64,000 bases of DNA, taken from contig JAHJQN010000007.1 of the NCBI GenBank assembly GCA_018819225.1, forward strand, positions 109,456-173,455. The letters run 5' to 3'. This document shows, in pieces, positions 1 through 64,000 of the stretch. Under the pieces are notes generated by a model, which had not been told where the DNA came from, did no database searches, and saw only the letters and a program-made list of their open reading frames with translations. Origin of the DNA: Candidatus Micrarchaeota archaeon (GTDB lineage Archaea; Micrarchaeota; Micrarchaeia; Norongarragalinales; SBBD01). Within the stretch, counting starts at the first letter, position 1, and every line of letters begins with the position of its first letter. A program made the translations under genes and the position numbers.

Positions 1-87
1 CCAGATCTGGGAGAAGAAGAAGTCCATGTTCGGGATGTCTTCTGCTTTCATCCACGGGTCTTTGTTGTGTAATTCCTGAGCACCCAT
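1..87 (-). CDS. 5' end (partial) of a PEP-utiliser/swivel-His family protein, paralog of 1874..3366
   Basis: Not in the ORF track. Hand translation MGAQELHNKDPWMKAEDIPNMDFFFSQIW aligns with MVQRDEDPWMLAEDIPNMDFFSAQIW (start 3366). GGTGA SD upstream. Runs off the window edge. Confidence 0.8.
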   Translation of the reverse strand, partial: MGAQELHNKDPWMKAEDIPNMDFFFSQIW

Positions 88-157
88 CGCGGTCACCGAT
101 ATGTTACTACTTATTGGTACTTCCAATCCTATTTAATTTTACCCGCGTATGCGCGGC

Positions 158-820
158 TCATGCCCTTTGGAATTGCTGGAGTGCTACGGGCACCAACTTG
201 GCTTCCGCCAGCCTCAAATGTTCCCTTAGCGCGGACTCCGATAACCTTAATTTCTTGGAAAGTTGTTTGAGATTGATTTTTCTGGGGTACGTATAGTACC
301 CGAATTCCGCGGCACGCTGCATGACGTTGAATTGTTGCTCGCTTAAACGCTGCATCACATCGGGAATAAAGAGATTCGTATTCTCTTGTTTCAAGCTCGT
401 TAGTTCAATGGTGGCGCGTTCCGCCACCGCGTCAATTTTCTTATAGAGTCTCTGAATGCTTTCCTTATCCCAGCTTGCCACGGTCCAATACTCGAAACCG
501 TTTTTCAGCATCTGGGGCTTAATGAAGAACACGCGCTCCTCCAGGATCAGCGTGTGATACGAAATCGCGTCTTGCGGAATGCTGAAGAAGATGTAATTGC
601 GTTCCGCATGGTGAATCCGATACCGCTCCATGGTTTTCAGTAATTGCTTAATGTACTTCTCCGTGTCCGGACCGTTTACCGCGAGCACTTTCGAGATGTG
701 CGTTTCCTCCCCTTTCTTGTAGACATTCAAATAAATGCTAAGCACCGTCACATCGTGCGTTTTCGTTAGGCGCAGCACCTCCGAGCTTTCGTGCCAGACC
801 TTGAATTCCGCGATCCACAT
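158..820 (-). CDS. Bat-type (HTH_10) transcriptional regulator
   Basis: C-terminal LSEQQ..AAEFGYYTYPRKINLKQLSKKLRLSESALREHLRLAEAKL is the HTH_10 pattern. ATG 820 chosen because a TTTAAAAATA box lies ~25 nt upstream. Confidence 0.85.
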   Translation of the reverse strand: MWIAEFKVWHESSEVLRLTKTHDVTVLSIYLNVYKKGEETHISKVLAVNGPDTEKYIKQLLKTMERYRIHHAERNYIFFSIPQDAISYHTLILEERVFFIKPQMLKNGFEYWTVASWDKESIQRLYKKIDAVAERATIELTSLKQENTNLFIPDVMQRLSEQQFNVMQRAAEFGYYTYPRKINLKQLSKKLRLSESALREHLRLAEAKLVPVALQQFQRA

Positions 821-923
821 AACTAGCTGCACGTAAATCTTATTTTTAAACAAAGGGCAGATCTTTGAATACGCCAATCCTTGTTCCAAAACCCTATTAA
901 CCTATTTCGTGCGATCTAATAGT

Positions 924-1844
924 ATGCCCCGTCGAAAACCCGCGGAAGTTATCCCATACCATCCCCTTCGTGAGGTTCCACTTCTGGTAGCTATTGAAAA
1001 TGAAGAGGGAGAACGAGCCGGATTTTCTATAGGCCATAATCACGCATTGCTCATTTTTCCCAATTCCTTGATTCGAAGACGCCCACGCATTCTTCGCAGC
1101 TTAAGAACCGCAGTCCATCCTTCGCTTAGACCGCACATCTCGAGTTTTCCCCTAAAAAAAGCACACGAAAGACGCGTGTATTCCCTAAAATATTTAGATC
1201 CACCGCATCATACCTCCCGTGGAAGGAATAGGTATTTTCGAGAGGGTTTTTTTGCTGTTGGACTAGATCCCTTGACTAACTTTGAACTCGCTCGGCCTTC
1301 CCAAGCTCAACAATTAACAGATCACATGATTCAGACCGATGATACGGATATCTCTCACATTCCTCCTAGAAAACTTCATTCCATACTGGGCGCGTCTTTC
1401 CGAGCCGAACAAGAACGATCGGTTCAGGTGGGAAAACATACGATGAGAATTTTGTTGGACCAATTGAAGCAGTGGCAAATTAAACGAGTCTTCATTAATC
1501 CGCCGGATTATTCTCTCCCGTATTCTACTACTCCTCCGACTATTGGCAAGGATGATGCACAAGCGACGTATGGCAATCCCGGGTTTACGCGACCCTATGT
1601 CTTATCGAAAGATATTCGAGATTCCTTTCTTCATTTTCAAAAAGAACAAGTTTTACCTGGCGGAGTTAGAATGGATGTTCACGCGATTCATAGGAATCGG
1701 CGCCATAATTCTTTGGAACTGGAAGGTATTGCCGTAACACTCCATCAATCGGTTTCCATTGGAAAGCTCGCTTCGGTTCTAAAGAATTTAGGCGTATATC
1801 GCAATTATAAGCCCGGAGAACGCGATTTGAAAGGCCTTCTATAA
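924..1844 (+). CDS. Hypothetical basic (Arg/His-rich) orphan protein
   Basis: ~306 aa ORF filling the gap, begins MPRRKP, visibly more AT-rich than flanks, no recognised motif. Confidence 0.65.
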   Translation: MPRRKPAEVIPYHPLREVPLLVAIENEEGERAGFSIGHNHALLIFPNSLIRRRPRILRSLRTAVHPSLRPHISSFPLKKAHERRVYSLKYLDPPHHTSRGRNRYFREGFFAVGLDPLTNFELARPSQAQQLTDHMIQTDDTDISHIPPRKLHSILGASFRAEQERSVQVGKHTMRILLDQLKQWQIKRVFINPPDYSLPYSTTPPTIGKDDAQATYGNPGFTRPYVLSKDIRDSFLHFQKEQVLPGGVRMDVHAIHRNRRHNSLELEGIAVTLHQSVSIGKLASVLKNLGVYRNYKPGERDLKGLL

Positions 1845-1873
1845 CCTCCCTTCTTCAACTGACTACCGCAGAT

Positions 1874-3366
1874 TCATTCCTGATTATTTTTCAGTATGCG
1901 CACGATTCCATTTCCTGCATCCACTTCAACGCGATCCCCGTCCTTCAGCACTTTCGTAGCGATCTTCGTACCGATGACGCAAGGAATACCCAATTCCCTG
2001 CTCACAATGGCCGCCGCTTTCTTCATTGCAGGAACCACATCGGGATTCGTCGCAATGGCCACGAGAATATCCCCTGGCTTCATTTTCATCATGTCGGATG
2101 GCGTGATGATGATTTTAACCGTCCCTACCGTTTTACCCAGCGAGGCGCACTGTCCTTTCAGCTCCCTCGCGTTCGCCTCGATTTTTTCATCAGCGCGTTC
2201 CGCCAACGTACGTGCCGCATCCCCTACGAGCACTTGACAGAATCCCTGGTATGCATACAACGTACAAAACTGTGTCCGCTCCCGCAAGAACCCTCGATCG
2301 ATCGTTCCTTCCGTCAACGCCACTTCCATTTCCTCGAACAGCATACACCGTGCTTCGTGGTTGCTGATGTTCAACCGATCCGCGATTTCCTGCAATAACG
2401 CATCCACATGGGATAATGCCGTTAGCTGTGAATACCTCCGATAAAGCTTCGTCAACATAAACTCGGCATATACGGCAAACATTTCCTTCTGATGGTCGCT
2501 CAGCTCCAACTGTTTTTCCAACTGCCTTTTTTTCGAGCGGTGTTCTTCAATGACCTTGCCGATTTCCGCAAACGTTCTTTCCGCGTCCTTCCCGCTCTTG
2601 AAGAATTCGGTGAATTCCTTCAAGTAGTGTTCGAAGGGGTAAGGCATGCCAAAAAACATGCCTCCCAAGACGCGGTACTTTTCCCAGTATTGCTCCAACC
2701 TTCTCTTGTATTGCGGAGGCAAACCAATCCGGATATGCTCGATGTCTTTAGAAAACAAGTTTTTCACGTACGCTTCTTTCCCAATCTCCTTGGCTATTTC
2801 CAGAAAGGCCTTGCGTTGACGGTTTTCCACGCTTTCTTTTTCCGGCGTCGTCAGAGGAATGAACCACGCGTTCACTTGTTCTTCGTTATCCGTTTTCATT
2901 CGAAGATAGGACTTCAATCGCTCGGTGTATTCAGGATAGAACATGTCGGTCGCGTTGCTCAAACCCCCCCATTCATGCAGCGTCGTGTGCGCGGCCACGA
3001 ATGGCTTGAGCAGCCCCAAAGCTCCTCATTCGTTTTTCGGTTCAAGTTCTTTCCATAAATGTGGTGTCGCGTGTAATCCGTCATCGCATCGGATAGCGTG
3101 ACGATGTTGCGGTTGATCTCGTGGCCGAATGCCGGATCCTCGTCTATCTTTTGAAGCACATGCCTCGCAAAATCCAGCGTATCCTGCCTTCCGTAATAGA
3201 ATTTGAGGTCGGTTCCTTTGAATACGGCTAAGATCTTTTGGTAATTCCGGCCGACGGCGTTCTCAATGCTATCCACGTACATGCGCAGCCAGATCTGCGC
3301 GGAAAAGAAGTCCATGTTTGGAATGTCTTCGGCCAGCATCCAAGGGTCTTCGTCACGTTGAACCAT
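1874..3366 (-). pseudogene. PEP-utiliser mobile-domain protein, frameshifted and lacking the phospho-His loop
   Basis: ORFs 2959..3366 and 1874..3019 join with one extra G in the G4 run at 3014-3017. The C-terminal GDILVA..TNPD..PAMKKAAAIVSRELGIPCVIGT domain lacks the TDxGGxTxH segment. Confidence 0.75.
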
Positions 3367-3391
3367 GCGATTCGCCGTTTACGCCGCCAAA

Positions 3392-5047
3392 CTAGGGAGC
3401 GGTTTCGCTTGAGGACCTTTTTTGCGCAATGTGTTCCACGATCACTCCGAACGCCGGTCTCGTTAGCCCGACTCCCAGCACGATTCCCACGATGGTCGCG
3501 AGCGCGAAACCCATCACTTCCACGATGCCCGAAAGCAGCAACGGTAGCATGCTCACGATCGCCACTCCCGCAACCGTGAAGATGATGAAGAACGCTTTTC
3601 CGATGCGATCCTTCAAACCCCTTCCATGCGCCAGTTCATCCTCTTCATCATCGCGTTTCCTGAGCACTTCGTCCGTGATAATGATTTGGTCGTCGACTCC
3701 GGATCCAATGATCGCCACAATTCCCGCAACCGCCGCCAAATCCAGTGTTCCGAATATTCCGATGAACGAGGTCGTGAGCACGATTTCCACTAAATTAACG
3801 AGAATAATGGGCACCAACAAATCCATTCGTCTGTACCGCCAAACAATCAATCCCATTACCGCGATAATCGCCGTAAAAATGGCGATCGCGCTGAACATCA
3901 AGAACTGTTCTCCTAAGGAGGGAGCGACCACGTACGCGCTTCCAAGCACGGTACTCACGGGCAGCTTTCCTCCCGAGATCACGCTCTTCAAGAGCTTGAT
4001 TTCTCCCAACGCGTTTTTCTGCGCATCCTGTTCCGTTACGCCTGAAACCGATCCGGTCACGGAATAGAATTGCGATACGTATCCGTCGGCCAGCCCGGCG
4101 GATAGCACGGGTGCGGAAATCAAGCCAATCGCCTTCCATTCGTTCACGATTCTTCCTCGGATCTGCGAATCGTACGAGTTGATGATCATGTCCTTGTCGT
4201 CTTTGACGACGATCCGGTTTTCTGCAGCGGTTGGATCGTCCGTGAAGCCCGCGTTCTTGAGCGTTTGAATCAAATCGCTTCGTTCTTCCGCAAGACTCTT
4301 TCCAATAATGACTTCCGTCTTGTTTTCATCCACGATGCGTTCCGCCAACGGTTCCGAGCTTTGATTTTCCACAAACAATACCAGTAATTTGTCGCCCTCG
4401 ATTTCCGTCAGATCTTCTATCGCCTCCTCCAGATCTTGTCGCGCGGCAAAGTTGACGCCTTGCTGCAGGTTTTCCGCGTCCACCAGGATAGCCGTATTCC
4501 GCGGCCGGTCCAAATACATGTAGACGGGGTAATTCTCTTTTCCTTCCGCGGCTTGCGCGAATCGTTCTCCTCCGGCCCTCGAGGATGCAAAATTCAATTC
4601 CCATTGCGCGGTCGTTCCTTGAGGTATAATCAATTCGCCGGAAGGACCTCCGACCGCATTCTGAACGATATCCGTTCCCTCCAAACCGACGTTTCCGTCC
4701 ACCACGGCTTCAAAACGACCTTGCTGCCTCAAAATGCGCTCGACGCTCCGGATAACGGACGCATCCGCTTGCGGAATTTCAACGATGATTTCCTTTCCGC
4801 CTAATGGGCGAACGATGCTTTGCGACAACCCGAATTTGTTGATGCGCTGCTTCAAGGTTTCAATCGTATCCGTCATTTGATCCGACGTCAAATCCTGTTC
4901 GCTAATGATTGAAATGGGAATGCGTACGCCTCCCTTGAACTCAATGCCTAAGTTCAATCCGTTGACCGCTACGAGAACGAGCGCCAATGCTACGGCGACG
5001 ATGACGAGCTGAATCCGCCGATTTTTTAGTAATTGAGTAGCGCTCAT
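3392..5047 (-). CDS. secD: Protein translocase subunit SecD (archaeal type)
   Basis: LNLGIEFKGG, P1 domain, PSLGEQF, GSGVDDQIIITDE, GFA motifs. Start overlaps the secF stop (ATGA). Confidence 0.92.
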   Translation of the reverse strand: MSATQLLKNRRIQLVIVAVALALVLVAVNGLNLGIEFKGGVRIPISIISEQDLTSDQMTDTIETLKQRINKFGLSQSIVRPLGGKEIIVEIPQADASVIRSVERILRQQGRFEAVVDGNVGLEGTDIVQNAVGGPSGELIIPQGTTAQWELNFASSRAGGERFAQAAEGKENYPVYMYLDRPRNTAILVDAENLQQGVNFAARQDLEEAIEDLTEIEGDKLLVLFVENQSSEPLAERIVDENKTEVIIGKSLAEERSDLIQTLKNAGFTDDPTAAENRIVVKDDKDMIINSYDSQIRGRIVNEWKAIGLISAPVLSAGLADGYVSQFYSVTGSVSGVTEQDAQKNALGEIKLLKSVISGGKLPVSTVLGSAYVVAPSLGEQFLMFSAIAIFTAIIAVMGLIVWRYRRMDLLVPIILVNLVEIVLTTSFIGIFGTLDLAAVAGIVAIIGSGVDDQIIITDEVLRKRDDEEDELAHGRGLKDRIGKAFFIIFTVAGVAIVSMLPLLLSGIVEVMGFALATIVGIVLGVGLTRPAFGVIVEHIAQKRSSSETAP

Positions 5048-6168
5048 TTGATTCCCCGATTGTCCGCATGCCACAATACGAGTGCGGCATTACCCGTCCA
5101 CGTGGCAATAAAGTCCACGATCCCTCCGATGACTGCAACGGCTCCAATCTGCGAGTACGTTTGAATTTGTAGGATGCTCGCCACGCCGAGGAGCACGGCG
5201 AACGCGGCCACGGTCGTCGCGTTCATGAGGAACGCCGTTTTCATGGTATCGAAAATGCGTTGTCGCGCGTTTCCTTCCGATCTCTTGAGCACGCGAATGG
5301 TCAACAGCATGTCCGTATCCAACGAGAACCCCACGAGCATGAGTAACGCCGCAACGGTAGCCAACGTCAACGGAATCTGGAACAGCCCCATCAGCCCTAA
5401 CGTGATGATGAGGTCTGCGAACGCCCCGAAAATGACGGCGAGCGACGGCAAGAAGCTTCGGAACACGAGCACAATCACGATTCCGGAAGCAACGAATGCG
5501 AACAACAGTATTTGCGTCACTTGCGAGAAGAAGAACTTACTCAACGACGCCCCGATTTCCTTGCTGGTATACGAGTCGACTGGCACCACGGCTTCGATTT
5601 CCGACAGCACGTCTTCCCGAAAACTCGATTTTTGTTCCTGAAGCTCGGCATCCACGGCCGCGAACGCATCCATTCCATTGGTTGCGCGCGTTCCGGTCCC
5701 CAGTTTTTCCATGAGGTAGTTCGCTTCGCTCAATAGCGCTTGTTCCGATGCCTGCGCTTTGGCGCGCTGTTCCCGAATTTCATTTTCCTCGCCTTGATCG
5801 ATCAATGCATCTAAGCGTAATTGTTCCGCGGAATAGTCTTCATCCAGGCGTTTGAGTGACGCCAACTGTTCCTCGACCTCGTCGAGATTCGGATTCGACT
5901 GCATTTCAATTTCGAGTCCTCGTCCCGACGGGTTCTCGAACACGCGCACGCTAATCTCCGGGGAAAGCGGGCTCAAGCGCTCTTCCAACTCCGTCACTTT
6001 CGCGTTCAAGTCGCCTTCTCCCGTATACACCGTAAACAACGCGCCTCCTTTCAGGTCGATGCCTTGCGGAATCATGGGGATAAAGAACAATGAGAGAAAC
6101 ATGAGCGCGAGTGGAATGATCAGTAGCTTGTGATAATCCGGCCGCTCGTATACGTTGGGGATGTTCAT
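5044..6168 (-). CDS. secF: Protein translocase subunit SecF (archaeal type)
   Basis: GIDLKGG, IGASLSKFF, GFSLDTDMLLT motifs; adjacent to secD. Confidence 0.92.
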   Translation of the reverse strand: MNIPNVYERPDYHKLLIIPLALMFLSLFFIPMIPQGIDLKGGALFTVYTGEGDLNAKVTELEERLSPLSPEISVRVFENPSGRGLEIEMQSNPNLDEVEEQLASLKRLDEDYSAEQLRLDALIDQGEENEIREQRAKAQASEQALLSEANYLMEKLGTGTRATNGMDAFAAVDAELQEQKSSFREDVLSEIEAVVPVDSYTSKEIGASLSKFFFSQVTQILLFAFVASGIVIVLVFRSFLPSLAVIFGAFADLIITLGLMGLFQIPLTLATVAALLMLVGFSLDTDMLLTIRVLKRSEGNARQRIFDTMKTAFLMNATTVAAFAVLLGVASILQIQTYSQIGAVAVIGGIVDFIATWTGNAALVLWHADNRGIK

Positions 6169-6345
6169 GAGACGTCTACCGCTAATGCTGTTAGACACGA
6201 TAAGCAGCGGAAACGTTTCAGCCCCTTAATGTTAATAAGCTTATTCTTATCGAGAAGCGAGAAAATTGAAAGAAACCGAGCAGTTTGCCCGGCGGATCTC
6301 CATTGCCGGTCATTATTTTAATAAACTGTTCGAGACCCGTTTTAT

Positions 6346-6921
6346 TTAGAACAAGGGGACTTTTTGCATGATGCCCAGCAGGATCAACACGAACAATATC
6401 ACGGCCGACGGAATGAACAATGACGCGAATGCCTTCGGTGTGCTTAAGCGGTGCACTTCCTCCAGCATGCGAATGTTCACGTACGCATAATACAACAGTA
6501 TTCCGATTCCGATCAACCAACCGATTCCCGGAAAGAGCTTGACCAGATAGTATAATATCAGGACGGGGGCCAGGATGATCGCATTCAAATAATATTGTTC
6601 CGCGAATTTTCCTTTTCCTCCGAACGCTTTCGCGAACAAGTAGTTCAATGAAACGAGCAGCACCACGGCAAGAAACGCGGAAGCCGCGTTGATCACGATG
6701 AACAGGAAGATCGTAGATAGGTCCATGGGCTTTACTTTCGGAGACACGCCCGGAAGAATTTTGAACGTGAACGCAAACAATGCGCTGAAGATGAGCGCGC
6801 CCATCATCAAATGCTTGTGTCCTTCCTCGTAGGTCGCGTGCTTTTTCTGACGGGAAAACAAGTGTTTTGGGTCCGAGAGCACTTCCGCCCACAAGTCCAA
6901 GCGCTCCGCCATTTTTGACAT
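6346..6921 (-). CDS. Yip1-family membrane protein
   Basis: VLSDPKHLF start, ~5 TM helices, AKAFGGKGKF and EVHRLSTPKA motifs. Confidence 0.75.
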   Translation of the reverse strand: MSKMAERLDLWAEVLSDPKHLFSRQKKHATYEEGHKHLMMGALIFSALFAFTFKILPGVSPKVKPMDLSTIFLFIVINAASAFLAVVLLVSLNYLFAKAFGGKGKFAEQYYLNAIILAPVLILYYLVKLFPGIGWLIGIGILLYYAYVNIRMLEEVHRLSTPKAFASLFIPSAVILFVLILLGIMQKVPLF

Positions 6922-7010
6922 GGAGAGCTGTATTCATTCACCCAATAAAAACCTTGTCGTTGCGTTCAAGAGAAAGCCTTTAAATAACGGACGCGCTCTT
7001 TGAATGCGGG

Positions 7011-7577
7011 GTGTTTCAAGTGCCGGAGTTACTGCTTTACGTTCCCGTTGCGCTCATCGTACTCGTTGCTATCGTATTCATCTGGATTTACAACGGCTTG
7101 GTGACGTTGCGCAACCGCATCGAGAACGCGTGGAGCCAAATCGACGTGCAGCTGAAGAAGCGGACGGACTTGATTCCTAATCTCGTGGAAACCGTGAAAG
7201 GGTATGCGAAACACGAACGCGAGACGTTCGAACGCATTACGGATGCCCGAGCCGCAACGGTGAACGCGAAATCGGTTCGCGAGAAAGCAGTCGCCGATAA
7301 CCTGCTGTCTGGAGCGCTCAAGAGCTTGTTTGCCGTTTCTGAAAACTATCCGGATTTGAAGGCGAACCAAAACTTTCTCCAATTGCAGGAAGAGCTTTCG
7401 GGCGTGGAGAGCAAAATTGCCTATGCCCGACAATTCTATAACGATTCCGTTCTCGCTTTCAACACGAAGATTCAGGTGTTTCCCTCCAATCTCGTGGCCG
7501 GCATGCTGGGCTTCCTGAAGAACGATTACTTCCGAGTGGAAGGCAAGGAGCGCGAGAACGTCCAAGTCAGGTTTTAA
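7011..7577 (+). CDS. lemA: LemA family protein
   Basis: N-terminal TM, YNGLV, AWSQIDVQLKKRTDLIPNLVETVKGY, ENYPDLKANQNF, ARQFYND. Confidence 0.95.
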   Translation: MFQVPELLLYVPVALIVLVAIVFIWIYNGLVTLRNRIENAWSQIDVQLKKRTDLIPNLVETVKGYAKHERETFERITDARAATVNAKSVREKAVADNLLSGALKSLFAVSENYPDLKANQNFLQLQEELSGVESKIAYARQFYNDSVLAFNTKIQVFPSNLVAGMLGFLKNDYFRVEGKERENVQVRF

Positions 7578-7676
7578 TGACGCGTTCTTCGTGCGGTATT
7601 GGGACGCTCATTCGGTAGGCGTTCAATCGAAAGCCATATATAGCTGAATTTCGAGGTATACTTGCGTGCTCATTTT

Positions 7677-8060
7677 ATGAACGCCGACCACTTGGACTTA
7701 TTATTAGCCTTCATCCTTCGTGAGAAGCGCTTCCTGAAAAAACGGGAAACGAGTTTCACGGACCAGGAGCTCCGCGACGGAGAACAGTTGCTTAAGCGTG
7801 CGCTCAAGGTCATGACGGCCAAAAAGCTCACGGATGAGGAACTCAGGGCACTCGCTGTCAATGAGAATAAGGCCAAGCGAATGGTTTTAGATCTTCGCAA
7901 GCGCGTCAAGAGCCTGTCTCCCAAACAGCTCCTTATTATTGTTCAAAACTATGAGCTCGTCTATTCGGTCATTGAGAAGAAACACAAGGAGCACAAAATC
8001 GTGATCGAGTCATTAAAGGGAGACCGATTCTACAATCCGCGTCGCCGGGTTTACGCGTAA
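7677..8060 (+). CDS. Hypothetical basic helical protein
   Basis: 127 aa ORF with an upstream TATA-like box; no motif recognised. Confidence 0.6.
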   Translation: MNADHLDLLLAFILREKRFLKKRETSFTDQELRDGEQLLKRALKVMTAKKLTDEELRALAVNENKAKRMVLDLRKRVKSLSPKQLLIIVQNYELVYSVIEKKHKEHKIVIESLKGDRFYNPRRRVYA

Positions 8061-8070
8061 CGTGCATTGC

Positions 8071-8400
8071 ATGACGGAAACGGTTTCTTTTTCAGATTTT
8101 GCGAAGCTCGAGCTCCGCATCGGCAAGATCATGGCCGTGGAGCCCGTAGAGGGAACGGACAAGCTCTACAAGCTGTCGGTGCGTCTCGGTGAGGAAACGC
8201 GGACTCTCGTAGCCGGTCTCGCCGAATCGTATGCCGCGGACGAGCTCATGGGCATGAAAATCGTAGTGGTCGCCAATCTCGAGCCCAAATCGTTGAAAGG
8301 CATTGAGTCCCAAGGCATGTTGCTGGCAGCCGATGAAAACGGAACGCCGGTTCTCCTGACCCCCGAAAAAGACGTCTCCGACGGAACCCCGATCCGTTAA
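8071..8400 (+). CDS. Stand-alone tRNA-binding OB-fold protein (Trbp111/MetRS C-terminal/CsaA family)
   Basis: DFAKLELRIGKI, DKLYKL, VVANLEPKSLKGIESQGMLLAA. Confidence 0.9.
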   Translation: MTETVSFSDFAKLELRIGKIMAVEPVEGTDKLYKLSVRLGEETRTLVAGLAESYAADELMGMKIVVVANLEPKSLKGIESQGMLLAADENGTPVLLTPEKDVSDGTPIR

Positions 8401-8467
8401 TTACTCTTTTTCGAGTATTTACTCTTTTTTAAGAACTTTTATAAATTCAGGGCGCGTACGTTTGGGT

Positions 8468-9265
8468 ATGCGCACTTATGCACTCGTGGCCGCTGCATTG
8501 CTTGCGGCCATCGGCATGCTGTTTCAATTCGCCAATTCCATTATCGGTATTCCAACGGGTTTTGGCATGACGATCGATCTCGTTGCCGTTCCCGTGCTCC
8601 TCGCGTTTTTTGTGCTGGGTTACGAAGTCGCCTTATACGTTCTCGTTCTTTTGGCGCTCCTCATCACGTTCGCTTCGCCGACCTCTTTCGTGGGCGCGAT
8701 CATGAAGTTTTCTGCCACGCTTCCCATGTTCTTTATCCCTACTTTGTATCTCATGGCCCGCAAGCGGGGATTCGATGCCGTCAAGCTATTCGGTATTCTC
8801 GTGCTCGCCGTCATCCTGTTAGGCGTCCTATTTGCCTTAGGCGGCTATTCGTACGCGTTTTCGGAGACGCTATTTGAGAATGCGTTGCTGATCGGCGTTC
8901 TGCCGTTCCTCGTACTCGTCGCGTTCTCGTATTTCCTGCTGCATATCTGGAAGCGCTATGGCGCCGATTTAACCCTTTCTTCTCTAGCGTCCTGGAAGAG
9001 CGCGCTATTCGTTCTCGCCCTCGCCCTATTGTTGCGCGGCATCTTGATGATTTTCACGAACTTCTATTTCGCCGGACCCCTTTTCTTCAAGATTTCTCCT
9101 CAAGAATTCACGTCGTTTGTCGAATCCGTTCCCCTCCCGTTTTTAGGGTCCAACTCGTGGTATTTCGTCGTGTTCTTCTGGAATGCCTTGCAGGGCGCGA
9201 TGGAGTTTACTATCGCATGGCTCATTGCATTCCGCTTCGGTTTCGCCCGAAAATACGGTGCGTGA
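8468..9265 (+). CDS. Multi-pass membrane protein, probable ECF transporter S component
   Basis: Very hydrophobic, IDLVAVPVLLAFF resembles S components, first gene of an operon with ECF A and T. Confidence 0.65.
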   Translation: MRTYALVAAALLAAIGMLFQFANSIIGIPTGFGMTIDLVAVPVLLAFFVLGYEVALYVLVLLALLITFASPTSFVGAIMKFSATLPMFFIPTLYLMARKRGFDAVKLFGILVLAVILLGVLFALGGYSYAFSETLFENALLIGVLPFLVLVAFSYFLLHIWKRYGADLTLSSLASWKSALFVLALALLLRGILMIFTNFYFAGPLFFKISPQEFTSFVESVPLPFLGSNSWYFVVFFWNALQGAMEFTIAWLIAFRFGFARKYGA

Positions 9266-9266
9266 C

Positions 9267-10010
9267 ATGCCGCTTCTTTCCTTCGAGCAATTCAGCCTAC
9301 GCTTCGGTTCCCAACTCGTTTTGAACGAGATCTCCCTCTCCATAGAAAAAGGGGAATTCATTGGGTTAATGGGAGGCATCGGCTCCGGCAAAACCTCGTT
9401 CTTGTTAAGCATTAACGGGGTCATTCCCAAACTGGTTCCAGCTCAAACGCAGGGGCGCGTGATGCTTTCCGGAAAAGAGGTTTCCAAGCACTCGGTTCAG
9501 TCATTAAGCCGCGACGTGGCCATGGTATTCCAGAATCCGTCTGATCAACTCTTTTCCCTCACGGTCGAAGATGAAGTCGCATTCGGGCTACGCAACCAGC
9601 ACCTCCCCCAAAACGTGATTACCGAGCGCGTTACTCATGCATTGAATGACGTCGGCCTCTCCGCGTTTACCGCTCGCGATCCCTCTTCGCTTTCCCACGG
9701 TCAAAAACAAAAAGTCGCCATTGCCAGCGCGCTGGCGCTTCAAACCCCTCTAATCGTTCTCGATGAACCCACCTCCAATCTCGATTTTTCCAGCAGCGTC
9801 GCCCTATATACCCTGCTGGAAAAACTCCATGCGGATGGGAATTCCATTCTCGTCGTAGACCACGACACCGACCTTCTTTCACGATACGCGAAACGCTTCA
9901 TCGTATTATACGGGCAGCGCGTTATTGCGGATGGCGATCCATCTGTTTTTATTAACGGAGCAGCGGAACGCGCGGGATTAAAGGTTCCGTGCCGTATGCG
10001 AGGCGAATAA
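9267..10010 (+). CDS. ECF transporter ATPase (EcfA/CbiO)
   Basis: Walker A GGIGSGKT, VFQNPSDQ, LSHGQKQK signature, LDEPT. Confidence 0.9.
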   Translation: MPLLSFEQFSLRFGSQLVLNEISLSIEKGEFIGLMGGIGSGKTSFLLSINGVIPKLVPAQTQGRVMLSGKEVSKHSVQSLSRDVAMVFQNPSDQLFSLTVEDEVAFGLRNQHLPQNVITERVTHALNDVGLSAFTARDPSSLSHGQKQKVAIASALALQTPLIVLDEPTSNLDFSSSVALYTLLEKLHADGNSILVVDHDTDLLSRYAKRFIVLYGQRVIADGDPSVFINGAAERAGLKVPCRMRGE

Positions 10011-10011
10011 C

Positions 10012-10569
10012 ATGGCCGACTCGCCTCTTCACAAACTTTCTGCGGTTTACGCGCTCCCTGCATTCGTTCTCCTCACCATCTCATTAGTGCTCTTCCCCCT
10101 AGAATACGCGCTCGCATTTCTCGCTTTACTTATCCCGCTCTATTGGATTTCCCACCTTTCCCTCTTTCAAACGCTTTCCCATCATCGCTTCCTCCTTGTT
10201 TTCGCTATCGTCGCTTTTCTTTTCCGTTTAATTCTTACGGGGCAATGGCCGGAATCCGTGCTAAGCGCACTCTATTTGACGGATCTCTTCCTCTTATCCC
10301 TCCTCTTCTGGTTCACCACGACGCCGGCTCAGTTGCGCGATGCCCTGCACTTCTATCGAGTCCCCCGTTCTCTCACGTTTATGTTCCTCCTCGCTTTTTC
10401 CGCTCTCCCATTACTTCAACAGCAATTGCAACGCGTGCGAATCGCGCAAGCCTCTCGCGGAAACACGCGCGCCGTTTTCCCCTTACTTCTTCCATTACTT
10501 CACTCCGTATTCGATCGCTCGCGGAAACTCGCCATATCGTTGGAAAGCCGGGGTTTCCAGCCCGAATAG
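10012..10569 (+). CDS. ECF transporter transmembrane T component
   Basis: TM helices, TTTP, AQASRG and LESRGF motifs. Confidence 0.85.
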   Translation: MADSPLHKLSAVYALPAFVLLTISLVLFPLEYALAFLALLIPLYWISHLSLFQTLSHHRFLLVFAIVAFLFRLILTGQWPESVLSALYLTDLFLLSLLFWFTTTPAQLRDALHFYRVPRSLTFMFLLAFSALPLLQQQLQRVRIAQASRGNTRAVFPLLLPLLHSVFDRSRKLAISLESRGFQPE

Positions 10570-10603
10570 TTAGCTTTTAATTCCGCTAACGAGAAACGCA
10601 TCC

Positions 10604-10903
10604 ATGCGCCCATTCCTCATCCTATTATGGTCCGCGGCTCTAATGGGCTGGTCTCTCCCAACCCGCTCCAGCTCCCGCATCGCGTCCGGCAGGGATCGAT
10701 TATACCGCCATTCTTCCGGGTACAACGTGCGATGCCAATACTCCTTGTCCCGAATCCCGCGAATGCATTTCCATTTCCTCGTTGGATCCCGTATACCGGC
10801 ATCCCGTATGCATTCAATCCCCTACGCCGATTACGTTCAATGCCCCGTGGGTAAAACAATGGTCGCCGAAAAGTCCCTTCCCATCCAATTGAGCTGCATC
10901 TAG
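10604..10903 (+). CDS. Small Cys-rich lipoprotein with two compensating 1-nt frameshifts
   Basis: Removing one G at 10650-51 and adding one C at 10819-22 gives a signal peptide, LMGC lipobox and a coherent Cys-rich domain (see findings). Confidence 0.55.
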   Translation: MRPFLILLWSAALMGWSLPTRSSSRIASGRDRLYRHSSGYNVRCQYSLSRIPRMHFHFLVGSRIPASRMHSIPYADYVQCPVGKTMVAEKSLPIQLSCI

Positions 10904-10948
10904 CGCTCGCGCAAAAGCCTCTTATTGCTTTACCTTCCCATACTTATC

Positions 10949-11602
10949 ATGCATTCCCCGCATCCCGGAGTTTATCGTGTCAACGGCCGGTTAGCTACTT
11001 GCAATCTGGCTCCCGGTCACAAAGTATACGGAGAGGACCTCGTCAAGCAAAACGGTAAGGAATTGCGGTCGTGGGACGCAAAACGCAGCAAGCTGGCCGC
11101 GGCTCTCGTAAACGGACTGCGTCTTTTTCCGTTCCAGGACGGGGCGCGCATCCTCTACTTAGGCGCCGCTTCCGGCACCACTCCTTCTCATGTCAGCGAT
11201 CTCGTGGGGAAAAAAGGGGTCGTGTATTGCGTCGAGTTTTCGGCTACGGTCGCGCGGGACTTGATTGCGGTCTGCGAAACGCGCGAGAACATGCTGCCTA
11301 TCGTGGATGACGCTCGTTTTCCCGAACGCTATTCCGACGTCGGAGAAGTGGACGTGATTTATGAGGATGTGGCGGATCGCGAACAAGTATTGATTCTGGA
11401 AGAGAACGCCAAACGATTCCTGAAGGACGGCGGGCTGGCATTTTTTGCCGTAAAATCGCGCTCCATTGATTCCACGCGTCCTCCCAAACAAGTCTATTCC
11501 GAAGTCATTACGCGTTTGCTGCGCTCTTTCGATGTTCTGGAGAAAATCCGCATCGATCCGTTCCATCGCGACCACTTGTTCTTAGTGCTTCGCAAGCGGT
11601 AG
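10949..11602 (+). CDS. flpA: Fibrillarin-like rRNA/tRNA 2'-O-methyltransferase
   Basis: VYGE, RSKLAAA, LYLGAASGTTPSHVSD, DARFP, KSRSIDST, PFHRDH. Confidence 0.95.
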   Translation: MHSPHPGVYRVNGRLATCNLAPGHKVYGEDLVKQNGKELRSWDAKRSKLAAALVNGLRLFPFQDGARILYLGAASGTTPSHVSDLVGKKGVVYCVEFSATVARDLIAVCETRENMLPIVDDARFPERYSDVGEVDVIYEDVADREQVLILEENAKRFLKDGGLAFFAVKSRSIDSTRPPKQVYSEVITRLLRSFDVLEKIRIDPFHRDHLFLVLRKR

Positions 11603-11656
11603 TCTGCGATGTAATGGCGCAACGCTTTTATTCCGGTTTCGCTTAGAGCAAACGAA

Positions 11657-11743
11657 ATGGCTTCTAAAAGCAAGATGTCTGCCAACGATTGGGCGTTCAT
11701 CGTCATTCTCATATCAACGCTTTACGTGCTATTCGCTCATTAG
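11657..11743 (+). CDS. Putative 28-aa single-TM microprotein
   Basis: MASKSKMSANDWAFIVILISTLYVLFAH; TTTTAT box ~25-30 nt upstream. Confidence 0.4.
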   Translation: MASKSKMSANDWAFIVILISTLYVLFAH

Positions 11744-11769
11744 GCAGCCCGTTCCAGTTTCATGCACGC

Positions 11770-12549
11770 CTATTTTTTCGCCAGCGTGAGTTCTTTCAGC
11801 GTGCTCGAGATGTGCGGGTTCTTGATCCACAAGCCCACTTCATCTTCCGGGAGCGTGTGATCGTTCGTCAAGAACAGCATCGCTTCGTCGTCCGTCAATA
11901 TCATGCGCGTTGGCACGTGCCGATCCATTAAGGTCGTCACAATCTTACTGACATGGGAATTCGGTGAATGTAGTGCGTGTCGTTTATCTAGGAGTTTCGA
12001 GATCGGGGACAACACGTGCACTTTCACGCCTCGGTTCTTCGCTTTCTCGAAGTGCGGTAAGTTGTCATTGATTTTTCGGGCAATATTGTCGGGAGGCGAG
12101 CTCAAGATCACGTGGTGCTTGCTGCGGTCCACCATTTGCGCGAGCCTTGAATAAATCGCGTTTCGGCCGCGCAACGTCCACACGTTTTCCTCGATATTAT
12201 AGCGTTTACTGGTTCCAGACGTGCTCAACTGTTTCGCAAGTCTCCCACTCATCTCATCGATTTTGCTAATTTCATCCATCAAGCGATCTTCTTTATGCTT
12301 TTTGAGCGTCGTGATGGCCTCTTCCAACGGCATGGCCGCGTATTTCACGGGCCTTCCGCTTTTAAGCGATGCAAATCCCTTCTGCTGGAGCTTGTCTAGC
12401 ACATCATATACGCGCGGTCTTGCGATGTTGCCTATATCGGCAACCTCGCCTGCGGATTTTGGGCCGCCTTGAGTCAAGGCCAAGTAGGCCTGTGCTTCGT
12501 ATTGGTTAAGCCCCAACGTGCGAAGTTGTCCAACTAGTTCCGTATTCAT
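11770..12549 (-). CDS. TrmB family transcriptional regulator
   Basis: LGLNQYEAQAYLAL, IARPRVYDVLDKLQQKG, GRPVKYAA and a PLD-like C-domain. Start 12549 follows a GAAAGCTTTAAAA BRE/TATA. Confidence 0.9.
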   Translation of the reverse strand: MNTELVGQLRTLGLNQYEAQAYLALTQGGPKSAGEVADIGNIARPRVYDVLDKLQQKGFASLKSGRPVKYAAMPLEEAITTLKKHKEDRLMDEISKIDEMSGRLAKQLSTSGTSKRYNIEENVWTLRGRNAIYSRLAQMVDRSKHHVILSSPPDNIARKINDNLPHFEKAKNRGVKVHVLSPISKLLDKRHALHSPNSHVSKIVTTLMDRHVPTRMILTDDEAMLFLTNDHTLPEDEVGLWIKNPHISSTLKELTLAKK

Positions 12550-12668
12550 AGCTTCACTAGTCGTCACTGCGGAGTGGTTTTTAAAGCTTTCTTTAATGGG
12601 GGCCTGATCCATTGTGATCCCGTTTTAACTCGCTTTTGACTATGCCTTTCCACCTATATAAATGTATC

Positions 12669-12683
12669 TACTATGTGATAGTA
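12669..12683. promoter_or_regulatory. Palindromic operator TACTAT-GTG-ATAGTA, candidate TrmB site
   Basis: Perfect 6-bp inverted repeat between divergent trmB and surface-protein genes, just upstream of the BRE/TATA at 12691-12705. Confidence 0.55.
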
Positions 12684-12759
12684 ACATCTACAAAAAGCTT
12701 ATATATTAGCTATTCCATATTGTTACTACTCTGTAATTGCGATATTGGTGGTCGATTTC

Positions 12760-14442
12760 ATGGACAAACATCTGCGTCATGCGGCTCTGGGTCTATTGGT
12801 ATTGCTGATTGCCGCCTATTCCGCAACCGCTTTAGAGATCAAGGCCTCCAGCGATTTGATCTACCTTTCTTCAACGGAAGGTCAAGCCTATGTTTACGCC
12901 ACGAATCCGTTCGATGAACCGGCTACGATCAGTTTCTCCGCCACGAGCTCGTATCTAAACGCTTACTTTGACGCGCATACCACGCGCGTTCTCTCCGGCG
13001 CTTCTTCAGGTGCGCTATTGAATGTCCGCTCTCCGGATTGTTTCCGTGGAAACGATGTCGTGCGCGTATACGCACAAGTCTGCACCGACCGCGAATGCCG
13101 AAGCGATTCCACGACCATTCGCGTCACCGTAACGCCCGCACGCGCCTGCGATGCCTACGTTGAAGGCCTGGCGCCACAAGAGAGCTACGTTCCCCACACG
13201 CTTTGCGATGAAGACGGCTGCCGTTACTTGGTGCCGAAACCCCGCAGCAAGATCATTGAATCGACCTCGTTCGAACCCACGGAATACTCGGTCAGCATCC
13301 GCGACGCCGACGAATGTTTTTCCGTAAAACGCGGAACCGTCGAATCCGTTCAACTCCAATTACGCAATCGCGGGGCTGCCGGAAGTTTTGATGTCCGCGC
13401 GCTCGGAGTCGACACGCAAATTTATGCCTCCCCGAATCGCGACTACATTTCGCTATCGCGTTCTGGCGTTGATTCACTTCGCCTGGATCTGAAAGCCCTT
13501 CCCGATGCGGAAGAAGGCCGTCACTTCATTACCTTGCAATTGTTACATCGCGCGGACCTCGTTGCCGAGACCGATCTCTGCATTAATCTGGTGGATGATC
13601 ACGCGAGTCGCTTGTCGGCTCCTGAATCCGCGCTTGTCGATCCCAATACGGAAACCCTTGTTGACGTAGAACTCGAGAATCTGGGAACCTACCGCGAGGG
13701 CTACCATATCATGCTCTTAGGCGTTCCGGGCGGCATTAACGTGGCCCCTCAAGGATTCTTCCTCGAACCCGGCGAAGTCCAAGAGCTATCCATCACGTTT
13801 ACTCCGCGTGCCTTGAAAGCCAAGGAATCGGTTCTCGAGGTTATCGCGCTCGGCGACCATTCGGAAGCGCGCGCCAGCATTCATTTGACGCGCAAAGAAG
13901 CCGAGGTTCCCGCAACGATTTCCGAACCGTTGGAAAAGGAATCGGGGAACCAACTCTTCACGTACGCGATCATTGTCACGAACGAACTCGATGAATCATT
14001 ACACGCTACTTTCGAGATCGAGGGATTGCCGGAAAACTGGAAAGCCACGCTTCCGGACGCATTTGACCTTCCTGCTAGAGGCGAAGTCGAAGTTCCCGTA
14101 GAAATCCGTTCGGGTTCCTCGGAAACCGCTCACCCCGTCTTGCTCGTCAAACGCGATGGTGAAGTCATTGGACGTCAACCCCTGCCAACTATTACGGGTT
14201 CTTCAAGCGGGCTCACGGGCTTCTTGACGATCGCGTTTTCGGAAGGCGGCCAGTTCATCGTGATCTTGCTGCTGATCGCGTTTCTCGTCATCCTCATGTT
14301 TTCGCGTCAAACCATGAATCAAGGCAGCGCGGAAAATCTGGCCAACATCAAGAGCGAAGTCGACGGTGCTTCAACGGATCATAATTACCGTGCGGAGTTT
14401 TCTCAATCATTGCAGCGCATGAAAGACGGCATGAATCAATAA
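12760..14442 (+). CDS. Secreted, C-terminally membrane-anchored Ig-like repeat (COG1470/NEW3-like) surface protein
   Basis: Signal peptide, repeated LxNxG beta-sandwich motifs, GLTGF + TM helix, GGTGG SD. Confidence 0.7.
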   Translation: MDKHLRHAALGLLVLLIAAYSATALEIKASSDLIYLSSTEGQAYVYATNPFDEPATISFSATSSYLNAYFDAHTTRVLSGASSGALLNVRSPDCFRGNDVVRVYAQVCTDRECRSDSTTIRVTVTPARACDAYVEGLAPQESYVPHTLCDEDGCRYLVPKPRSKIIESTSFEPTEYSVSIRDADECFSVKRGTVESVQLQLRNRGAAGSFDVRALGVDTQIYASPNRDYISLSRSGVDSLRLDLKALPDAEEGRHFITLQLLHRADLVAETDLCINLVDDHASRLSAPESALVDPNTETLVDVELENLGTYREGYHIMLLGVPGGINVAPQGFFLEPGEVQELSITFTPRALKAKESVLEVIALGDHSEARASIHLTRKEAEVPATISEPLEKESGNQLFTYAIIVTNELDESLHATFEIEGLPENWKATLPDAFDLPARGEVEVPVEIRSGSSETAHPVLLVKRDGEVIGRQPLPTITGSSSGLTGFLTIAFSEGGQFIVILLLIAFLVILMFSRQTMNQGSAENLANIKSEVDGASTDHNYRAEFSQSLQRMKDGMNQ

Positions 14443-14453
14443 GGTGGTAGCCG

Positions 14454-15614
14454 ATGGTCAAAACCCACACCAAAAACGTGGTCCACAACAGCTTGTCGGA
14501 CATCGAGGCCACTCTCTCCAAGAACGTAGGCGCCCATCAATTGCGCGTCCATGAACACATGTCGGACGAAGAATTCAGAACCGTTTCCCGAAAATTGACG
14601 GAAGACATCCAAACCGGATTCGACGAAGCCAAAAAGCGTGCGTTCGAGGAAGGCTTTGCCGCTGGGGTCAAGAGTCATCAATCCACGATACGCGACGGCT
14701 TGTTAACGGCCATGGCTTCAGGCGAACTCCCCCGATCCAACGTTTCCGCTCGGAGTCCTCCAGTAGCCCCTCACAACGCGGAATCGTGCGAATCCGTTCG
14801 TGACGACCTGAAACGCGTCTTTAAAACCCTCTCTGAACAAATTGAAACGCTTTCAAACGATCTACAGAAACCTGCTTCTCCTTCCGATGCGCTCGAGTCC
14901 GTGTCTTTCGAGTTGGATCAAATCAAAAAGCGAACGCTCATTCAGCAAGAGGCGTTCGAAAATCTGTTATCCGAACAACGCGATCTGACCGTCCAACAAA
15001 ATGCCAAGCTGGAAACCGTTTCGCGCATGCAGGAATCGTTGGATGCCAAGCTGTACGCGCTGACGTCCACGGAACAACAACTTCAAACGCTTTCTTCGCA
15101 ACTCCAGTCCCAAAGCGATTCCCTTTCCCAGCTGCAACTTCATCGCGAAGAAGTGGAACGGGCACTGGAAGGAGCGGCCAACCGTCTCGACGAACTCCAG
15201 CAACGTTCACCCTCCGCGGGCGGAGAGGATTTGGGCGGCTTGCTCGACATGGTTTCCGACAATACGACGCGCGTGAATACGTTGAAACGCCAGTTGACCC
15301 GTTTCAGCAAGAAGATTTCGCGTCACGGTGCTCACATCACACGCGTCTATAAGCTGTCTGCTCGCCGGAAACAAACGCGGAATGCCATCCGGTCCGTGCG
15401 TCGACTGGCCGAAAAGAAAGCGACCAAAAAAAAGGCCGGCCGCAAGACCCAACCGAAAACGGTATCCAAAACCATCCGAACCGTTCGCACGATCAAGCGA
15501 TCCGCTCGGAAAAAAACCGTGAAACCGCTAGCGCCCGCAAAAGCCATTCCATCCAAGAATAAGATGGTCGTTGAAAAAACGACGGTCACCAAAACAACGG
15601 CGGGTACCCCCTAG
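14454..15614 (+). CDS. Coiled-coil protein with a Lys/Arg/Thr-rich C-terminal tail
   Basis: Gln/Leu/Glu heptads followed by KKATKKKAGRKTQPKTVSKT...; GGTGG SD. Confidence 0.75.
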   Translation: MVKTHTKNVVHNSLSDIEATLSKNVGAHQLRVHEHMSDEEFRTVSRKLTEDIQTGFDEAKKRAFEEGFAAGVKSHQSTIRDGLLTAMASGELPRSNVSARSPPVAPHNAESCESVRDDLKRVFKTLSEQIETLSNDLQKPASPSDALESVSFELDQIKKRTLIQQEAFENLLSEQRDLTVQQNAKLETVSRMQESLDAKLYALTSTEQQLQTLSSQLQSQSDSLSQLQLHREEVERALEGAANRLDELQQRSPSAGGEDLGGLLDMVSDNTTRVNTLKRQLTRFSKKISRHGAHITRVYKLSARRKQTRNAIRSVRRLAEKKATKKKAGRKTQPKTVSKTIRTVRTIKRSARKKTVKPLAPAKAIPSKNKMVVEKTTVTKTTAGTP

Positions 15615-16576
15615 CGGTATTGAAGCGTTAAGCGTTCTTTCTGCAATTCGCTCACAAACGTTTTCGCGAATCCCGTTCCGAATCCTGCAGACGTTCCGGA
15701 TAGCCACTCCAACAACCCGCCTTGCGCCTTGAATTCGCAGAACGAAATCCCGTTCTCGCTATCCATTTCCGCCAGCTCCGCGGCTTTCTTTTCGGCTCGT
15801 GCCCTTCCCCCGATTTCATCCACCATACCGATACGCAACGCCTGCTTTGCCGTTAATATGCGCGCATCCAACACGTCCTCGTATCCCTCCGGATTCAGAC
15901 GCTCACCGCGCGCGTTTCGCACGTCCTCCGCAAAATTATTGGCGGTTTCCCCGATGAGTTCTTCCATTAACGCTCTCTCCTCTTCCGTCATCTCACGATA
16001 ACCCGCGCCAATGTCCTTCTTTTCACCGCTTTGAATGCTTTCCTGTTTCAACCCGATTTTCTCGAATAATTGCTCGTAGTTCAATAAGGTTGCGCGCGCT
16101 CCAATGGAGCCCGTAATCGTGTTCGGGTTCGCAATAATCGTGTGCGCCGGACTCGCCACATAATAGCCTCCGCTCGCGGCCACTTCCTTCAAGTACGCGA
16201 CCACGGGCTTCTCGCTCTCCATCAACTCGTCATAAATTTCCTTGCTCGCGACCGCGCTGCCTCCTGGCGAGTTGATTTCAAACAGTATGGCGCCGACACG
16301 CGGATCCGCATTAGCGGTTTTGAATTGCTGCATAATCTCTTCCGCGGTATCCCCGCTTTCAAATAATCCGTTGCCGGGCCCGTACGTGATTTCTCCGTTC
16401 AATTGAATGCGCGCCACGCACGAGTTATCAAAACCGCCTACGCTCCCAACGATTAATCCGACGATGAAAATAGTGGCGAAGGCCACGACCGCAATAACGA
16501 GTAGCGTGCGCAAAAAGCTTTGCGGTTTAGGATTTTCCGACTTATTCGCGTACTGTTTCAAACGAGGCGCGGACAT
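15611..16576 (-). CDS. sppA: Signal peptide peptidase SppA (S49)
   Basis: INSPGGS, AASGGYY, TGSIG; N-terminal TM. Confidence 0.93.
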   Translation of the reverse strand: MSAPRLKQYANKSENPKPQSFLRTLLVIAVVAFATIFIVGLIVGSVGGFDNSCVARIQLNGEITYGPGNGLFESGDTAEEIMQQFKTANADPRVGAILFEINSPGGSAVASKEIYDELMESEKPVVAYLKEVAASGGYYVASPAHTIIANPNTITGSIGARATLLNYEQLFEKIGLKQESIQSGEKKDIGAGYREMTEEERALMEELIGETANNFAEDVRNARGERLNPEGYEDVLDARILTAKQALRIGMVDEIGGRARAEKKAAELAEMDSENGISFCEFKAQGGLLEWLSGTSAGFGTGFAKTFVSELQKERLTLQYR

Positions 16577-16627
16577 GGAGCGCATTAGTGACTACCCATT
16601 ATTATGTCTGTTGGTCTCCGCTTGAAC

Positions 16628-17032
16628 TTATCGGCGCTTCTTTAGTCGCGTGACGCGTTCGAGGAGTTTGCGGTGATGCTTGGTCACGCGTTCGTCGTAT
16701 TCCTCGACAGGGAAAACAATTTTTCCGCTTTGGTATATGATGAGTGCGACGGTCGCGAGTCCCAACCAGAACACGAAGCCCGCCAGCGGGCCCATCATGA
16801 CCCCGATGACATCCTCGTTACCAAATTCAAACGGAGCGGAAATCGCCCATCCGAACAACTGCGGGATCAAATTGGGATTCAATTGAGCGTAAACGATTTT
16901 GTTTGCGACGACGAAAATGCTGTACGAGGCTTCGGCGACCTTGAGCAAGGAGGCTGCAATGAGGAACGCGCCCGCGAGTTTCAGCAAGTGAACGCGCTGG
17001 CCGCCAATCTTGAACCACAGGATTCGGTACAT
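16628..17032 (-). CDS. Hypothetical membrane protein
   Basis: Two TM segments and a basic tail. Confidence 0.65.
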   Translation of the reverse strand: MYRILWFKIGGQRVHLLKLAGAFLIAASLLKVAEASYSIFVVANKIVYAQLNPNLIPQLFGWAISAPFEFGNEDVIGVMMGPLAGFVFWLGLATVALIIYQSGKIVFPVEEYDERVTKHHRKLLERVTRLKKRR

Positions 17033-17139
17033 AGGGGGATCTCACCGATTGCATTACTCGAGGTCCGTATATAAAGATTACGATTTTCCCCATCTCTCTT
17101 GTTTGAAACCTTTTAATATCCCGTATCCGAAACGTTAAC

Positions 17140-20100
17140 ATGCGCTGGATCATTCGAAAGTCCGTGTGGCGTCCCATCCTCTTGCTTCTCCTATTTTTAT
17201 TCAGCGCAGTCGTTATTGTTCAAGCGGAGTGGACGCATCGGTTGTCGGATGAGACCCGCGATCTTTCCATACCCGTTAGCAGCGCTATTGACATCAACAG
17301 CGAGCGCTGGCTGCGCGACGTCTACAGACCGTACACGCTCGTGGAACGCGGCGACTACTTTTACGGAAGTGGACGTCCATGCCCCGGGGGAGGGGTTTGC
17401 CACACTTATTTCACGAAACACGATAAAGCGTGCGGAAACATTGTCTGGGGTTCGAATCCGGGCAATGCGCTCTACAACGTCGTTTCTCACAGCTACGACG
17501 TCGTCGCTCTTGGAAACCGCGTCTACAGTGTTTTGGGCGGTCAATATCCGAGCATCTATTACCTTGTCGAAATGGATGAAAGCAACGGCAACTTGATAGC
17601 GAATTACGAATTGGATAACATCGTGAATTACGCGGGAGTCTATCGGCTCGTGACCGACGGAACGCGCGTCTACGCCTTTACGAGTTCGGGTTCCGGGCGT
17701 GTCCGCGTGAAAGCCTTCAACCATAACACGAAAACGTTTGATTGGACCATTGACTTTAACATTGATGATGTGAACAAGGGCGAGGTCAATTCCCAACCCG
17801 CCATCTTCCAAAACCAGCTCGTTTTCGTCGTGGATCACCATGAAGGCGGCGTAAACACTCATCACGGTCCCGCCACGTTATATTCCTTCAATAAAGATAC
17901 GGGCGCTCCGCTCTGGAGCCAAGTCCTTCACAATTCGGCGGAAAACGCGGCAACCGTTCAAATCGTTGTTCACAATAACAAAATCTTTTTGGATCGAAGA
18001 CGTTCAGGTTATTGGGACAAGCTTTCCTCTTACAATCCCTTGAACAACGGCGCATTGCTTTGGGGACCGTTCGACGATCTCGGAACGAATCTTGCCGCTT
18101 ACAATAACCTATTGTATGCTCGGATTCCCGGAGCCCAAGGCGTTCGGGCATTGAACGCGAACACGGGTAGCGTCATTTGGACGAATTCAGGTACCGACTG
18201 CGACTGGGGCCTGGTCTATTTGGCTGGTCCCAACGAACTGATTTGCATGCACCGGCATACCGCTACCTCGGTGTACTTGATTCGCGTGGACGCCAGCGAC
18301 GGCGACGCCATCGACACGACGGGTTTGATTCAATATAGCTCCAGCACTTTTGTTAGCAATGAATTGTTTGTGTTTTCCCCTGCAGACCCCTTCTTGCTTT
18401 TCCATTATCAGAACGGATTGGGTTCCGTTGGCGGTTCAACGCCTGACATCACCAGCATCTCGGTCAGCCCGCCATCCGCAACGGTTCCCGTATTCGGCAC
18501 GCGCCAGTTTACGGCGACGTGCGTGACCGAATGCGGTGATACTATTGAATGTCCTGCTCTCACATGGACCTCCACGATCGGATCCGTTGACAATACGGGG
18601 TTGTTTACAGCTGGTGCGACCACTGGAGTCGGCGTAGTACGCGCGTCTTACGGCGGCGTATTCGACGAAGCGGATATTACGGTTGTCGGATTACCGGTTT
18701 GCAGCGTTTGCACCGTAAACGGTAATTGCGCGTCCGGTTACTGCCGGGAGACGTTTGAAGGCGGAGTGAAACGATGTGCTCCGGATGCCACGAGTTGCGT
18801 CATAGACCAAAACAACAACTGCGATTATCCCGATGGATACGAGATGTGCTTCGGAAACGATTATTATCGGGAATGCGGCGCAAGCGGTTCCGGATTATGG
18901 GGGGCACCTAACAACTGTGATGACAGCGTGGATTACGAGGGATGCGATCCCGGTTCCGAAAACGAGGATTCTCACCCTGGCGCATCCTGCGGGTGGCGCG
19001 CACGCCCCGGAGAAACATGTACTTCTGGAATGGCGGGCGGTTGCTTCCCGGGTTCGTGGGGCTCTTGTCAAAACTGCGGCTCATTCATTTCCCAACCCTC
19101 GCACGACGCGTGCTATACCACGGGTCTTCCGTTCTGCGATGAAGGCTGCGGTGCGGAATGCGATGAAGACAGTGATTGCACCAACACCGAGCGATGTTAT
19201 GCAGCCAATGATATTTACCAAACTCGCGATGCATCGTGCTCAAATTCCTGCGCCTGTTCTTACGCGCCTTGGGAAAACGGAGCGTGTTCCGAATCCGTTG
19301 CACAATGCGGTGCGGAATGCGATGGCGATGAAGACTGCGATATTTACGATGACCGGTGCGTTGGCCGGTACTGGCGCGATTACGAAACCTCGCAAGGCAC
19401 ATGCAATACCGATCCGTCCGAGTGCGCGTGTACGCCGCCCGACTACGATCAATACTGTTGGGTCGGGCATTGCGGAGCGAACTGTGATGAAAACAGCGAT
19501 TGCACGGCGTATCCCGACGGAACGTGTTCCGCTTGCGGGTGCCGCTATCCTCCTGACGCATTAGCTGTCGTGAATTCACCGGGATTCCAGGGCCTGCCGG
19601 TTCCCATTCAAGGTGATGGTTGGGCGTATGGTGCAACCGTATCTCAACTGACGTGGTCCAAGCAAAGCGGTCCAGGTGGAAGTGATTGCGTGTTCGATGC
19701 GCCGGCTCTAAATCTCGGTTCTTCCCATGCTACGGCTCACGGAACCGTTACGTGCGATCAAGTCGGCGACTACGTGTTACGCCTGCTTGTTCGCGACAGC
19801 AATTCCCAAACGGATACCGATTCCGCCGCCCTTTCTCTTACCGATCCCGTCGGCGTGTGGGGAACCGTGCAAATCGTTCCACCTGCCAATACCGTCTATG
19901 CAGACAACTTGATTCGCTCGCAAACCTTTGAAGCATTATGCTTCGACAACGACGGCAACGGCATGGCGTGTCCTGCAGACCCTGTTTGGAGCTTAAGCGG
20001 GTTTGGAGCCGGAACCACGGCGTCTATTTCACCTCAAGCCAATCCCGTATTCGCTGATTTCTCCCATCAGAGCATTGATGTCTCAACGGCATCCGGAACC

Positions 20101-20760
20101 ATTCGCGCCGATGTTCTCGGAGTCGTCGGATCCATGTTCGTTCCCGCGAGCAATTACTTAATATCCGTTCAACCCTCTTCCGTAGCCCTTTCTTACGGTG
20201 GAACGCAGCTCTTCACCGCTTCTTGCATTGACGGCGGCGTGCCGTTCATGTGTCCTGGCTCCATTTCCTGGAGTCTGGAGAACGGTTTGGAAGGGAGCCT
20301 GACTCCATCTGGTTTTTACACGGCCCCCTTTACCGACTCCGTAGGAAACGTGCGCGCAACTATTGGCATTCTTTATGGGGAGGCATTAGTTTCCGTGCAA
20401 GAAAATGCGCCTGCGCCACAAGAGTTTGATCTCCTGACCTTGAATTGTCCCCGCTTGAGTTATACGGATTCATCGGAGGTGACGGTGCAATGCCTGCGGG
20501 GAGGCAAGGCATGCCAAGAAAGTGACGTGCAATTATCCGGCGCCCCCATTGTTTCGACTCAAGTGATCGGAAACGCGTTCATTTACCAGATCGAATCCGT
20601 TCAATCCGGTTCCATCCATTTACGGGTTTCAACGGACTTCCGCACGACTTCATGCACGATTACCCGCGCCGGTATTGAGCGGGGCTCGATACCCGAAATG
20701 CATGTCCTGTTCGTGGTGCTCGTGCTCTTCTCGGCATTCTCACTCATGCGTCGCCGCTAA
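17140..20760 (+). CDS. Giant surface protein: PQQ-type beta-propeller, Ig-like (Big_2), Cys-rich repeats, PKD-like domain, PEF-CTERM-like anchor
   Basis: Signal peptide; DTGAPLW/NNGALLW/NTGSVIW blades; SVSPPSATV..QFTA; CGAECDxDxDC-type motif x3; ends IPEMH-TM-RRR. Confidence 0.8.
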   Translation: MRWIIRKSVWRPILLLLLFLFSAVVIVQAEWTHRLSDETRDLSIPVSSAIDINSERWLRDVYRPYTLVERGDYFYGSGRPCPGGGVCHTYFTKHDKACGNIVWGSNPGNALYNVVSHSYDVVALGNRVYSVLGGQYPSIYYLVEMDESNGNLIANYELDNIVNYAGVYRLVTDGTRVYAFTSSGSGRVRVKAFNHNTKTFDWTIDFNIDDVNKGEVNSQPAIFQNQLVFVVDHHEGGVNTHHGPATLYSFNKDTGAPLWSQVLHNSAENAATVQIVVHNNKIFLDRRRSGYWDKLSSYNPLNNGALLWGPFDDLGTNLAAYNNLLYARIPGAQGVRALNANTGSVIWTNSGTDCDWGLVYLAGPNELICMHRHTATSVYLIRVDASDGDAIDTTGLIQYSSSTFVSNELFVFSPADPFLLFHYQNGLGSVGGSTPDITSISVSPPSATVPVFGTRQFTATCVTECGDTIECPALTWTSTIGSVDNTGLFTAGATTGVGVVRASYGGVFDEADITVVGLPVCSVCTVNGNCASGYCRETFEGGVKRCAPDATSCVIDQNNNCDYPDGYEMCFGNDYYRECGASGSGLWGAPNNCDDSVDYEGCDPGSENEDSHPGASCGWRARPGETCTSGMAGGCFPGSWGSCQNCGSFISQPSHDACYTTGLPFCDEGCGAECDEDSDCTNTERCYAANDIYQTRDASCSNSCACSYAPWENGACSESVAQCGAECDGDEDCDIYDDRCVGRYWRDYETSQGTCNTDPSECACTPPDYDQYCWVGHCGANCDENSDCTAYPDGTCSACGCRYPPDALAVVNSPGFQGLPVPIQGDGWAYGATVSQLTWSKQSGPGGSDCVFDAPALNLGSSHATAHGTVTCDQVGDYVLRLLVRDSNSQTDTDSAALSLTDPVGVWGTVQIVPPANTVYADNLIRSQTFEALCFDNDGNGMACPADPVWSLSGFGAGTTASISPQANPVFADFSHQSIDVSTASGTIRADVLGVVGSMFVPASNYLISVQPSSVALSYGGTQLFTASCIDGGVPFMCPGSISWSLENGLEGSLTPSGFYTAPFTDSVGNVRATIGILYGEALVSVQENAPAPQEFDLLTLNCPRLSYTDSSEVTVQCLRGGKACQESDVQLSGAPIVSTQVIGNAFIYQIESVQSGSIHLRVSTDFRTTSCTITRAGIERGSIPEMHVLFVVLVLFSAFSLMRRR

Positions 20761-20801
20761 CCCCTCTTCTTTATAACGTGTTTTCCCTTTATTCTTCCCT
20801 T

Positions 20802-21845
20802 ATGCGCGTCTTACGTTTCGAGGAAACGGAACTCAAGGGCGATATAGAGACCCTGGAGGATTTGTGGCTGCTTTCCCGCATCATTGAACGGGGCGATAAG
20901 CTGATCGGCACCTCGTTTCGACGCGTCAAAGCCCTGGATCTCCAGCGGGCAGACAGCGGGGAAAAGAAGCGCGTAAAACTGTTGCTTGAGATTGATCAAG
21001 TCGAGTATGCCGAGGCCTCCAATAAGTTACGCGTTACCGGAAAAATATTGGAAGCGTCGCCTCCCGAGTTCGCGCAGCAGGGCCAGTTCCATACCCTTGA
21101 TTTGGAGATTCATACTCGGTTCACGCTCATCAAGGCCTTCCAAATCTACCATAAAAAATTACTGGAGGAAGCGAGAAAAAAAGCGCGCGCGGCAAAGGCA
21201 CTCATCATTGCCATGGACGAGCATCATGCCCTATTCGCGACGCTTCAGCAGAATGGGCTTCGGTTCTTGTTCGAAATCGAGAATCAGGCGAGCAAGCGCG
21301 ATGCGAAAACGTTTTCAACAATGCAACAGCAATTTTTCGAAGAGGTTCTAGAGGCCGCCAAAAAACGGAAAGCGGAGCGCATGATTATCGCGGGCCCGGG
21401 GTTCACGAAAGACGAGTTCAAACGCTTCGCGCAGAACAAGGACCCGGTCATATCCAAGACCTTTTGGTTCGAGCACGCGAGCTCTGCTGAAAAAACCGCG
21501 GTATTCGAGCTACTCAAGAAAGGTTTGCTGCAGAAAGTCGTCTCCGGCCAGAAGATTCAAGACGAATTTCTTGCCCTCGAGCGCTTGAAGAAAAGTTTGG
21601 GAACCCTTGACGGATTCGCGGTCTACGGTATCGAGCCCGTGCGCGAAGCATTATCCGCCGGCGCCGTGGATACCCTCTTGATTGCGGATTCTCTCCTGCG
21701 GTCGGACAAATCATTCAATTCGCTTCTCGAGCAGTCCGAGAAATTAGGCGCCCGCATCTTAATCTTCAATTCAGAGGACGATGCGGGAAAAGAATTTGCG
21801 GCGTTTCAGTTGGCGGCATTGCTACGCTTCAAGCTGACCTACTAG
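20802..21845 (+). CDS. pelA: Pelota/Dom34 ribosome-rescue factor
   Basis: EDLWLL, LRVTGKI, GQFHTL, IAGPGFTK, YG..V..A...GAVDTLLI. Confidence 0.92.
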   Translation: MRVLRFEETELKGDIETLEDLWLLSRIIERGDKLIGTSFRRVKALDLQRADSGEKKRVKLLLEIDQVEYAEASNKLRVTGKILEASPPEFAQQGQFHTLDLEIHTRFTLIKAFQIYHKKLLEEARKKARAAKALIIAMDEHHALFATLQQNGLRFLFEIENQASKRDAKTFSTMQQQFFEEVLEAAKKRKAERMIIAGPGFTKDEFKRFAQNKDPVISKTFWFEHASSAEKTAVFELLKKGLLQKVVSGQKIQDEFLALERLKKSLGTLDGFAVYGIEPVREALSAGAVDTLLIADSLLRSDKSFNSLLEQSEKLGARILIFNSEDDAGKEFAAFQLAALLRFKLTY

Positions 21846-21857
21846 CCCTCCCCCTAC

Positions 21858-22049
21858 TCACGTGTAGCTGCTCGTGGTATCTGGTTTAAGCGCGTTATAC
21901 AATAACAACGCCACCACCACGAAAAACAGTCCGCCTGCCAGTTCTCCGGCGGATAACATGTACGTTCCTACTATGGCGAGGAGCACTGCAGGTGCATAAT
22001 CCGCACGAAATCCCGTGTGGACGTTTTCGTACTCGTATGTTCCTACCAT
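21858..22049 (-). CDS. Small two-TM membrane protein
   Basis: 63 aa hydrophobic ORF with a GGAGG upstream. Confidence 0.5.
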   Translation of the reverse strand: MVGTYEYENVHTGFRADYAPAVLLAIVGTYMLSAGELAGGLFFVVVALLLYNALKPDTTSSYT

Positions 22050-22295
22050 TCCAACCTGCCTCCTTTGGTGCACTCGTTAAATGAAACCAGGGGAGGAAGG
22101 AAATCAAAATTTTGGATATGCCTCCAATAAAGCTATTATTTCCTTGTGCCTCCCCTATTGGTTTCAACCCTTTCGGGCTTATTTGCCTTCCCATGAATAA
22201 GTACCTAAAAGAATAAAAGACTTTCGGTTTTTCCAACCAATACCCTAAAAAAAGAACAAATTGTTTATTAAGTAGTGGTTTAAGTGCTTATACTG

Positions 22296-23012
22296 CTAGA
22301 GTCGCTTCAAGTATTCCTGCGCTTCCTGATACAACGCAAACCGCTTTTCATCGCTCTTGAATGCCTGATGATGCACGCGTTTCCGGTTCCCGTATTCCAC
22401 GTCATGCTTCGCGTGCAAGAGTTCATGAAACAACAAGTATTCAATGAAATAGTGAGGGGTTCGTTCGTGATCAAAACGCTTGCTGACCACAATCGCATTG
22501 AACGCCGAATCATAAAACGCGAGTCTCCGCCTGCTTCGTGATCGACTCCAGTGCACCGTCGGTTTCAATGTCCCCTGAAACGTATACGGATACATAGTCC
22601 ATACGCGCTCGAGAAGCGTTTTGAGGTCCACATGCTTCCCCTTTTCATTCGCTTTCCGTTTTCTTCCCCGCGTTTTACGCAGCGAATCATGCAATCGCAT
22701 CGCCTCTTTACCGTCAAACATCTCCTGATACGCATCCGCAAATGGTTGAACCGCATCCGGAAGTTTCCTTCGCGTCACTTTCGAAGTCAATTCGAGCGCT
22801 AGCCCCAAGAGGGCTTCCGGCGATGCGGCCTTGAACCCATCACTGACTCTTGCGCTCAATATCCGGTTCCCGCGATCAATCCGAATAGTGCTCTTGAGTC
22901 CAGCGAACGGCACGAAATCCGCTTTTATGAGGTAGTTTTCCGATAGCTCAAGCAAGTGAGCCGCCGAATGGAACGCGACTAAAAGGTCTTGCGCATCCCG
23001 TTCATCCTCCAT
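22296..23012 (-). CDS. SprT/YgjP(DUF45)-like zinc metalloprotease
   Basis: YLLFHELLH HExxH motif followed by VHHQAF. Confidence 0.8.
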   Translation of the reverse strand: MEDERDAQDLLVAFHSAAHLLELSENYLIKADFVPFAGLKSTIRIDRGNRILSARVSDGFKAASPEALLGLALELTSKVTRRKLPDAVQPFADAYQEMFDGKEAMRLHDSLRKTRGRKRKANEKGKHVDLKTLLERVWTMYPYTFQGTLKPTVHWSRSRSRRRLAFYDSAFNAIVVSKRFDHERTPHYFIEYLLFHELLHAKHDVEYGNRKRVHHQAFKSDEKRFALYQEAQEYLKRL

Positions 23013-23016
23013 GGGT

Positions 23017-23616
23017 TTACACCCGGTTTTCCGCCACGTACTTTTTTATGGAATCCGCCTGCTCCTGGTTCATTTTCTTCTCTTCAACCAACCCGTCTAA
23101 CAAGCGAGTGAACGTCATGCACGCGTGCAGTTTCATGCCCTTTTCTCTTAATTGCGCGTCTCCCCCCTGCTCCCGGTCCAGAAACACGAGCACGTCCTCT
23201 ACCACGAGCCCCGATTTCCGCAATACACCCGCGGCCTCTATTTTGCTTTTAGCCGTTGTAATCAAATCATCGATTAACACGACGCGCTCTCCTTTCAGAT
23301 ACGGGCCCTCGAAAGGCTTTTTCGTTCCATACTCCTTCATTTCCTTTCGCGTGTACACCATGGGTTTCGAGGACTTCAAGGATAGCGCCGTGGCGAGCGG
23401 AATACCCGCGTACGCGATTCCTGCCACGCGATCGCAACGAATGTTCTTCATTTTTTCTGCCATTCGTTCCGCGACCCCGTTCATTAAAGCGGGGTGTCCG
23501 ACGACGAGCCGCAAGTCGATGTAAACAGGGGAATGCATACCGCTCTTCAACACGAAATCGCCGAACTGAATGACTCCGGCTTCAAACAATTTCACGACTA
23601 ACTGGCTATCGTTCAT
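23017..23616 (-). CDS. pyrE: Orotate phosphoribosyltransferase
   Basis: [42 protein letters not shown]. Confidence 0.93.
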
Positions 23617-24146
23617 TGGGCATCCGCCAACACGCCATTAAACATGGCTCGAATCGTCAACCGCAAGTCCGTACTGCGCATTTGATCCTCGTCGAATAAG
23701 AGGAAAACTCTATCCCGCTCCACTTTCACGCAGTTACACGGATCCAATTTGACCACGATGCGCTCGTTCTTGCAAAACGAGGTTTCTTCCACGCAGTTGA
23801 TCCACGCGTCCTCATCCGGTACCCCTTCAATGTGTCCATAACTTGCAATCCGACGCTCGTTGAGCGCGAACACGCCGGCTATTTCCGAGGCCAGCACGGT
23901 CACCACGCCGTTCTGCGGATTCGTGCCCGGCGTCATCTCCATTCGCATGACGATGGGGTCGCCCGCGAATAACTCCGGCAGGACGCTTCCCGGCGGTCTC
24001 CCGCTGACGATCGTCAATCCGTTAACGTGATACTCTTTCGGGTGAAGGAACTGCACGTAAAGAAAGCTGACCACGAATGCCAAAACGATAATAATCGCTA
24101 AATACGCGTTCTCCCACTTGTTTTCTTTATCCTTGACCATCTTCAC
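23613..24146 (-). CDS. Hypothetical membrane-anchored protein
   Basis: N-terminal TM and four Cys; stop overlaps the pyrE start. Confidence 0.7.
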
Positions 24147-24199
24147 TCGAGCAAGATAAGATAAATAAAACTTATAAACCCGGAGTCAATCACCTATTC

Positions 24200-24850
24200 G
24201 TGGATTTAAAAGAGCAGGCCGCAGCAGAAGCATTGAAGCACGTCCGAAACGGCATGATCCTCGGACTAGGGTCCGGATCCACTTCCGCAGCGTTCATACG
24301 ATTACTGGGTCAACGCGTTCGCGCACGAAAACTGCATATCCAAGGCGTTCCGACTTCGAAAGCGTCGGAGAAACTCGCTAAAAAAAATGGGATTCCGTTA
24401 TTGACGCTCGAGCAAGCGCGCCGTATCGATCTCGCTATTGACGGAGCCGACGCCGTTGACTCGAAACTCCGCCTCATCAAAGGCGGCGGAGGAGCGCATG
24501 CGCGCGAAAAAGTGATTGATTATGCTGCGAAACGCTTCATGGTCATCGTGGACGAAACCAAAATGCGTTCCTCGCTGGCCGGGTGGGTTCCGTTAGAGAT
24601 TCTTCCGTTTGCCCTTCCCGAAATTTCGCGCCTTTTTTCAAAGCAAGGCGTCCGATTGATAACGCGCGCAAGAAAATCGGATAACGGTAACGTGCTCGCG
24701 GACGCGTTCATTCGAAAGATCCCTAATCCGTCCGCACTTGAAATTTCGTTAAACCAGATTCCGGGCATGGTTGAAAATGGCATTTTCTCGAGAAACGTTT
24801 CTCAAGTTATTGTAGCGACCTCGACTGGAATTCGAATCCTGCGCCGGTGA
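24200..24850 (+). CDS. rpiA: Ribose-5-phosphate isomerase A
   Basis: GLGSGST, IDGAD, IKGGGGAHAREK, PGMVENG. Confidence 0.95.
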   Translation: MDLKEQAAAEALKHVRNGMILGLGSGSTSAAFIRLLGQRVRARKLHIQGVPTSKASEKLAKKNGIPLLTLEQARRIDLAIDGADAVDSKLRLIKGGGGAHAREKVIDYAAKRFMVIVDETKMRSSLAGWVPLEILPFALPEISRLFSKQGVRLITRARKSDNGNVLADAFIRKIPNPSALEISLNQIPGMVENGIFSRNVSQVIVATSTGIRILRR

Positions 24851-24855
24851 TACCC

Positions 24856-25026
24856 ATGGAACACTCCCAAAGCACGTTTGACACATTCATTTTGACGATT
24901 CTCGCGGTCTTTTTTCTTTTTGCCGTCTTGTTTTTAATTACGGATGGTCGCGTTATCGAAGTCCTTGGCGAATACGCGGGCGATTTAGGCGATTTCGTTT
25001 CCGCGATCGCGGACTTCTTCACTTAA
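24856..25026 (+). CDS. Small membrane protein (56 aa)
   Basis: Hand-translated MEHSQSTFDTFILTILAVFFLFAVLFLITDG...; GGTGA SD at the rpiA stop; TTAA stop overlap with the convergent gene. Confidence 0.6.
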   Translation: MEHSQSTFDTFILTILAVFFLFAVLFLITDGRVIEVLGEYAGDLGDFVSAIADFFT

Positions 25027-26201
25027 CCAATGATTTCGGATACCGTGCATTCGAACGGCGTGTTGTTGGCGAACGTATTGTTGGAACACGTCCCTTGATT
25101 CGTTTTGCACGTGGCTTCACAGGTTCCCGCCAGACCATTAAAGATGGCACACGTACCTGAAGAAGATAACGAATTATTGATGAACCGACTATCGTCGACG
25201 TCCGACAAGTACATGCCATACCCCGTAATGGCCTTAGAGGCATTATTAAAGTAGAAATGGCCTCGCGCAATGTCTTGCAGATAGATGGCCCGCGTCCCAA
25301 AAATGGAGACGTTGTTATAGGATACGTTCGCGTCGTCCGCGTCATTCCCCCAAATTCCGTACGTTCCTTGTCCCGTAATGGAATTGAACGTGATGCTGGC
25401 GTTCGATGAATCATCTTCAAAGTATATTCCCGCTGTTGTCGCGAATCCGTTCGTCACGTTATTTAGGGAAACGTTGATTTCTTCCGATTGCGTTATGAAT
25501 ATCCCGTAGGTATTCGCCAAAATCGCATTTTGGTGGATGTTCATGCGGGGTTCGTCTTCAATCCGCATGGCATACGCGTTGTCATCAAACCAGCTGTTCT
25601 CTACCGTATTGTTTTGCCCGTTCTTGAAGTACACGCCGTTTGCGAAGTTGATGATGAAACAGTTTCGTACGATGACGTTGTCGTTATTGAACGCTTCGAT
25701 GCCAGTCCCTTTACCTTCTCCGACAACCCAAAATCCATTGCAATCAATCGTCGTGTTGTCCTTCACATCCTTGAGACACGAGTTCTTTTCGGTCACATTA
25801 GCCGAGAGCAGGTAGTACCCTTCATGCGATAACGTCCCGCAACCCGTGACTTCTTTTGAGCATACGGCATTGCACGAAAGGCATCCGCTCACGTCGCATC
25901 CGTTTTCACAAATATCGACTAATTCTTCTCCGCTGGGGCATGACGCATTAAATCCGCACGCGCACGGCGTAGGCACGAGGGTGGGTGTGGTTAAGTTGTA
26001 TTCCAGTGACCGATCCGTGATGTTTTCAATATTCTGTATGCTTTCGTTCCCGTACGTCGCGACATTGCTCAATCCTTCCTGTAACAATTGAGAACGGGAA
26101 TACGAAAACACGATGATGAGGACGAGTATCGCTCCTCCCAATAGCAGCATGAATTCCGTAGCCGTTTGCGCCTTCCGACGTTTAAAAAAAATCTTGTTCA
26201 T
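25023..26201 (-). CDS. Class III signal peptide pilin-like protein with a NosD/parallel beta-helix domain
   Basis: RRKAQTATEFMLLL, short Cys-rich linker, repeated N-rich GI/GV..N..N coils. Confidence 0.8.
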   Translation of the reverse strand: MNKIFFKRRKAQTATEFMLLLGGAILVLIIVFSYSRSQLLQEGLSNVATYGNESIQNIENITDRSLEYNLTTPTLVPTPCACGFNASCPSGEELVDICENGCDVSGCLSCNAVCSKEVTGCGTLSHEGYYLLSANVTEKNSCLKDVKDNTTIDCNGFWVVGEGKGTGIEAFNNDNVIVRNCFIINFANGVYFKNGQNNTVENSWFDDNAYAMRIEDEPRMNIHQNAILANTYGIFITQSEEINVSLNNVTNGFATTAGIYFEDDSSNASITFNSITGQGTYGIWGNDADDANVSYNNVSIFGTRAIYLQDIARGHFYFNNASKAITGYGMYLSDVDDSRFINNSLSSSGTCAIFNGLAGTCEATCKTNQGTCSNNTFANNTPFECTVSEIIG

Positions 26202-26216
26202 GCGTTCCGCCGGTTG

Positions 26217-26390
26217 CTAGTCGAGCACGCCTTGCGTCACATTCCGAATTTCTTCCGAAGTGTTCGCGATGGAGTGTTGGGCGGGATTAAAGATGCGGTC
26301 TCGTGCCACGAGGTATACGAGCGTCACCAGAAAGATGACGGCTCCCACCAGCAACACGTATTCTACCGCGGTTTGCGCTTTCTGGTCCAT
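26217..26390 (-). CDS. Small type IV pilin (class III signal peptide), 57 aa
   Basis: Below the ORF cutoff; MDQKAQTAVEYVLLVGAVIFLVTLVYLVARDRIF... Confidence 0.8.
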   Translation of the reverse strand: MDQKAQTAVEYVLLVGAVIFLVTLVYLVARDRIFNPAQHSIANTSEEIRNVTQGVLD

Positions 26391-26592
26391 GCTTTCAGTA
26401 AGAAGGAATGCAATAATAAACTACCGACTTGCTTCGCACGCGTAGAAGACTGTAGAACATTCGTTTCGAACCCTCCAGCCATCTGAAAATGTCAATTTTG
26501 ACTCATTTGAACCGCGCGGAACCCTTTAACATCCTGAATCGTCGCATGGTTTTCGTCATGATCATCAATCTGCAGAACGACTTCGTTAGCCC

Positions 26593-26618
26593 GTTATTTC
26601 CTGTTATTGTTCGTTATT
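26593..26618. repeat. Three GTTATT direct repeats at exact 10-bp spacing
   Basis: GTTATT at 26593, 26603 and 26613. Confidence 0.6.
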
Positions 26619-26687
26619 TATTCTACGCCAAATTTACGTCGTTTGACGAATGAAAAGCCTTTTATTCGCCTTCCGTGTAGAAAAACA

Positions 26688-26792
26688 TGCGGATTCTGTG
26701 AAGGTGGGTTGAACTGGTCGCCCGTTTGGCTCTGAAAGGGGCCTCCTAATGTTCGTGAGGCGGCCTGTTCGTTGATAGCTCCAGTGTAACGC
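26688..26792 (+). ncRNA. Candidate structured non-coding RNA
   Basis: Own BRE/TATA (GAAAAGCCTTTTATT, 26652-66); helix 26711-22/26759-70; inner GGCUCU-GAAA-GGGGCC hairpin; ATG after the promoter opens only 4 codons. Confidence 0.35.
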
Positions 26793-26822
26793 TTATATGG
26801 CGCGCGCGCCTCTCAATTAACC

Positions 26823-27362
26823 ATGATCACGATTCTTCGTTTAGGTCATCGCATTGAACGCGATAAGCGCATTACGACGCATTGCGGTTTGGTGGCCCGC
26901 GCATTATTAGCCGACCGTTTTATTCTCTGCGGGGAAAAAGACGAATCCATTCTGGAGAGCCTGCGCTCGGTCACGAAGAAGTGGGGAGGAAAATTCAAGG
27001 TTTCTTACGAACCCAAGCCCCAATCGTTTCTAAAAAGGCAGAAACGCGCTCTGAAGATCCATTTAACGTTCTACGGCGAGGACTTCGAAAAGAAAATTCC
27101 TAAAATCAAGCCTCAATCGAAAGGCAAATCCGTTATCGTCATCATCGGTTCCGAGAAAGTCCCGACGGACGTCTATTACTTAGTGGATTACAACCTTTCG
27201 GTGACGCGGCAACCGCATTCCGAAGTCGCTGCGCTGGCGCTCTTTCTCGACCGCTGGAATCATGGACAGGAATTGTCGGAAGCGAAGCAAAAAAGGGCGT
27301 TCAAGAACGCGAAAGTGCAGATCGTACCGCAAGCCAAAGGCAAGCACGTGATTAAACGTTGA
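26823..27362 (+). CDS. trm56: tRNA (cytidine56-2'-O)-methyltransferase aTrm56
   Basis: LRLGHRIERDKRITTHCGLVARA, HLTFYG, GSEKVP, QPHSEVAALALFLD. Confidence 0.95.
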   Translation: MITILRLGHRIERDKRITTHCGLVARALLADRFILCGEKDESILESLRSVTKKWGGKFKVSYEPKPQSFLKRQKRALKIHLTFYGEDFEKKIPKIKPQSKGKSVIVIIGSEKVPTDVYYLVDYNLSVTRQPHSEVAALALFLDRWNHGQELSEAKQKRAFKNAKVQIVPQAKGKHVIKR

Positions 27363-27498
27363 CGGATTTGCTTCCTGTCTTGTAATACGCGTCGAACACG
27401 CGTTTTCCACTCCGACGCTCCCCTATTTTTCTGAAAAGCTGTTTTTCTAAAATGCGGCGCACTCTGGGGTTCAGTGTTTCGCCTGCCTTAATACGCTC

Positions 27499-27804
27499 TT
27501 AGCGCGCGTCCTTGTGCTTCTTGTTCGACTTTTTACCGCCGAGCAGTTCCACGAGTCCATCGACGCGGCGCTCGAACTCTTCCTTATCGAGTTTATGGTG
27601 CATGTTCTTATGCAGGTCCACGACTTCCCTGCGCATCAAGACGGCTTTTCCTTCTAATAACGATACTTTACTGTCAATCAGTTTTCCACGCTTCACAATC
27701 AACTTTTTCAAATCGTAAGCGACTTTGATCATCCAAACCAGTGACGCAATAACGACCACGAATACCAGCAGCGATACATCACTTAATCCCGCAATGATTG
27801 ACAT
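27499..27804 (-). CDS. Hypothetical TM + coiled-coil protein
   Basis: N-terminal TM, basic coiled coil. Confidence 0.65.
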   Translation of the reverse strand: MSIIAGLSDVSLLVFVVVIASLVWMIKVAYDLKKLIVKRGKLIDSKVSLLEGKAVLMRREVVDLHKNMHHKLDKEEFERRVDGLVELLGGKKSNKKHKDAR

Positions 27805-27820
27805 AGGCTATCATCCCCTC

Positions 27821-28117
27821 TCATTTATTCATGGCTATTGCGAACTCTTTTTCGTCCACGCCTAATTGCGACGCGGTTTCCAGCATGCGTCGATGTGCGT
27901 GTTCCGCGTGCACTTTCTGGGTATGACGCCGTCGTGCATGCGTCAAGTCTTGCGACACGTGCGAGAGAAATACGCCGACGTCGTCCATGCGCTTTTCAGC
28001 TCGTCGCATCTTCTTATCGGAATGCGAAGACATTTTCTTCAAGACATAGCTAAACAACAGAACGGATGCCACCAGGACGCCGCTTCCCGTCCAGATCACG
28101 AGGTTCGCTTCAACCAT
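27821..28117 (-). CDS. Hypothetical TM + coiled-coil protein
   Basis: Same architecture and similar GGGATGA SD as the downstream neighbour. Confidence 0.6.
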   Translation of the reverse strand: MVEANLVIWTGSGVLVASVLLFSYVLKKMSSHSDKKMRRAEKRMDDVGVFLSHVSQDLTHARRRHTQKVHAEHAHRRMLETASQLGVDEKEFAIAMNK

Positions 28118-28130
28118 GCCTTCATCCCTC

Positions 28131-28382
28131 TCACTCGAACACTTTTTCCTGTACGACATCCACATCAAAATCGCTGTTTTCAAGTTCGCCAGTCAGTTCG
28201 CCCAGTTCAGCGAGTTCTTGATTGATATTTTCCAAGTCCGCTTCTCCACCCGTTAAATCGACGTTCGGAGTCGCCGTAATTTGCTCCGTGGGAGCCGGCG
28301 TTGCCGTGGGCGTAGTCGTTGGCTGCTCCGTGCACCCCATGGCGAGTACGGCGATAAACATTATTGCAATGAGTTGCTTCAT
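28131..28382 (-). CDS. Small lipoprotein
   Basis: AMGC lipobox, Pro/Thr linker, acidic tail. Confidence 0.7.
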   Translation of the reverse strand: MKQLIAIMFIAVLAMGCTEQPTTTPTATPAPTEQITATPNVDLTGGEADLENINQELAELGELTGELENSDFDVDVVQEKVFE

Positions 28383-28392
28383 TTCCAATCAC

Positions 28393-29946
28393 CTATACTC
28401 CATTTCCTCCCAGCAAATCCGCCGGTTGAGGTGTCGGCGAGGGCTTATCATCATCTGCATCCAGTGTTGGCGTGGGCGCGGCAATCGTGGGCGTCGCACT
28501 CGGCGTAACATCCGGCTCCAATTCCGGTTCGCCGGGCATCGTGGACTTGTTCTTTACCGCGATGAGTACCTTCTTTACGTAATGCATCCACGTCAACGCA
28601 TTTTTAATCGATACGCGTAGTTGAGGCAGCGTTTCCGCTTCCTCGATTTTCGTTAACAGGTTTTCCCCACGCGTAATCGCGGCATCCAAACGTTCCACGG
28701 CATACCCCGCTTCCTCCAACCGTACTTTGATGGCTTTCAGCCTCCGAATCGTTTGCTTTATGGCTTGAACCCGTTCCTTAACCGCATTCTTCCAATGAGT
28801 GGCCAACCGGTTTTTAGCGTCCGACCATTTCTCCCGCACGTCTGAAACCACGTCCTTCTTCTTTTTCAGGGTCCCTGCCGCCGCAAACGCTTCCTTTTGA
28901 CTTTCCACGTATTCTTGCGCTTCCTTTATTTGTTCTTCCGTCAAATACCCGCTTTCATAAAGTCGGTTGATACCCTCCGACATCTTGCTCATTCGGAACT
29001 TGACGTATTGACTCACGCGATTCCGATTTTCTTTCTGACATGCGACGAGGTCAACGGCATCCAGGCAGTCGACTTGTCCGACCTGAAACTGTTCATGATA
29101 GCACGTTTTCAAGTCTACGGCGTTCACGCATGCGCTTTCGCGGGCATGATTCTCATCGAGTTCCCGAGCGCATTGTTTGACTGCCGCCGTATCCGCGGCC
29201 TGACCTGAACTCGTCGCCAAGCACGCATTCAATTCCTTCAAGCACGAACTCTTCTTTCCAACGGAATCCAGGTCCTTGCAGGTCTCGCAACGCGATTTCG
29301 CCGTATCGTCTTCAAAAACACTGCAGTCAATTTCCACGTCTTTTATGGCTAACCCGAACCGCTTCACGCAGTTGCGCACGTCTTCCGCGTTGTCGCTGGT
29401 CCGTTGGCATTCCGCGACCCCCGGCGCGACGTCATACGCGTGCGTGGTCGCCACTTTGAGCGCGAGCAAACATTTTTTCTTGTCGGCGCTATCCAGGTCG
29501 TTGCACTTCGTGATCACTCCGGAAACCGCCGAAGCGATTTTAGGCGCAGCGCCTTCGGTTCCCGCAAACTCGTCGAGGCACTTCTTTCTGGACTTTTCGT
29601 TCGTGATGACGAGACATTCTCTCTTCTTGACGAATGGCAAGTCGGAGGTCACTTGATCCTGAAGTTGCTTCTGGCAATCATCCCTGTTGGAAATCGCGAC
29701 GGCATTGCATCGCTTGTAATCCGTATTTCCTTCGCTATTGATTTTTTTGAGGCACGCCACTTTTTCGTCATCATCCGTAATGGCGTTGCATCGGGAATAC
29801 GCATTCGTGTAATCCGCGGTTTTTCTCGCGAGGGTGGGGGCGTCATCATCTTCTCCGTATTGCCCGGTTCCCGTAACCGCACCGACTATCGGCGTCAAAA
29901 ACAGGCCTACGGCAGCCATCAACAGCATCATCATCGAAAATTTCAT
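28393..29946 (-). CDS. Secreted Cys-rich repeat / coiled-coil protein
   Basis: Signal peptide, about ten C-x(8-12)-C helical hairpin units, helical C-half, Pro/Thr tail; GGAGGTGA SD. Confidence 0.75.
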   Translation of the reverse strand: MKFSMMMLLMAAVGLFLTPIVGAVTGTGQYGEDDDAPTLARKTADYTNAYSRCNAITDDDEKVACLKKINSEGNTDYKRCNAVAISNRDDCQKQLQDQVTSDLPFVKKRECLVITNEKSRKKCLDEFAGTEGAAPKIASAVSGVITKCNDLDSADKKKCLLALKVATTHAYDVAPGVAECQRTSDNAEDVRNCVKRFGLAIKDVEIDCSVFEDDTAKSRCETCKDLDSVGKKSSCLKELNACLATSSGQAADTAAVKQCARELDENHARESACVNAVDLKTCYHEQFQVGQVDCLDAVDLVACQKENRNRVSQYVKFRMSKMSEGINRLYESGYLTEEQIKEAQEYVESQKEAFAAAGTLKKKKDVVSDVREKWSDAKNRLATHWKNAVKERVQAIKQTIRRLKAIKVRLEEAGYAVERLDAAITRGENLLTKIEEAETLPQLRVSIKNALTWMHYVKKVLIAVKNKSTMPGEPELEPDVTPSATPTIAAPTPTLDADDDKPSPTPQPADLLGGNGV

Positions 29947-30106
29947 GTGGGTGTCACCTCCGAACAGAAACACTCTAATCGACGGTTCCGTCGTATATAA
30001 GCCTTTTGGATTTCTCGAACAAAAACGGGCTTTTTTTTATTCCCGTCGCGTTCGTTTTTTCGTTCTTTATCGAAACCTTTTTGAATGACGGAGCGGTTAT
30101 GCTGGC

Positions 30107-31690
30107 ATGGATCTTGACGAGGCCCTCCGCAGCGCTAAAGCCGAGCGTAAGCCGTCCCGAAAGAAATCGGATGCCGTCCCAGCGGACGTTTCTCACGATT
30201 CTAAAACGTTGCCGGTGTCTTCCCCGTTTCCGGTGCCATCGGAGACCGGGGAAAAAGTATTGGTCGAGAGCTACGGGGACGTTCATATCTACAAGGAAGA
30301 GGGCGAGCCGTTATACTGGTACGAGATTCCGGCACCGCACTTACGTGGCGAAGAAAAGGCATTGATTAGCACGCTGTTGGAAATTGCTTCGGGAGTCATC
30401 GGGGAAGCGGAAGGACTTACCGAATCCCAGAAGCGCACGAAATACCTTGAAAAAATTCTGCAGATCATCGAGGCGACTCCCGAGCTGAAAGTCCCGATTC
30501 ACGCCAAACAGTTTTATGCCGAAGCCGTGGTCAAGGAAATGGTGGGGTACGGGCTCATTGACCCCTTGTTACAGGATGAGAGTCTGGAAGAAATCATGAT
30601 TATCGGTCCCAAGCGCCCGGTATTCGTTTTCCACCGCAAGTACGAGATGATGAAATCCAACATTATCTTTTACGAAGATCGGGACATCCGAAACTTAATT
30701 GACAAAATGGCCCGTTCCATTGGTCGCCGCATCGACATTCAGGCGCCTCTCTTGGACGCGCGCCTTCCCGACGGTTCGCGTGTCAACGCGACCATTGCGC
30801 CGGCGAGTATTGACGGCTCTACGCTCACTTTGCGAAAATTCCGAAAGGATCCGTTGACGGTCATTGACTTGATGAACAGCGGTACCGTGAGTTTGGAGCT
30901 TGCGGGTTTCTTGTGGCTCATATCCGATGGGCTCGGCGCGAAACCCGCCAACATTCTCGTGGCCGGAGGAACCGCCTGTGGGAAAACCACGACGTTAAAC
31001 GTGTTAGCTTCGTTCGTTCCATTGGATGAACGCATCATCAGCATCGAGGATACGGCCGAATTGAACTTGCCGTTGGAGCATTGGATTCGTTTTGAAGTCC
31101 GGCCCTCCAGTGCGGAAGGCACGGGAGAAATCAACATGGACACGCTCGTTAAAAACTCGTTGAGAATGCGGCCTGACCGCGTGATCGTGGGAGAAATCCG
31201 CGGGGCGGAGGGCTTCACGATGTTTACTGCCATGAATACCGGTCACCACGGTTGCATGGGCACGGTGCACTCGAATTCCGCTGACGAAACCATTGTTCGT
31301 TTGGGCGCGCCGCCCATCAGCGTTTCGCCGGTCATGCTTAATGCGCTTAATTTCGTCGTCATGCAGCACCGCATTCACGACCGGCGAAAAGGCGTTATTC
31401 GTAGAATGACGGAGGTCGCCGAAGTCATTCCGGGAGGAAAAAGCGGGCCGACCGTTCAAGACATTTTCCGTTGGGACCCCGCGAAAGACGAGATTCTTCC
31501 CACGGGATCCACGAGCCATTTCCTGCAAGAAATCGCGAGTTTTTCAGGTCTCACGCTCAAGGACATCGAGGAAGATATTGAGGAACGTAAACGGATATTG
31601 GCGGAATTGCAGCAAAAAGGATTCCGTTCGCATCGCGAGGTGTGCGACGTAACGCAAAGTTATATCCTGAAGAAACGAGGTCGGATTTGA
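30107..31690 (+). CDS. CpaF/TadA/VirB11-family secretion ATPase
   Basis: GYGLIDPLL, ARLPDGSRVNA, GGTACGKTT, LRMRPDRVIVGEIRG, NTGH. Confidence 0.93.
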   Translation: MDLDEALRSAKAERKPSRKKSDAVPADVSHDSKTLPVSSPFPVPSETGEKVLVESYGDVHIYKEEGEPLYWYEIPAPHLRGEEKALISTLLEIASGVIGEAEGLTESQKRTKYLEKILQIIEATPELKVPIHAKQFYAEAVVKEMVGYGLIDPLLQDESLEEIMIIGPKRPVFVFHRKYEMMKSNIIFYEDRDIRNLIDKMARSIGRRIDIQAPLLDARLPDGSRVNATIAPASIDGSTLTLRKFRKDPLTVIDLMNSGTVSLELAGFLWLISDGLGAKPANILVAGGTACGKTTTLNVLASFVPLDERIISIEDTAELNLPLEHWIRFEVRPSSAEGTGEINMDTLVKNSLRMRPDRVIVGEIRGAEGFTMFTAMNTGHHGCMGTVHSNSADETIVRLGAPPISVSPVMLNALNFVVMQHRIHDRRKGVIRRMTEVAEVIPGGKSGPTVQDIFRWDPAKDEILPTGSTSHFLQEIASFSGLTLKDIEEDIEERKRILAELQQKGFRSHREVCDVTQSYILKKRGRI

Positions 31691-32839
31691 TTGGCGGACG
31701 ATTCATCGGGCAAGCTGGACAAAATCAAACAGGCCATTGAACGCCGTGACCTAGAAGATGCCCCGTCCCGATCCGATTCGCCTCTCGACGAGCGCGTTTC
31801 GGAGATCGTCAAGCGTTTGAAGGAGAAGGACGACCGCAAGACCGGTATGCAAGGCCCGGAACAACGGTATGAACGCATCAAGGCGCGCATTCAAGGAACA
31901 TCGACTCCCCTTTCAGTCAAAACGCGTAATCTCTCGAAAATTTCGGGGGACAAACCGATTCATGAAAGCGCGTACCTTTCCATCATCGGAAGCTTTTACG
32001 CGAGCATGAAAGGGCCTATTGACCGGGTCACCAACTTTGTTTCCGACATTCCCATGAGTCAAAACTTGAAAGAGAATCTGGATTCCGCTGGTATCAACAT
32101 CAACCCCGAGGAATACCTGATCATTGTATCCGCTCTGGCCACCGGATCCTTCATTCTGATGCTCTTTCTATTCGGGGCGATCAGCCTGGCGGTAGCGGAC
32201 GTGTCCCTATCCATTCTCTCCCCCATCATTGCGGTAACGTCTTCCGTTCTGGTCATCGTGCTGGGCTTGATTTATCCTTCCGTGGTCGCGAACGAACGCG
32301 CCTCTAAAATCAACCGCGAGCTTCCATTCGCTTTAAGACAATTGGCCACGCAAATCAAGGCCGGGGTCAGTTTTCATAAGGCTCTGAGCTCGCTGGTCAC
32401 GTCTCGCTACGGGGTATTAAGCGAAGAACTCGAACGCGTGTTGAAGGACATCGAGCGCGGTTACAGCACGGAACAAGCGCTGGTGCGTCTCATCGGACGA
32501 ACGAAAAGCCGCGGTTTGAAAAAAGCGGCGGTTCAAATCTTGAGGGCACTTAAAAGCGGTGGAAATCTTTCCAACACGATTTCGGCAATTGCGGACGACG
32601 TGTCGTTCGAGCTGCGCATGAAAGTCCGCGATTTTACCGAGAAACTCAACTTCATTTCCGTGGTCTATATCATGGTAGGCGTTGTGGGTCCTGTCGTGGT
32701 CACCATCCTGTCCAGCATCGCCCAACTGCCTTTGATCGGCGGCAATTTTCCGTTCGAATACATTGTCGTTATTTTCACGTCCATTATTGTGATGATGCTC
32801 ATCATTCTCTTCATTATCAGTCGCATGGAGCCCGGTTAA
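31691..32839 (+). CDS. Type II/IV secretion F-domain (TadB/TadC) membrane platform protein
   Basis: INRELPFALRQL, YGVLSEEL, SGGNL; follows the ATPase. Confidence 0.88.
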   Translation: MADDSSGKLDKIKQAIERRDLEDAPSRSDSPLDERVSEIVKRLKEKDDRKTGMQGPEQRYERIKARIQGTSTPLSVKTRNLSKISGDKPIHESAYLSIIGSFYASMKGPIDRVTNFVSDIPMSQNLKENLDSAGININPEEYLIIVSALATGSFILMLFLFGAISLAVADVSLSILSPIIAVTSSVLVIVLGLIYPSVVANERASKINRELPFALRQLATQIKAGVSFHKALSSLVTSRYGVLSEELERVLKDIERGYSTEQALVRLIGRTKSRGLKKAAVQILRALKSGGNLSNTISAIADDVSFELRMKVRDFTEKLNFISVVYIMVGVVGPVVVTILSSIAQLPLIGGNFPFEYIVVIFTSIIVMMLIILFIISRMEPG

Positions 32840-32840
32840 T

Positions 32841-33752
32841 ATGGCCAATACCGACATTATTCAGTTAAAAATCGATGAAATGCAGCGCTACTACGCCGCG
32901 ACGGGTTTCAAGGTCTCTTTCCTGCTTTTCGTTGCCATGATCTTTTTCTTCGCGACGCTCGTGGCGACGGTTATGCTTCTTTTTTTCAACGACGTGCTCA
33001 CGGCGTTCGTGGCGTTCATTGCGGTACTGACTCTCGCCGTGGTCATTCCGGTCAGTATTCGCGGCAACCGAATCGAAGCGATTGAAGGGAATCTGCCGGA
33101 TGCCCTCAAACACATGTCTTCCATCTTGCGTGCGGGAGGGACTACGGAAGACGCCCTCGAGGAAGTGGCCAACTCGGATTACGGCCCTCTCAGCACGGAG
33201 TTGAAAGTCGCCCTCATTCAACTCAAGGAAGGCAAGCCGTTCGACGACGTCTTATACGATGCCGCCATGGATTCCGGTTCCGAGCTCTTCCGACGAACGG
33301 TCACGATTATTATTGACGCGAAGCGTGCGGGAGCGGGATTAGCGGACGTCATGGATGCGATTGCGGAAGACGCGCGCGATTTAATCCGCATCCAAAGAGA
33401 ACGCATGTCCCGTACGACCATGCCCGTTCTCTTCCTCTACATTTCGTCGTTATTCCTGGCCCCCTTCATTTTCGGGTTCACGCTCACCATCGTCATCTTC
33501 ATTGGTTGCGGGCTTCAAGAAGCGCTCGGTGGGCAAACCATGGCCGTCGGCGCACTCAAGACGCTGATCGTGGCATTTATTGCCCTGCAAACCACCATCG
33601 CGGCGCTGGCGATCGGCATTATTCGTGAAGGAAAAGCGTTGAAGTACGTCATGCGCGCGCCCTTCATGATTCTCATCTCCCTCGTATCCTACAACGTGGG
33701 TTTCATTATCGGCGGCATGTTAATCGGGACCACGGGCGGTTCGTGCGTCTAA
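32841..33752 (+). CDS. Type II/IV secretion F-domain (TadC-like) protein
   Basis: IEGNLPDAL, DYGPLSTEL, AGAGLADVM. Confidence 0.88.
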   Translation: MANTDIIQLKIDEMQRYYAATGFKVSFLLFVAMIFFFATLVATVMLLFFNDVLTAFVAFIAVLTLAVVIPVSIRGNRIEAIEGNLPDALKHMSSILRAGGTTEDALEEVANSDYGPLSTELKVALIQLKEGKPFDDVLYDAAMDSGSELFRRTVTIIIDAKRAGAGLADVMDAIAEDARDLIRIQRERMSRTTMPVLFLYISSLFLAPFIFGFTLTIVIFIGCGLQEALGGQTMAVGALKTLIVAFIALQTTIAALAIGIIREGKALKYVMRAPFMILISLVSYNVGFIIGGMLIGTTGGSCV

Positions 33753-33821
33753 ACCCGTTCCGACGCCTTTATATCCCTGCGCGGCCTAAACTATTTGTTG
33801 TGCTGATTCTACGGGATTACG

Positions 33822-34949
33822 ATGTCTACGAAACGTGATTATTACGAGATTCTGGGGGTTTCCCGCGATGCGCCCAAATCCCGCATCAAAGAAGCCTACC
33901 GGAGGCTGGCCCTCCAATACCATCCCGATCGCAACAAAGCCCCGGATGCGGAAGAAAAATTCAAGGAGATTTCGGAAGCCTATGCCGTGCTGAGCGATGA
34001 AGAGAAACGGGGCAACTACGATCGTTTCGGTCACGCCGGATTCGAGCGCATGTATTCTTCGGAAGACGTATTTCGAAACGTCAATTTTGAAGACCTGTTC
34101 CGCGAAATGGGTTTGGGATTCGGTGCGTTCGGAGAAGAACCGGGCTTTCACAGCATTTTTGAGAATGTGTTCGGCGGCGGTTCCCGGCGAACGCAAGGAG
34201 AAAGCCTGCGGATCCCTCTGGACATTACGCTGATTGATGTCTCACAAGGCGTTGAAAAAACGTTGAACATTGCTCGCTTTAAATCCTGTACGGCCTGCAA
34301 CGGATCCGGTTCACAAGACGGACAAAAAGCCGTGTGTTCCCGCTGTCATGGCGCCGGTCAAGAACAGCGGATTCGAAGCATGGGTATTTCGCAATTCATT
34401 ACGCTGAGTACGTGTTCCGTTTGCCATGGAACCGGCGGGATTATCCGAAACCCGTGCAAGACGTGTCACGGTTCCTCTCGCATAAAAACCAGTGAACGCA
34501 TTCGTGTGAAAATTCCTCCGGGAGTGGAGGATGGATTCGTACTCCGTGTCAAAGGGAAAGGAAATGCGGCCGAGGACTCACGCGTGCCGTCCGGGGATCT
34601 TTACGTGGTGGTTACCGTGATCGAACACGACCTTTTCACGCGCGACGGCTCTTATTTATTGATCGATGCCGAAATCTCGTTTTCGGTCGCGGCACTCGGC
34701 GGAATAATCGACGTGCCTACGTTGAAAGGACACGCGTCCCTCAAGATTCCGGCGGGCACGCAAACGCATACCGTGTTTCGATTGCGCGGAAACGGCTTAC
34801 CCGATCTGTCTTCGCATCATGTCGGCGACGAACTCGTGCGCGTGATCGTTAAAACGCCGGAACGACTTTCCAAAAAACAACGCAACCTCTTGGAGACGTT
34901 TGCCGGTGAACAGCCTACCAAGGGATTCTTCAAGCGCTTCTTCCGTTAG
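33822..34949 (+). CDS. dnaJ: Chaperone DnaJ
   Basis: J domain with HPD, four CxxCxGxG-type repeats, C-terminal domain. Confidence 0.95.
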
Positions 34950-35386
34950 ATGCACCGCGTTCGAATCATTCCGTCCCGACCTTTCTGTAGCCCGCACCCC
35001 GACCGATCCTCATATTGAGAACAAACGCCTCCTTTCGAACCCGTTGTTTGGTTAACACTATGCGGCTCGCAAAGTCCCTGACACTGACTATTGTCGTCGC
35101 AATCCATTCCGTCATCCGTAGTCTTAAACACGCAATACCCGGTTCCCGAATAAAATGAATACTGATAGAGGCCTCCGGCCAATGCGCATGCTTCTTCCGT
35201 GTAACTGCTGGACGTTCGAATCAGGGCAGTCGCGGAAGGCACGCTCAGCGGCGGAGTTGAAATCGTTTCTTTTCCTGCTTCGTCCAGTACGGGTGGCGAC
35301 GTCGTACTAATCGGTTGTTGTTCTTCCGTGGTCTGAAGACAGCCTAGCGTCAGGAGAACCATCCACATCCATCCGGCTCCATTCAT
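34946..35386 (-). CDS. Cys-rich lipoprotein
   Basis: LGC lipobox; [13 protein letters not shown] motifs. Confidence 0.7.
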
Positions 35387-35478
35387 TTGATTCCATTCCC
35401 TTGGGCTTTCACGTCCGCAACCATTTTATACTTATACGCTACTTGTTCCTATGGGCAAAGAGTTTTCAGGCGTTGATC

Positions 35479-38400
35479 TTGAAGACCTCCTTTGCCATTC
35501 TGGTTCTGCTGCTCTATCCTTCGTTTTCCCACCCGATTTCCGAATACACCTATCTGTTTGAACCGCCGGATCCGTCGATTCTTAAAACCTATTTCGCGGC
35601 ACCCGACTGTCGTCCGGCACTCTCTTTGAATATAGACGGCCTCGCCATAAACAAAGCGGCCCGTTTTCAAGAAAGCCTTTCGCGGTATGAATCGGCGAAA
35701 TGGCACCTCCAGAAAGCACAATTTTACGCGCGCATGGAATATCCTGCATTGTTCGCTTCTTATCCGGTTTACAAACTCTCTGTCGCTCTTTGTTACCGTC
35801 ACTTGTTCGAATCCATCCGGTACGCTTCTCAAAGCGCGCAAGAGGGTTTACGGTCGTTGGAACTACCAATTGTCGAGTTTAATCGAATGCAAGACGAAGC
35901 CCATGATTTCACGCGGGGCGTTCGGAATGAATTGGACGCGTTCCATATTCAAATGCAGCAAGGCCAGCGAAACGGTATCGCTATCGCGCCTCGCATTTTG
36001 CGCGCTGCAGATGCCCTTTCCGAGCTGCGCAGTTTTCCGGATACCTCGAATGATTTTCGAGCGTTAACGCTCCTAGTCTCCAAAGACTCGGTGTTATCCG
36101 AATCCTTCGAGCTCGGAACGCGTTTGGATGATGCCATGCGCGAGATGGTATTTCGAGACCGTCATTTAGCCGAACAAGTCGCTCTTCGAGTACTTCAAAT
36201 AAACCGGCGCGAAGACGATGCGCGTGCCAATGGTTTATACTCGATTCAAGAAGACAAATTAACGTTGCGCTTTACTTCTTTTATGGATTCTCGCGAACTC
36301 GTTCCTTCCTTCTCATTACGAATTTCTCAAATGAGGAGAATGGTGGAGGAAGCGAACTTGTTATCGGATCAAGCCCGATCCATTTACGAAAAAAACAACG
36401 AAGGGTATTTGAGTCGCGCCATTATCAAGCGACAAGACGCGTTACGGCTACTGGATTCCGTTTTACTGGATTTTGACGTTTTGGAAACTGACGCCCGATA
36501 TCTTCAGCATGAGCTCGAACAAGAAGTGCGCCTTCAATATTCGGATGTCGCCGATCGCATTGAATCTCGCCGTCATCAACCGCTCGTTTACTCGTTATTG
36601 CTATCGCTTCAAGACGAGTATCTATCCGTTGAAGACGCGTACTATTCCCTTTCCAACGTCGGAACAAAAATAAATCATTTATTTATTCAACTTGAAAAAC
36701 TGGCGTTCATTAAGGAAATGTCGGGGGCCACCGATGCATACGTCTATCTCTATTCGGACACGCGAGCTCAATGGACTGCTTTAGAATCGATTCGAAATGC
36801 CGCCGTGGAGGATCGCGTACCCCTATCGGAAGAAACCGAACGCCTACGCGCGATCTCCTCCTCTTTGAACGCCTTAGCCGAGCCGAATCAACCAAACGCT
36901 CAAGCGCTCCAGCATCTTCGCGAGGAAATGAGTGTTTTGAAACAAACCCTGTTTGAGAAAGTGCGCAACGCCTATCCATTCATCGAACGCGATTATTCTT
37001 TCCTATCCCGTTATCGCAACGAATTGCCTCCCGCTCTTCAAGAACGCCTTCTGGAATTGGATGTGCACTTTTCAAACGGACTGCTGGATTGGGAACAACA
37101 AGTCGGTTCGCTGCATTCCGTTCAACTCCTTCTACGGGAATCCCGCGCCTATCTAACCCTTCAAGCGCCTCGCATTCTTCAAGCTCATTTGCAAGAGGGC
37201 CTCGTGATTCAAAGTGAAACGTTGCCCGCCCGAATCGGAGACCCGTCTCACTTTATTTTACACGTTTCAATGACCAACCGTTTATCGCTTGAAACCGATC
37301 AGTCGCTTACCATAGCGCTACCCGATTGGATTTCATCCCCCCATCTTCAAGCGCATTCTCCTGAGATCTCATTATCCTATCGAGACCCGTCCCCTGTTCT
37401 GCTCATTCAACCCGTGGAAACCGATTCCTTTGCCGCTCAACTCTCCTTTTCTCGCGTCGTGACGCATTTCGTCGAGGATCGCACCACAACGGTTTATGCG
37501 ACCGAGACCGAGGCCATGAACCAGCGGTTCATCCGATTCGATGCGGATAAAGCCGTTCCCGTTTTACTGGAAGTGTCGCTTGATTTTCCCGTTGATTTTT
37601 CCATCGAGACGTCCCTTCCCTATCGCGTTGAAGACCGATCGCCATACTCCCTTCGATTTATTGTGAACGCTTCCGAAGGCCGTCATGAGGTCCGCGTCGC
37701 CTATCGGTGGGCGGAACCGTTTCGCATTGAATGGAGTATCCCTGAGCTGGACGCGGAGTCCACCCTATTACGGGTTTCCATCACGAATCGCTTTGCCCCT
37801 ATTTCAGACGCCTCCATTTCCCTCACACCGCCTTTTCCTTGCGAATCAGAACACCTTTCTATTCTTCCGTTTTCCCCGGATTTGATTTCCTCGATTCAAT
37901 CGTTAGGCTCATCTCACTGGATTTCCTTGCACTCGTCGCACTGGAACCAGAAAGAGACGAAACAAGCGCAGATTTCTTTACGGTGTCCAAGTGCCTTGCA
38001 CGAATGGACCGATTCACAGCTTTCTGAAATTGAACGCATGATGCAATCCTATCCCTCCGTCAATCCGGAATGGGAGCGTGAGCTGATTCGGGCGCGCGAA
38101 TCCATGCAGAACGGCGATTTAATCGCCGCATATTCTCAGATGGAGACGGTCCGTGCTCATTTATATTCCGCCCCGTCTCCAGCGATTATTCCGGTATGGT
38201 CTCCTACCCCCTCCCCCGATCCCCTTCCGTCTCCCTCTCCGTCCGTTCTCCGAGCAGAACCATCCTCAATCCACACGTTGAGGGAACGCATTTCGTTGAA
38301 GTTGAGTCAATTCGAAGACGTGTTTTTTACGCCGCCTGAATGGCGCTCTCAAGTGACCCGACTGCCTTCCTACCGGAATGCCTCTTTCTCCGCAAATGAA

Positions 38401-38829
38401 CTCGAATCCATTCTCCATACGCTCGATTCCCGGATTTTTTCCGAGTCTGATGAAATCGCGCCGATATCACGAGAGTGGCTATCCGCCCAAGAGTCTCAAG
38501 CGAATCCGCATATCCTTTCATTGGAAGAATCGATTCGTGCGATTCAGGCGCAAGCCGAACAAGCGTTATCGATGGCTCGCCAAAGACTTTATTCAACGAG
38601 CGATGAAGAGGCTCTCACGCTATTGAACCAAGCGGGAACATGGTCCGCTCGCGGAGCATATGCCTCCGCGTATGTGATGGCGACTGAAATCAATGGACGA
38701 ACCATTCCCGCTTCGGATGACCCCAAATCCCTTCTCTATATTATTCCGTTGATTCTGGCGGCCAGTGGTTTATTCTTCTATCTTTGGAAACGAAACGCCT
38801 CCTCGTTTTCTGAAGACGTGATAGAATGA
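35479..38829 (+). CDS. Giant secreted/anchored coiled-coil protein of unknown function (start uncertain)
   Basis: Signal-like N-terminus from TTG 35479 (ATG 35451 is out of frame by one G), long helical regions, beta-rich middle, C-terminal TM; ATGA-coupled to the next gene. Confidence 0.7.
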   Translation: MKTSFAILVLLLYPSFSHPISEYTYLFEPPDPSILKTYFAAPDCRPALSLNIDGLAINKAARFQESLSRYESAKWHLQKAQFYARMEYPALFASYPVYKLSVALCYRHLFESIRYASQSAQEGLRSLELPIVEFNRMQDEAHDFTRGVRNELDAFHIQMQQGQRNGIAIAPRILRAADALSELRSFPDTSNDFRALTLLVSKDSVLSESFELGTRLDDAMREMVFRDRHLAEQVALRVLQINRREDDARANGLYSIQEDKLTLRFTSFMDSRELVPSFSLRISQMRRMVEEANLLSDQARSIYEKNNEGYLSRAIIKRQDALRLLDSVLLDFDVLETDARYLQHELEQEVRLQYSDVADRIESRRHQPLVYSLLLSLQDEYLSVEDAYYSLSNVGTKINHLFIQLEKLAFIKEMSGATDAYVYLYSDTRAQWTALESIRNAAVEDRVPLSEETERLRAISSSLNALAEPNQPNAQALQHLREEMSVLKQTLFEKVRNAYPFIERDYSFLSRYRNELPPALQERLLELDVHFSNGLLDWEQQVGSLHSVQLLLRESRAYLTLQAPRILQAHLQEGLVIQSETLPARIGDPSHFILHVSMTNRLSLETDQSLTIALPDWISSPHLQAHSPEISLSYRDPSPVLLIQPVETDSFAAQLSFSRVVTHFVEDRTTTVYATETEAMNQRFIRFDADKAVPVLLEVSLDFPVDFSIETSLPYRVEDRSPYSLRFIVNASEGRHEVRVAYRWAEPFRIEWSIPELDAESTLLRVSITNRFAPISDASISLTPPFPCESEHLSILPFSPDLISSIQSLGSSHWISLHSSHWNQKETKQAQISLRCPSALHEWTDSQLSEIERMMQSYPSVNPEWERELIRARESMQNGDLIAAYSQMETVRAHLYSAPSPAIIPVWSPTPSPDPLPSPSPSVLRAEPSSIHTLRERISLKLSQFEDVFFTPPEWRSQVTRLPSYRNASFSANELESILHTLDSRIFSESDEIAPISREWLSAQESQANPHILSLEESIRAIQAQAEQALSMARQRLYSTSDEEALTLLNQAGTWSARGAYASAYVMATEINGRTIPASDDPKSLLYIIPLILAASGLFFYLWKRNASSFSEDVIE

Positions 38830-39617
38830 ATCGAAACGAGCTATTTCGAGCGGCTTCTCTATCCGTCTTTGCCATCGTATTTATCTGGTTTCGTTCCTTT
38901 TCGATCGCCCAAAAAATCATGTTAACTCCCGTAACCGCGGTGGTTCCCTTTTTGCTCTTCCGTGCGTGGCGCGATTATTCCGAAGAACAGCGTCAACGGA
39001 CCCTCGAAAAAGAGATTCCTTACGCCTTATTTCATGTAGCGGTTTTTCCTGCTTCCACCTCGTTTGAACAACGCGTGGCCTCCTTATCGGAATCCGGAGT
39101 CGGACAGATCGCTTCTGAGTTCGAACGAGTTGGCCAACGATTGCATCGGGGTTTCTCATTATCCGAAGCCTTTGAACCCTTTCTTCATCGAAATCAATCT
39201 CGCCTCCTCCATCGAACCGTCCGTTTTATTCAAACCATTTATGAAACCGGTTCCGATGCGAGTGATGCATTTAAGCGATTAGGGGAGCACGTGTTGCAAT
39301 TGCATCAGTTGGCGCAAGAACAATTCGCCATGCATTCCCTCCAAAAATATACGGTTTTGCTTTCGGCCGGGCTCTTGATTCCCTTTATTCTCGGCACGTT
39401 GTTTTCCACCAGTCAAACGATCGATTCCAGTTCGGCCTCCCTTTATTCCACCATGCAGTTCGTCATGCCCCTCTACCTCGCCCTCTTTTCGGGGGTCGCC
39501 TCCCTTTTTCTTGCGCTGCAAGAAGGTAACATTAAAAAGGCCGTATTCTATCTTTCTTTGGTAGGGCCGTGTTCGCTTCTCGTGTTTTCCGTAACGAGTC
39601 GCTTCGCCCTATTATAA
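38826..39617 (+). CDS. Third type II secretion F-domain protein (divergent)
   Basis: LEKEIPYALF, GVGQIASEF..RG, YETGSD, LQKYT. Confidence 0.75.
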   Translation: MNRNELFRAASLSVFAIVFIWFRSFSIAQKIMLTPVTAVVPFLLFRAWRDYSEEQRQRTLEKEIPYALFHVAVFPASTSFEQRVASLSESGVGQIASEFERVGQRLHRGFSLSEAFEPFLHRNQSRLLHRTVRFIQTIYETGSDASDAFKRLGEHVLQLHQLAQEQFAMHSLQKYTVLLSAGLLIPFILGTLFSTSQTIDSSSASLYSTMQFVMPLYLALFSGVASLFLALQEGNIKKAVFYLSLVGPCSLLVFSVTSRFALL

Positions 39618-39634
39618 AAAAAGGTGTTACCCCC

Positions 39635-39751
39635 ATGAAGCTTTGGAATCGCCGAAAGGCCCAACCCGCCATCGAATACTTGTTGGCTCTTGGCATGGGC
39701 GTCGTCTTCGTGACCATTATCGCCTATTTCGTTAAAAACGCGGTTCAATAA
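39635..39751 (+). CDS. 38-aa micro-pilin (class III signal peptide)
   Basis: MKLWNRRKAQPAIEYLLALGMGVVFVTIIAYFVKNAVQ; AGGTG SD. Confidence 0.75.
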   Translation: MKLWNRRKAQPAIEYLLALGMGVVFVTIIAYFVKNAVQ

Positions 39752-39764
39752 ATCGCTCTGGAAG

Positions 39765-40499
39765 GTGTCCGCCGTGATCGTCGAGTTTAAGCAGTTAGTC
39801 AAACCCAAACTGAAGCGCCCCGTACTGGTCGAGGGATTTCCGGGGGTCGGCATGGTAGGTACTATTTCCTCGGCGTATCTCGCGGAAAAAATGCAAATGA
39901 CTCTCGTGGGGTACATTCAGAGCTCTCACTTTCCTCCCATTGCGGCCATTCATAATTTTATTCCGGTTTCCCCCGCACGCATTTACGCGTCCGAAAAGTA
40001 CGATTTGATCGTTTTATTCAGCGAGTTCATCATACCCGCGGAAGTGGTGTACGAATTATCCCAACGCATTCTCCAATTTGCTAAGGAAAATAACGCTTCC
40101 GCCATTTATTCTCTGGCCGGCATTGCAACCCCGAAGCCGGACCAACGCATTTACGGAATCGCCAGTACGAAGAAGATGGGTGAACAACTCAAGAAACAAG
40201 GCATTCAACTCATTAAGGAAGGCGCGACGCAAGGCGTTTCCGGCGTCCTCATTTCCGAGTGTGCGGCCCGCAATTTTCCAGCAGCGAACCTGCTCGTCCA
40301 GACCTCAAGCCCCATGGAACCCGCTGGTTCCGCTAAACTCCTGGACAAGCTCTCCGAACTCGTCCGCATTCCCGTGGACACGAAACCGTTGCTCGCGGAA
40401 GGCAAAGTCATTGAGCAACGCATCAAGGACAGCATGGAAAAAATCAAGTCCCTGCATAGCAAGTACTCGCAGATGGACAGCAATCCGGCATACGGATGA
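39765..40499 (+). CDS. PAC2-family proteasome assembly chaperone
   Basis: LVEGFPGVGMVGTI, FPP..PARIY, GVSGVL, PVDTKPL; C-terminal AYG. Confidence 0.88.
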   Translation: MSAVIVEFKQLVKPKLKRPVLVEGFPGVGMVGTISSAYLAEKMQMTLVGYIQSSHFPPIAAIHNFIPVSPARIYASEKYDLIVLFSEFIIPAEVVYELSQRILQFAKENNASAIYSLAGIATPKPDQRIYGIASTKKMGEQLKKQGIQLIKEGATQGVSGVLISECAARNFPAANLLVQTSSPMEPAGSAKLLDKLSELVRIPVDTKPLLAEGKVIEQRIKDSMEKIKSLHSKYSQMDSNPAYG

Positions 40500-40508
40500 C
40501 GCGCTCTT

Positions 40509-41354
40509 TCACTGGTTTTTCAGTCGCTCCCGCATTTTCCACAACGGCCAGCGTAAGTCTAGCCGCCAACCCGCTCGTCCGATTTCGATGACGCCCTTTC
40601 CTCTCGCCATTCGATCGAGTTTATCTAATGCGTCTTGCATGGGTTTCCGGAGCCCGCTATTCTGTTCGTGGGGTTCCAATGATCCGGCTATCCCCTGGTA
40701 CTCGCGCATGGTCACTCTCAAATAAGCGAGTTGTTTCGGATCATTGGGCGGGTCCTGCCCGTTTTTCAACTTATCGATCAATTTCAGGGCTTGAATGTAC
40801 GGCGCCGCGTCCGCTATCCGCAACGCATACCGGTGATCGCGAACCAACTTTTGTCGATAATCCGCTTTGCGGTTCGTTCGTCTCGGCCGAATCTGTTTCG
40901 TTAACTGCAGGACAATGTCTGCCGCGTCTTCTCCGATTTTTTCTCGGAGTTCGCTCGTCATTTGTTGCCGCGCTTTCCCGTTTTCAAATTTTTCAAGGGT
41001 GTCGTGGGTCAGCATAGCGGCCACGACCACGTTCAGCGGGACAAACCCGTTTTTTTTCCGAAACCAATTCCGATTCTTTATACGGATTCTCATTGCCTGC
41101 AACGCCGCCGGGTAGACATGCCGCTCTAAATACCCTCGCTTGCTTTTTCTTCCTCCGGCCTCGCGTTGTTCCGGTCCATGCTCCCTCTTCGCAATCTCCA
41201 TCGCGTTTAATACTATATCGTCTTCGTGCAAATGGTGCTTCTCCAATACTCGAAGAAAATAGTCTCGGGTGACGTACGGACGCTTAACCACGACCCACGG
41301 CATTCGTTTTAGAAACCGTTCTCGAGTGCGTATTCCTTTAAGACGTTCTTCCAT
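40509..41354 (-). CDS. Mesh1/SpoT-like HD-domain hydrolase (divergent)
   Basis: A..EH..EQR, Y..H, AAMLTHDTLE, GEDAADIVLQLTK, KLIDKLKN. Confidence 0.7.
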   Translation of the reverse strand: MEERLKGIRTRERFLKRMPWVVVKRPYVTRDYFLRVLEKHHLHEDDIVLNAMEIAKREHGPEQREAGGRKSKRGYLERHVYPAALQAMRIRIKNRNWFRKKNGFVPLNVVVAAMLTHDTLEKFENGKARQQMTSELREKIGEDAADIVLQLTKQIRPRRTNRKADYRQKLVRDHRYALRIADAAPYIQALKLIDKLKNGQDPPNDPKQLAYLRVTMREYQGIAGSLEPHEQNSGLRKPMQDALDKLDRMARGKGVIEIGRAGWRLDLRWPLWKMRERLKNQ

Positions 41355-41364
41355 GAAAAATGCC

Positions 41365-42372
41365 TTACGTGCGGACGTTTGCTTCCCTCAACTGCGCTAA
41401 TGTTTTCGATCGCGTGAGAAACATCGTCATCTTCAATTCATCCACAAACTGCCGAATGCGCTTTTCCACTCCCTTTTTGCCTCCTTGTTCCTGTGCCTGA
41501 ATGAATGGCATGGCTGCGGAAGCCAAGTGCGCTCCCGTCCGAATCGCTTTAGCCGCATCCAACCCCGACCGAATTCCGCCGCTCGCAATAATGGGAATGG
41601 AAACCGTTCGCTTACATTCCTTTACGCAATCCGCTGTCCGGTTCCCCCAATCCCAGAACACGTTTCCGGCATCCGCGCCATTCCGGTACAATTCGATGGC
41701 ACTCCACGATGTGCCGCCAACCCCCGAAACGTCAATGGCTTTAACCCCCACTTTCTCCAACTCGCTTGCCACTACGCCTTCAATGCCTGCCCCGGTTTCC
41801 TTGACGATGACCGGCACGGATAAAGTGGAGCACGTTTTTTCGATGGCTTTCAACGCCCCCCTCCAATTCCGATCCCCTTCCGTTTGAACCACTTCCTGCA
41901 ACGGATTCAAGTGAACGAACAATGCGTCGGCCTCCAGCCCGCTGACGAGTTTTTCAGCCGCTTTTACGCCGTATTCCCGCAATTGAACCGCACCAATATT
42001 CGCTCCCAAGAACACATCGGGGGCCGCATCCCGTACTTGAAACGTTTTCCGCATTTTCGCGTCTTCGAGCATGGCCCTCTGGGATCCTACCCCCAGCCCG
42101 ATATGGAAGGTCTGGCAGGCCTGCGCGAGGTCGCGATTAATCTGTTCCGCGTGGGCGTATCCTCCCGTCATCGAAGAAATGAATAACGGCGCAGACAACC
42201 GCTTTCCGAGGAACGAGATGGACGTATTGATTTCCTCGAAATCCATTTCCGGAAGCGCATAGTGCACGAACTCCATCCCATCGAAACCCGTGCCTCGCGT
42301 ACGCGCTTGAACGTCTTTCGTCAAAGCAATACGCACGTGATCGGCTTTACGACTCTCCGTTTTCCGGTTCAT
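41365..42372 (-). CDS. fni: Type 2 isopentenyl-diphosphate isomerase
   Basis: RKADH, SSMTGG, GVGSQR, HLNPLQE, KETGAG, GGTSW, SGGIR. Confidence 0.95.
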   Translation of the reverse strand: MNRKTESRKADHVRIALTKDVQARTRGTGFDGMEFVHYALPEMDFEEINTSISFLGKRLSAPLFISSMTGGYAHAEQINRDLAQACQTFHIGLGVGSQRAMLEDAKMRKTFQVRDAAPDVFLGANIGAVQLREYGVKAAEKLVSGLEADALFVHLNPLQEVVQTEGDRNWRGALKAIEKTCSTLSVPVIVKETGAGIEGVVASELEKVGVKAIDVSGVGGTSWSAIELYRNGADAGNVFWDWGNRTADCVKECKRTVSIPIIASGGIRSGLDAAKAIRTGAHLASAAMPFIQAQEQGGKKGVEKRIRQFVDELKMTMFLTRSKTLAQLREANVRT

Positions 42373-42421
42373 AATTTCTTTCCACGAACCGCTTTTAATA
42401 ACGCTTTGCTTTTTCGCTCTT

Positions 42422-43654
42422 CTATTCGCCGGTTTCCCCCACGCGTTTTTCCCAGGTGTCCATGGTTTCTTCCTGCATGCCCTTTCCTGAAAACGTGATG
42501 TCCAACAAGTGTAGTCCGTTCTGGCTCCAGAACGCCATTAACTTCTTTTTCGATTCCTCGGATAAACACAATGCGGCGAGTGAATCGCCGCCGCCGGCTC
42601 CCGGCATCGTGCATACGAATGCTCCGCGCTCTTCACTTTCCTCGATCAGCGCCGACGCCTCATCGCTTTCAATGCCCGCTTTACTCTCGACTCCGAGTTG
42701 TTTCGTCAATTGCCTTCCTTTCGCGAATGCGTGCTTGAACTCCCGGAACGCGGTCATTTCCTCTTCGTACATCGCCACTTCCGGTGCCGAGCCCCGCCCG
42801 TCAAAAAACGCAGCCACTTCTCCATATTTTTGCGCGGATTTCCTCGACAAATCCCCCATCTTTTTTAACCATAACATGGCTTTATCGTTCTCCGCATTCA
42901 ATGCCTCCATGAGCAACAGAAACGCCTGTTCTTTCTTCTTCTCGAATGCATCCACTTTTTTTACTAAATCTCGCGTGTTCGCACTCTTTCCGGTATAGGC
43001 CATCGCGAGCCGCATTCCTTTAGGCATTTGAAGCGGTTCGCTTCGCTGATCCCATTCATTTCCCATCATCTCTTGAAATGAATGCCCCATGATTTCGTCC
43101 GAATACCGCGAATACGCGATGCTGCCATAACACGCACCCGCCACATCGATTCCGCTCCCGATTTTCTCTTGCGCAATAAAGTTTGCGTACTGCGCCAGTT
43201 TGTGAATCGCGTCCTTGTTTTCCTCCATGTCCAGTCCGTGTTCAAGGAACACGGCTGCAATGGTTGCCACGACCGCTGCGGCCGAACTCCCCATGCCCGT
43301 TTTCCGGTCTCCGGCGCCAAACGCGGGATCGTTCCACGTTTCCACGCGAATGCCACGAAATTCAATCTGTTTCCATTCGAAATACTTCAAGCACGCCTCG
43401 ACAGCTGCCCTCAGGAAACGCAGCTTTTTCTTCTCATCTTCATCGGCATCCAATTCCAGCGTCCCGTCGTTCCACACGCCCCATTCTTTTACATCGAGGG
43501 GAGGCGCCTCCAGAACGAATCGTTTTTCCAAGATTTTTTCCGCGAGCGCGAACACGCGCTTGTCGACGGCGGCCACATAGCTGATATTCGGCTTTTTGAG
43601 CACGGCGTACGCGCCGATCAACACGATTTTTCCGGGTGCGGACGCAATCGCCAT
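42422..43654 (-). CDS. Phosphomevalonate kinase, ERG8 (fungal/plant)-like
   Basis: SAPGK, KTGMGSSAA, IHKLAQ..AQEKIGSGIDVA...YGSI.Y.R, PGAGGGD. Confidence 0.88.
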   Translation of the reverse strand: MAIASAPGKIVLIGAYAVLKKPNISYVAAVDKRVFALAEKILEKRFVLEAPPLDVKEWGVWNDGTLELDADEDEKKKLRFLRAAVEACLKYFEWKQIEFRGIRVETWNDPAFGAGDRKTGMGSSAAAVVATIAAVFLEHGLDMEENKDAIHKLAQYANFIAQEKIGSGIDVAGACYGSIAYSRYSDEIMGHSFQEMMGNEWDQRSEPLQMPKGMRLAMAYTGKSANTRDLVKKVDAFEKKKEQAFLLLMEALNAENDKAMLWLKKMGDLSRKSAQKYGEVAAFFDGRGSAPEVAMYEEEMTAFREFKHAFAKGRQLTKQLGVESKAGIESDEASALIEESEERGAFVCTMPGAGGGDSLAALCLSEESKKKLMAFWSQNGLHLLDITFSGKGMQEETMDTWEKRVGETGE

Positions 43655-43664
43655 TCGGTTCCCC

Positions 43665-44666
43665 TCAAAACAAGTGCTGTTTCAGTTCCACGGGTCCGTT
43701 TCCCACTTTACACACCATCACGTTTTCCACTCCCGAGATCTCCGACAGCATTTTTCGTATCGTGGAAACCCGCTTGTCTTCCGTGAAAACGTGCGCGTTC
43801 GGGCCCGCATCGAACGTGTATCCGGCAACGGCTTCCCCGTACGCATCGTTCAACGCATGCACGGTTTCGATGACTTTATGTGAGTGCTCATTCATGTAAA
43901 ACAAGGGAGGATACGAATCGAGCATGCACGCGTGCATACTATTACTATCCCGCATGACGAGCTCGAACAATTCGGCCCGATTCTTTTCCTCCAATGCTTT
44001 ACGCACCCGCTGTAAAATAATGCTGATGCTTTGCAACCGGCGCTGGTACAACGTGCTCGTGAGTACGGTGCGGTTCATGCCCGGTCGCGTGAGGATTCGT
44101 TTCGGATCTTTTTTCACGATCGCGATCACGTTCCGCAAGCTCTTCCAATGCGCGGCCGGCGACAGGGGTTCGGCTAGCGAGTCGCTCCCGTCATCGCGTT
44201 CCCCGCGATGCCATTCGACGAATCCTCCAAACAATGATCGGCACGCGGATCCCGATCCCCTTCGAGAGATAACGGAGAGCTCTCGAACGCCCATCTTCAA
44301 TCCCAAGGCGTGCGATGCCGCTAGCGTGAGCGCTGCGTATCCGGATGCGGAAGAGGCCATCCCCGCTGCCGATGGAAACGCGTTTTCCGTCACGATTCGT
44401 GCATACTCCTTGTTTCCCGCCTTGTGCCTCAGGATATCGAGCTGTTCCACGACGCGGTGCCGTTCGCTCCCCTCTAGTTTTCGTTCTCCGAGCGTGACCT
44501 CATCCTGTTTGTACTTCGACGAGAATTCGACCGTGGTTTCCGTTTTGAGCTGTTCGTCCATGGTGACGGAAATGCTTCCATTCGCCGGAAGGTTGAGTTG
44601 GGCATCCCGTTTCCCCCAATACTTCACGAGTGCAATGTTAGATGTTGCTCGAAACGTGCTCTTCAA
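43665..44666 (-). CDS. mvaD: Diphosphomevalonate decarboxylase
   Basis: NIALVKYWGKRD, AAGMASSASG, GSGSACRS, DSNSMHA..LDSYPPLFY, YTFDAGPN. Confidence 0.92.
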   Translation of the reverse strand: MKSTFRATSNIALVKYWGKRDAQLNLPANGSISVTMDEQLKTETTVEFSSKYKQDEVTLGERKLEGSERHRVVEQLDILRHKAGNKEYARIVTENAFPSAAGMASSASGYAALTLAASHALGLKMGVRELSVISRRGSGSACRSLFGGFVEWHRGERDDGSDSLAEPLSPAAHWKSLRNVIAIVKKDPKRILTRPGMNRTVLTSTLYQRRLQSISIILQRVRKALEEKNRAELFELVMRDSNSMHACMLDSYPPLFYMNEHSHKVIETVHALNDAYGEAVAGYTFDAGPNAHVFTEDKRVSTIRKMLSEISGVENVMVCKVGNGPVELKQHLF

Positions 44667-44710
44667 GGCTTCCCACCCCCTTTCCTGTTGTGGTTACGCC
44701 CCCTCTTCCT

Positions 44711-45478
44711 TTATAGGGTTTTCTTTACGGGGTTTCTGATCCACCCCATCACTTCGTTCGGATGATCCATTCGAATCATCCCTTTTTGTTCCGCATAAAC
44801 TCCGTACCCCCAATCCGCAAAGAAGAGTTGAATGTCCGGATCCACGTCGTACACGACTTCCAGGTTATGCATTAAATCGTCCACGAATGCGTACGCGCCC
44901 TTCCCCAACGTTTTCTTCAGCAAGCGAACCTGTTTCTGCTTCACCATGCGATCCGCCCGACTCACCTCGGTTCCGGCCACCGCTTCCATGCACTCCTCGA
45001 TACGGAAATGCGTTAACCAACCTTGAATACTGGCTTCATCGCGCGCGCTCATCACCGCTTGTTTCGCTCCCGATGCGTGAATCGCGCGCACCGCTTCCAG
45101 TACTCCGCTGTACGGCGCCATGGATTCCGCGTATTGTTTTCCCCATTCATCCGCCACACGCTGCCGCGTCCGATAATATGTTTCGTCCAAGTGCACGAGC
45201 AGCTCGCCGTATTGCGCATCCACTTCATTCAATCGAATCGCTTTCCCGAATTTTCTTCTCGCCACATAATTCACGAAGAAGTCCCGCGCGTTCACGCACA
45301 CCGGCCGATCGTTCTTGAACTCATCAAAGGAATATGGCGCCAACGGTTTTCCAACGGCTTCCTGCAACGTCGCTTCTTCCTGTTCCACGACGCGCCGCGT
45401 GATCTCGTAACACTCGTTCAAGCTGTCCGCCAATACCCCGTCAAAATCCCACAGAACATGCATTCGCTTCGTTTCCAT
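44711..45478 (-). CDS. HAD-superfamily hydrolase
   Basis: WDFDGVLAD motif I, SAR, K, FVDD, WGY. Confidence 0.85.
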   Translation of the reverse strand: METKRMHVLWDFDGVLADSLNECYEITRRVVEQEEATLQEAVGKPLAPYSFDEFKNDRPVCVNARDFFVNYVARRKFGKAIRLNEVDAQYGELLVHLDETYYRTRQRVADEWGKQYAESMAPYSGVLEAVRAIHASGAKQAVMSARDEASIQGWLTHFRIEECMEAVAGTEVSRADRMVKQKQVRLLKKTLGKGAYAFVDDLMHNLEVVYDVDPDIQLFFADWGYGVYAEQKGMIRMDHPNEVMGWIRNPVKKTL

Positions 45479-45533
45479 CCGCTCTTACTTCAACCCTACC
45501 GCTTTTTATTTCCTTTTTATGCTTCTTATTTTC

Positions 45534-46583
45534 ATGAAGAAAGTCGTGAGCAGTGCGCCCTCCAAACTCATACTCGTCGGCGAACATGCCGTCGTGTACG
45601 GAGCCCGAGCACTCGCGTGCCCGTTGAACAACCGAAAGGAGTGTACCGCGACGATCGAGACCGTGGAACCCGGCGAGGGTCAACTGATTGTGGAAGACGT
45701 GATCGGGTGCGGCCGCGTCACCGTTGACGGCGTCGTATTCGAGGAAGACCCGTATTTCATGCCGAAAGCCAAACTCATACTTCATTTCCTCAAAAAGAAC
45801 AAGAATCGGCTGAACGACAAGGAAGCGTTCTTCAAGTTTTCCAGCAAACGCATTCTGAAAGGTACGGGAGGGTCTGCCGCATCCGCCGCCGCACTCTCTC
45901 TCGCTCTTCACGCCTTGTTGGATATCCAACCCTCTTTGGAAGAACTCTTTCGTTCGGTTCAGGTTGCGGAAGAAATCGCGCACGGCGGCAAGGCAAGCGG
46001 TATTGATGCGCATACGGTTCTGTCCGATCGGCCTCAAGCCTTCTTCAAGCAGTTCAAAGGTTCGACGAGTTCGATTCGTTTCGAGGACGCGGACCTTCAT
46101 CTTCCGGAAGGCACGCAACTCGTCATCATTAATACGCTTGAAGAAGGCGAGGAACCGGAGTCCACGGGTGAACTAGTGAAACGTTTCGCCGCTCACTTTC
46201 ACGTGGACGGTTCTCCGAACGATCTTTCCGATGACACCCGCCAAACCATCATTGCGCCGTTCGATCGCGTCACCGAAGCGATTCAAAAAGAGCTTCGACG
46301 TGACGGAGAGGCAAAAGCCCTTGGAAGACTCTTGGATGAAAATCACGAGTTATTGAGGTCTACCGGCGTATCCGGCGACCGCATCGAGGAAGCCATTGCG
46401 CTTTGTAAGAAAAACAAGGCGCTGGGAGCTAAGTTAACGGGAGCGGGTGGTCGAGGGGGAGCGTGTTTTGCATTGGTGCGAAACCAGGATACCGAAACGC
46501 TCGTTCACGCCCTCGAGGAGAAACGGTTCGAGGTCAGCCCTGCGGAATTTTCGTCCAAAGGGCCTACGGTGGAACGCCGTTAA
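45534..46583 (+). CDS. mvk: Mevalonate kinase
   Basis: APSKLILVGEHAVVYG, GTGGSAA, HGGKASGID, KLTGAGGRGG. Confidence 0.88.
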   Translation: MKKVVSSAPSKLILVGEHAVVYGARALACPLNNRKECTATIETVEPGEGQLIVEDVIGCGRVTVDGVVFEEDPYFMPKAKLILHFLKKNKNRLNDKEAFFKFSSKRILKGTGGSAASAAALSLALHALLDIQPSLEELFRSVQVAEEIAHGGKASGIDAHTVLSDRPQAFFKQFKGSTSSIRFEDADLHLPEGTQLVIINTLEEGEEPESTGELVKRFAAHFHVDGSPNDLSDDTRQTIIAPFDRVTEAIQKELRRDGEAKALGRLLDENHELLRSTGVSGDRIEEAIALCKKNKALGAKLTGAGGRGGACFALVRNQDTETLVHALEEKRFEVSPAEFSSKGPTVERR

Positions 46584-46588
46584 TGCCC

Positions 46589-47629
46589 TCATTTCGGGTA
46601 CAACACGATTTTACCGCAATTCCCGCTCGTCATGAGCGCGAACGCTTTCCCGTATTCCTCGAGCTTGAATTCATGCGTCACGAGTTGGTTGAGATCGACT
46701 TTCCCGCTCCGCAGGAACGCTTTGACTTTATGCCACGTTTCGAAAAGCCTCCTTCCGGTGATTCCTCTCACGGTGGCCTGCTTAAACACGACGGCATTTG
46801 TGACGTCTAATGAAACGGATTTCCCGAATACGCCAAGAATGGCCGCATTCCCTCCGGGACGCATGCTCTTGAATCCTTGCTGGAGCGCCTTTTCATTCCC
46901 TGACATTTCGAGGAAAACGTCTACTCCGCGCTTGGTCTCCTTGAGAATCCGTTTAGCCGCATTCTCTGTTGTCGCGTTGATTACATAGTCTGCTCCAAAC
47001 GATTTCGCCATCTTCAAGCGGTACTCGTTTTGATCCACGGCGAAAATATTCGTGGCTCCAGCAACCTTGCAAAGTTGGATGGCGCATAATCCGATGGGTC
47101 CGCACCCGAAGATGCTGACCTGGTTTCCTGCAATGGGCTGCGCGAACACCGCATGCACGGCGTTACCCAATGGTTCCTGTACGGTTGCCAGCTTGGGCGG
47201 AAGCCTTCGATCATTCTGGATGCAGCTGTTTTCCGGTAGTGAAATGTATTCTGCATAGCTTCCGTTCCTGTCGATTCCTAGAATCTTCAAGTGTTCGCAG
47301 ATGTGGGCGTTCGCGATGCGGCATTGGAAACAATTATAGTCCGCGAGATGCGTTTCGCCGCTCACGTAATCCCCTACGTTCACTTTCGATACGAGTTCGC
47401 CGACTTCCACGATGTCCCCGCAGAACTCGTGACCGAATATCCGCGGCGTTTTCACGCGGCTTTTCGCCCAATCATCCCAATGGTAGATGTGCAGGTCGGT
47501 TCCACAAATGCTCGTCGCCTTGATTTTTACGAGGACGTCCCTCGCGCCGAGTTTCGGAATGTCCGTTTGCGTCCACTCCGCTCCCGGCGCCGGTTTTTTC
47601 TTCATGAGCGCTTTCATTTTCCCTTCCAT
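46589..47629 (-). CDS. tdh: L-threonine 3-dehydrogenase
   Basis: SICGTDLHIYHWDDWA, GHEF, VSGETH, EPLGNAVH, EMSG, GITGRRLFETW. Confidence 0.93.
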   Translation of the reverse strand: MEGKMKALMKKKPAPGAEWTQTDIPKLGARDVLVKIKATSICGTDLHIYHWDDWAKSRVKTPRIFGHEFCGDIVEVGELVSKVNVGDYVSGETHLADYNCFQCRIANAHICEHLKILGIDRNGSYAEYISLPENSCIQNDRRLPPKLATVQEPLGNAVHAVFAQPIAGNQVSIFGCGPIGLCAIQLCKVAGATNIFAVDQNEYRLKMAKSFGADYVINATTENAAKRILKETKRGVDVFLEMSGNEKALQQGFKSMRPGGNAAILGVFGKSVSLDVTNAVVFKQATVRGITGRRLFETWHKVKAFLRSGKVDLNQLVTHEFKLEEYGKAFALMTSGNCGKIVLYPK

Positions 47630-47778
47630 TTTACATCCCTGCAATCCGCGTTTTCGGATGAGGGACTCGGAGTCTACGACTTAAAATATCTTTACCTCTT
47701 CGACACGCGTCAAACTTTTTATTGAGGCGATTGTTTTTTAAAACGCGAATGGCTTCTTGCCATGCATAGTGTTTTTTT

Positions 47779-48960
47779 ATGGCTGATCTGTCGTTTCTCG
47801 CGCAAGAAGTCAAGGCCCTTCGAGAAAAGAAGTTGGACTGGCGCCATTACACGTTGGAAAGCCCGTCGGTTCCGCACGCGCAAGTCAATGGAAAGAACGT
47901 CCTCATGCTCTGCTCGAACAATTATTTGGGGTTCGCGAACCATCCGAAGCTGAAAGCGGCAGCGAAGCAAGCCATTGACCAATACGGGGCCGGAAACGGA
48001 AGCGTTCCCGCTATTGCCGGCACCATGGACCTCATGCTAACCCTCGAAGAAAAACTGGCGAAATTCAAACGGTCGGAAGCCGCGTTAGTCACTCAAACCG
48101 GTTTTGCAGCGAACGCCGGTTTGATTCCGCAACTCGTCGGAAAAGGCGACCTCATTATTTCAGACGAACTCAACCACGGAAGCATTATTGACGGCGTGAG
48201 GTTGAGCCAGGCCGACCGAGCGGTCTTCAAGCACGCCGACGCAACGGATTTGGATCGCGTTCTTAAAGAGAAAGCGAAAACCGCTCGCCGCGTTCTGGTT
48301 TGCACGGACGGCGTTTTTTCCATGGACGGCGACGTCGCCCCTTTGAAAGAGATTTATTCCGTTGCCAGCGCCTACGACGCCATCGTTTACGTGGATGACG
48401 CGCACGGCGACGGGGTCATGGGCCCCGAAGGCCGCGGCACCATTCACCACTACCATCTCGAGAACCAAATCGATGTGGATGTCGGCACGTTCAGTAAAGC
48501 GTTTGGCGCTTTTGGCGGCTATGTATCCGGCATTCATGCGCTGAAAGAATTTACGTTCAATAAAAGTCGAACGTGGCTGTTATCCGCAGGCCATCCGCCT
48601 TCGGTATGGGCGTCCGTAATGGCCTCCATTGAATTATTGGAGTCGGAGCCCCAACACCTCAAAACATTGTGGGATAACACTCATTATTTCAAGAAACGCC
48701 TGCGAGAAATGGGTTTCAATACCGGTCGTTCCACGACTCCGATCACGCCCGTCATTGTCGGAGAGAGTGCGGTCGCGCATCATTTGAGCCAACGCTTATT
48801 TCAGGAAGGCGTGTTTGCTTTACCGATCGTGTTCCCAATGGTGGCGCGCGATCAAGCGCGTGTCCGCGTCATGATGAATGCCGCGCTTTCAAGATCCGAT
48901 CTCGATTTTGCATTGAATGCGTTCGAGAATATCGGAAAAGAGCTTCAAATCGTTTCGTGA
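47779..48960 (+). CDS. kbl: 2-amino-3-ketobutyrate CoA ligase (glycine C-acetyltransferase)
   Basis: CSNNYLG, SDELNHGSIIDG, DGVFSMDG, DDAH, GTFSKA; divergent from tdh. Confidence 0.85.
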   Translation: MADLSFLAQEVKALREKKLDWRHYTLESPSVPHAQVNGKNVLMLCSNNYLGFANHPKLKAAAKQAIDQYGAGNGSVPAIAGTMDLMLTLEEKLAKFKRSEAALVTQTGFAANAGLIPQLVGKGDLIISDELNHGSIIDGVRLSQADRAVFKHADATDLDRVLKEKAKTARRVLVCTDGVFSMDGDVAPLKEIYSVASAYDAIVYVDDAHGDGVMGPEGRGTIHHYHLENQIDVDVGTFSKAFGAFGGYVSGIHALKEFTFNKSRTWLLSAGHPPSVWASVMASIELLESEPQHLKTLWDNTHYFKKRLREMGFNTGRSTTPITPVIVGESAVAHHLSQRLFQEGVFALPIVFPMVARDQARVRVMMNAALSRSDLDFALNAFENIGKELQIVS

Positions 48961-49325
48961 ACCGCATGTTAAAAACAAACGTACACGCGCAAATCGTTAC
49001 AGTGCTATTCGATATCGAGAAGCTACCGATTCCCGGGAAAGCGCGTGAGCGCCTCCGGCAGTTCCGTTCGGCTTTTCCTGTCCGAGACGCCTTCCGGGCT
49101 TCTCGAGGCAATATTGTTCTCGTTAATTGGTTCAAACCCTTGCATGAGGACGCGGTCGTCGCTTACCTGGAAGCTGTACGGGGTTGGCCGTTGACCCGCA
49201 TTCAAGAACAGTTCGCTCGCATGGACGTAGATACCCAAGTCAATCAGGCGTTGATTCGAAATCAGGAGAAGGTGCTTGGATTTTACGAGCGTTTTTCCGC
49301 GCGTCTCCAGCAAACGCTTTCTTAA
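48957..49325 (+). CDS. Hypothetical protein
   Basis: GTGA-coupled to kbl; no motif recognised. Confidence 0.5.
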   Translation: MNRMLKTNVHAQIVTVLFDIEKLPIPGKARERLRQFRSAFPVRDAFRASRGNIVLVNWFKPLHEDAVVAYLEAVRGWPLTRIQEQFARMDVDTQVNQALIRNQEKVLGFYERFSARLQQTLS

Positions 49326-50586
49326 TTCCCTGTTTCCAAAGAAGTTCTTTGGCTCGTTCGCCACGAATATTTCCTTCCTTAACCATTTGCTGCGCCACGC
49401 GCTCCACATCCTTACCGGTGGCGCCGGCGGCCATGGCCACGTTTCGTGCGTGCAACGCCATGTGTCCTTTTTGAATGCCTTCCGTACTCAGCGCTCTCAT
49501 GGCCGCAAAGTTCTGCGCCAATCCGACACACGCCGCAATTTCTCCGAGTGCTCCCGCTGTTTTCACTTGTAAAATTTTCAAAGAGAGTTGTGCGAGGGGA
49601 TGCGTTCGCGTGACGCCTCCCACTATTCCGACCGCGATCGGAATTTCAATCGAGCCTTTCAAATCCCCGGTCCCCGTTTTCTCCCAATGCGTCAACGGGC
49701 CATACGGTTTTTGAAACGCCGCATAACTATGCGCTCCGGATTCGACGGCTCGAAAATCGTTCCCCGTTGCCATCAGCACCGAATCCACGCCGTTCATGAT
49801 CCCTTTATTGTGAGTGGTCGCGCGAAACGCGTCATGCACCGCCAAGTCGTACGCATCCAATACCCCTTCAATGACGGGGCTTCCCACGATTTCCTTTTTC
49901 CATGTGGCATGGGCCTTCACCACGCGTTCGGGACACAAGTTGCTGAGAATGCGCACGCGTTTTTTTCCTCCTGAAATATCTTCAAGCTTCGGCGCCATGG
50001 TTTCGCACATCGTGTTGACCGCGTTCGCGCCCATGGCGTCCTTTACATCCACTGCAACTTCAACCAGCACCATTTGGCCTCGATTTCCTTGAAGGATGCG
50101 CACCGTGATCTCTTTCGCACCCCCGCCAAGTTTCAGGAGCGTGGAATCGCGTTGGTTCACCAAATCCAATAACGTCGCCTTTTCCTCCAAAATTTTTTCA
50201 CGCGTTGTTTCCGGATTCTTTACGCCGACTAACTGGATTTGTCCCCGCATGAGTGATGGTCCTGCGCGTGCCGTAAATCCTTCTTCGAAACACAGTTTGG
50301 CCCCATGCGATGCCGCCGCTATGACGGACGGTTCCTCGGTGACCATGGGAACGAGTACTTCCCGTCCATTGATTTTGAAGTTCGCGGCTATTCCGTACGG
50401 GAGCGAAAACAGTCCCACGCAGTTTTCAATCATCTTATCTGCCGTCTCCAGCGTCAGACTCCCTTCTTTTTTCAACAAGGCTATATCGGGTTCGCTGAGC
50501 TTCGCTTCCTTTTCAAGTATCTTCCATCGCTCCCCCAGGCTCTTCTTGTAAAATCCTTCGAGTCTCGAGCTAACCATGGCCTTCAT
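49240..50586 (-). CDS. mvaA: HMG-CoA reductase, class II (NADH-type signature)
   Basis: MIENCVG, TEEPSVIAAAS, DAMGAN, THNKGIMNG, GIQKGHMALH. True stop may be near 49322. Confidence 0.93.
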   Translation of the reverse strand: MKAMVSSRLEGFYKKSLGERWKILEKEAKLSEPDIALLKKEGSLTLETADKMIENCVGLFSLPYGIAANFKINGREVLVPMVTEEPSVIAAASHGAKLCFEEGFTARAGPSLMRGQIQLVGVKNPETTREKILEEKATLLDLVNQRDSTLLKLGGGAKEITVRILQGNRGQMVLVEVAVDVKDAMGANAVNTMCETMAPKLEDISGGKKRVRILSNLCPERVVKAHATWKKEIVGSPVIEGVLDAYDLAVHDAFRATTHNKGIMNGVDSVLMATGNDFRAVESGAHSYAAFQKPYGPLTHWEKTGTGDLKGSIEIPIAVGIVGGVTRTHPLAQLSLKILQVKTAGALGEIAACVGLAQNFAAMRALSTEGIQKGHMALHARNVAMAAGATGKDVERVAQQMVKEGNIRGERAKELLWKQGIKKAFAGDARKNARKIQAPSPDFESTPD

Positions 50587-50728
50587 TTGGCCGAAAGGGT
50601 TATTTAACCCCCCCTCTTTTTTATCTGCGATTGTCGAAATAACTAAGTTTTTAATACGTCGAATTTATATACTTGTGTCGGCACTTTTCTTCAATCTTGA
50701 ATGATATTCAACTCGGTCAGTTGATGGC

Positions 50729-51775
50729 ATGACTGTAGGCATCATAGGTTATGGAACGAGCATTCCCAAGCTGCGCATCAAGGTAGAGGAAATTGCGTCC
50801 GTATGGGGAAAGAACGCGGAACGCGTATCCAGCGGATTGGGAATCAAGGAAAAGGCCGTAGCCTCATTCGATGAAGATTCCGCGACGCTTGCCGTAGAAA
50901 GCGCGCGCGTCGCCATTCAAAGCGCGGGCATTCGCGCGCAAGATATTGGCGCGATTTTCGTGGGCAGCGAAAGCAAACCGTATGCCGTCAAACCCACGGC
51001 CGCCATCGTGGCCGAGGCAGTCGCCGCGGTACCCGATTTAACTGCTGCTGATTTCGAGTTCGCCTGCAAAGCAGGAACCACGGCCATTCAATGCTGCATG
51101 GGCCTTTCTGCCAGCCAATACATCCAATACGGTTTGGCTATTGGGTCGGATACCGCGCAAGGACGCCCGAATGATGCGCTCGAGTTTTCTGCCGGAAGCG
51201 GTGCGGCTGCTTTCGTCATCGGTACCGAGAAACCCATTGCAGAAATTGAAGCCACTTTCAGTTATACCACGGATACCCCGGATTTCTGGAGGCGCCAGCA
51301 CGCGGAGTTTCCGCGTCACGCCGGCCGCTTTACTGCGGGCCCCGCCTATTTCAAGCACACTTTAGGCGCAGCCAACGGGCTCATGAACAAACTGGGCACG
51401 CAGCCCAAGGATTACGCGTTTGCAGTATTCCATCAACCCAACGGCAAGTTTCCGTACCGCGCGGCATCCATTCTCGGATTCGAGAAGGAAAAAATCGAGT
51501 CCGGTCTCCTGACCCCGATGATCGGGAACACGTATAGCGCAGCCACCCTCATCGGTTTATCCGCGGTTCTCGACATTGCCAAGCCAGGCGACCGCATTCT
51601 CGTCACTTCGTACGGAAGCGGTGCTGGAAGCGACGCATTCAGCATAACGGTCACGAAAGAAATCACGAAAAAGGCGCGACGTCAACCCGTTCCGGTCTGG
51701 GAACAAATAAATAATAAAAAGTATGTTCCATACGCGATTTACGCGAAACACCGGAAAAAACTGAAAGGCATGTGA
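50729..51775 (+). CDS. HMG-CoA synthase (archaeal type)
   Basis: GSESKPYAVKP, EFACKAGT, DFWRR, FHQPNGKFP, GNTYS, SYGSGAGSD. Confidence 0.93.
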   Translation: MTVGIIGYGTSIPKLRIKVEEIASVWGKNAERVSSGLGIKEKAVASFDEDSATLAVESARVAIQSAGIRAQDIGAIFVGSESKPYAVKPTAAIVAEAVAAVPDLTAADFEFACKAGTTAIQCCMGLSASQYIQYGLAIGSDTAQGRPNDALEFSAGSGAAAFVIGTEKPIAEIEATFSYTTDTPDFWRRQHAEFPRHAGRFTAGPAYFKHTLGAANGLMNKLGTQPKDYAFAVFHQPNGKFPYRAASILGFEKEKIESGLLTPMIGNTYSAATLIGLSAVLDIAKPGDRILVTSYGSGAGSDAFSITVTKEITKKARRQPVPVWEQINNKKYVPYAIYAKHRKKLKGM

Positions 51776-51781
51776 TGCATC

Positions 51782-51988
51782 ATGAAACACTCGACTTCCT
51801 TGAAACTGGCCCGACACGGCGCTAAACTATTCTTGAGCATGACGGTCGCGGCGGCCTACCTTTACCTTTTCGATTCCATGGATTTTTTCAAGTGGATCGC
51901 GGCAGCGTTTTTAATTTCTTTGGCGTTCCTCATCCATCCGAACGTGGAACGCTTGTTCGAAGAAACCTTTGAAATCATCGAGCCGTGA
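51782..51988 (+). CDS. Small two-TM membrane protein
   Basis: 68 aa hydrophobic ORF inside the operon. Confidence 0.6.
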   Translation: MKHSTSLKLARHGAKLFLSMTVAAAYLYLFDSMDFFKWIAAAFLISLAFLIHPNVERLFEETFEIIEP

Positions 51989-51992
51989 ATTT

Positions 51993-52295
51993 ATGTTCAA
52001 CTACGCGGAATTCCTGAAGCCAACGCCCGCGAGGCTCGCGGTATTCCTCCTGCTGTTCGTCGTCGGAGGCTACTTCAGTTTCTTCATTTTCTTTTCGGGA
52101 ACGTTCGGAGGCCGCCCGACGTACGGATTTCCGTTGGGCATGCTCACTCCCGACTGCAATTTCCCGAGCGGCACAAAGATCTACTGTCCTCCCCCCACGG
52201 AATTTCATTTCCTCGGATTTATCGGCAACCTCGTTTTCTGGTATTTGGTTTCCGCATTACTTGTCTTTGCTTACGAAAAAATGGTGAAGAAATGA
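51993..52295 (+). CDS. Small membrane protein with a Cys-pair loop
   Basis: FLKPT-TM, GFP..C..C loop, second TM; ATGA-coupled to thiolase. Confidence 0.65.
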   Translation: MFNYAEFLKPTPARLAVFLLLFVVGGYFSFFIFFSGTFGGRPTYGFPLGMLTPDCNFPSGTKIYCPPPTEFHFLGFIGNLVFWYLVSALLVFAYEKMVKK

Positions 52296-53455
52296 GAAGC
52301 GTATCCGTCATCGGCGCGGGCCTATCGAAATTCGGCGAACGCTGGGAGACCTCGTTCCGCGAACTCATTTACGAAGCCTCACTGAACGCCATGGAGGACG
52401 CGCGCATCGAAGGCAAGGACATCCAGGCGCTTTACGGAGGCAGCATGGCTCCCGGCCGACTGATCGGCCAAGAACACATCGGCGCGCTCATCGCTGACCA
52501 GCTTGGCTTGAACCCCATCCCCTCCGTTCGAGTGGAAGCGGCGTGTGCTTCCGGAGGCGTTGCGTTACGCCAAGCCTATCACGCCATCGCATCGGACGCG
52601 TACGACATCGTGGCCGTCGGCGGAGTCGAAAAAATGACGGAGGTCTCCACGGAAGAAGTGGCGACTGCGCTCGGCGGAGCCGGTGACCAGGAATGGGAAC
52701 TCTTTCTCGGCGCCACCTTTCCAGCGATTTACGCGTTGATGGCCCGCCGTCACATGTTGGAATACGGTACGACCGAAGAACAAATGGCGTTGTGCAGTGT
52801 CAAGAACCACGCGAATGCCGTTCACAATCCGTACGCGCAATACCGGAAAGCGATTTCCGTTGAACAGGTCATGGAGAGCGGCTACATCGCCGAACCCCTG
52901 AAGCTTTTGGATTGTTCTCCGATTACCGATGGAGCCGCTGCATTGATTTTGTGCGCGTCCGACATGGCCAAAAAGTACTCGGATACTCCGATTCATATTG
53001 CCGCCAGCGCGCAAGCCTCGGATACGCTGGCATTAGATGATCGCCGCACGCTTTCCGCTCTCGAGGCTACACGGTATGCCGCGAAAGAAGCATTCAAGCA
53101 AGCGAAGATGACGCCGAAAGACATTCCTTTAGCGGAGGTTCATGATTGTTTTTCGATTGCGGAAATCATGGCGATCGAGGACCTCGGATTCTTCAAGAAA
53201 GGAAAAGGAGGGAAAGCCGTTCAAGACGGTGAAACCCAGCTGAACAGCCGCCTTTCAATTAATACCTCTGGTGGACTCAAGGCCTGCGGCCATCCCGTTG
53301 GCGCCACCGGAATCAAGCAAGCAGTGGAAATCACGTGGCAATTACGCCAACAAGCCGGAAAGCGTCAAGTCGCCAATGCGGAAGTGGGGTTGGCGCACAA
53401 CGTTGGAGGCTCGGGCGCCACGGCCGTTGTTCACATTTTCAAGAGGGGCGATTGA
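52292..53455 (+). CDS. Acetoacetyl-CoA thiolase (archaeal type)
   Basis: EAACASG, KNHAN, DCSPITDG, EVHDCF, GHPVGATG, HNVGGSG. Confidence 0.93.
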   Translation: MRSVSVIGAGLSKFGERWETSFRELIYEASLNAMEDARIEGKDIQALYGGSMAPGRLIGQEHIGALIADQLGLNPIPSVRVEAACASGGVALRQAYHAIASDAYDIVAVGGVEKMTEVSTEEVATALGGAGDQEWELFLGATFPAIYALMARRHMLEYGTTEEQMALCSVKNHANAVHNPYAQYRKAISVEQVMESGYIAEPLKLLDCSPITDGAAALILCASDMAKKYSDTPIHIAASAQASDTLALDDRRTLSALEATRYAAKEAFKQAKMTPKDIPLAEVHDCFSIAEIMAIEDLGFFKKGKGGKAVQDGETQLNSRLSINTSGGLKACGHPVGATGIKQAVEITWQLRQQAGKRQVANAEVGLAHNVGGSGATAVVHIFKRGD

Positions 53456-53456
53456 T

Positions 53457-53858
53457 ATGGTAGGTACCCAACCCCTGATTTGGCGCCGAATACCGGAACG
53501 GTACCGATTGCACGGAAGCAAGTGTCTTACCTGCAACGCCGAGTTCTTCCCGCAACGCCAGTTTTGTCCCAATTGCCGCCGCAAAGGAAAACTCGTCAAA
53601 GAACACATGCCGATGGACGGAACCATTTACTCCTATACTTATGTTCATTCGGCTCCCGAAGGCTTCGAGTACCACGTCCCCTATTTTATGGCCATCATCG
53701 AGCTCAAAAACGGGGTGCGACTCATGTCCCAACTCGCGGACAGCGAACCCGAATCCGTTAAAATCAATGCGTCGGTTCGCATGGTGTTTCGGCGCGTGCA
53801 CGAGAGCGAAGCAGAAGAAGCTATTGCTTACGGCTATAAATTCAAAGTCGTCGATTAA
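53457..53858 (+). CDS. DUF35 Zn-ribbon/OB-fold scaffold of the thiolase-HMGCS complex
   Basis: WRRIPERYRL.GSKC..C...FFPQR.FCP.C, IAYGYKF. Confidence 0.92.
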   Translation: MVGTQPLIWRRIPERYRLHGSKCLTCNAEFFPQRQFCPNCRRKGKLVKEHMPMDGTIYSYTYVHSAPEGFEYHVPYFMAIIELKNGVRLMSQLADSEPESVKINASVRMVFRRVHESEAEEAIAYGYKFKVVD

Positions 53859-53905
53859 GCGCCCAACGCAAGCCCTTAAAAAATGTGTTTTTCACTCACT
53901 AGTTT

Positions 53906-54349
53906 ATGGATTCGACGGGCTTTGAGTTCTCGGCGCATCCGCTCGGCACCGGAAACATGTGGGAATGCAGCTTGACGGGAATCGGCGAGAGCATCCAAGC
54001 CCCCAAACTCTCTATTGTCGAACACCCTTCCGGACGACAATGGTCGGCCGAGCTCACGATTCGCGGTTACTGGAAGACCCCGGAAATGATGCGCGGCGAA
54101 TACATGACGTATACCCTCGATTTGCTTTCCAAGAATGCTCGAATGGACGGCAAGCTCTCTCGTTCCGAACAAGAGGATTTGCGAAAAGAACTCAATACTT
54201 TTTTGCGACAAAAATTCGCGTTTTTCGAGTTTCCTTCCAGGAACAATGCTGAAACGCTTTCGTCGAAGCGCATGCAGGACGCTCTCCTTAAAGCGTTCAG
54301 CACGCCATCCCCTGAGGTACCGAAAGCGCCTCATCAAGGCTCGGAATAG
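53906..54349 (+). CDS. Hypothetical protein
   Basis: 147 aa ORF with a TATA-like box ~25 nt upstream. Confidence 0.6.
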   Translation: MDSTGFEFSAHPLGTGNMWECSLTGIGESIQAPKLSIVEHPSGRQWSAELTIRGYWKTPEMMRGEYMTYTLDLLSKNARMDGKLSRSEQEDLRKELNTFLRQKFAFFEFPSRNNAETLSSKRMQDALLKAFSTPSPEVPKAPHQGSE

Positions 54350-54604
54350 CCGTACTCTTTTTTTAGATCCTCTAATACCGGTCGTATACGCCGATTCGCA
54401 GCAACGCAATATGTACGCCGCCGTCCGGCATCGCCGTAATCCATGAAGCCCTTCCAGCCCTTTCCAGGCGTTTTTTCTTGAAAGTGCTTCCTCAATAGTT
54501 TTCCCGGCTGATGCTCCAACTCGGTTTTCGTTGAAACGGCTTGAATTCAAGAGAAATCGGCCGCGGCATCCGATGCGGTTCTTCGCGGATCATTCTATTC
54601 TCCT

Positions 54605-55903
54605 TTAGGGTGTCAGACGCGTGCGGTCTCTTGGAAACAAGGCGGTTTCGCGAATGTTGCTTAACCCGCAGATCAGCATCGTGATGCGTTCGCTTCCAAT
54701 ACTCCAACCCGCATGCGGTACGGCTCCATACCGGAACGCATCAATGTAACTCTCGAATTGATCCGGATCCAAATCCCTCGCTTTTAATTGCCGGATCAGC
54801 AACTCCGGCTCATGAATACGTTGCGCTCCACTGGCAATCTCCAATCCCCTATACATCAAATCGTACGCCTTGCAAATTTTCGGATTGTCCTTCAACGGCA
54901 TGCTGTAGAACGCGCGGCTGTCCGTTGGCCACCGCGTAATGATAAACATCTCTTCTTTCAATCGTTTTCCGAGCTTCCCTTCCTGCTCTTTCGTAAAGTC
55001 GTCTCCCCACTTCATCCTCTCCCCGTCCTGGTTCAACCACTCGACGAGTTCGGTATACGTATACCGCTTGATCTTTTTCGGAACGCGGATTTCTTGCTTC
55101 AAGGTCTGCAAAGCCGTCGGACAACGCTCGCTCACTCTTTTCAGAATGTGCAGCGCCACGCTTTCCAGGTAATCCAACGCATCGTTTTCGTCGGCAAACC
55201 CGAGTTCCACATCCATCTGCGTGATCTCGTTCAAATGCTGGGTCGTGTTATGCTTTTCCGCTCTCCAAATCGGGCTGATCATGAACACGCCGTCCATTCC
55301 CCCGATTACGGCCAGCTGTTTGTATAATTGCGGGGACTGCGCCAGAAACGCTTTCTTCTCAAAGTACTTCACTTCAAACAAGTCCGTTCCGCCTTCCGTA
55401 GCGGATTCCACGATGCTCGGCGGATTGATCTCCTGCAAATCCAATTGCATGCATTTTTCGCGGAAAGCTGCTTGCACTTCCGCCCTGATTTTGAATACGG
55501 CCTGCGTTTCCACGCGCCGCAAGTCCACGAAACGGTTATCCAGACGCACATCCAACTCGGCAGGGACTTTTCCCGTGAGCTCGAACGGTATTTTCTTGAG
55601 CACGGGCCCCACGATTTCAAGGGTTTCCGGCACTAATTCTATTCCGAGCTTCGCTTTCGCATCCCTCTTCACTTTTCCCGTGCAAACCATGGCGGTTTCT
55701 TTCACCAATTTCTTCGCTTTAAGCAGTAATTCTTCGCTGACCCCGCCTTTCTTGAAGATGAGTTGCACGATTCCGGACCGATCCCGCAATAAAACGAAGT
55801 TGACGGGTCCGAAGGTGCGCGTTTCGTGCACCCAGCCCGCTACGGTCACGGTTTTTCCATCCATTTCCGGGGTCACGTCTTTCACGTAATGTGTTCGGAG
55901 CAT
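54605..55903 (-). CDS. aspS: Aspartyl-tRNA synthetase (archaeal type)
   Basis: AGWVHE, AFLAQSPQLYKQ, WRAEKHNT..HLNE, SGAQR, LFPRD. Confidence 0.95.
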   Translation of the reverse strand: MLRTHYVKDVTPEMDGKTVTVAGWVHETRTFGPVNFVLLRDRSGIVQLIFKKGGVSEELLLKAKKLVKETAMVCTGKVKRDAKAKLGIELVPETLEIVGPVLKKIPFELTGKVPAELDVRLDNRFVDLRRVETQAVFKIRAEVQAAFREKCMQLDLQEINPPSIVESATEGGTDLFEVKYFEKKAFLAQSPQLYKQLAVIGGMDGVFMISPIWRAEKHNTTQHLNEITQMDVELGFADENDALDYLESVALHILKRVSERCPTALQTLKQEIRVPKKIKRYTYTELVEWLNQDGERMKWGDDFTKEQEGKLGKRLKEEMFIITRWPTDSRAFYSMPLKDNPKICKAYDLMYRGLEIASGAQRIHEPELLIRQLKARDLDPDQFESYIDAFRYGAVPHAGWSIGSERITMLICGLSNIRETALFPRDRTRLTP

Positions 55904-55944
55904 GCTAATCGAAAGAACAGCGCCGGCAAGATTAAAATAAGCTT

Positions 55945-57027
55945 CTAGTGCGCCTCCTTTTTTTGAATCCGCAGCAATGCGTCTTCAAACGCGTTCAGTA
56001 CCGCACGGATTTGCTGCATGCGCAACGACGGCCTGCCTTCTCGCGGAAACTCCGCCCGAATATCTGCCAACCGCTTCTCCAAATCCTGCAAGCGAATCCC
56101 GCGGTCGCTCGAAAGCGCTTCCCGCAACACAATCTCCAAATCATCTGCCGCTCTCTTCCTGCTTTGTTCCAACTCGTTTTTCGTATGAATATGGTTCAAG
56201 TGTCTTGAATGCACGTCAAACAACAATTCTTTCACATCGTTCGGCTCGGGTCTCAGCAAGGGGCGGAATCCACCGGGATATTCTTCCGGGGCGTGCGTGC
56301 CTTCCGGCGGGAGCGCTGCACCCAATGCCAGCAACCGCGAGAGCGGGTCTCGCATGGCTCTTGCTTTAGTATTCATTTGCTCTCTATACGTTGGAACGCC
56401 CAATTGCCTTCGCTTTTCTTTTTGTCTCCGTTTGCGTTTTATTAATCGTCTTTTATCTCTTCGTTCCATTTCTTCCGTGCTCGATCCCCGTTGATCCCTC
56501 CATGCCTGCACGCTACGGAAGTTATGCCTTGAAACGCGGGTTCCCGAAGGCTCACTTTTTGCAGCTCGCAACACCAATCCAAATTGCCACAATCTTCCCT
56601 TGATTCCTTCGGCGGGGATACCGTGCGCGAGCATATGGGCCGGCAAATCCCTTTCTTTCTCCAGTGCTTTTTGAAGGGCTTGAATCGAATGCGATGTGGA
56701 CTCAAAACCGTCGTGTTCGCGGACTCTTCTCACCAGCGCAAGATACGGAATCTTCTCTCCATAGGATTCGTGAATGATATGCGCAATTTGAGCGCCCGGA
56801 GAACGTGGAACTTCTCCTCGTGCTTGTCGAAGAATTTGAATGGCTTCCCGCAATCCCATAACCAGCGCTTGAACCCGCGATGTTCTATCCGTGCGCTGAT
56901 ACGCTTCGTTGATGAGTCTCGCGGCCTCCAGATACGCGCGCTTCGGCTTCAATCGCACGAGCGCACTCTTTCCCCTTTCCCGCGTTTCTTCTGCAATTTT
57001 CCTGAACCACTTGCCTCCGCTCACCAT
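55945..57027 (-). CDS. Hypothetical Arg-rich orphan protein
   Basis: ~360 aa, very basic, RRDKRRLIKRKRRQKEKRR stretch. Confidence 0.65.
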   Translation of the reverse strand: MVSGGKWFRKIAEETRERGKSALVRLKPKRAYLEAARLINEAYQRTDRTSRVQALVMGLREAIQILRQARGEVPRSPGAQIAHIIHESYGEKIPYLALVRRVREHDGFESTSHSIQALQKALEKERDLPAHMLAHGIPAEGIKGRLWQFGLVLRAAKSEPSGTRVSRHNFRSVQAWRDQRGSSTEEMERRDKRRLIKRKRRQKEKRRQLGVPTYREQMNTKARAMRDPLSRLLALGAALPPEGTHAPEEYPGGFRPLLRPEPNDVKELLFDVHSRHLNHIHTKNELEQSRKRAADDLEIVLREALSSDRGIRLQDLEKRLADIRAEFPREGRPSLRMQQIRAVLNAFEDALLRIQKKEAH

Positions 57028-57057
57028 ACCGTAATAACCACGCAAACGGAATTAAAG

Positions 57058-57753
57058 CTACTGGGACCCGAAAATGCCGAAGCTGATGGGAATCGATGAA
57101 GCGGCAATTAACAAGCCGACTTTACCGGAAACGAGTATCGTCGCCAAGAACATGGCGATCGCGAACACGGAAAAAAACAGTAACGCAAACGAGTCCCGTT
57201 GCCAGACCCGGAATCCCTTATACCCTGTTCGAATGATTCCGCGAACGCGCACGTTCCTGAACAGGCGCACGCCCGTGATCGTCAATGCGTCCTGCCATAA
57301 ATGCATCCAATACCCGATAACGACTCCTCCGACGAATGCGAGCCATCCTCCGAACCAAATCCAACCATTCCCCCATTGCGCGATGCCCGCTCCTACGGCG
57401 ATCCAAAAAGCGCCGACGAGAATCACGGCTTGCATGGAATGCATGAATCCCCGATGTTTCTTTTCAGCTCCCTGCTTTTTCAGAACGAACGCTAACGGAT
57501 TATAGAACGCGTGTTTGGTGAGGAGTCCGATCAACGGAAACAGCTCGCCGGTCACGTCGACTCCCTTCCACCGCACGCGAAAATGAAATATTTTGGAATT
57601 CGGCGCATCCACGTCCGGCAGAAGCGTTCCCAGAATCAACCCAAAAAAAGCGAACATGGCAAATAGGATAGATAGCGCTTGAATTTCCATTAACGCAAAT
57701 AATGCGGCGCTTCCGAAGAAGCCCGTGATCAGTACGTGAACTTTTCCGCGCAT
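57058..57753 (-). CDS. YdjM-like membrane metal-dependent hydrolase
   Basis: M.GKVH, LLPDVD, HRGFMHS, HLWQDALT. Confidence 0.85.
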   Translation of the reverse strand: MRGKVHVLITGFFGSAALFALMEIQALSILFAMFAFFGLILGTLLPDVDAPNSKIFHFRVRWKGVDVTGELFPLIGLLTKHAFYNPLAFVLKKQGAEKKHRGFMHSMQAVILVGAFWIAVGAGIAQWGNGWIWFGGWLAFVGGVVIGYWMHLWQDALTITGVRLFRNVRVRGIIRTGYKGFRVWQRDSFALLFFSVFAIAMFLATILVSGKVGLLIAASSIPISFGIFGSQ

Positions 57754-57799
57754 TGTTTATCACAATAACGTACATTTCCGCGGATTATAATTGTTTAGC

Positions 57800-58147
57800 T
57801 TATTCCCTCTTCAGTGCTTCCCGCTTCTCCATTTCGATGGCTTCCAACAACGCACGTTGGGCGAGGCTCGCATTCAATTGCAGGCGCTGTTTAGATGTCA
57901 GTATTCCTCGCGCTTTCCTTTTTTCAAGCACTCGAAAGACCCGTCGCATTGACTGCTTCAGCCCGCGACATGTGCGTATCAACATTCGGAGCGGTTTCAG
58001 CCAGCTCGTCAATTCGTTGGGCTGAAAAACTAATTGTCTTCCTCTTCGAATTCCTCCTAATCGGTCCTTGTTTTTCCAAATGTTCGTCCGATCGATACCT
58101 AACCGTTCGCCAGCCTCAGAGGATGAATACCATTTTTTATTAGTCAT
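57800..58147 (-). CDS. Excisionase/MerR-like (HTH_17) DNA-binding protein
   Basis: WYSSSEAGERLGIDRTNIW...GIRRGRQLVF. Confidence 0.6.
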   Translation of the reverse strand: MTNKKWYSSSEAGERLGIDRTNIWKNKDRLGGIRRGRQLVFQPNELTSWLKPLRMLIRTCRGLKQSMRRVFRVLEKRKARGILTSKQRLQLNASLAQRALLEAIEMEKREALKRE

Positions 58148-58274
58148 ACGCGTTTCATTCTTTTTTTACTTCCTCGTTATTCCAGTATCAGTGGAAATTA
58201 CGCTCGCTTTTGTTTATATACTTCGCTCGGTGCCTGTTATTACCCACATTCCGTTGTGCGGAGAGGAATCGCAC

Positions 58275-58547
58275 ATGATCGAAGAAGAATTGATTCACTG
58301 GTTCGTTGACGAGAAGGAGAAGAAGCACCGCAGTGCGTTGCGCATCGAGTCCATTCCCCCGACGTTAAACAAGGGGTATCCCCGCGATGGCATCATCACG
58401 CTTCGCATCATGAACGGCATCGGCGCGATTGGATTCAAATGTTCTCCGGATGAAGCGCTCAAGTTGAGTACGCAACTCTTGACCGTTGCCAAGGAACAAC
58501 TGCAGAAAAAGAGGAGGCTCTGGAACGAGCGCGATGAAACACGCTAA
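58275..58547 (+). CDS. Hypothetical protein
   Basis: GAGG SD, 90 aa, host-like codon usage. Confidence 0.65.
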   Translation: MIEEELIHWFVDEKEKKHRSALRIESIPPTLNKGYPRDGIITLRIMNGIGAIGFKCSPDEALKLSTQLLTVAKEQLQKKRRLWNERDETR

Positions 58548-59509
58548 GTTCTTTCCACTAATGGCCGGCGCCGCTCCGGAATCCTCGCGATTCCCTTCAA
58601 TGAATCATCGGCAATAACGTGAGCCATTTTTCTTGCTCCTTCGTGTTTAAGGACTCCGTGGAGTTGTCGCGCCATTTCTTCAATGAACGCGCCTTTGATT
58701 CCCCAACGCGCTTCCAAATTTCGTCGAATCTCGGACTCGGTGTTCCAGTGCGCCAAATTCTGCATGAGTGTTTGGTCTTGCTGATGCGCGATGTGAAAGC
58801 GCTGATAATACGTTTTCCTTGATAAGCGCAGTCTTCGAGACAAGCCCATTTTTTTCAAGTAAAAGGGGGCGGTAAGCCGTCCGTTCAGGAAGGTGACTGT
58901 CGCCAGATACCGTCGGACAAAATTCGCTCGATCATTGAATTCTTCCAAACGCCTGAATTGTTCTGCGTTGACACGGAAATGAATCGCGTTCGCGCTCGGG
59001 GGTTCCAATCGTTGTTTCCATTCGTCGTGAATCACTAGTGATGCGGGAATACGGAGGACTTCCGTGATGCTGGCTCGTCCTTCTGCGCTCGACGGATGCT
59101 CCAATTGTTTGATGCCCACCTGCCGAATCCCTTGTTCGAACTCTTTAGCATCTAATGGAAACATGGCCGAGTGGAACACTTTCCCTTTTGGAGTGGAGTA
59201 TTCCCCTTTCTTCATTTTTCTCGGATCCCGGTAGTGCGTGCGTTCCAATTGAATGTACGCGACTTGGCGAGGATTTTCCGCGTTAACGAGTCCGATTCGA
59301 TGATACGGCGAATTCCGAATCCATTTTTTGGCTCTCCTCCGAAATAAATGTCTTGAAATGGGTTCTCGCATCCGCGCCCATGCGCCGCCCGCTTCTTTTC
59401 TAAGCGTTTGAGGCGTTTTTTGTCCATAGAGAGCGGGAAGCAACACTCGTTCAACGAGTTCTTCCGGGCTTTTCGTCTTCTCTAACGTGCGAAAGAACGA
59501 TTCCGCCAT
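58544..59509 (-). CDS. Hypothetical Arg-rich orphan protein
   Basis: ~321 aa basic ORF; ATG 59509 avoids overlap with the upstream ATPase. Confidence 0.65.
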   Translation of the reverse strand: MAESFFRTLEKTKSPEELVERVLLPALYGQKTPQTLRKEAGGAWARMREPISRHLFRRRAKKWIRNSPYHRIGLVNAENPRQVAYIQLERTHYRDPRKMKKGEYSTPKGKVFHSAMFPLDAKEFEQGIRQVGIKQLEHPSSAEGRASITEVLRIPASLVIHDEWKQRLEPPSANAIHFRVNAEQFRRLEEFNDRANFVRRYLATVTFLNGRLTAPFYLKKMGLSRRLRLSRKTYYQRFHIAHQQDQTLMQNLAHWNTESEIRRNLEARWGIKGAFIEEMARQLHGVLKHEGARKMAHVIADDSLKGIARIPERRRPLVERT

Positions 59510-59549
59510 AACTCCAGACCTGCGATCATTGATATTATTAATCCGTTGT

Positions 59550-61091
59550 TCACAGGAACGCTTCTCCGGCCTCCGCTTCCGAAACCGCTTCCGAGATCTT
59601 TTCCTCTTCCTCAAACGCTTTCGACAGCTCTTCCAGCGAGGTCCCCCCGGCGGCTTTCTGGCTCTTTCGCTCGCGCACTTTCAAGAACACGGGATAGCTC
59701 ACCGCTTCTCCAATCAACACGCCTTCCCCCGTCTTCAACGTCGTGATCTGTCCGGTCGTCGCCGAATCAATGTTCTCGCAGCTCTCTTCAATATGTTTCA
59801 AGTCGTACGGATTCGTGACGCGCATAATCAGGAACGAATTGCATTGGGATAAGGCGGTCGTGCTCAGTTTCACGGGCCGCTGCGATACCAAGCACAAGGA
59901 CGCGCCAAACTTTCTTCCTTCCCTTGCCACGGTTTCGATGACGCTGCGCGAAATCGCGCTTCTCCGCTCCACTTTTTCCGGCGCAAAATTGTGCGCTTCT
60001 TCCACGAGAAGCAAGTACGGCGGGAGCTCGCCTTGCCGTCTCAAATTGAACATTTTTCTGCATAAGTACGCGACGAGCATCTGCTTCTTCTTCATGTTAA
60101 TAATACTTGAAAAATCAAAAACAAGGAGTTTTCCGGGCTTCAGCGAGCGCTTCAAGTGCGGCGCATCGTGCACGCCCACGATTCGGTAACTACTCAACTC
60201 AGATAACCATGCGAGCAGCGCTTGCTTGGAGTTGTCCCGGATTTCGGACGCGGAAACGGCTTGAATCAAGTCCTTCATTGAAAAGGCTTCTTCCTTTTCC
60301 TTGTAGTCCTTGCGCACTTTTTTCAGAACCGGTGCCAAATCCCTCAGTTGAGCGGGCGACATGTCCGGCAGGAATTCGCCGAGGAGCTGCGTCGTCAGCC
60401 TTCGAGCTGCTATCTTGATCTTATCCCCCGGAACCACTTCCACTTGATTCGCGAAATCCGGATTTCTTCTTCGATCCGCAAAGCACGCGTATTCGCCGTG
60501 CATGTCAATCACGGCTATTGCGAGACGGCCTTGGTCTTTCTGGCGCGATAACAGTTCTTCAATCAGCACCGCTGCCGAATAGGATTTGCCGGCCCCGCTT
60601 TGCGCCAGCAATGCCAAATGCTTTTGGAACAGTTTCGTCAGGTTCAGCTTGACCTCGACATTATGCTGAAATAGTTTGCCGACCCGCAGACCCTGTTCCT
60701 CGAAACCCAGGAATTTTATTAACACGCTATCCTCGCATCCCTGAACTTTGGTACCGGGAGCCGGAGGATAGGCCACGCGTTTCAAGGTTCCTCCATCATA
60801 TGCTCCCAACACGTGACAATCCGCTACGGCAAACTCCCATTCCCCTGCGGGAAAGTGTTCGAGGAATGTGCTCTGGTAATCATTCTTTTCATACTCGGAA
60901 ATGCTTTCCGCATGCTCGAAATACCGATTCGAGCGCACGATGTCGCGAACAAAGCCGACGAGCAATCCGTCTTCTCCTTTCAATTGCACGTACCGTCCCT
61001 TGCGCACGATGGATGGATCCGAGATCACGAACGAGAAACGCGTCGTCGTAGGGGTTTCCTGCGTCGCGATGACCGTACCGTATTCCTGCAT
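59550..61091 (-). CDS. HerA-like ATPase/helicase (HAS barrel + DUF87)
   Basis: HLALLAQSGAGKS, VIDMHGEY, VEEAHNFAP, AREGRKFG, SQRP, SQCN. Confidence 0.9.
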   Translation of the reverse strand: MQEYGTVIATQETPTTTRFSFVISDPSIVRKGRYVQLKGEDGLLVGFVRDIVRSNRYFEHAESISEYEKNDYQSTFLEHFPAGEWEFAVADCHVLGAYDGGTLKRVAYPPAPGTKVQGCEDSVLIKFLGFEEQGLRVGKLFQHNVEVKLNLTKLFQKHLALLAQSGAGKSYSAAVLIEELLSRQKDQGRLAIAVIDMHGEYACFADRRRNPDFANQVEVVPGDKIKIAARRLTTQLLGEFLPDMSPAQLRDLAPVLKKVRKDYKEKEEAFSMKDLIQAVSASEIRDNSKQALLAWLSELSSYRIVGVHDAPHLKRSLKPGKLLVFDFSSIINMKKKQMLVAYLCRKMFNLRRQGELPPYLLLVEEAHNFAPEKVERRSAISRSVIETVAREGRKFGASLCLVSQRPVKLSTTALSQCNSFLIMRVTNPYDLKHIEESCENIDSATTGQITTLKTGEGVLIGEAVSYPVFLKVRERKSQKAAGGTSLEELSKAFEEEEKISEAVSEAEAGEAFL

Positions 61092-61171
61092 AGGCTACTC
61101 TCCGTAATGCAAATTATTAAATCAAGGCGTTTTCCAGCGCTTAAAAGCGTGCTCCCCCGGTGCGTTTCCGC

Positions 61172-61753
61172 TTATGACGGTTTTTCCATTAACAGAAACA
61201 CTTTGCGCTTTCTGGGATTGTCGGCACTGTCGATTTGAATAGCGACTCGGAATCCTTGCGCCTTGAACGTCTGGCCCGTCCCGTACATCTCTTCCTCGCT
61301 CTCCGGATACAGCTGCACGACCGCCTTCCCTTTGGGTTTCAGAACGCGCGCAAACTCTTTCGCGACTTGCGGACGCTCGTTTAACGGCACCCATTGAAGC
61401 GCCGAAATGGATACAACGGCATCGAATCGTTGGTCGGGAAAAGGGATCTGGCGCAAGTCCCCGTGTTTGACCCGAAACCCTTTACGTTTCGCTACGGCGA
61501 GCATTTCTTTCGAGAGATCGAATCCTTCGGCGTCATACCCGACTTGATGCAGCACCAACATTCCGAAACCGGTTCCGCATCCCGCATCCAACACGCGGCT
61601 TTTCAGAGGGATCTTCGCCAGCTCGAGAGCGCGCATCAAAATCTTTTTCTGGATTCGCTCCATTCCGGGTTTCTCGTAATGCTCCGTTTGCCCGTAAAAC
61701 GCTTCCGCATTCGTTTCCTGTTCCGGCCTTTTTCCTTTCACTTTCCATCCCAT
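61172..61753 (-). CDS. Bud23/WBSCR22-like class I SAM methyltransferase
   Basis: RPE...AFY, IQ....RALEL, LDAGCGTG, FDAVVSISALQW, VVQLYPES, GF....D..NPRKRKVFL. Confidence 0.8.
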   Translation of the reverse strand: MGWKVKGKRPEQETNAEAFYGQTEHYEKPGMERIQKKILMRALELAKIPLKSRVLDAGCGTGFGMLVLHQVGYDAEGFDLSKEMLAVAKRKGFRVKHGDLRQIPFPDQRFDAVVSISALQWVPLNERPQVAKEFARVLKPKGKAVVQLYPESEEEMYGTGQTFKAQGFRVAIQIDSADNPRKRKVFLLMEKPS

Positions 61754-61792
61754 ACCAAACGCCTTTAAATCTCTCTACTGTAACGCGTAATC

Positions 61793-62149
61793 ATGGGCAT
61801 TATAAAAAACATTACTAAGAAGAGGATTCTCTTCGAAGACTTCGAGTTGGCCGCCACCCCTTGGCAAAAGACGAAAGGCATCATGCTGCGCAAGAACCTG
61901 CTGAAACCCGTCCTCTTCATATTAAAAAAAGCGAGCCGTTCGCGCGCCGCCATTCACTCCTTCTTCTGCTATTTCGAGTTCGACGCCGTTTTCTTGGACG
62001 AGAAGAAGCGCATCGTGGACATCCGTACGGACATTCCGCCTTTCCAGCCCTTCATCCGCCCCAAGAAAGCCGCCAAGTACATCATTGAAGCGCCAGCGGG
62101 TTCTGCAAAGAAATTGGATTTGAAAATCGGGGACAAGCTGCTCTTCTAG
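61793..62149 (+). CDS. DUF192 family protein
   Basis: A.TPWQKTKGIM, IHSFF, DAVFLD, KYIIEAPAG, IGD. Confidence 0.9.
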   Translation: MGIIKNITKKRILFEDFELAATPWQKTKGIMLRKNLLKPVLFILKKASRSRAAIHSFFCYFEFDAVFLDEKKRIVDIRTDIPPFQPFIRPKKAAKYIIEAPAGSAKKLDLKIGDKLLF

Positions 62150-62913
62150 AACTCAATCTCTCGGGGTTCTCTCAGGAAGCGAAAGAGTTCCGGCTGTTCA
62201 ATAAATTGCGCGTAATTCTTTTTCTTTTCAAGCACTTCCGCGAGGTCTGCATGCACTTTCCGGTTAAACGTTTTCGCATCGATTTCAATGACGTGCGTCA
62301 CATCCGAGTAATTCCTGTTCTTTTCAATGCCGTTCCTCGTTTCGTAGTATACGGCACCACGATTCGTTTTGTACGGGCCGTACTCGCTCTTGAAATGCGC
62401 TTCCACCAAATTATCCATCACCAAAGGCTCGTTGCGCGGGTTAATGGTCACGTGGCCAAAATTAGGCGGCACGATGAGTTTGTCGCCCGCTAATGCTTTC
62501 ACGATGAATACCCTTCCGACTTTGTCGCCCGGCAGGCGTTCTTGCAGCACGTAATGCGCTTCCCCGCTCAATACCTCGTACAATTCCGGAAAACTCAGCT
62601 GTTCATCATGCATTTCGTGGTAGTGCCCGTACGTCTTGTTGTACTCGCTTCCCAGCGGATTCGATTCAAGCACCGTAATATCGTACCGAATACCCGCATT
62701 CTGAAATAACGCGGCATCTTCTTCGCGTTTCACGTCCCTGTACATGTAATAGGTTCCGTTTTCCGCAGGTAGTTTCTGCACGTCCTCCAAGTCTTTGACG
62801 GCGTCCAGCATTTGCTTGACCGTGCGGGTATCCGGCGTCAAAACGCTTCCAAACACCTTCAGCTCCATCGCATCCGTCCATTCCACTTGCAAGGGTTCGT
62901 TGGCAATTATCAT
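62146..62913 (-). CDS. Cupin-type glucose-6-phosphate isomerase
   Basis: YYMYRD, RYDIT, KTYGHYH, PELYEV..G, VPPNFGHVTIN. Confidence 0.85.
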   Translation of the reverse strand: MIIANEPLQVEWTDAMELKVFGSVLTPDTRTVKQMLDAVKDLEDVQKLPAENGTYYMYRDVKREEDAALFQNAGIRYDITVLESNPLGSEYNKTYGHYHEMHDEQLSFPELYEVLSGEAHYVLQERLPGDKVGRVFIVKALAGDKLIVPPNFGHVTINPRNEPLVMDNLVEAHFKSEYGPYKTNRGAVYYETRNGIEKNRNYSDVTHVIEIDAKTFNRKVHADLAEVLEKKKNYAQFIEQPELFRFLREPREIEF

Positions 62914-62987
62914 TTGAATCACTCTCAAACTCATTGGGTTCGAGAACGATTTAAACGTATAGTTTAACGGTTTGCATAAACCGTAAG

Positions 62988-63099
62988 CGGGCCTGGTGGG
63001 ATTTGGACCCACGGCCTACAGCTTAGAAGGCATGCGGATCCCGTTTCTCATTAAAGAAAAACGAGGTTTGCCGCTCTGTCCAGGCTGAGCTACAGGCCC
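62988..63099 (-). tRNA. tRNA-Arg(TCT) with a 37-nt intron (63032..63068) at position 29/30
   Basis: Acceptor GGGCCTG/CAGGCCC, D-arm GCTC/GAGC, anticodon stem GCA|GC-CTTCTAA-GCTGT after splicing, T-arm GTGGG-TCCAAAT-CCCAC; no encoded CCA. Confidence 0.9.
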
Positions 63100-63190
63100 T
63101 TGGAGAATGAAAGGAAAATAATGAATATAAAGAGGCACGAATCGTGTTTGAGACTTTTTGATCGACCTTTTTTGAAAAAGGTCGCGTAAC

Positions 63191-63508
63191 CTAAGGTAGA
63201 AAGGCAATGATTCCGAAGCGTTCCATGGCCCAGAAAACGCCCGAGTATTGCATGCTATAGTGCACGATGCTCATCGTGAACATGACGGCTGCCACGGCGC
63301 GCAGGCGCGGGTACTTAATCCAAATCAAGTAGGACAAGGCGGCGCTCGCCGAAACAATGCCCCACAACAAGAGCAATTTGACTTCCTGGTCTCCAACGGC
63401 TAACCGGAGTTGATGCCACGCGTCCTCCAAGCGCTGGTCCAAACTCACGCGGCCTAAATTCTTAGTTTCTAGTGTGGACTTCACGCGATCGAACAAAACG
63501 CTTTTCAC
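63191..63508 (-). CDS. Hypothetical membrane protein
   Basis: Two hydrophobic segments in the C-terminal half. Confidence 0.55.
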   Translation of the reverse strand: MKSVLFDRVKSTLETKNLGRVSLDQRLEDAWHQLRLAVGDQEVKLLLLWGIVSASAALSYLIWIKYPRLRAVAAVMFTMSIVHYSMQYSGVFWAMERFGIIAFLP

Positions 63509-63622
63509 CTAGGTGGGTTCGTTCATTAGAAAAAACCCCTATTTAACTCTTTGGGCCGTTTCAGCTTTGTAGCAGAAGTCAATCTTGTCGCTAAAGTCCC
63601 GATTCTGTCGCAAAAGTCGTTT

Positions 63623-63847
63623 TTAGCTCCCTTTCTTCTTGAAACCCATCTTTTCCCTGACTTCATTTATGGGTTTTCCACAATCTGAACAGCCGTTTAG
63701 TATAATGTATTCGTCTTCATGGTGGGTGCTGTAAGTGCTACTTTGTCCACTTCCCCGCGACCTGCCTACTCCAGTATATGCTGGTCGGTGAAACGCTTTA
63801 ATCGTCTGTTTCTGGCAAAACGGGCAGTAAAGGATTGTTTCAGGCAT
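63623..63847 (-). CDS. Small zinc-finger protein
   Basis: CPFC...CSDC; AT-rich coding sequence. Confidence 0.7.
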   Translation of the reverse strand: MPETILYCPFCQKQTIKAFHRPAYTGVGRSRGSGQSSTYSTHHEDEYIILNGCSDCGKPINEVREKMGFKKKGS

Positions 63848-64000
63848 TTAATCTCCCTCATGTCGTCAGGTTTCCAAATTCAGTCCTCAAAGCGGAAATG
63901 TGCTTCTGGGCTTCAAACTTTTCATCAAAAACGACCTTAATACGGTCAGTTATTTGCTTTCTCTGCTTTTTGTCTTTAGCCACCGGCAGATACAGTTCCG

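What the first reader, a model, noticed from the sequence alone, without database searches (positions are those of the whole stretch)
46589..50586. Candidate threonine-fuelled isoprenoid module: tdh/kbl embedded in the mevalonate cluster next to an NADH-type HMG-CoA reductase
Seen: divergent tdh and kbl lie between mvk and the HMGR gene, in the middle of the MVA cluster. The class II HMGR reads VNQRDSTLLKLGGG (Asp codon 50146-48). Established: Tdh + Kbl convert Thr to Gly + acetyl-CoA + NADH. NADH-preferring class II HMGRs (Pseudomonas mevalonii, ANRKDQLLNSLGGG as recalled) carry Asp here, whereas NADPH-type Firmicute enzymes read roughly YPSIxxRGGG. Inference: 3 Thr give 3 acetyl-CoA + 3 NADH, and one mevalonate needs 3 acetyl-CoA + 2 NADH. 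The locus could thus supply its own carbon and reducing power from a scavenged amino acid, which would suit a metabolically reduced DPANN symbiont. I know of no description of this coupling but cannot verify novelty.
Basis: partly seen in the sequence, partly recalled or inferred. Interest (0 to 1): 0.88.

Follow-up and report, generated by a model that had tools for sequence, protein, structure and literature searches.

The report
Threonine-breakdown genes inside mevalonate cluster
Two ordinary genes that split threonine into glycine and acetyl-CoA really do sit in the middle of this tiny archaeon's isoprenoid (mevalonate) gene cluster, but comparison with relatives suggests an inherited insertion rather than a dedicated threonine-to-lipid module.

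Summary
The HMGR Asp (codon 50146-50148) aligns with P. mevalonii D146.

- For: the tdh-kbl-HMGR order holds in all 11 genomes (4 genera) of the window's family. One MAG of another family (G018) independently has a non-homologous SDR-type Tdh plus Kbl between HMGS and HMGR.
- Against: in the rest of the order, and in about 100 Kbl-bearing genomes of the phylum, the tdh-kbl pair lies away from HMGR, and MVA clusters there lack it.
- In the window the pair is convergent with both neighbours and has its own divergent promoter region.
- AspRS shows the same family-only adjacency, so synteny by descent is enough to explain the pattern.
- The Asp occurs in 11 of 12 HMGRs read across the order, including genomes without tdh or kbl.
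- The genome also encodes a PDH complex, an ADP-forming acetyl-CoA synthetase and TCA genes, so threonine is not its only acetyl-CoA source.

Best reading: this is a standard threonine-catabolic cassette feeding general pools, with MVA one possible consumer. Interest is modest.

The parts
41365..42372 (-). type 2 IPP isomerase (IDI2)
   Evidence: TIGR02151 397 bits, cut-off 281
42422..43654 (-). GHMP kinase, probable phosphomevalonate kinase
   Evidence: The best NCBIfam hits are PMK models, all below their cut-offs. Position next to MDD is conserved in the order.
43665..44666 (-). diphosphomevalonate decarboxylase
   Evidence: TIGR01240 301 bits, cut-off 171; Pfam MVD-like_N and MDD_C
44711..45478 (-). 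HAD-family hydrolase inside the cluster, role unknown
   Evidence: Pfam HAD_2. Conserved at this position in L020, L023 and L029.
45519..46583 (+). mevalonate kinase
   Evidence: TIGR00549 144 bits (cut-off 163); GHMP N and C domains. Its end is 5 bp from the end of tdh, and the two genes are convergent.
46589..47644 (-). Zn-dependent, NAD-type L-threonine 3-dehydrogenase. The true start is probably the Met at residue 10.
   Evidence: NF003808 435 bits, above the cut-off of 380. PDB 3gfb, 2d8a and 2dfv at E about 1e-110. The Cys, His-Glu and Glu-Pro zinc motifs, GCGPIG and an Asp at the end of Rossmann strand 2 are all aligned.
47645..47778 (.). 134-bp divergent intergenic region between tdh and kbl: the cassette's own two-way promoter region (inferred)
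   Evidence: AT-rich, TATA-like stretches are seen in the sequence. The divergent tdh/kbl layout is conserved across the phylum.
47779..48960 (+). 2-amino-3-ketobutyrate CoA ligase (glycine C-acetyltransferase, Kbl)
   Evidence: NF005394 448 bits (cut-off 460); TIGR01825 511 bits (cut-off 535). PDB 7poa E 6e-119, 1fc4 E 1.5e-79. The PLP-lysine SKA motif is aligned. Most full-length Kbl loci of the phylum have a Tdh gene adjacent.
48957..49325 (+). small conserved ORF (122 aa) that overlaps the kbl stop by 4 bp and runs antisense into the HMGR 3' end; function unknown
   Evidence: 39% identity, E 8e-34, to the ORF after kbl in G045 (L022:2119-2529). No Pfam family.
49240..50586 (-). class II HMG-CoA reductase with the NADH-type Asp (codon 50146-50148)
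   Evidence: TIGR00532 407 bits, cut-off 260. 1qax E 6e-131, with the Asp aligned to D146. Cofactor-helix sequence is DSTLLKL.
50729..51775 (+). archaeal-type HMG-CoA synthase
   Evidence: NF003274 540 bits, cut-off 244
52292..53455 (+). acetoacetyl-CoA thiolase
   Evidence: NF004720 592 bits, cut-off 420
53455..53858 (+). DUF35 / BbsA-like small subunit (start approximate)
   Evidence: NF053627 hit. Relatives align from about residue 55-65 of the long ORF 53271-53858.

Best explanation
This is a standard, self-contained threonine-catabolic cassette that sits, by inheritance, at a junction inside the mevalonate cluster of one family of Micrarchaeota.

Mechanism (inferred from family membership). 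Tdh oxidises L-threonine with NAD+ to 2-amino-3-ketobutyrate. Kbl cleaves that with CoA to glycine and acetyl-CoA. Glycine goes to the glycine-cleavage system and SHMT. Acetyl-CoA and NADH enter the cell's common pools, alongside acetyl-CoA from the PDH complex.

From those pools the neighbouring thiolase/HMGS/DUF35 enzymes and the probably NADH-preferring HMGR can draw. So can the TCA enzymes and the ADP-forming acetyl-CoA synthetase.

The cassette has its own divergent promoter region and is convergent with mvk and with HMGR. Nothing in the window ties its expression to the MVA genes. Threonine can therefore contribute carbon and reducing power to isoprenoids, but as one source among several, not as a dedicated module.
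For: The tdh-kbl pair is a conserved unit in most loci across the phylum, with either a Zn-type or an SDR-type Tdh. Most of the time it lies far from MVA genes. This holds for the unlinked loci L011-L018 in the order, for 20 class-level loci with no MVA gene in the flanks, and for about 100 Kbl-bearing genomes with no Kbl within 15 kb of HMGR.

Intact MVA clusters without the pair exist in five other families: L019, L020, L021, L023, L024.

The junctions flanking HMGR carry other, unrelated genes elsewhere: HATPase-like, membrane transporter, riboflavin kinase, SdpI-like and PEP-utiliser genes.

AspRS is adjacent to the DUF35 end of the cluster in family f1 only. That is the same distribution as the tdh-kbl linkage, so shared descent suffices to explain it.

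The own genome has PDH E1a, E1b, E2, E3 and LipA, an ACD alpha subunit, ACL-like genes, aconitase and IDH. It also has SHMT and GcvT and GGGPS.

The HMGR Asp is in 11 of 12 HMGRs read across the order, including genomes without tdh or kbl.
Against: The tdh-kbl-HMGR order has survived in all four genera of the family while other genes were inserted around it. In genus g2, 1.4-2.3 kb were added between kbl and HMGR, and mvk lies at least 8.7 kb away.

One MAG of another family (G018) independently has an SDR-type Tdh and Kbl exactly between HMGS and HMGR. Each gene there is co-directional with an MVA gene run. Its Kbl nests with unlinked Kbl genes of its own family, not with f1.

No expression data could be obtained.
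Confidence: 0.55

Rival explanations
1. One reading: a selected metabolic module. Scavenged threonine is converted next door into the acetyl-CoA and NADH that the thiolase/HMGS/HMGR steps consume. Gene proximity is maintained by selection, for co-regulation or for co-inheritance as a unit.
For: The linkage is kept in 11 genomes of 4 genera despite local rearrangements.

There is a second, independent association in G018, with a non-homologous Tdh and a different lower MVA pathway. There the two genes head the two divergent MVA gene runs.

The own genome lacks thrC, so its threonine is probably imported.

The HMGR has the NADH-type Asp.

Threonine is the main carbon source for lipid and sterol synthesis in procyclic T. 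brucei through the same two enzymes (PMC4034587, PMC5993337), so the physiology has a precedent.
Against: The pair is unlinked in most relatives.

The G018 layout is a singleton. None of 80 metagenome loci with SDR-Tdh relatives has an MVA gene nearby. Its congener G017 lacks the pair.

Once the window's own case is set aside as the reason for looking, one further hit among roughly 18 other contexts has about a 1 in 8 chance under random placement (my estimate).

The pair is convergent with both neighbours in the window.

PDH or a POR-type enzyme, plus ACD in most of them, is present in every linked genome checked.

The Asp is not specific to linked genomes.

thrC is present in 3 of 11 family members.
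Confidence: 0.27
2. The pair runs in reverse as a threonine-making route: glycine + acetyl-CoA + NADH gives threonine. This would serve a genome that lacks threonine synthase. Its place beside the MVA genes would then reflect shared use of acetyl-CoA.
For: No thrC was found above cut-off in the own genome, which is 90% complete, nor in 8 of 11 family members. SHMT and GcvT could supply glycine. Reversibility of the coupled Tdh/Kbl reaction has been reported in E. coli (Marcus & Dekker 1993; my own knowledge, not checked here).
Against: Known Tdh-Kbl pairs act catabolically. Three family members keep both thrC and the linked pair. No direct evidence of direction can be had from sequence.
Confidence: 0.08
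3. The PLP enzyme is not a Kbl but a BioF-like or other alpha-oxoamine synthase, so the locus does not release acetyl-CoA from threonine.
For: Both Kbl-specific NCBIfam models score just below their cut-offs (448 against 460; 357 against 493). The best PDB match is the dual-named AONS/KBL enzyme 7poa.
Against: The gene sits beside a threonine dehydrogenase of either structural type in most of the loci examined across the phylum. That is the signature of Kbl. The bioF model scores lower, relative to its cut-off, than the best Kbl model NF005394 (383 against 426).
Confidence: 0.05

Closest known systems
Bacterial kbl-tdh threonine-degradation gene pair (E. coli kbl-tdh operon; my own knowledge)
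   Same: The same two enzyme families are adjacent, and the reaction is the same: Thr to Gly + acetyl-CoA + NADH. Archaeal Zn-type TDHs of Thermococcus and Pyrococcus are the closest solved relatives.
   Different: Here the genes are divergent rather than co-transcribed. They lie inside an MVA cluster. In relatives the Zn-type Tdh is often replaced by an SDR-type Tdh at the same position.
Threonine as main carbon source for fatty-acid and sterol synthesis in procyclic Trypanosoma brucei (PMC4034587, PMC5993337)
   Same: The physiological logic is the same: TDH plus 2-amino-3-ketobutyrate CoA ligase give acetyl-CoA that ends up in mevalonate-derived lipids.
   Different: That case is a eukaryote with an SDR-type mitochondrial TDH. 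It was shown by labelling and knock-downs, and there is no gene clustering. Here there is only gene adjacency and no flux data.
NADH-dependent class II HMG-CoA reductases (P. mevalonii, B. cenocepacia, D. acidovorans, R. pomeroyi; A. fulgidus uses both coenzymes)
   Same: There is 440-bit similarity to 1qax. The Asp lies at the D146 / D154 position, whose charge controls the choice between NADH and NADPH.
   Different: Cofactor-helix position 3 is Thr, not Val or Leu. The enzyme sits in a biosynthetic archaeal cluster, not a mevalonate-catabolic operon. Coenzyme use has not been assayed.
Micrarchaeota MVA gene sets described in PMC5864196 and PMC8975820
   Same: Micrarchaeota are known to encode MVA genes, PDH complexes and, in some lineages, Thermoplasma-type (variant III) lower-pathway genes.
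   Different: Neither paper mentions threonine dehydrogenase or Kbl ('threonine' occurs 0 times in both). The adjacency itself appears not to have been described in the literature I could search.

Membership tests
Zn-dependent L-threonine 3-dehydrogenase (MDR superfamily) | Scores above a curated equivalog cut-off | tested here: met
   NF003808 435 bits, above 380. TIGR00692 430 bits is just under its 458 cut-off.
Zn-dependent L-threonine 3-dehydrogenase (MDR superfamily) | Catalytic zinc ligands and an NAD-type Rossmann motif | tested here: met
   The alignment to 3gfb and 2d8a shows the Cys (SICGTD), His-Glu (GHE) and Glu (QEPLGN) motifs, GCGPIG, and an Asp where the Pyrococcus enzyme has the NAD-selecting Glu. 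The first structural-zinc Cys is Asp here.
2-amino-3-ketobutyrate CoA ligase (Kbl) | Scores above a curated Kbl equivalog cut-off | tested here: not met
   NF005394 448 bits against 460. TIGR01822 357 against 493. TIGR01825 subfamily 511 against 535. These are narrow misses, and the G018 ortholog passes NF005394 (472).
2-amino-3-ketobutyrate CoA ligase (Kbl) | PLP-lysine motif, and a genomic partner that is a threonine dehydrogenase | tested here: met
   The SKA lysine motif aligns with 7poa. A Zn- or SDR-type Tdh is adjacent in most full-length Kbl loci examined.
Class II HMG-CoA reductase, NAD(H)-preferring type | Class II fold and conserved catalytic motifs | tested here: met
   TIGR00532 407 bits, above 260. 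The EEPS, NKGIMNG, GND-RA and GHMALHARN motifs are identical or near-identical to 1qax.
Class II HMG-CoA reductase, NAD(H)-preferring type | Cofactor-helix motif D-x-(V/L)-x-x-x-L (Miller & Kung, quoted in PMC13488460) | tested here: inconclusive
   The sequence is DSTLLKL. Asp at position 1, Leu at 4 and Leu at 7 fit the motif. Position 3 is Thr, not Val or Leu.
Class II HMG-CoA reductase, NAD(H)-preferring type | Measured preference for NADH over NADPH | not testable with these tools
   This needs an enzyme assay.
Functionally coupled gene cluster (Thr catabolism + MVA) | Shared transcription unit or co-directional arrangement | tested here: not met
   In the window tdh is convergent with mvk (5-bp gap). 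kbl, with its small downstream ORF, is convergent with HMGR. Only in G018 are the genes co-directional with MVA genes.
Functionally coupled gene cluster (Thr catabolism + MVA) | Linkage conserved beyond close relatives, or recurring independently | tested here: inconclusive
   The linkage is conserved in family f1 (4 genera). There is one independent recurrence (G018, a single MAG). It is absent in the other families of the order and in the phylum sample.
Functionally coupled gene cluster (Thr catabolism + MVA) | No alternative acetyl-CoA source (needed for the 'self-supplying' claim) | tested here: not met
   PDH complex and ACD are present in the own genome. A POR-type enzyme and ACD are present in G045 and G018.

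The most novel reading that the evidence does not exclude
In some Micrarchaeota, threonine taken from the host or environment is a preferred feedstock for isoprenoid lipid synthesis. Selection has twice pulled a Tdh-Kbl pair (once Zn-type, once SDR-type) into the mevalonate cluster. There its acetyl-CoA and NADH output matches the needs of the thiolase/HMGS complex and an NADH-using HMGR. This would be a prokaryotic, genomically hard-wired counterpart of the threonine-to-sterol route of trypanosomes.
Probability: 0.25. Interest if true: 0.6.

Novelty: new member of a known kind. Interest (0 to 1): 0.3.

Why it matters
If the coupling were real, it would name a specific nutrient (threonine) that links a DPANN symbiont's membrane synthesis to its host. 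It would also offer a compact, redox-balanced NADH-driven route to mevalonate for engineering.

As it stands, the locus mainly shows three things. Micrarchaeota of this family keep a full classical MVA pathway and GGGPS. They have several acetyl-CoA sources. And conserved adjacency within one family can arise by descent alone, as the AspRS control shows.

Tried and rejected
- Unique acetyl-CoA source. Rejected: a PDH complex, ACD and ACL-like genes are present. No POR-type and no AMP-forming ACS gene was found in the own genome.
- HMGR Asp as a co-adaptation to Tdh. Rejected: the Asp is present in HMGRs of genomes without tdh or kbl.
- Complementary distribution of PDH and tdh-kbl in the order. 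Not seen. PDH E2 is in 12 of 26 Kbl-positive genomes and 6 of 42 Kbl-negative ones.
- Uniform threonine auxotrophy of the family. Not supported: thrC is over the cut-off in 3 of 11 genomes.
- Replication of the G018 layout in metagenomes. None of 80 loci has an MVA gene nearby.
- Genome-contig scan with the HMGR. It returned only distant bacterial loci and one archaeal locus, none with tdh or kbl.
- The sigma-70 promoter and terminator scan is not informative for an archaeon.
- A shared operator between the tdh/kbl and HMGR/HMGS intergenic regions was looked for by eye only. Nothing obvious was seen, and it was not tested formally.


Full report
**What is there.** ORF listing and family scans give a complete mevalonate cluster. 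In order it reads: IDI2, a probable PMK, MDD, a HAD hydrolase (all on the - strand), MVK (+), a Zn-type L-threonine 3-dehydrogenase (-), a Kbl-type PLP acyltransferase (+), a class II HMGR (-), archaeal HMGS, thiolase and a DUF35-like protein (+).
- Tdh passes the NF003808 cut-off (435 against 380 bits).
- Tdh is about as close to the solved Thermococcus and Pyrococcus TDHs as orthologs usually are (E about 1e-110). The catalytic zinc motifs, GCGPIG and an NAD-selecting acidic residue are all present.
- Kbl misses its curated cut-off narrowly (448 against 460 bits) but keeps the PLP-lysine motif.
- The HMGR aligns end to end with P. mevalonii HMGR (E 6e-131). Its Asp147 (codon 50146-50148) aligns with D146.

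**The organism.** The window lies in a 1.37-Mb assembly of 8 contigs, 90% complete. I did not test that label independently.

**The cofactor argument.**
- PMC13488460 quotes the Miller & Kung cofactor-helix motifs: Dx(V/L)xxxL for NADH enzymes and (H/Y)xSxxxR for NADPH enzymes.
- PMC12292504 shows that replacing the equivalent Asp154 of the R. pomeroyi enzyme with Lys raises NADPH activity 53.7-fold.
- The window reads DSTLLKL. Asp, Leu4 and Leu7 fit the NADH type, and position 3 is Thr. NADH preference is therefore likely but unassayed.
- The Asp is not special to this locus. It is present in 11 of the 12 HMGRs I read across the order, including genomes that have no tdh or kbl at all (G006, G010, G020, G056). 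The one exception, G018, reads GDVIIKL.
- So the Asp is a lineage trait, not a co-adaptation to a neighbouring NADH producer.

**Is threonine the cell's own carbon supply?** No, not exclusively.
- The genome encodes PDH E1 alpha, E1 beta, E2, E3 and lipoyl synthase in one block.
- It also encodes aconitase, isocitrate dehydrogenase, ATP-citrate-lyase-like subunits and an ADP-forming acetyl-CoA synthetase alpha subunit.
- No POR-type or AMP-forming ACS gene was found.
- SHMT and GcvT are present, so the glycine by-product can be used.
- thrC is missing here, which fits import of threonine. It is present above cut-off in 3 of 11 family members.
- GGGPS is present, so the isoprenoids plausibly go into ether lipids.
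- Linked genomes that lack PDH (G045, G018) have a POR-type enzyme and ACD.

**Synteny within the family.** I searched the order (68 genomes) with Tdh, HMGR and Kbl and read 20 loci.
- In the window's family (f1: 11 genomes, 4 genera) every genome is consistent with the order tdh(-) kbl(+) ... HMGR(-) HMGS(+), allowing for contig breaks.
- Other genes have been inserted around the pair. In genus g2, 1.4-2.3 kb lie between kbl and HMGR, carrying SdpI-like and PEP-utiliser genes. In that genus mvk lies at least 8.7 kb from tdh.

**Synteny outside the family.**
- Five other families have contiguous MVA clusters without the pair (L019, L020, L021, L023, L024).
- In genera g14, g20, g21, g22 and g31 the tdh-kbl pair sits elsewhere with no MVA gene nearby (L011-L018).
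- In a 401-genome sample of the phylum, 113 genomes have Kbl and 288 have HMGR. Outside the order the two are never closer than about 16 kb.
- Twenty class-level Kbl loci show a Tdh (Zn- or SDR-type) beside Kbl in 15 cases and no MVA gene in any.

**A control for inheritance.** AspRS lies next to the DUF35 end of the cluster in f1 and nowhere else. That is exactly the same distribution as the tdh-kbl linkage, for a gene with no plausible link to isoprenoids. Family-wide adjacency alone is therefore not evidence of coupling.

The junctions next to HMGR also hold unrelated cargo in other families: HATPase-like, transporter and riboflavin-kinase genes.

In the window the cassette occupies a convergent junction. 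tdh ends 5 bp from mvk. kbl, plus a small conserved ORF, runs head-on into the HMGR 3' end. This is the least disruptive kind of insertion site, and it leaves the cassette on its own 134-bp divergent promoter region.

One MAG of another family (G018) carries, between HMGS and HMGR, an SDR-type threonine dehydrogenase and a Kbl. The SDR enzyme matches 2yy7 at E 5.6e-108 and 3a1n at E 4.7e-107.
- Each gene is co-directional with one of the two divergent MVA gene runs.
- The lower pathway there is of the Thermoplasma type: mevalonate-3-kinase-like, M3P-5-kinase-like and bisphosphomevalonate-decarboxylase-like genes, all below curated cut-offs.
- The Kbl tree places G018's Kbl with unlinked Kbl genes of f8 and f10 (100/99 support), apart from both f1 clades. 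This is a separate event.
- It is a singleton, however. Its congener G017 has the classical cluster without the pair.
- None of 80 metagenome loci carrying relatives of the SDR-Tdh has an MVA gene in the flanks.
- By my rough estimate, about 11 junctions out of about 1,500 genes lie in the cluster, and there are about 18 other distinct contexts. One further chance landing in an MVA cluster then has a probability near 1 in 8, once the window's own case is set aside as the reason for looking.

**Verdict.** The genes, their order and the Asp are real.
- The most economical account is an ordinary threonine-catabolic cassette, lodged by descent inside the MVA cluster of one family and feeding general acetyl-CoA, NADH and glycine pools (about 0.55).
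- A selected threonine-to-isoprenoid module remains possible (about 0.27). It has a physiological precedent in T. brucei (PMC4034587, PMC5993337).
- Neither Micrarchaeota paper I read mentions threonine.
- Reverse operation as a threonine-making route (about 0.08) and mis-assignment of Kbl (about 0.05) are minor rivals.
- No transcript data could be obtained.

Noticed in passing
L010 (G018:C14) 4550-17725: One MAG has a remodelled MVA cluster. On one strand: DUF35, thiolase, HMGS, SDR-Tdh. On the other: Kbl, an unknown 373-aa ORF, HMGR, then Thermoplasma-type lower-pathway candidates (M3K-like, M3P5K-like, MBD-like, all below NCBIfam cut-offs) and two HAD genes. Its congener G017 (L028) keeps the classical PMK/MDD cluster. 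Variant-III genes in Micrarchaeota are known (PMC8975820). Their physical fusion with HMGR and Kbl was not mentioned there.
   Followed up: partly
L018 (G030) 7696-9999 compared with L013 (G031) 3064-5435: Within one genus the Zn-type Tdh beside Kbl has been replaced, at the same genomic site, by a non-homologous SDR-type Tdh. Both types are scattered beside Kbl across the phylum.
   Followed up: partly
window 48957-49325 (+): A 122-aa ORF overlaps the kbl stop (GTGA) and runs antisense over the last 85 bp of HMGR. It is 39% identical (E 8e-34) to the ORF after kbl in G045. It has no Pfam family.
   Followed up: partly
window 44711-45478 (-): A HAD-family hydrolase is conserved between MDD and MVK in several families of the order (L020, L023, L029). 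Its role in the pathway is unknown.
   Followed up: no
window 42422-43654 (-): The presumed phosphomevalonate kinase scores below the cut-off of all three PMK models (archaeal, ERG8-type, Gram-positive). This DPANN lineage therefore has a classical PMK+MDD route with a divergent PMK.
   Followed up: no
G000:C8:26027-38893 (L026): One block holds aconitase, NADP-IDH, ATP-citrate-lyase-like beta and alpha subunits, and PDH E3, E2, E1 beta, E1 alpha and lipoyl synthase. This is a sizeable central-carbon island for a 1.37-Mb genome.
   Followed up: partly
window 47320-47380 (Tdh residues about 95-115): The first of the four structural-zinc cysteines of archaeal TDHs is Asp in this Tdh, while the other three are kept (alignment).
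   Followed up: no
G011:C9:19651-22220 and G048:C15:2324-4835: Two genomes of the order carry two HMGR genes in tandem.
   Followed up: no
window 51969-52295 (+): A 108-aa ORF lies between HMGS and thiolase and overlaps the thiolase start. It has a 33%-identical counterpart in G043 (L030 4043-4321). No family hit.
   Followed up: no

Follow-up and report, generated by a model that had tools for sequence, protein, structure and literature searches.

A tail-less Bud23-family methyltransferase in a Micrarchaeota genome that apparently lacks Trm112

A 193-residue protein encoded by a Candidatus Micrarchaeota archaeon is almost certainly a member of the Bud23/WBSCR22 family of methyltransferases. 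Its gene lies in a DNA stretch of 64,000 nucleotides, termed the window. Bud23-Trm112 makes m7G1575 in 18S rRNA, and is generally regarded, also in the literature, as a 40S biogenesis factor restricted to eukaryotes; new here is a tail-less archaeal Bud23, apparently without Trm112. We propose, with a probability of about 0.6, that the protein methylates the N7 of the 16S rRNA guanine equivalent to yeast G1575 as a stand-alone enzyme. In the proposed mechanism, this minimal archaeal Bud23/WBSCR22, a class I SAM-dependent enzyme, would transfer a methyl group to the N7 of a universally conserved guanine of the 16S rRNA head (GGAAU element), which corresponds to E. coli G1338 and yeast G1575 and lies on the ridge that separates the P site from the E site. 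In analogy to eukaryotes, the substrate would be a late small-subunit precursor, a timing that is expected because the eukaryotic enzyme clashes with the mature subunit. The enzyme would work with neither a basic tail nor a Trm112 activator, and with a more polar β3 edge.

The gene is an intact open reading frame (ORF) that starts with ATG and ends with TAA, and the position given in the preliminary description agrees exactly with the ORF list and the translation (Table 1). The protein is composed of the methyltransferase domain alone: it stops three residues past the last strand of the AlphaFold2 (AF2) model and lacks the basic C-terminal WBS_methylT tail (PF12589), which spans ~70-80 residues in eukaryotes. 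The compact archaeal form that the preliminary description had anticipated is thus borne out by the lack of a PF12589 match. As this tail is absent from all archaeal members of the family, we treat it as a eukaryotic addition and not as a family-defining feature. Against Pfam, the 193-residue protein matches solely Methyltransf_11/25 (Methyltransf_11, E 2e-23), and no model in the NCBIfam scan scored above its equivalog cut-off.

Table 1. Features of the Bud23-family gene, in window coordinates
Feature	Position	Strand	Evidence
Bud23-family class I SAM-dependent methyltransferase, complete CDS (P0001)	61172..61753	(-)	ORF list, Pfam, PDB, AF2, Foldseek
N-terminal motif RPEQETNAEAFY, residues 9-20	61694..61729	(-)	aligns to yeast RPEELAPPEIFY
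SAM-binding motif I VLDAGCGTG, residues 54-62	61568..61594	(-)	conservation in family alignment
β3 edge strand and next loop RVKHGDLRQIPF, residues 94-105	61439..61474	(-)	AF2 β3 = residues 95-97
Family-specific motif SISALQW after β4, residues 115-121	61391..61411	(-)	family alignment
Family-specific motif QLYP on β5, residues 147-150	61304..61315	(-)	family alignment

The likeness to Bud23 runs over the whole length of the domain and is far above chance. In a phmmer search of PDB sequences, yeast and human Bud23 took the first four places among distinct sequences, aligned to query residues 6/9-189. Yeast Bud23 (4qtt_B) matched with an E-value of 3.1e-20 (query 9-189 against chain residues 3-199) and human BUD23 with E ~1e-17, up to 2e-17, compared to E 1e-14 over residues 50-149 only for the first non-Bud23 structure. 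Such a likeness beyond the SAM motifs had been put forward in the preliminary description on the basis of five peptide pairs, every one of which is found in the HMMER alignment to 4qtt_B: RPEQETNAEAFY/RPEELAPPEIFY, IQKKILMRALEL/IQAKMTLRALEL, FDAVVSISALQW/FDAAISISAIQW, GKAVVQLYPES/GKFVAQFYPKN and NPRKRKVFLL/SKKNKKYYLV.

The AF2 model, calculated with 30 homologues, has a seven-stranded topology, with a pLDDT of 93.7 and a pTM of 0.89. A Foldseek search of this model against the PDB placed Bud23 at all of ranks 1-8 (yeast 4QTT/4QTU, human 6G4W and 7WT entries), with TM-scores of 0.78-0.88 and an RMSD of 1.5-2.6 Å, compared to a TM-score of 0.64 for the next match. Compared to yeast Bud23 and human BUD23/WBSCR22 (18S rRNA guanine1575/1639-N7-methyltransferase, K19306; PDB 4QTT, 4QTU, 6G4W and 7WTT), the protein has ~30% identity at an RMSD of ~1.5 Å. 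The two methyltransferase domains are alike from the RPE..FY segment through to the final strand, which reads KRKVFL in the window protein and KKNKKYYL in yeast Bud23.

At the N-terminus, RPEQETNAEAFY is the counterpart of the RPE...FY segment of yeast and human Bud23, in which R9 and P10 are invariant in our alignment A1. Generic methyltransferases do not align across this segment, either in the PDB sequence search or in the profile search, and we infer that it forms a lid that folds over the active site. Downstream of SAM motif I, an acidic residue, D79, closes β2; together with D56, G58, G60 and G62, it is kept in 98-100% of the 86 family members aligned, 11 of them eukaryotic, and the SAM site is intact. 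Outside the SAM motifs, Q35, S115, S117, Q120, W121, Q147, Y149 and P150 are common to 10-11 of the 11 eukaryotic Bud23 proteins: S117, Q120, W121, Q147, Y149 and P150 occur in all 11, and S115 in 10. The residues S115, S117, Q120 and W121 are also kept in all DPANN and Asgard type-1 rows of the alignment. Both the SAM motifs and the set Q35/SxS/QW/QxYP are identical to those of eukaryotic Bud23. Judged by conservation, these residues make up a Bud23-type pocket with a putative role in guanine contact, of which SISALQW is presumably a part.

Profile searches, reciprocal searches and phylogeny lead to the same assignment. With a profile built from the archaeal proteins, full-length matches to eukaryotic Bud23 reached 143-167 bits, compared to at most 85 bits for generic Methyltransf_11 proteins, which matched over the core only. 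In the reverse direction, five diverse eukaryotic Bud23 domains each retrieved our ORF as the best match in its own genome (phmmer, E 1e-20 to 2.5e-23), with the next genes at E 1e-7 to 1e-10. When 1.8 billion cluster representatives were searched exhaustively, eukaryotic proteins of 270-350 residues were recovered over the full domain, and the PF12589 tail domain is present in two of the proteins recovered (P0186 and P0237). In a collection of 5.8 billion proteins, the homologues are from Micrarchaeota at 45-62% identity, followed by other DPANN and then by Asgard archaea at ~37%.

Two trees were calculated with IQ-TREE, a quick one of 98 rows and a careful one of 67 rows under LG+C20+F+G4. 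The Bud23 family, consisting of DPANN, Asgard and eukaryotic members, separates from generic methyltransferases with a support of 98 (quick tree) and 97/96 (careful tree). Within the family, eukaryotic Bud23 is monophyletic (100/99), the eukaryote-type Asgard proteins form a group of their own (100/95), and the window protein falls within a Micrarchaeota clade (99/93), beside a Micrarchaeota metagenome-assembled genome (MAG) and near a Norongarragalinales MAG. Judged from these trees, a recent transfer of the gene from eukaryotes is excluded. The backbone is poorly supported (38/86 for eukaryotes plus Asgard), and we therefore make no claim on vertical descent versus transfer between DPANN and Asgard. 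A divergent Asgard paralogue was tried as the root of the family and rejected, as it is placed within the family itself, on a long and weakly supported branch. The preliminary description had named reciprocal best matches, HMM comparison and phylogeny as ways to check its assignment, all of which group the ORF with Bud23; the placement among BioC/UbiE-like enzymes that it had set against the assignment was not seen.

Relatives were collected by scanning one genome per GTDB species with the pattern [IVA][IV]SISALQW, which yielded 115 relatives. Among the best 80 of these 115, the titles are DPANN (Micrarchaeota, Iainarchaeota, Aenigmatarchaeota and 'Nanobdellati'), Asgard, or merely 'archaeon'. 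A sample of the phylum contained the gene in six of seven genomes of the same order and in none of ~93 from other orders. The gene is conserved across its order, with 22 of 31 genomes carrying it, including 10 of 10 other genomes of its own family. Its absence from nine of the 31 genomes and from the ~93 of other orders indicates that it is dispensable; the gene is locally conserved yet dispensable.

The closest comparison outside DPANN is the eukaryote-type Bud23 of Asgard archaea (Promethearchaeota, Hod-, Hermod- and Odinarchaeota; ~210 residues), which shares the pocket motifs SISALQW and QFYP, is also tail-less, and has an identity of ~35-38% to the window protein. It differs in its separate clade, in hydrophobic residues at positions 96 and 53 and a cysteine at 101, in the presence of Trm112 in the genome, and in a neighbouring gene for ribosomal protein S25e. 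The S25e gene adjoins it in 52 of 52 loci, which lends modest, independent support to a ribosomal role of the family. A gene for a RagA/Gtr1-like GTPase also lies nearby in 49 of these 52 loci (L036-L092, e.g. L085:1298-1597 and L075:983-1915). The Trm112 proteins encoded in Asgard genomes are 207-211 residues long (L093:1075-1698 and L094:254-889) and carry ~120 extra residues that separate the two zinc-knuckle halves, an insertion that exceeds the helical one of eukaryotic Trm112 in size.

In five Asgard genomes, a eukaryotic query detected the copy already in our set at E 1e-27 to 1e-30 and a weaker second copy at E 1e-12 to 1e-16. This second copy (~220 residues; L109-L113) is matched by the profile over its full length at 114-122 bits; however, its pocket is changed, as ISISSYNF replaces SISALQW and EFYP replaces QFYP, and its stem branch in the tree is long. 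The window protein belongs to the eukaryote type and not to this divergent paralogue.

On the side of the substrate, the 16S rRNA gene of the same genome contains GCTGGAATCCCTAGTAATCG, which we take to be the element, conserved universally, that includes the counterpart of E. coli G1338 and yeast G1575; the target sequence GGAAUCCCUAGUAAUCG is present in the gene. To our knowledge, no DPANN or Asgard rRNA has been mapped for m7G. A true Bud23-family enzyme could act on another target, either a different guanine of 16S or 23S rRNA or a tRNA, which we consider unlikely. The family has already diversified, as seen from the fast-evolving Asgard paralogue with its altered pocket, and the eukaryotic tail, which helps to bind pre-ribosomes, is absent here; yet at each pocket position that is invariant in the family, the window protein has the residue of the eukaryote type, and it retains the N-terminal RPE..FY segment as well. 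Moreover, no m7G has been found at the G1575-equivalent position of archaeal 16S rRNA (PMC6144793), a report that is to be weighed against the universally conserved target sequence in the organism's own 16S gene. Ribosome biogenesis in yeast and human needs the Bud23 protein and not its catalysis (PMC5372719), so the conserved role could be structural.

The 16S gene itself (contig C3) is 1553 nt long, compared to the 1478 positions of the model. Its 3' end (L002:2990-3053) reads AAGTCGTAAGAACGTTGCGACCTCGGATCTGTGAGGATT, with an altered sequence in the loop of helix 45, and is devoid of the canonical GGATCACCTCC anti-Shine-Dalgarno tail.

Eukaryotic Bud23 is insoluble and unstable without Trm112, which it requires for both stability and activity (PMC5372719). 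The preliminary description had proposed to look for Trm112 in the genome, an assembly of 1.37 Mb in eight contigs that is ~90% complete; the search was extended to 30 relatives of the order, and Trm112 was detected in none of these 31 genomes, 22 of which carry the Bud23 gene. In the organism's own genome, the sole match to the Pfam model PF03966 is a TFIIB zinc ribbon, a regular expression for the C-terminal signature of Trm112 gave one unrelated match, and phmmer queries with two Trm112 proteins from Asgard archaea, and with the micrarchaeal Trm112 domain that is fused to a methyltransferase in a sister genus, gave no match. In the 30 relatives, PF03966 found no free-standing Trm112; its matches are TFIIB-like proteins, a fusion to another methyltransferase and, at a borderline score, a membrane-anchored zinc ribbon. 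Applied to four archaeal control genomes, PF03966 picked up Trm112 in every one.

Two small zinc-ribbon proteins were considered as partners and rejected. The borderline PF03966 match of relative G018 (119 residues) has a transmembrane tail and lacks the C-terminal motif of Trm112. It has an orthologue on contig C8 of the genome studied here (orthologue of L012:1471-1830), and proteins of this type, of ~105-119 residues, are conserved in Micrarchaeota and consist of a zinc ribbon (CxxC...CxxC) at the N-terminus, a linker rich in Pro and Gly, and a transmembrane helix at the C-terminus. The other candidate, a 74-residue zinc-ribbon ORF in the window (63623-63847), has no significant family match, and its place next to the methyltransferase gene is not conserved in relatives. 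Within the order, the one Trm112-type domain detected (PF03966, E 1e-7) is part of a 360-residue protein of a sister genus in the same family (L003:1498-2580), in which an N-terminal Trm112-like zinc ribbon is fused to a class I methyltransferase; our genome has a homologue of this methyltransferase without the Trm112-like domain. It also encodes an Mtq2-type glutamine methyltransferase (contig C7:67491-68042, L099; TIGR00537, 127 bits against a cut-off of 87). Mtq2 is a classic client of Trm112, and its retention in a genome with no detected Trm112 fits two readings: such enzymes may in general do without Trm112 here, or an activator may have gone undetected. The lineage thus appears to run Trm112-type methyltransferases either without Trm112 or with an activator that we do not recognise.

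In the solved Trm112-methyltransferase complexes, the core of the interface is formed by strand β3 of the methyltransferase and the LPF loop that follows it (PMC6144793). The window protein has K96 and R101 in this region, and Micrarchaeota mostly have K96, which lies in β3, R101 and K/R53 at the corresponding and adjacent places, compared to I, C and L in Asgard archaea and to V/C/A, G and an aromatic residue or L in eukaryotes. The β3 edge of the micrarchaeal proteins is more polar than in the lineages with Trm112, and these charged residues, mapped by secondary structure and motif, would suit an exposed edge. Hvo_0019 of Haloferax volcanii (PDB 6F5Z) represents the class I methyltransferases of this kind that depend on Trm112 (PMC6144793). 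It shares the class I fold and an archaeal host with the window protein; however, the two match over the core only (E 2.7e-4, TM-score 0.75), and Hvo_0019 lacks the Bud23-specific ends and motifs. A prediction of a homodimer, with two copies and a 48-row DPANN alignment, scored 0.00, which speaks neither for nor against self-association.

The enzyme might alternatively form a heterodimer with a Trm112-like activator that our searches missed, either because it is very divergent, or lies in the unassembled 10% of the genome, or is a non-homologous zinc ribbon; we give this little credence. A divergent Trm112 of ~60 residues could escape detection in a genome that is ~90% complete, and the insolubility and instability of the eukaryotic enzyme alone (PMC5372719) would favour such a partner, as would the retention of Mtq2; yet three independent searches of the genome found no Trm112, and a model that works in all four controls found no free-standing copy in the 30 relatives. 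The small zinc-ribbon ORFs, one in the window and one membrane-anchored on contig C8, could be taken as candidates, but the C-terminal signature of Trm112 is missing from both, and in relatives neither shows linkage to the gene. Finally, the IPF loop after β3 is conserved, and by motif only it can be likened to the LPF of the hydrophobic interface core of Hvo_0019-Trm112, to which the charged residues on β3 and its flanks in Micrarchaeota stand opposed.

That the protein is an ordinary BioC/UbiE-like Methyltransf_11 enzyme for small molecules or lipids, sharing only the fold with Bud23, is very improbable: Pfam and NCBIfam name generic families alone with none over its equivalog cut-off, and database records label some relatives UbiE or trans-aconitate methyltransferase, but BioC (TIGR02072, 64 bits against a cut-off of 185) and UbiE/MenG (49 bits against 158) match over the core only, the likeness to Bud23 passes the Rossmann core at both ends and outranks all generic enzymes by sequence and fold, and the profile gap, the tree split and the Bud23-specific pocket residues all stand against it.

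A Bud23 in archaea is at odds with the specialist literature, according to which archaea have no Bud23 (PMC6144793). A survey of archaeal ribosome biogenesis factors does not discuss Bud23 (PMC8481954), and its phylostratigraphic analysis places BUD23 at LUCA with loose filters and at LECA with the strictest filter (PMC8481954, supplement). In the literature that we searched, no paper was found that treats Bud23 and Asgard archaea together. The name itself is not new for these proteins, which limits the novelty: the JGI pipeline, with its automatic KEGG-based annotation, already calls several relatives '18S rRNA (guanine1575-N7)-methyltransferase' (K19306).

An orthologue group that spans DPANN and Asgard archaea implies that Bud23 originated earlier than eukaryotes. 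Tentatively, and with more doubt than confidence, one may picture a stand-alone archaeal origin of Bud23, in which the Micrarchaeota of this order would keep a Trm112-independent, tail-less state together with an m7G on the P-site ridge, a mark not known from prokaryotic 16S rRNA, and in which both the dependence on Trm112 and the tail would have been added later, in the line from Asgard archaea to eukaryotes. The host here is a prokaryote, whereas the eukaryotic enzyme works with the Dhr1 helicase and U3 snoRNA (PMC5372719). An archaeal Bud23 predicts a specific modification of 16S rRNA that can be mapped. In addition, the micrarchaeal enzyme may fold and act without Trm112, and if so would make a useful tool for biochemistry, given the insolubility of the eukaryotic enzyme alone.

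The neighbouring genes encode a HerA/DUF87 ATPase, a DUF192 protein and a cupin-type glucose-6-phosphate isomerase (Pfam), none of which points to the ribosome. Among DPANN, this neighbourhood is common to close kin only, and therefore we draw no functional link from gene context. An Rfam scan of the 64-kb window gave no match. In the segment 61754-61815 of the window, a gap of 39 bp separates the methyltransferase gene from the divergently oriented DUF192 gene. A TTTAAA box (61764-61769) precedes the ATG of DUF192 by 24 nt, as is typical for leaderless transcripts. The sequence TTTTTATAA, located ~50 nt upstream and inside DUF192, may serve the methyltransferase gene. The HerA/DUF87 ATPase has a HAS-barrel (window 59550-61091, (-) strand) and lies upstream of an overlapping 356-residue ORF (58544-59614, (-) strand), which has no Pfam match and may be a divergent NurA-like partner of HerA.
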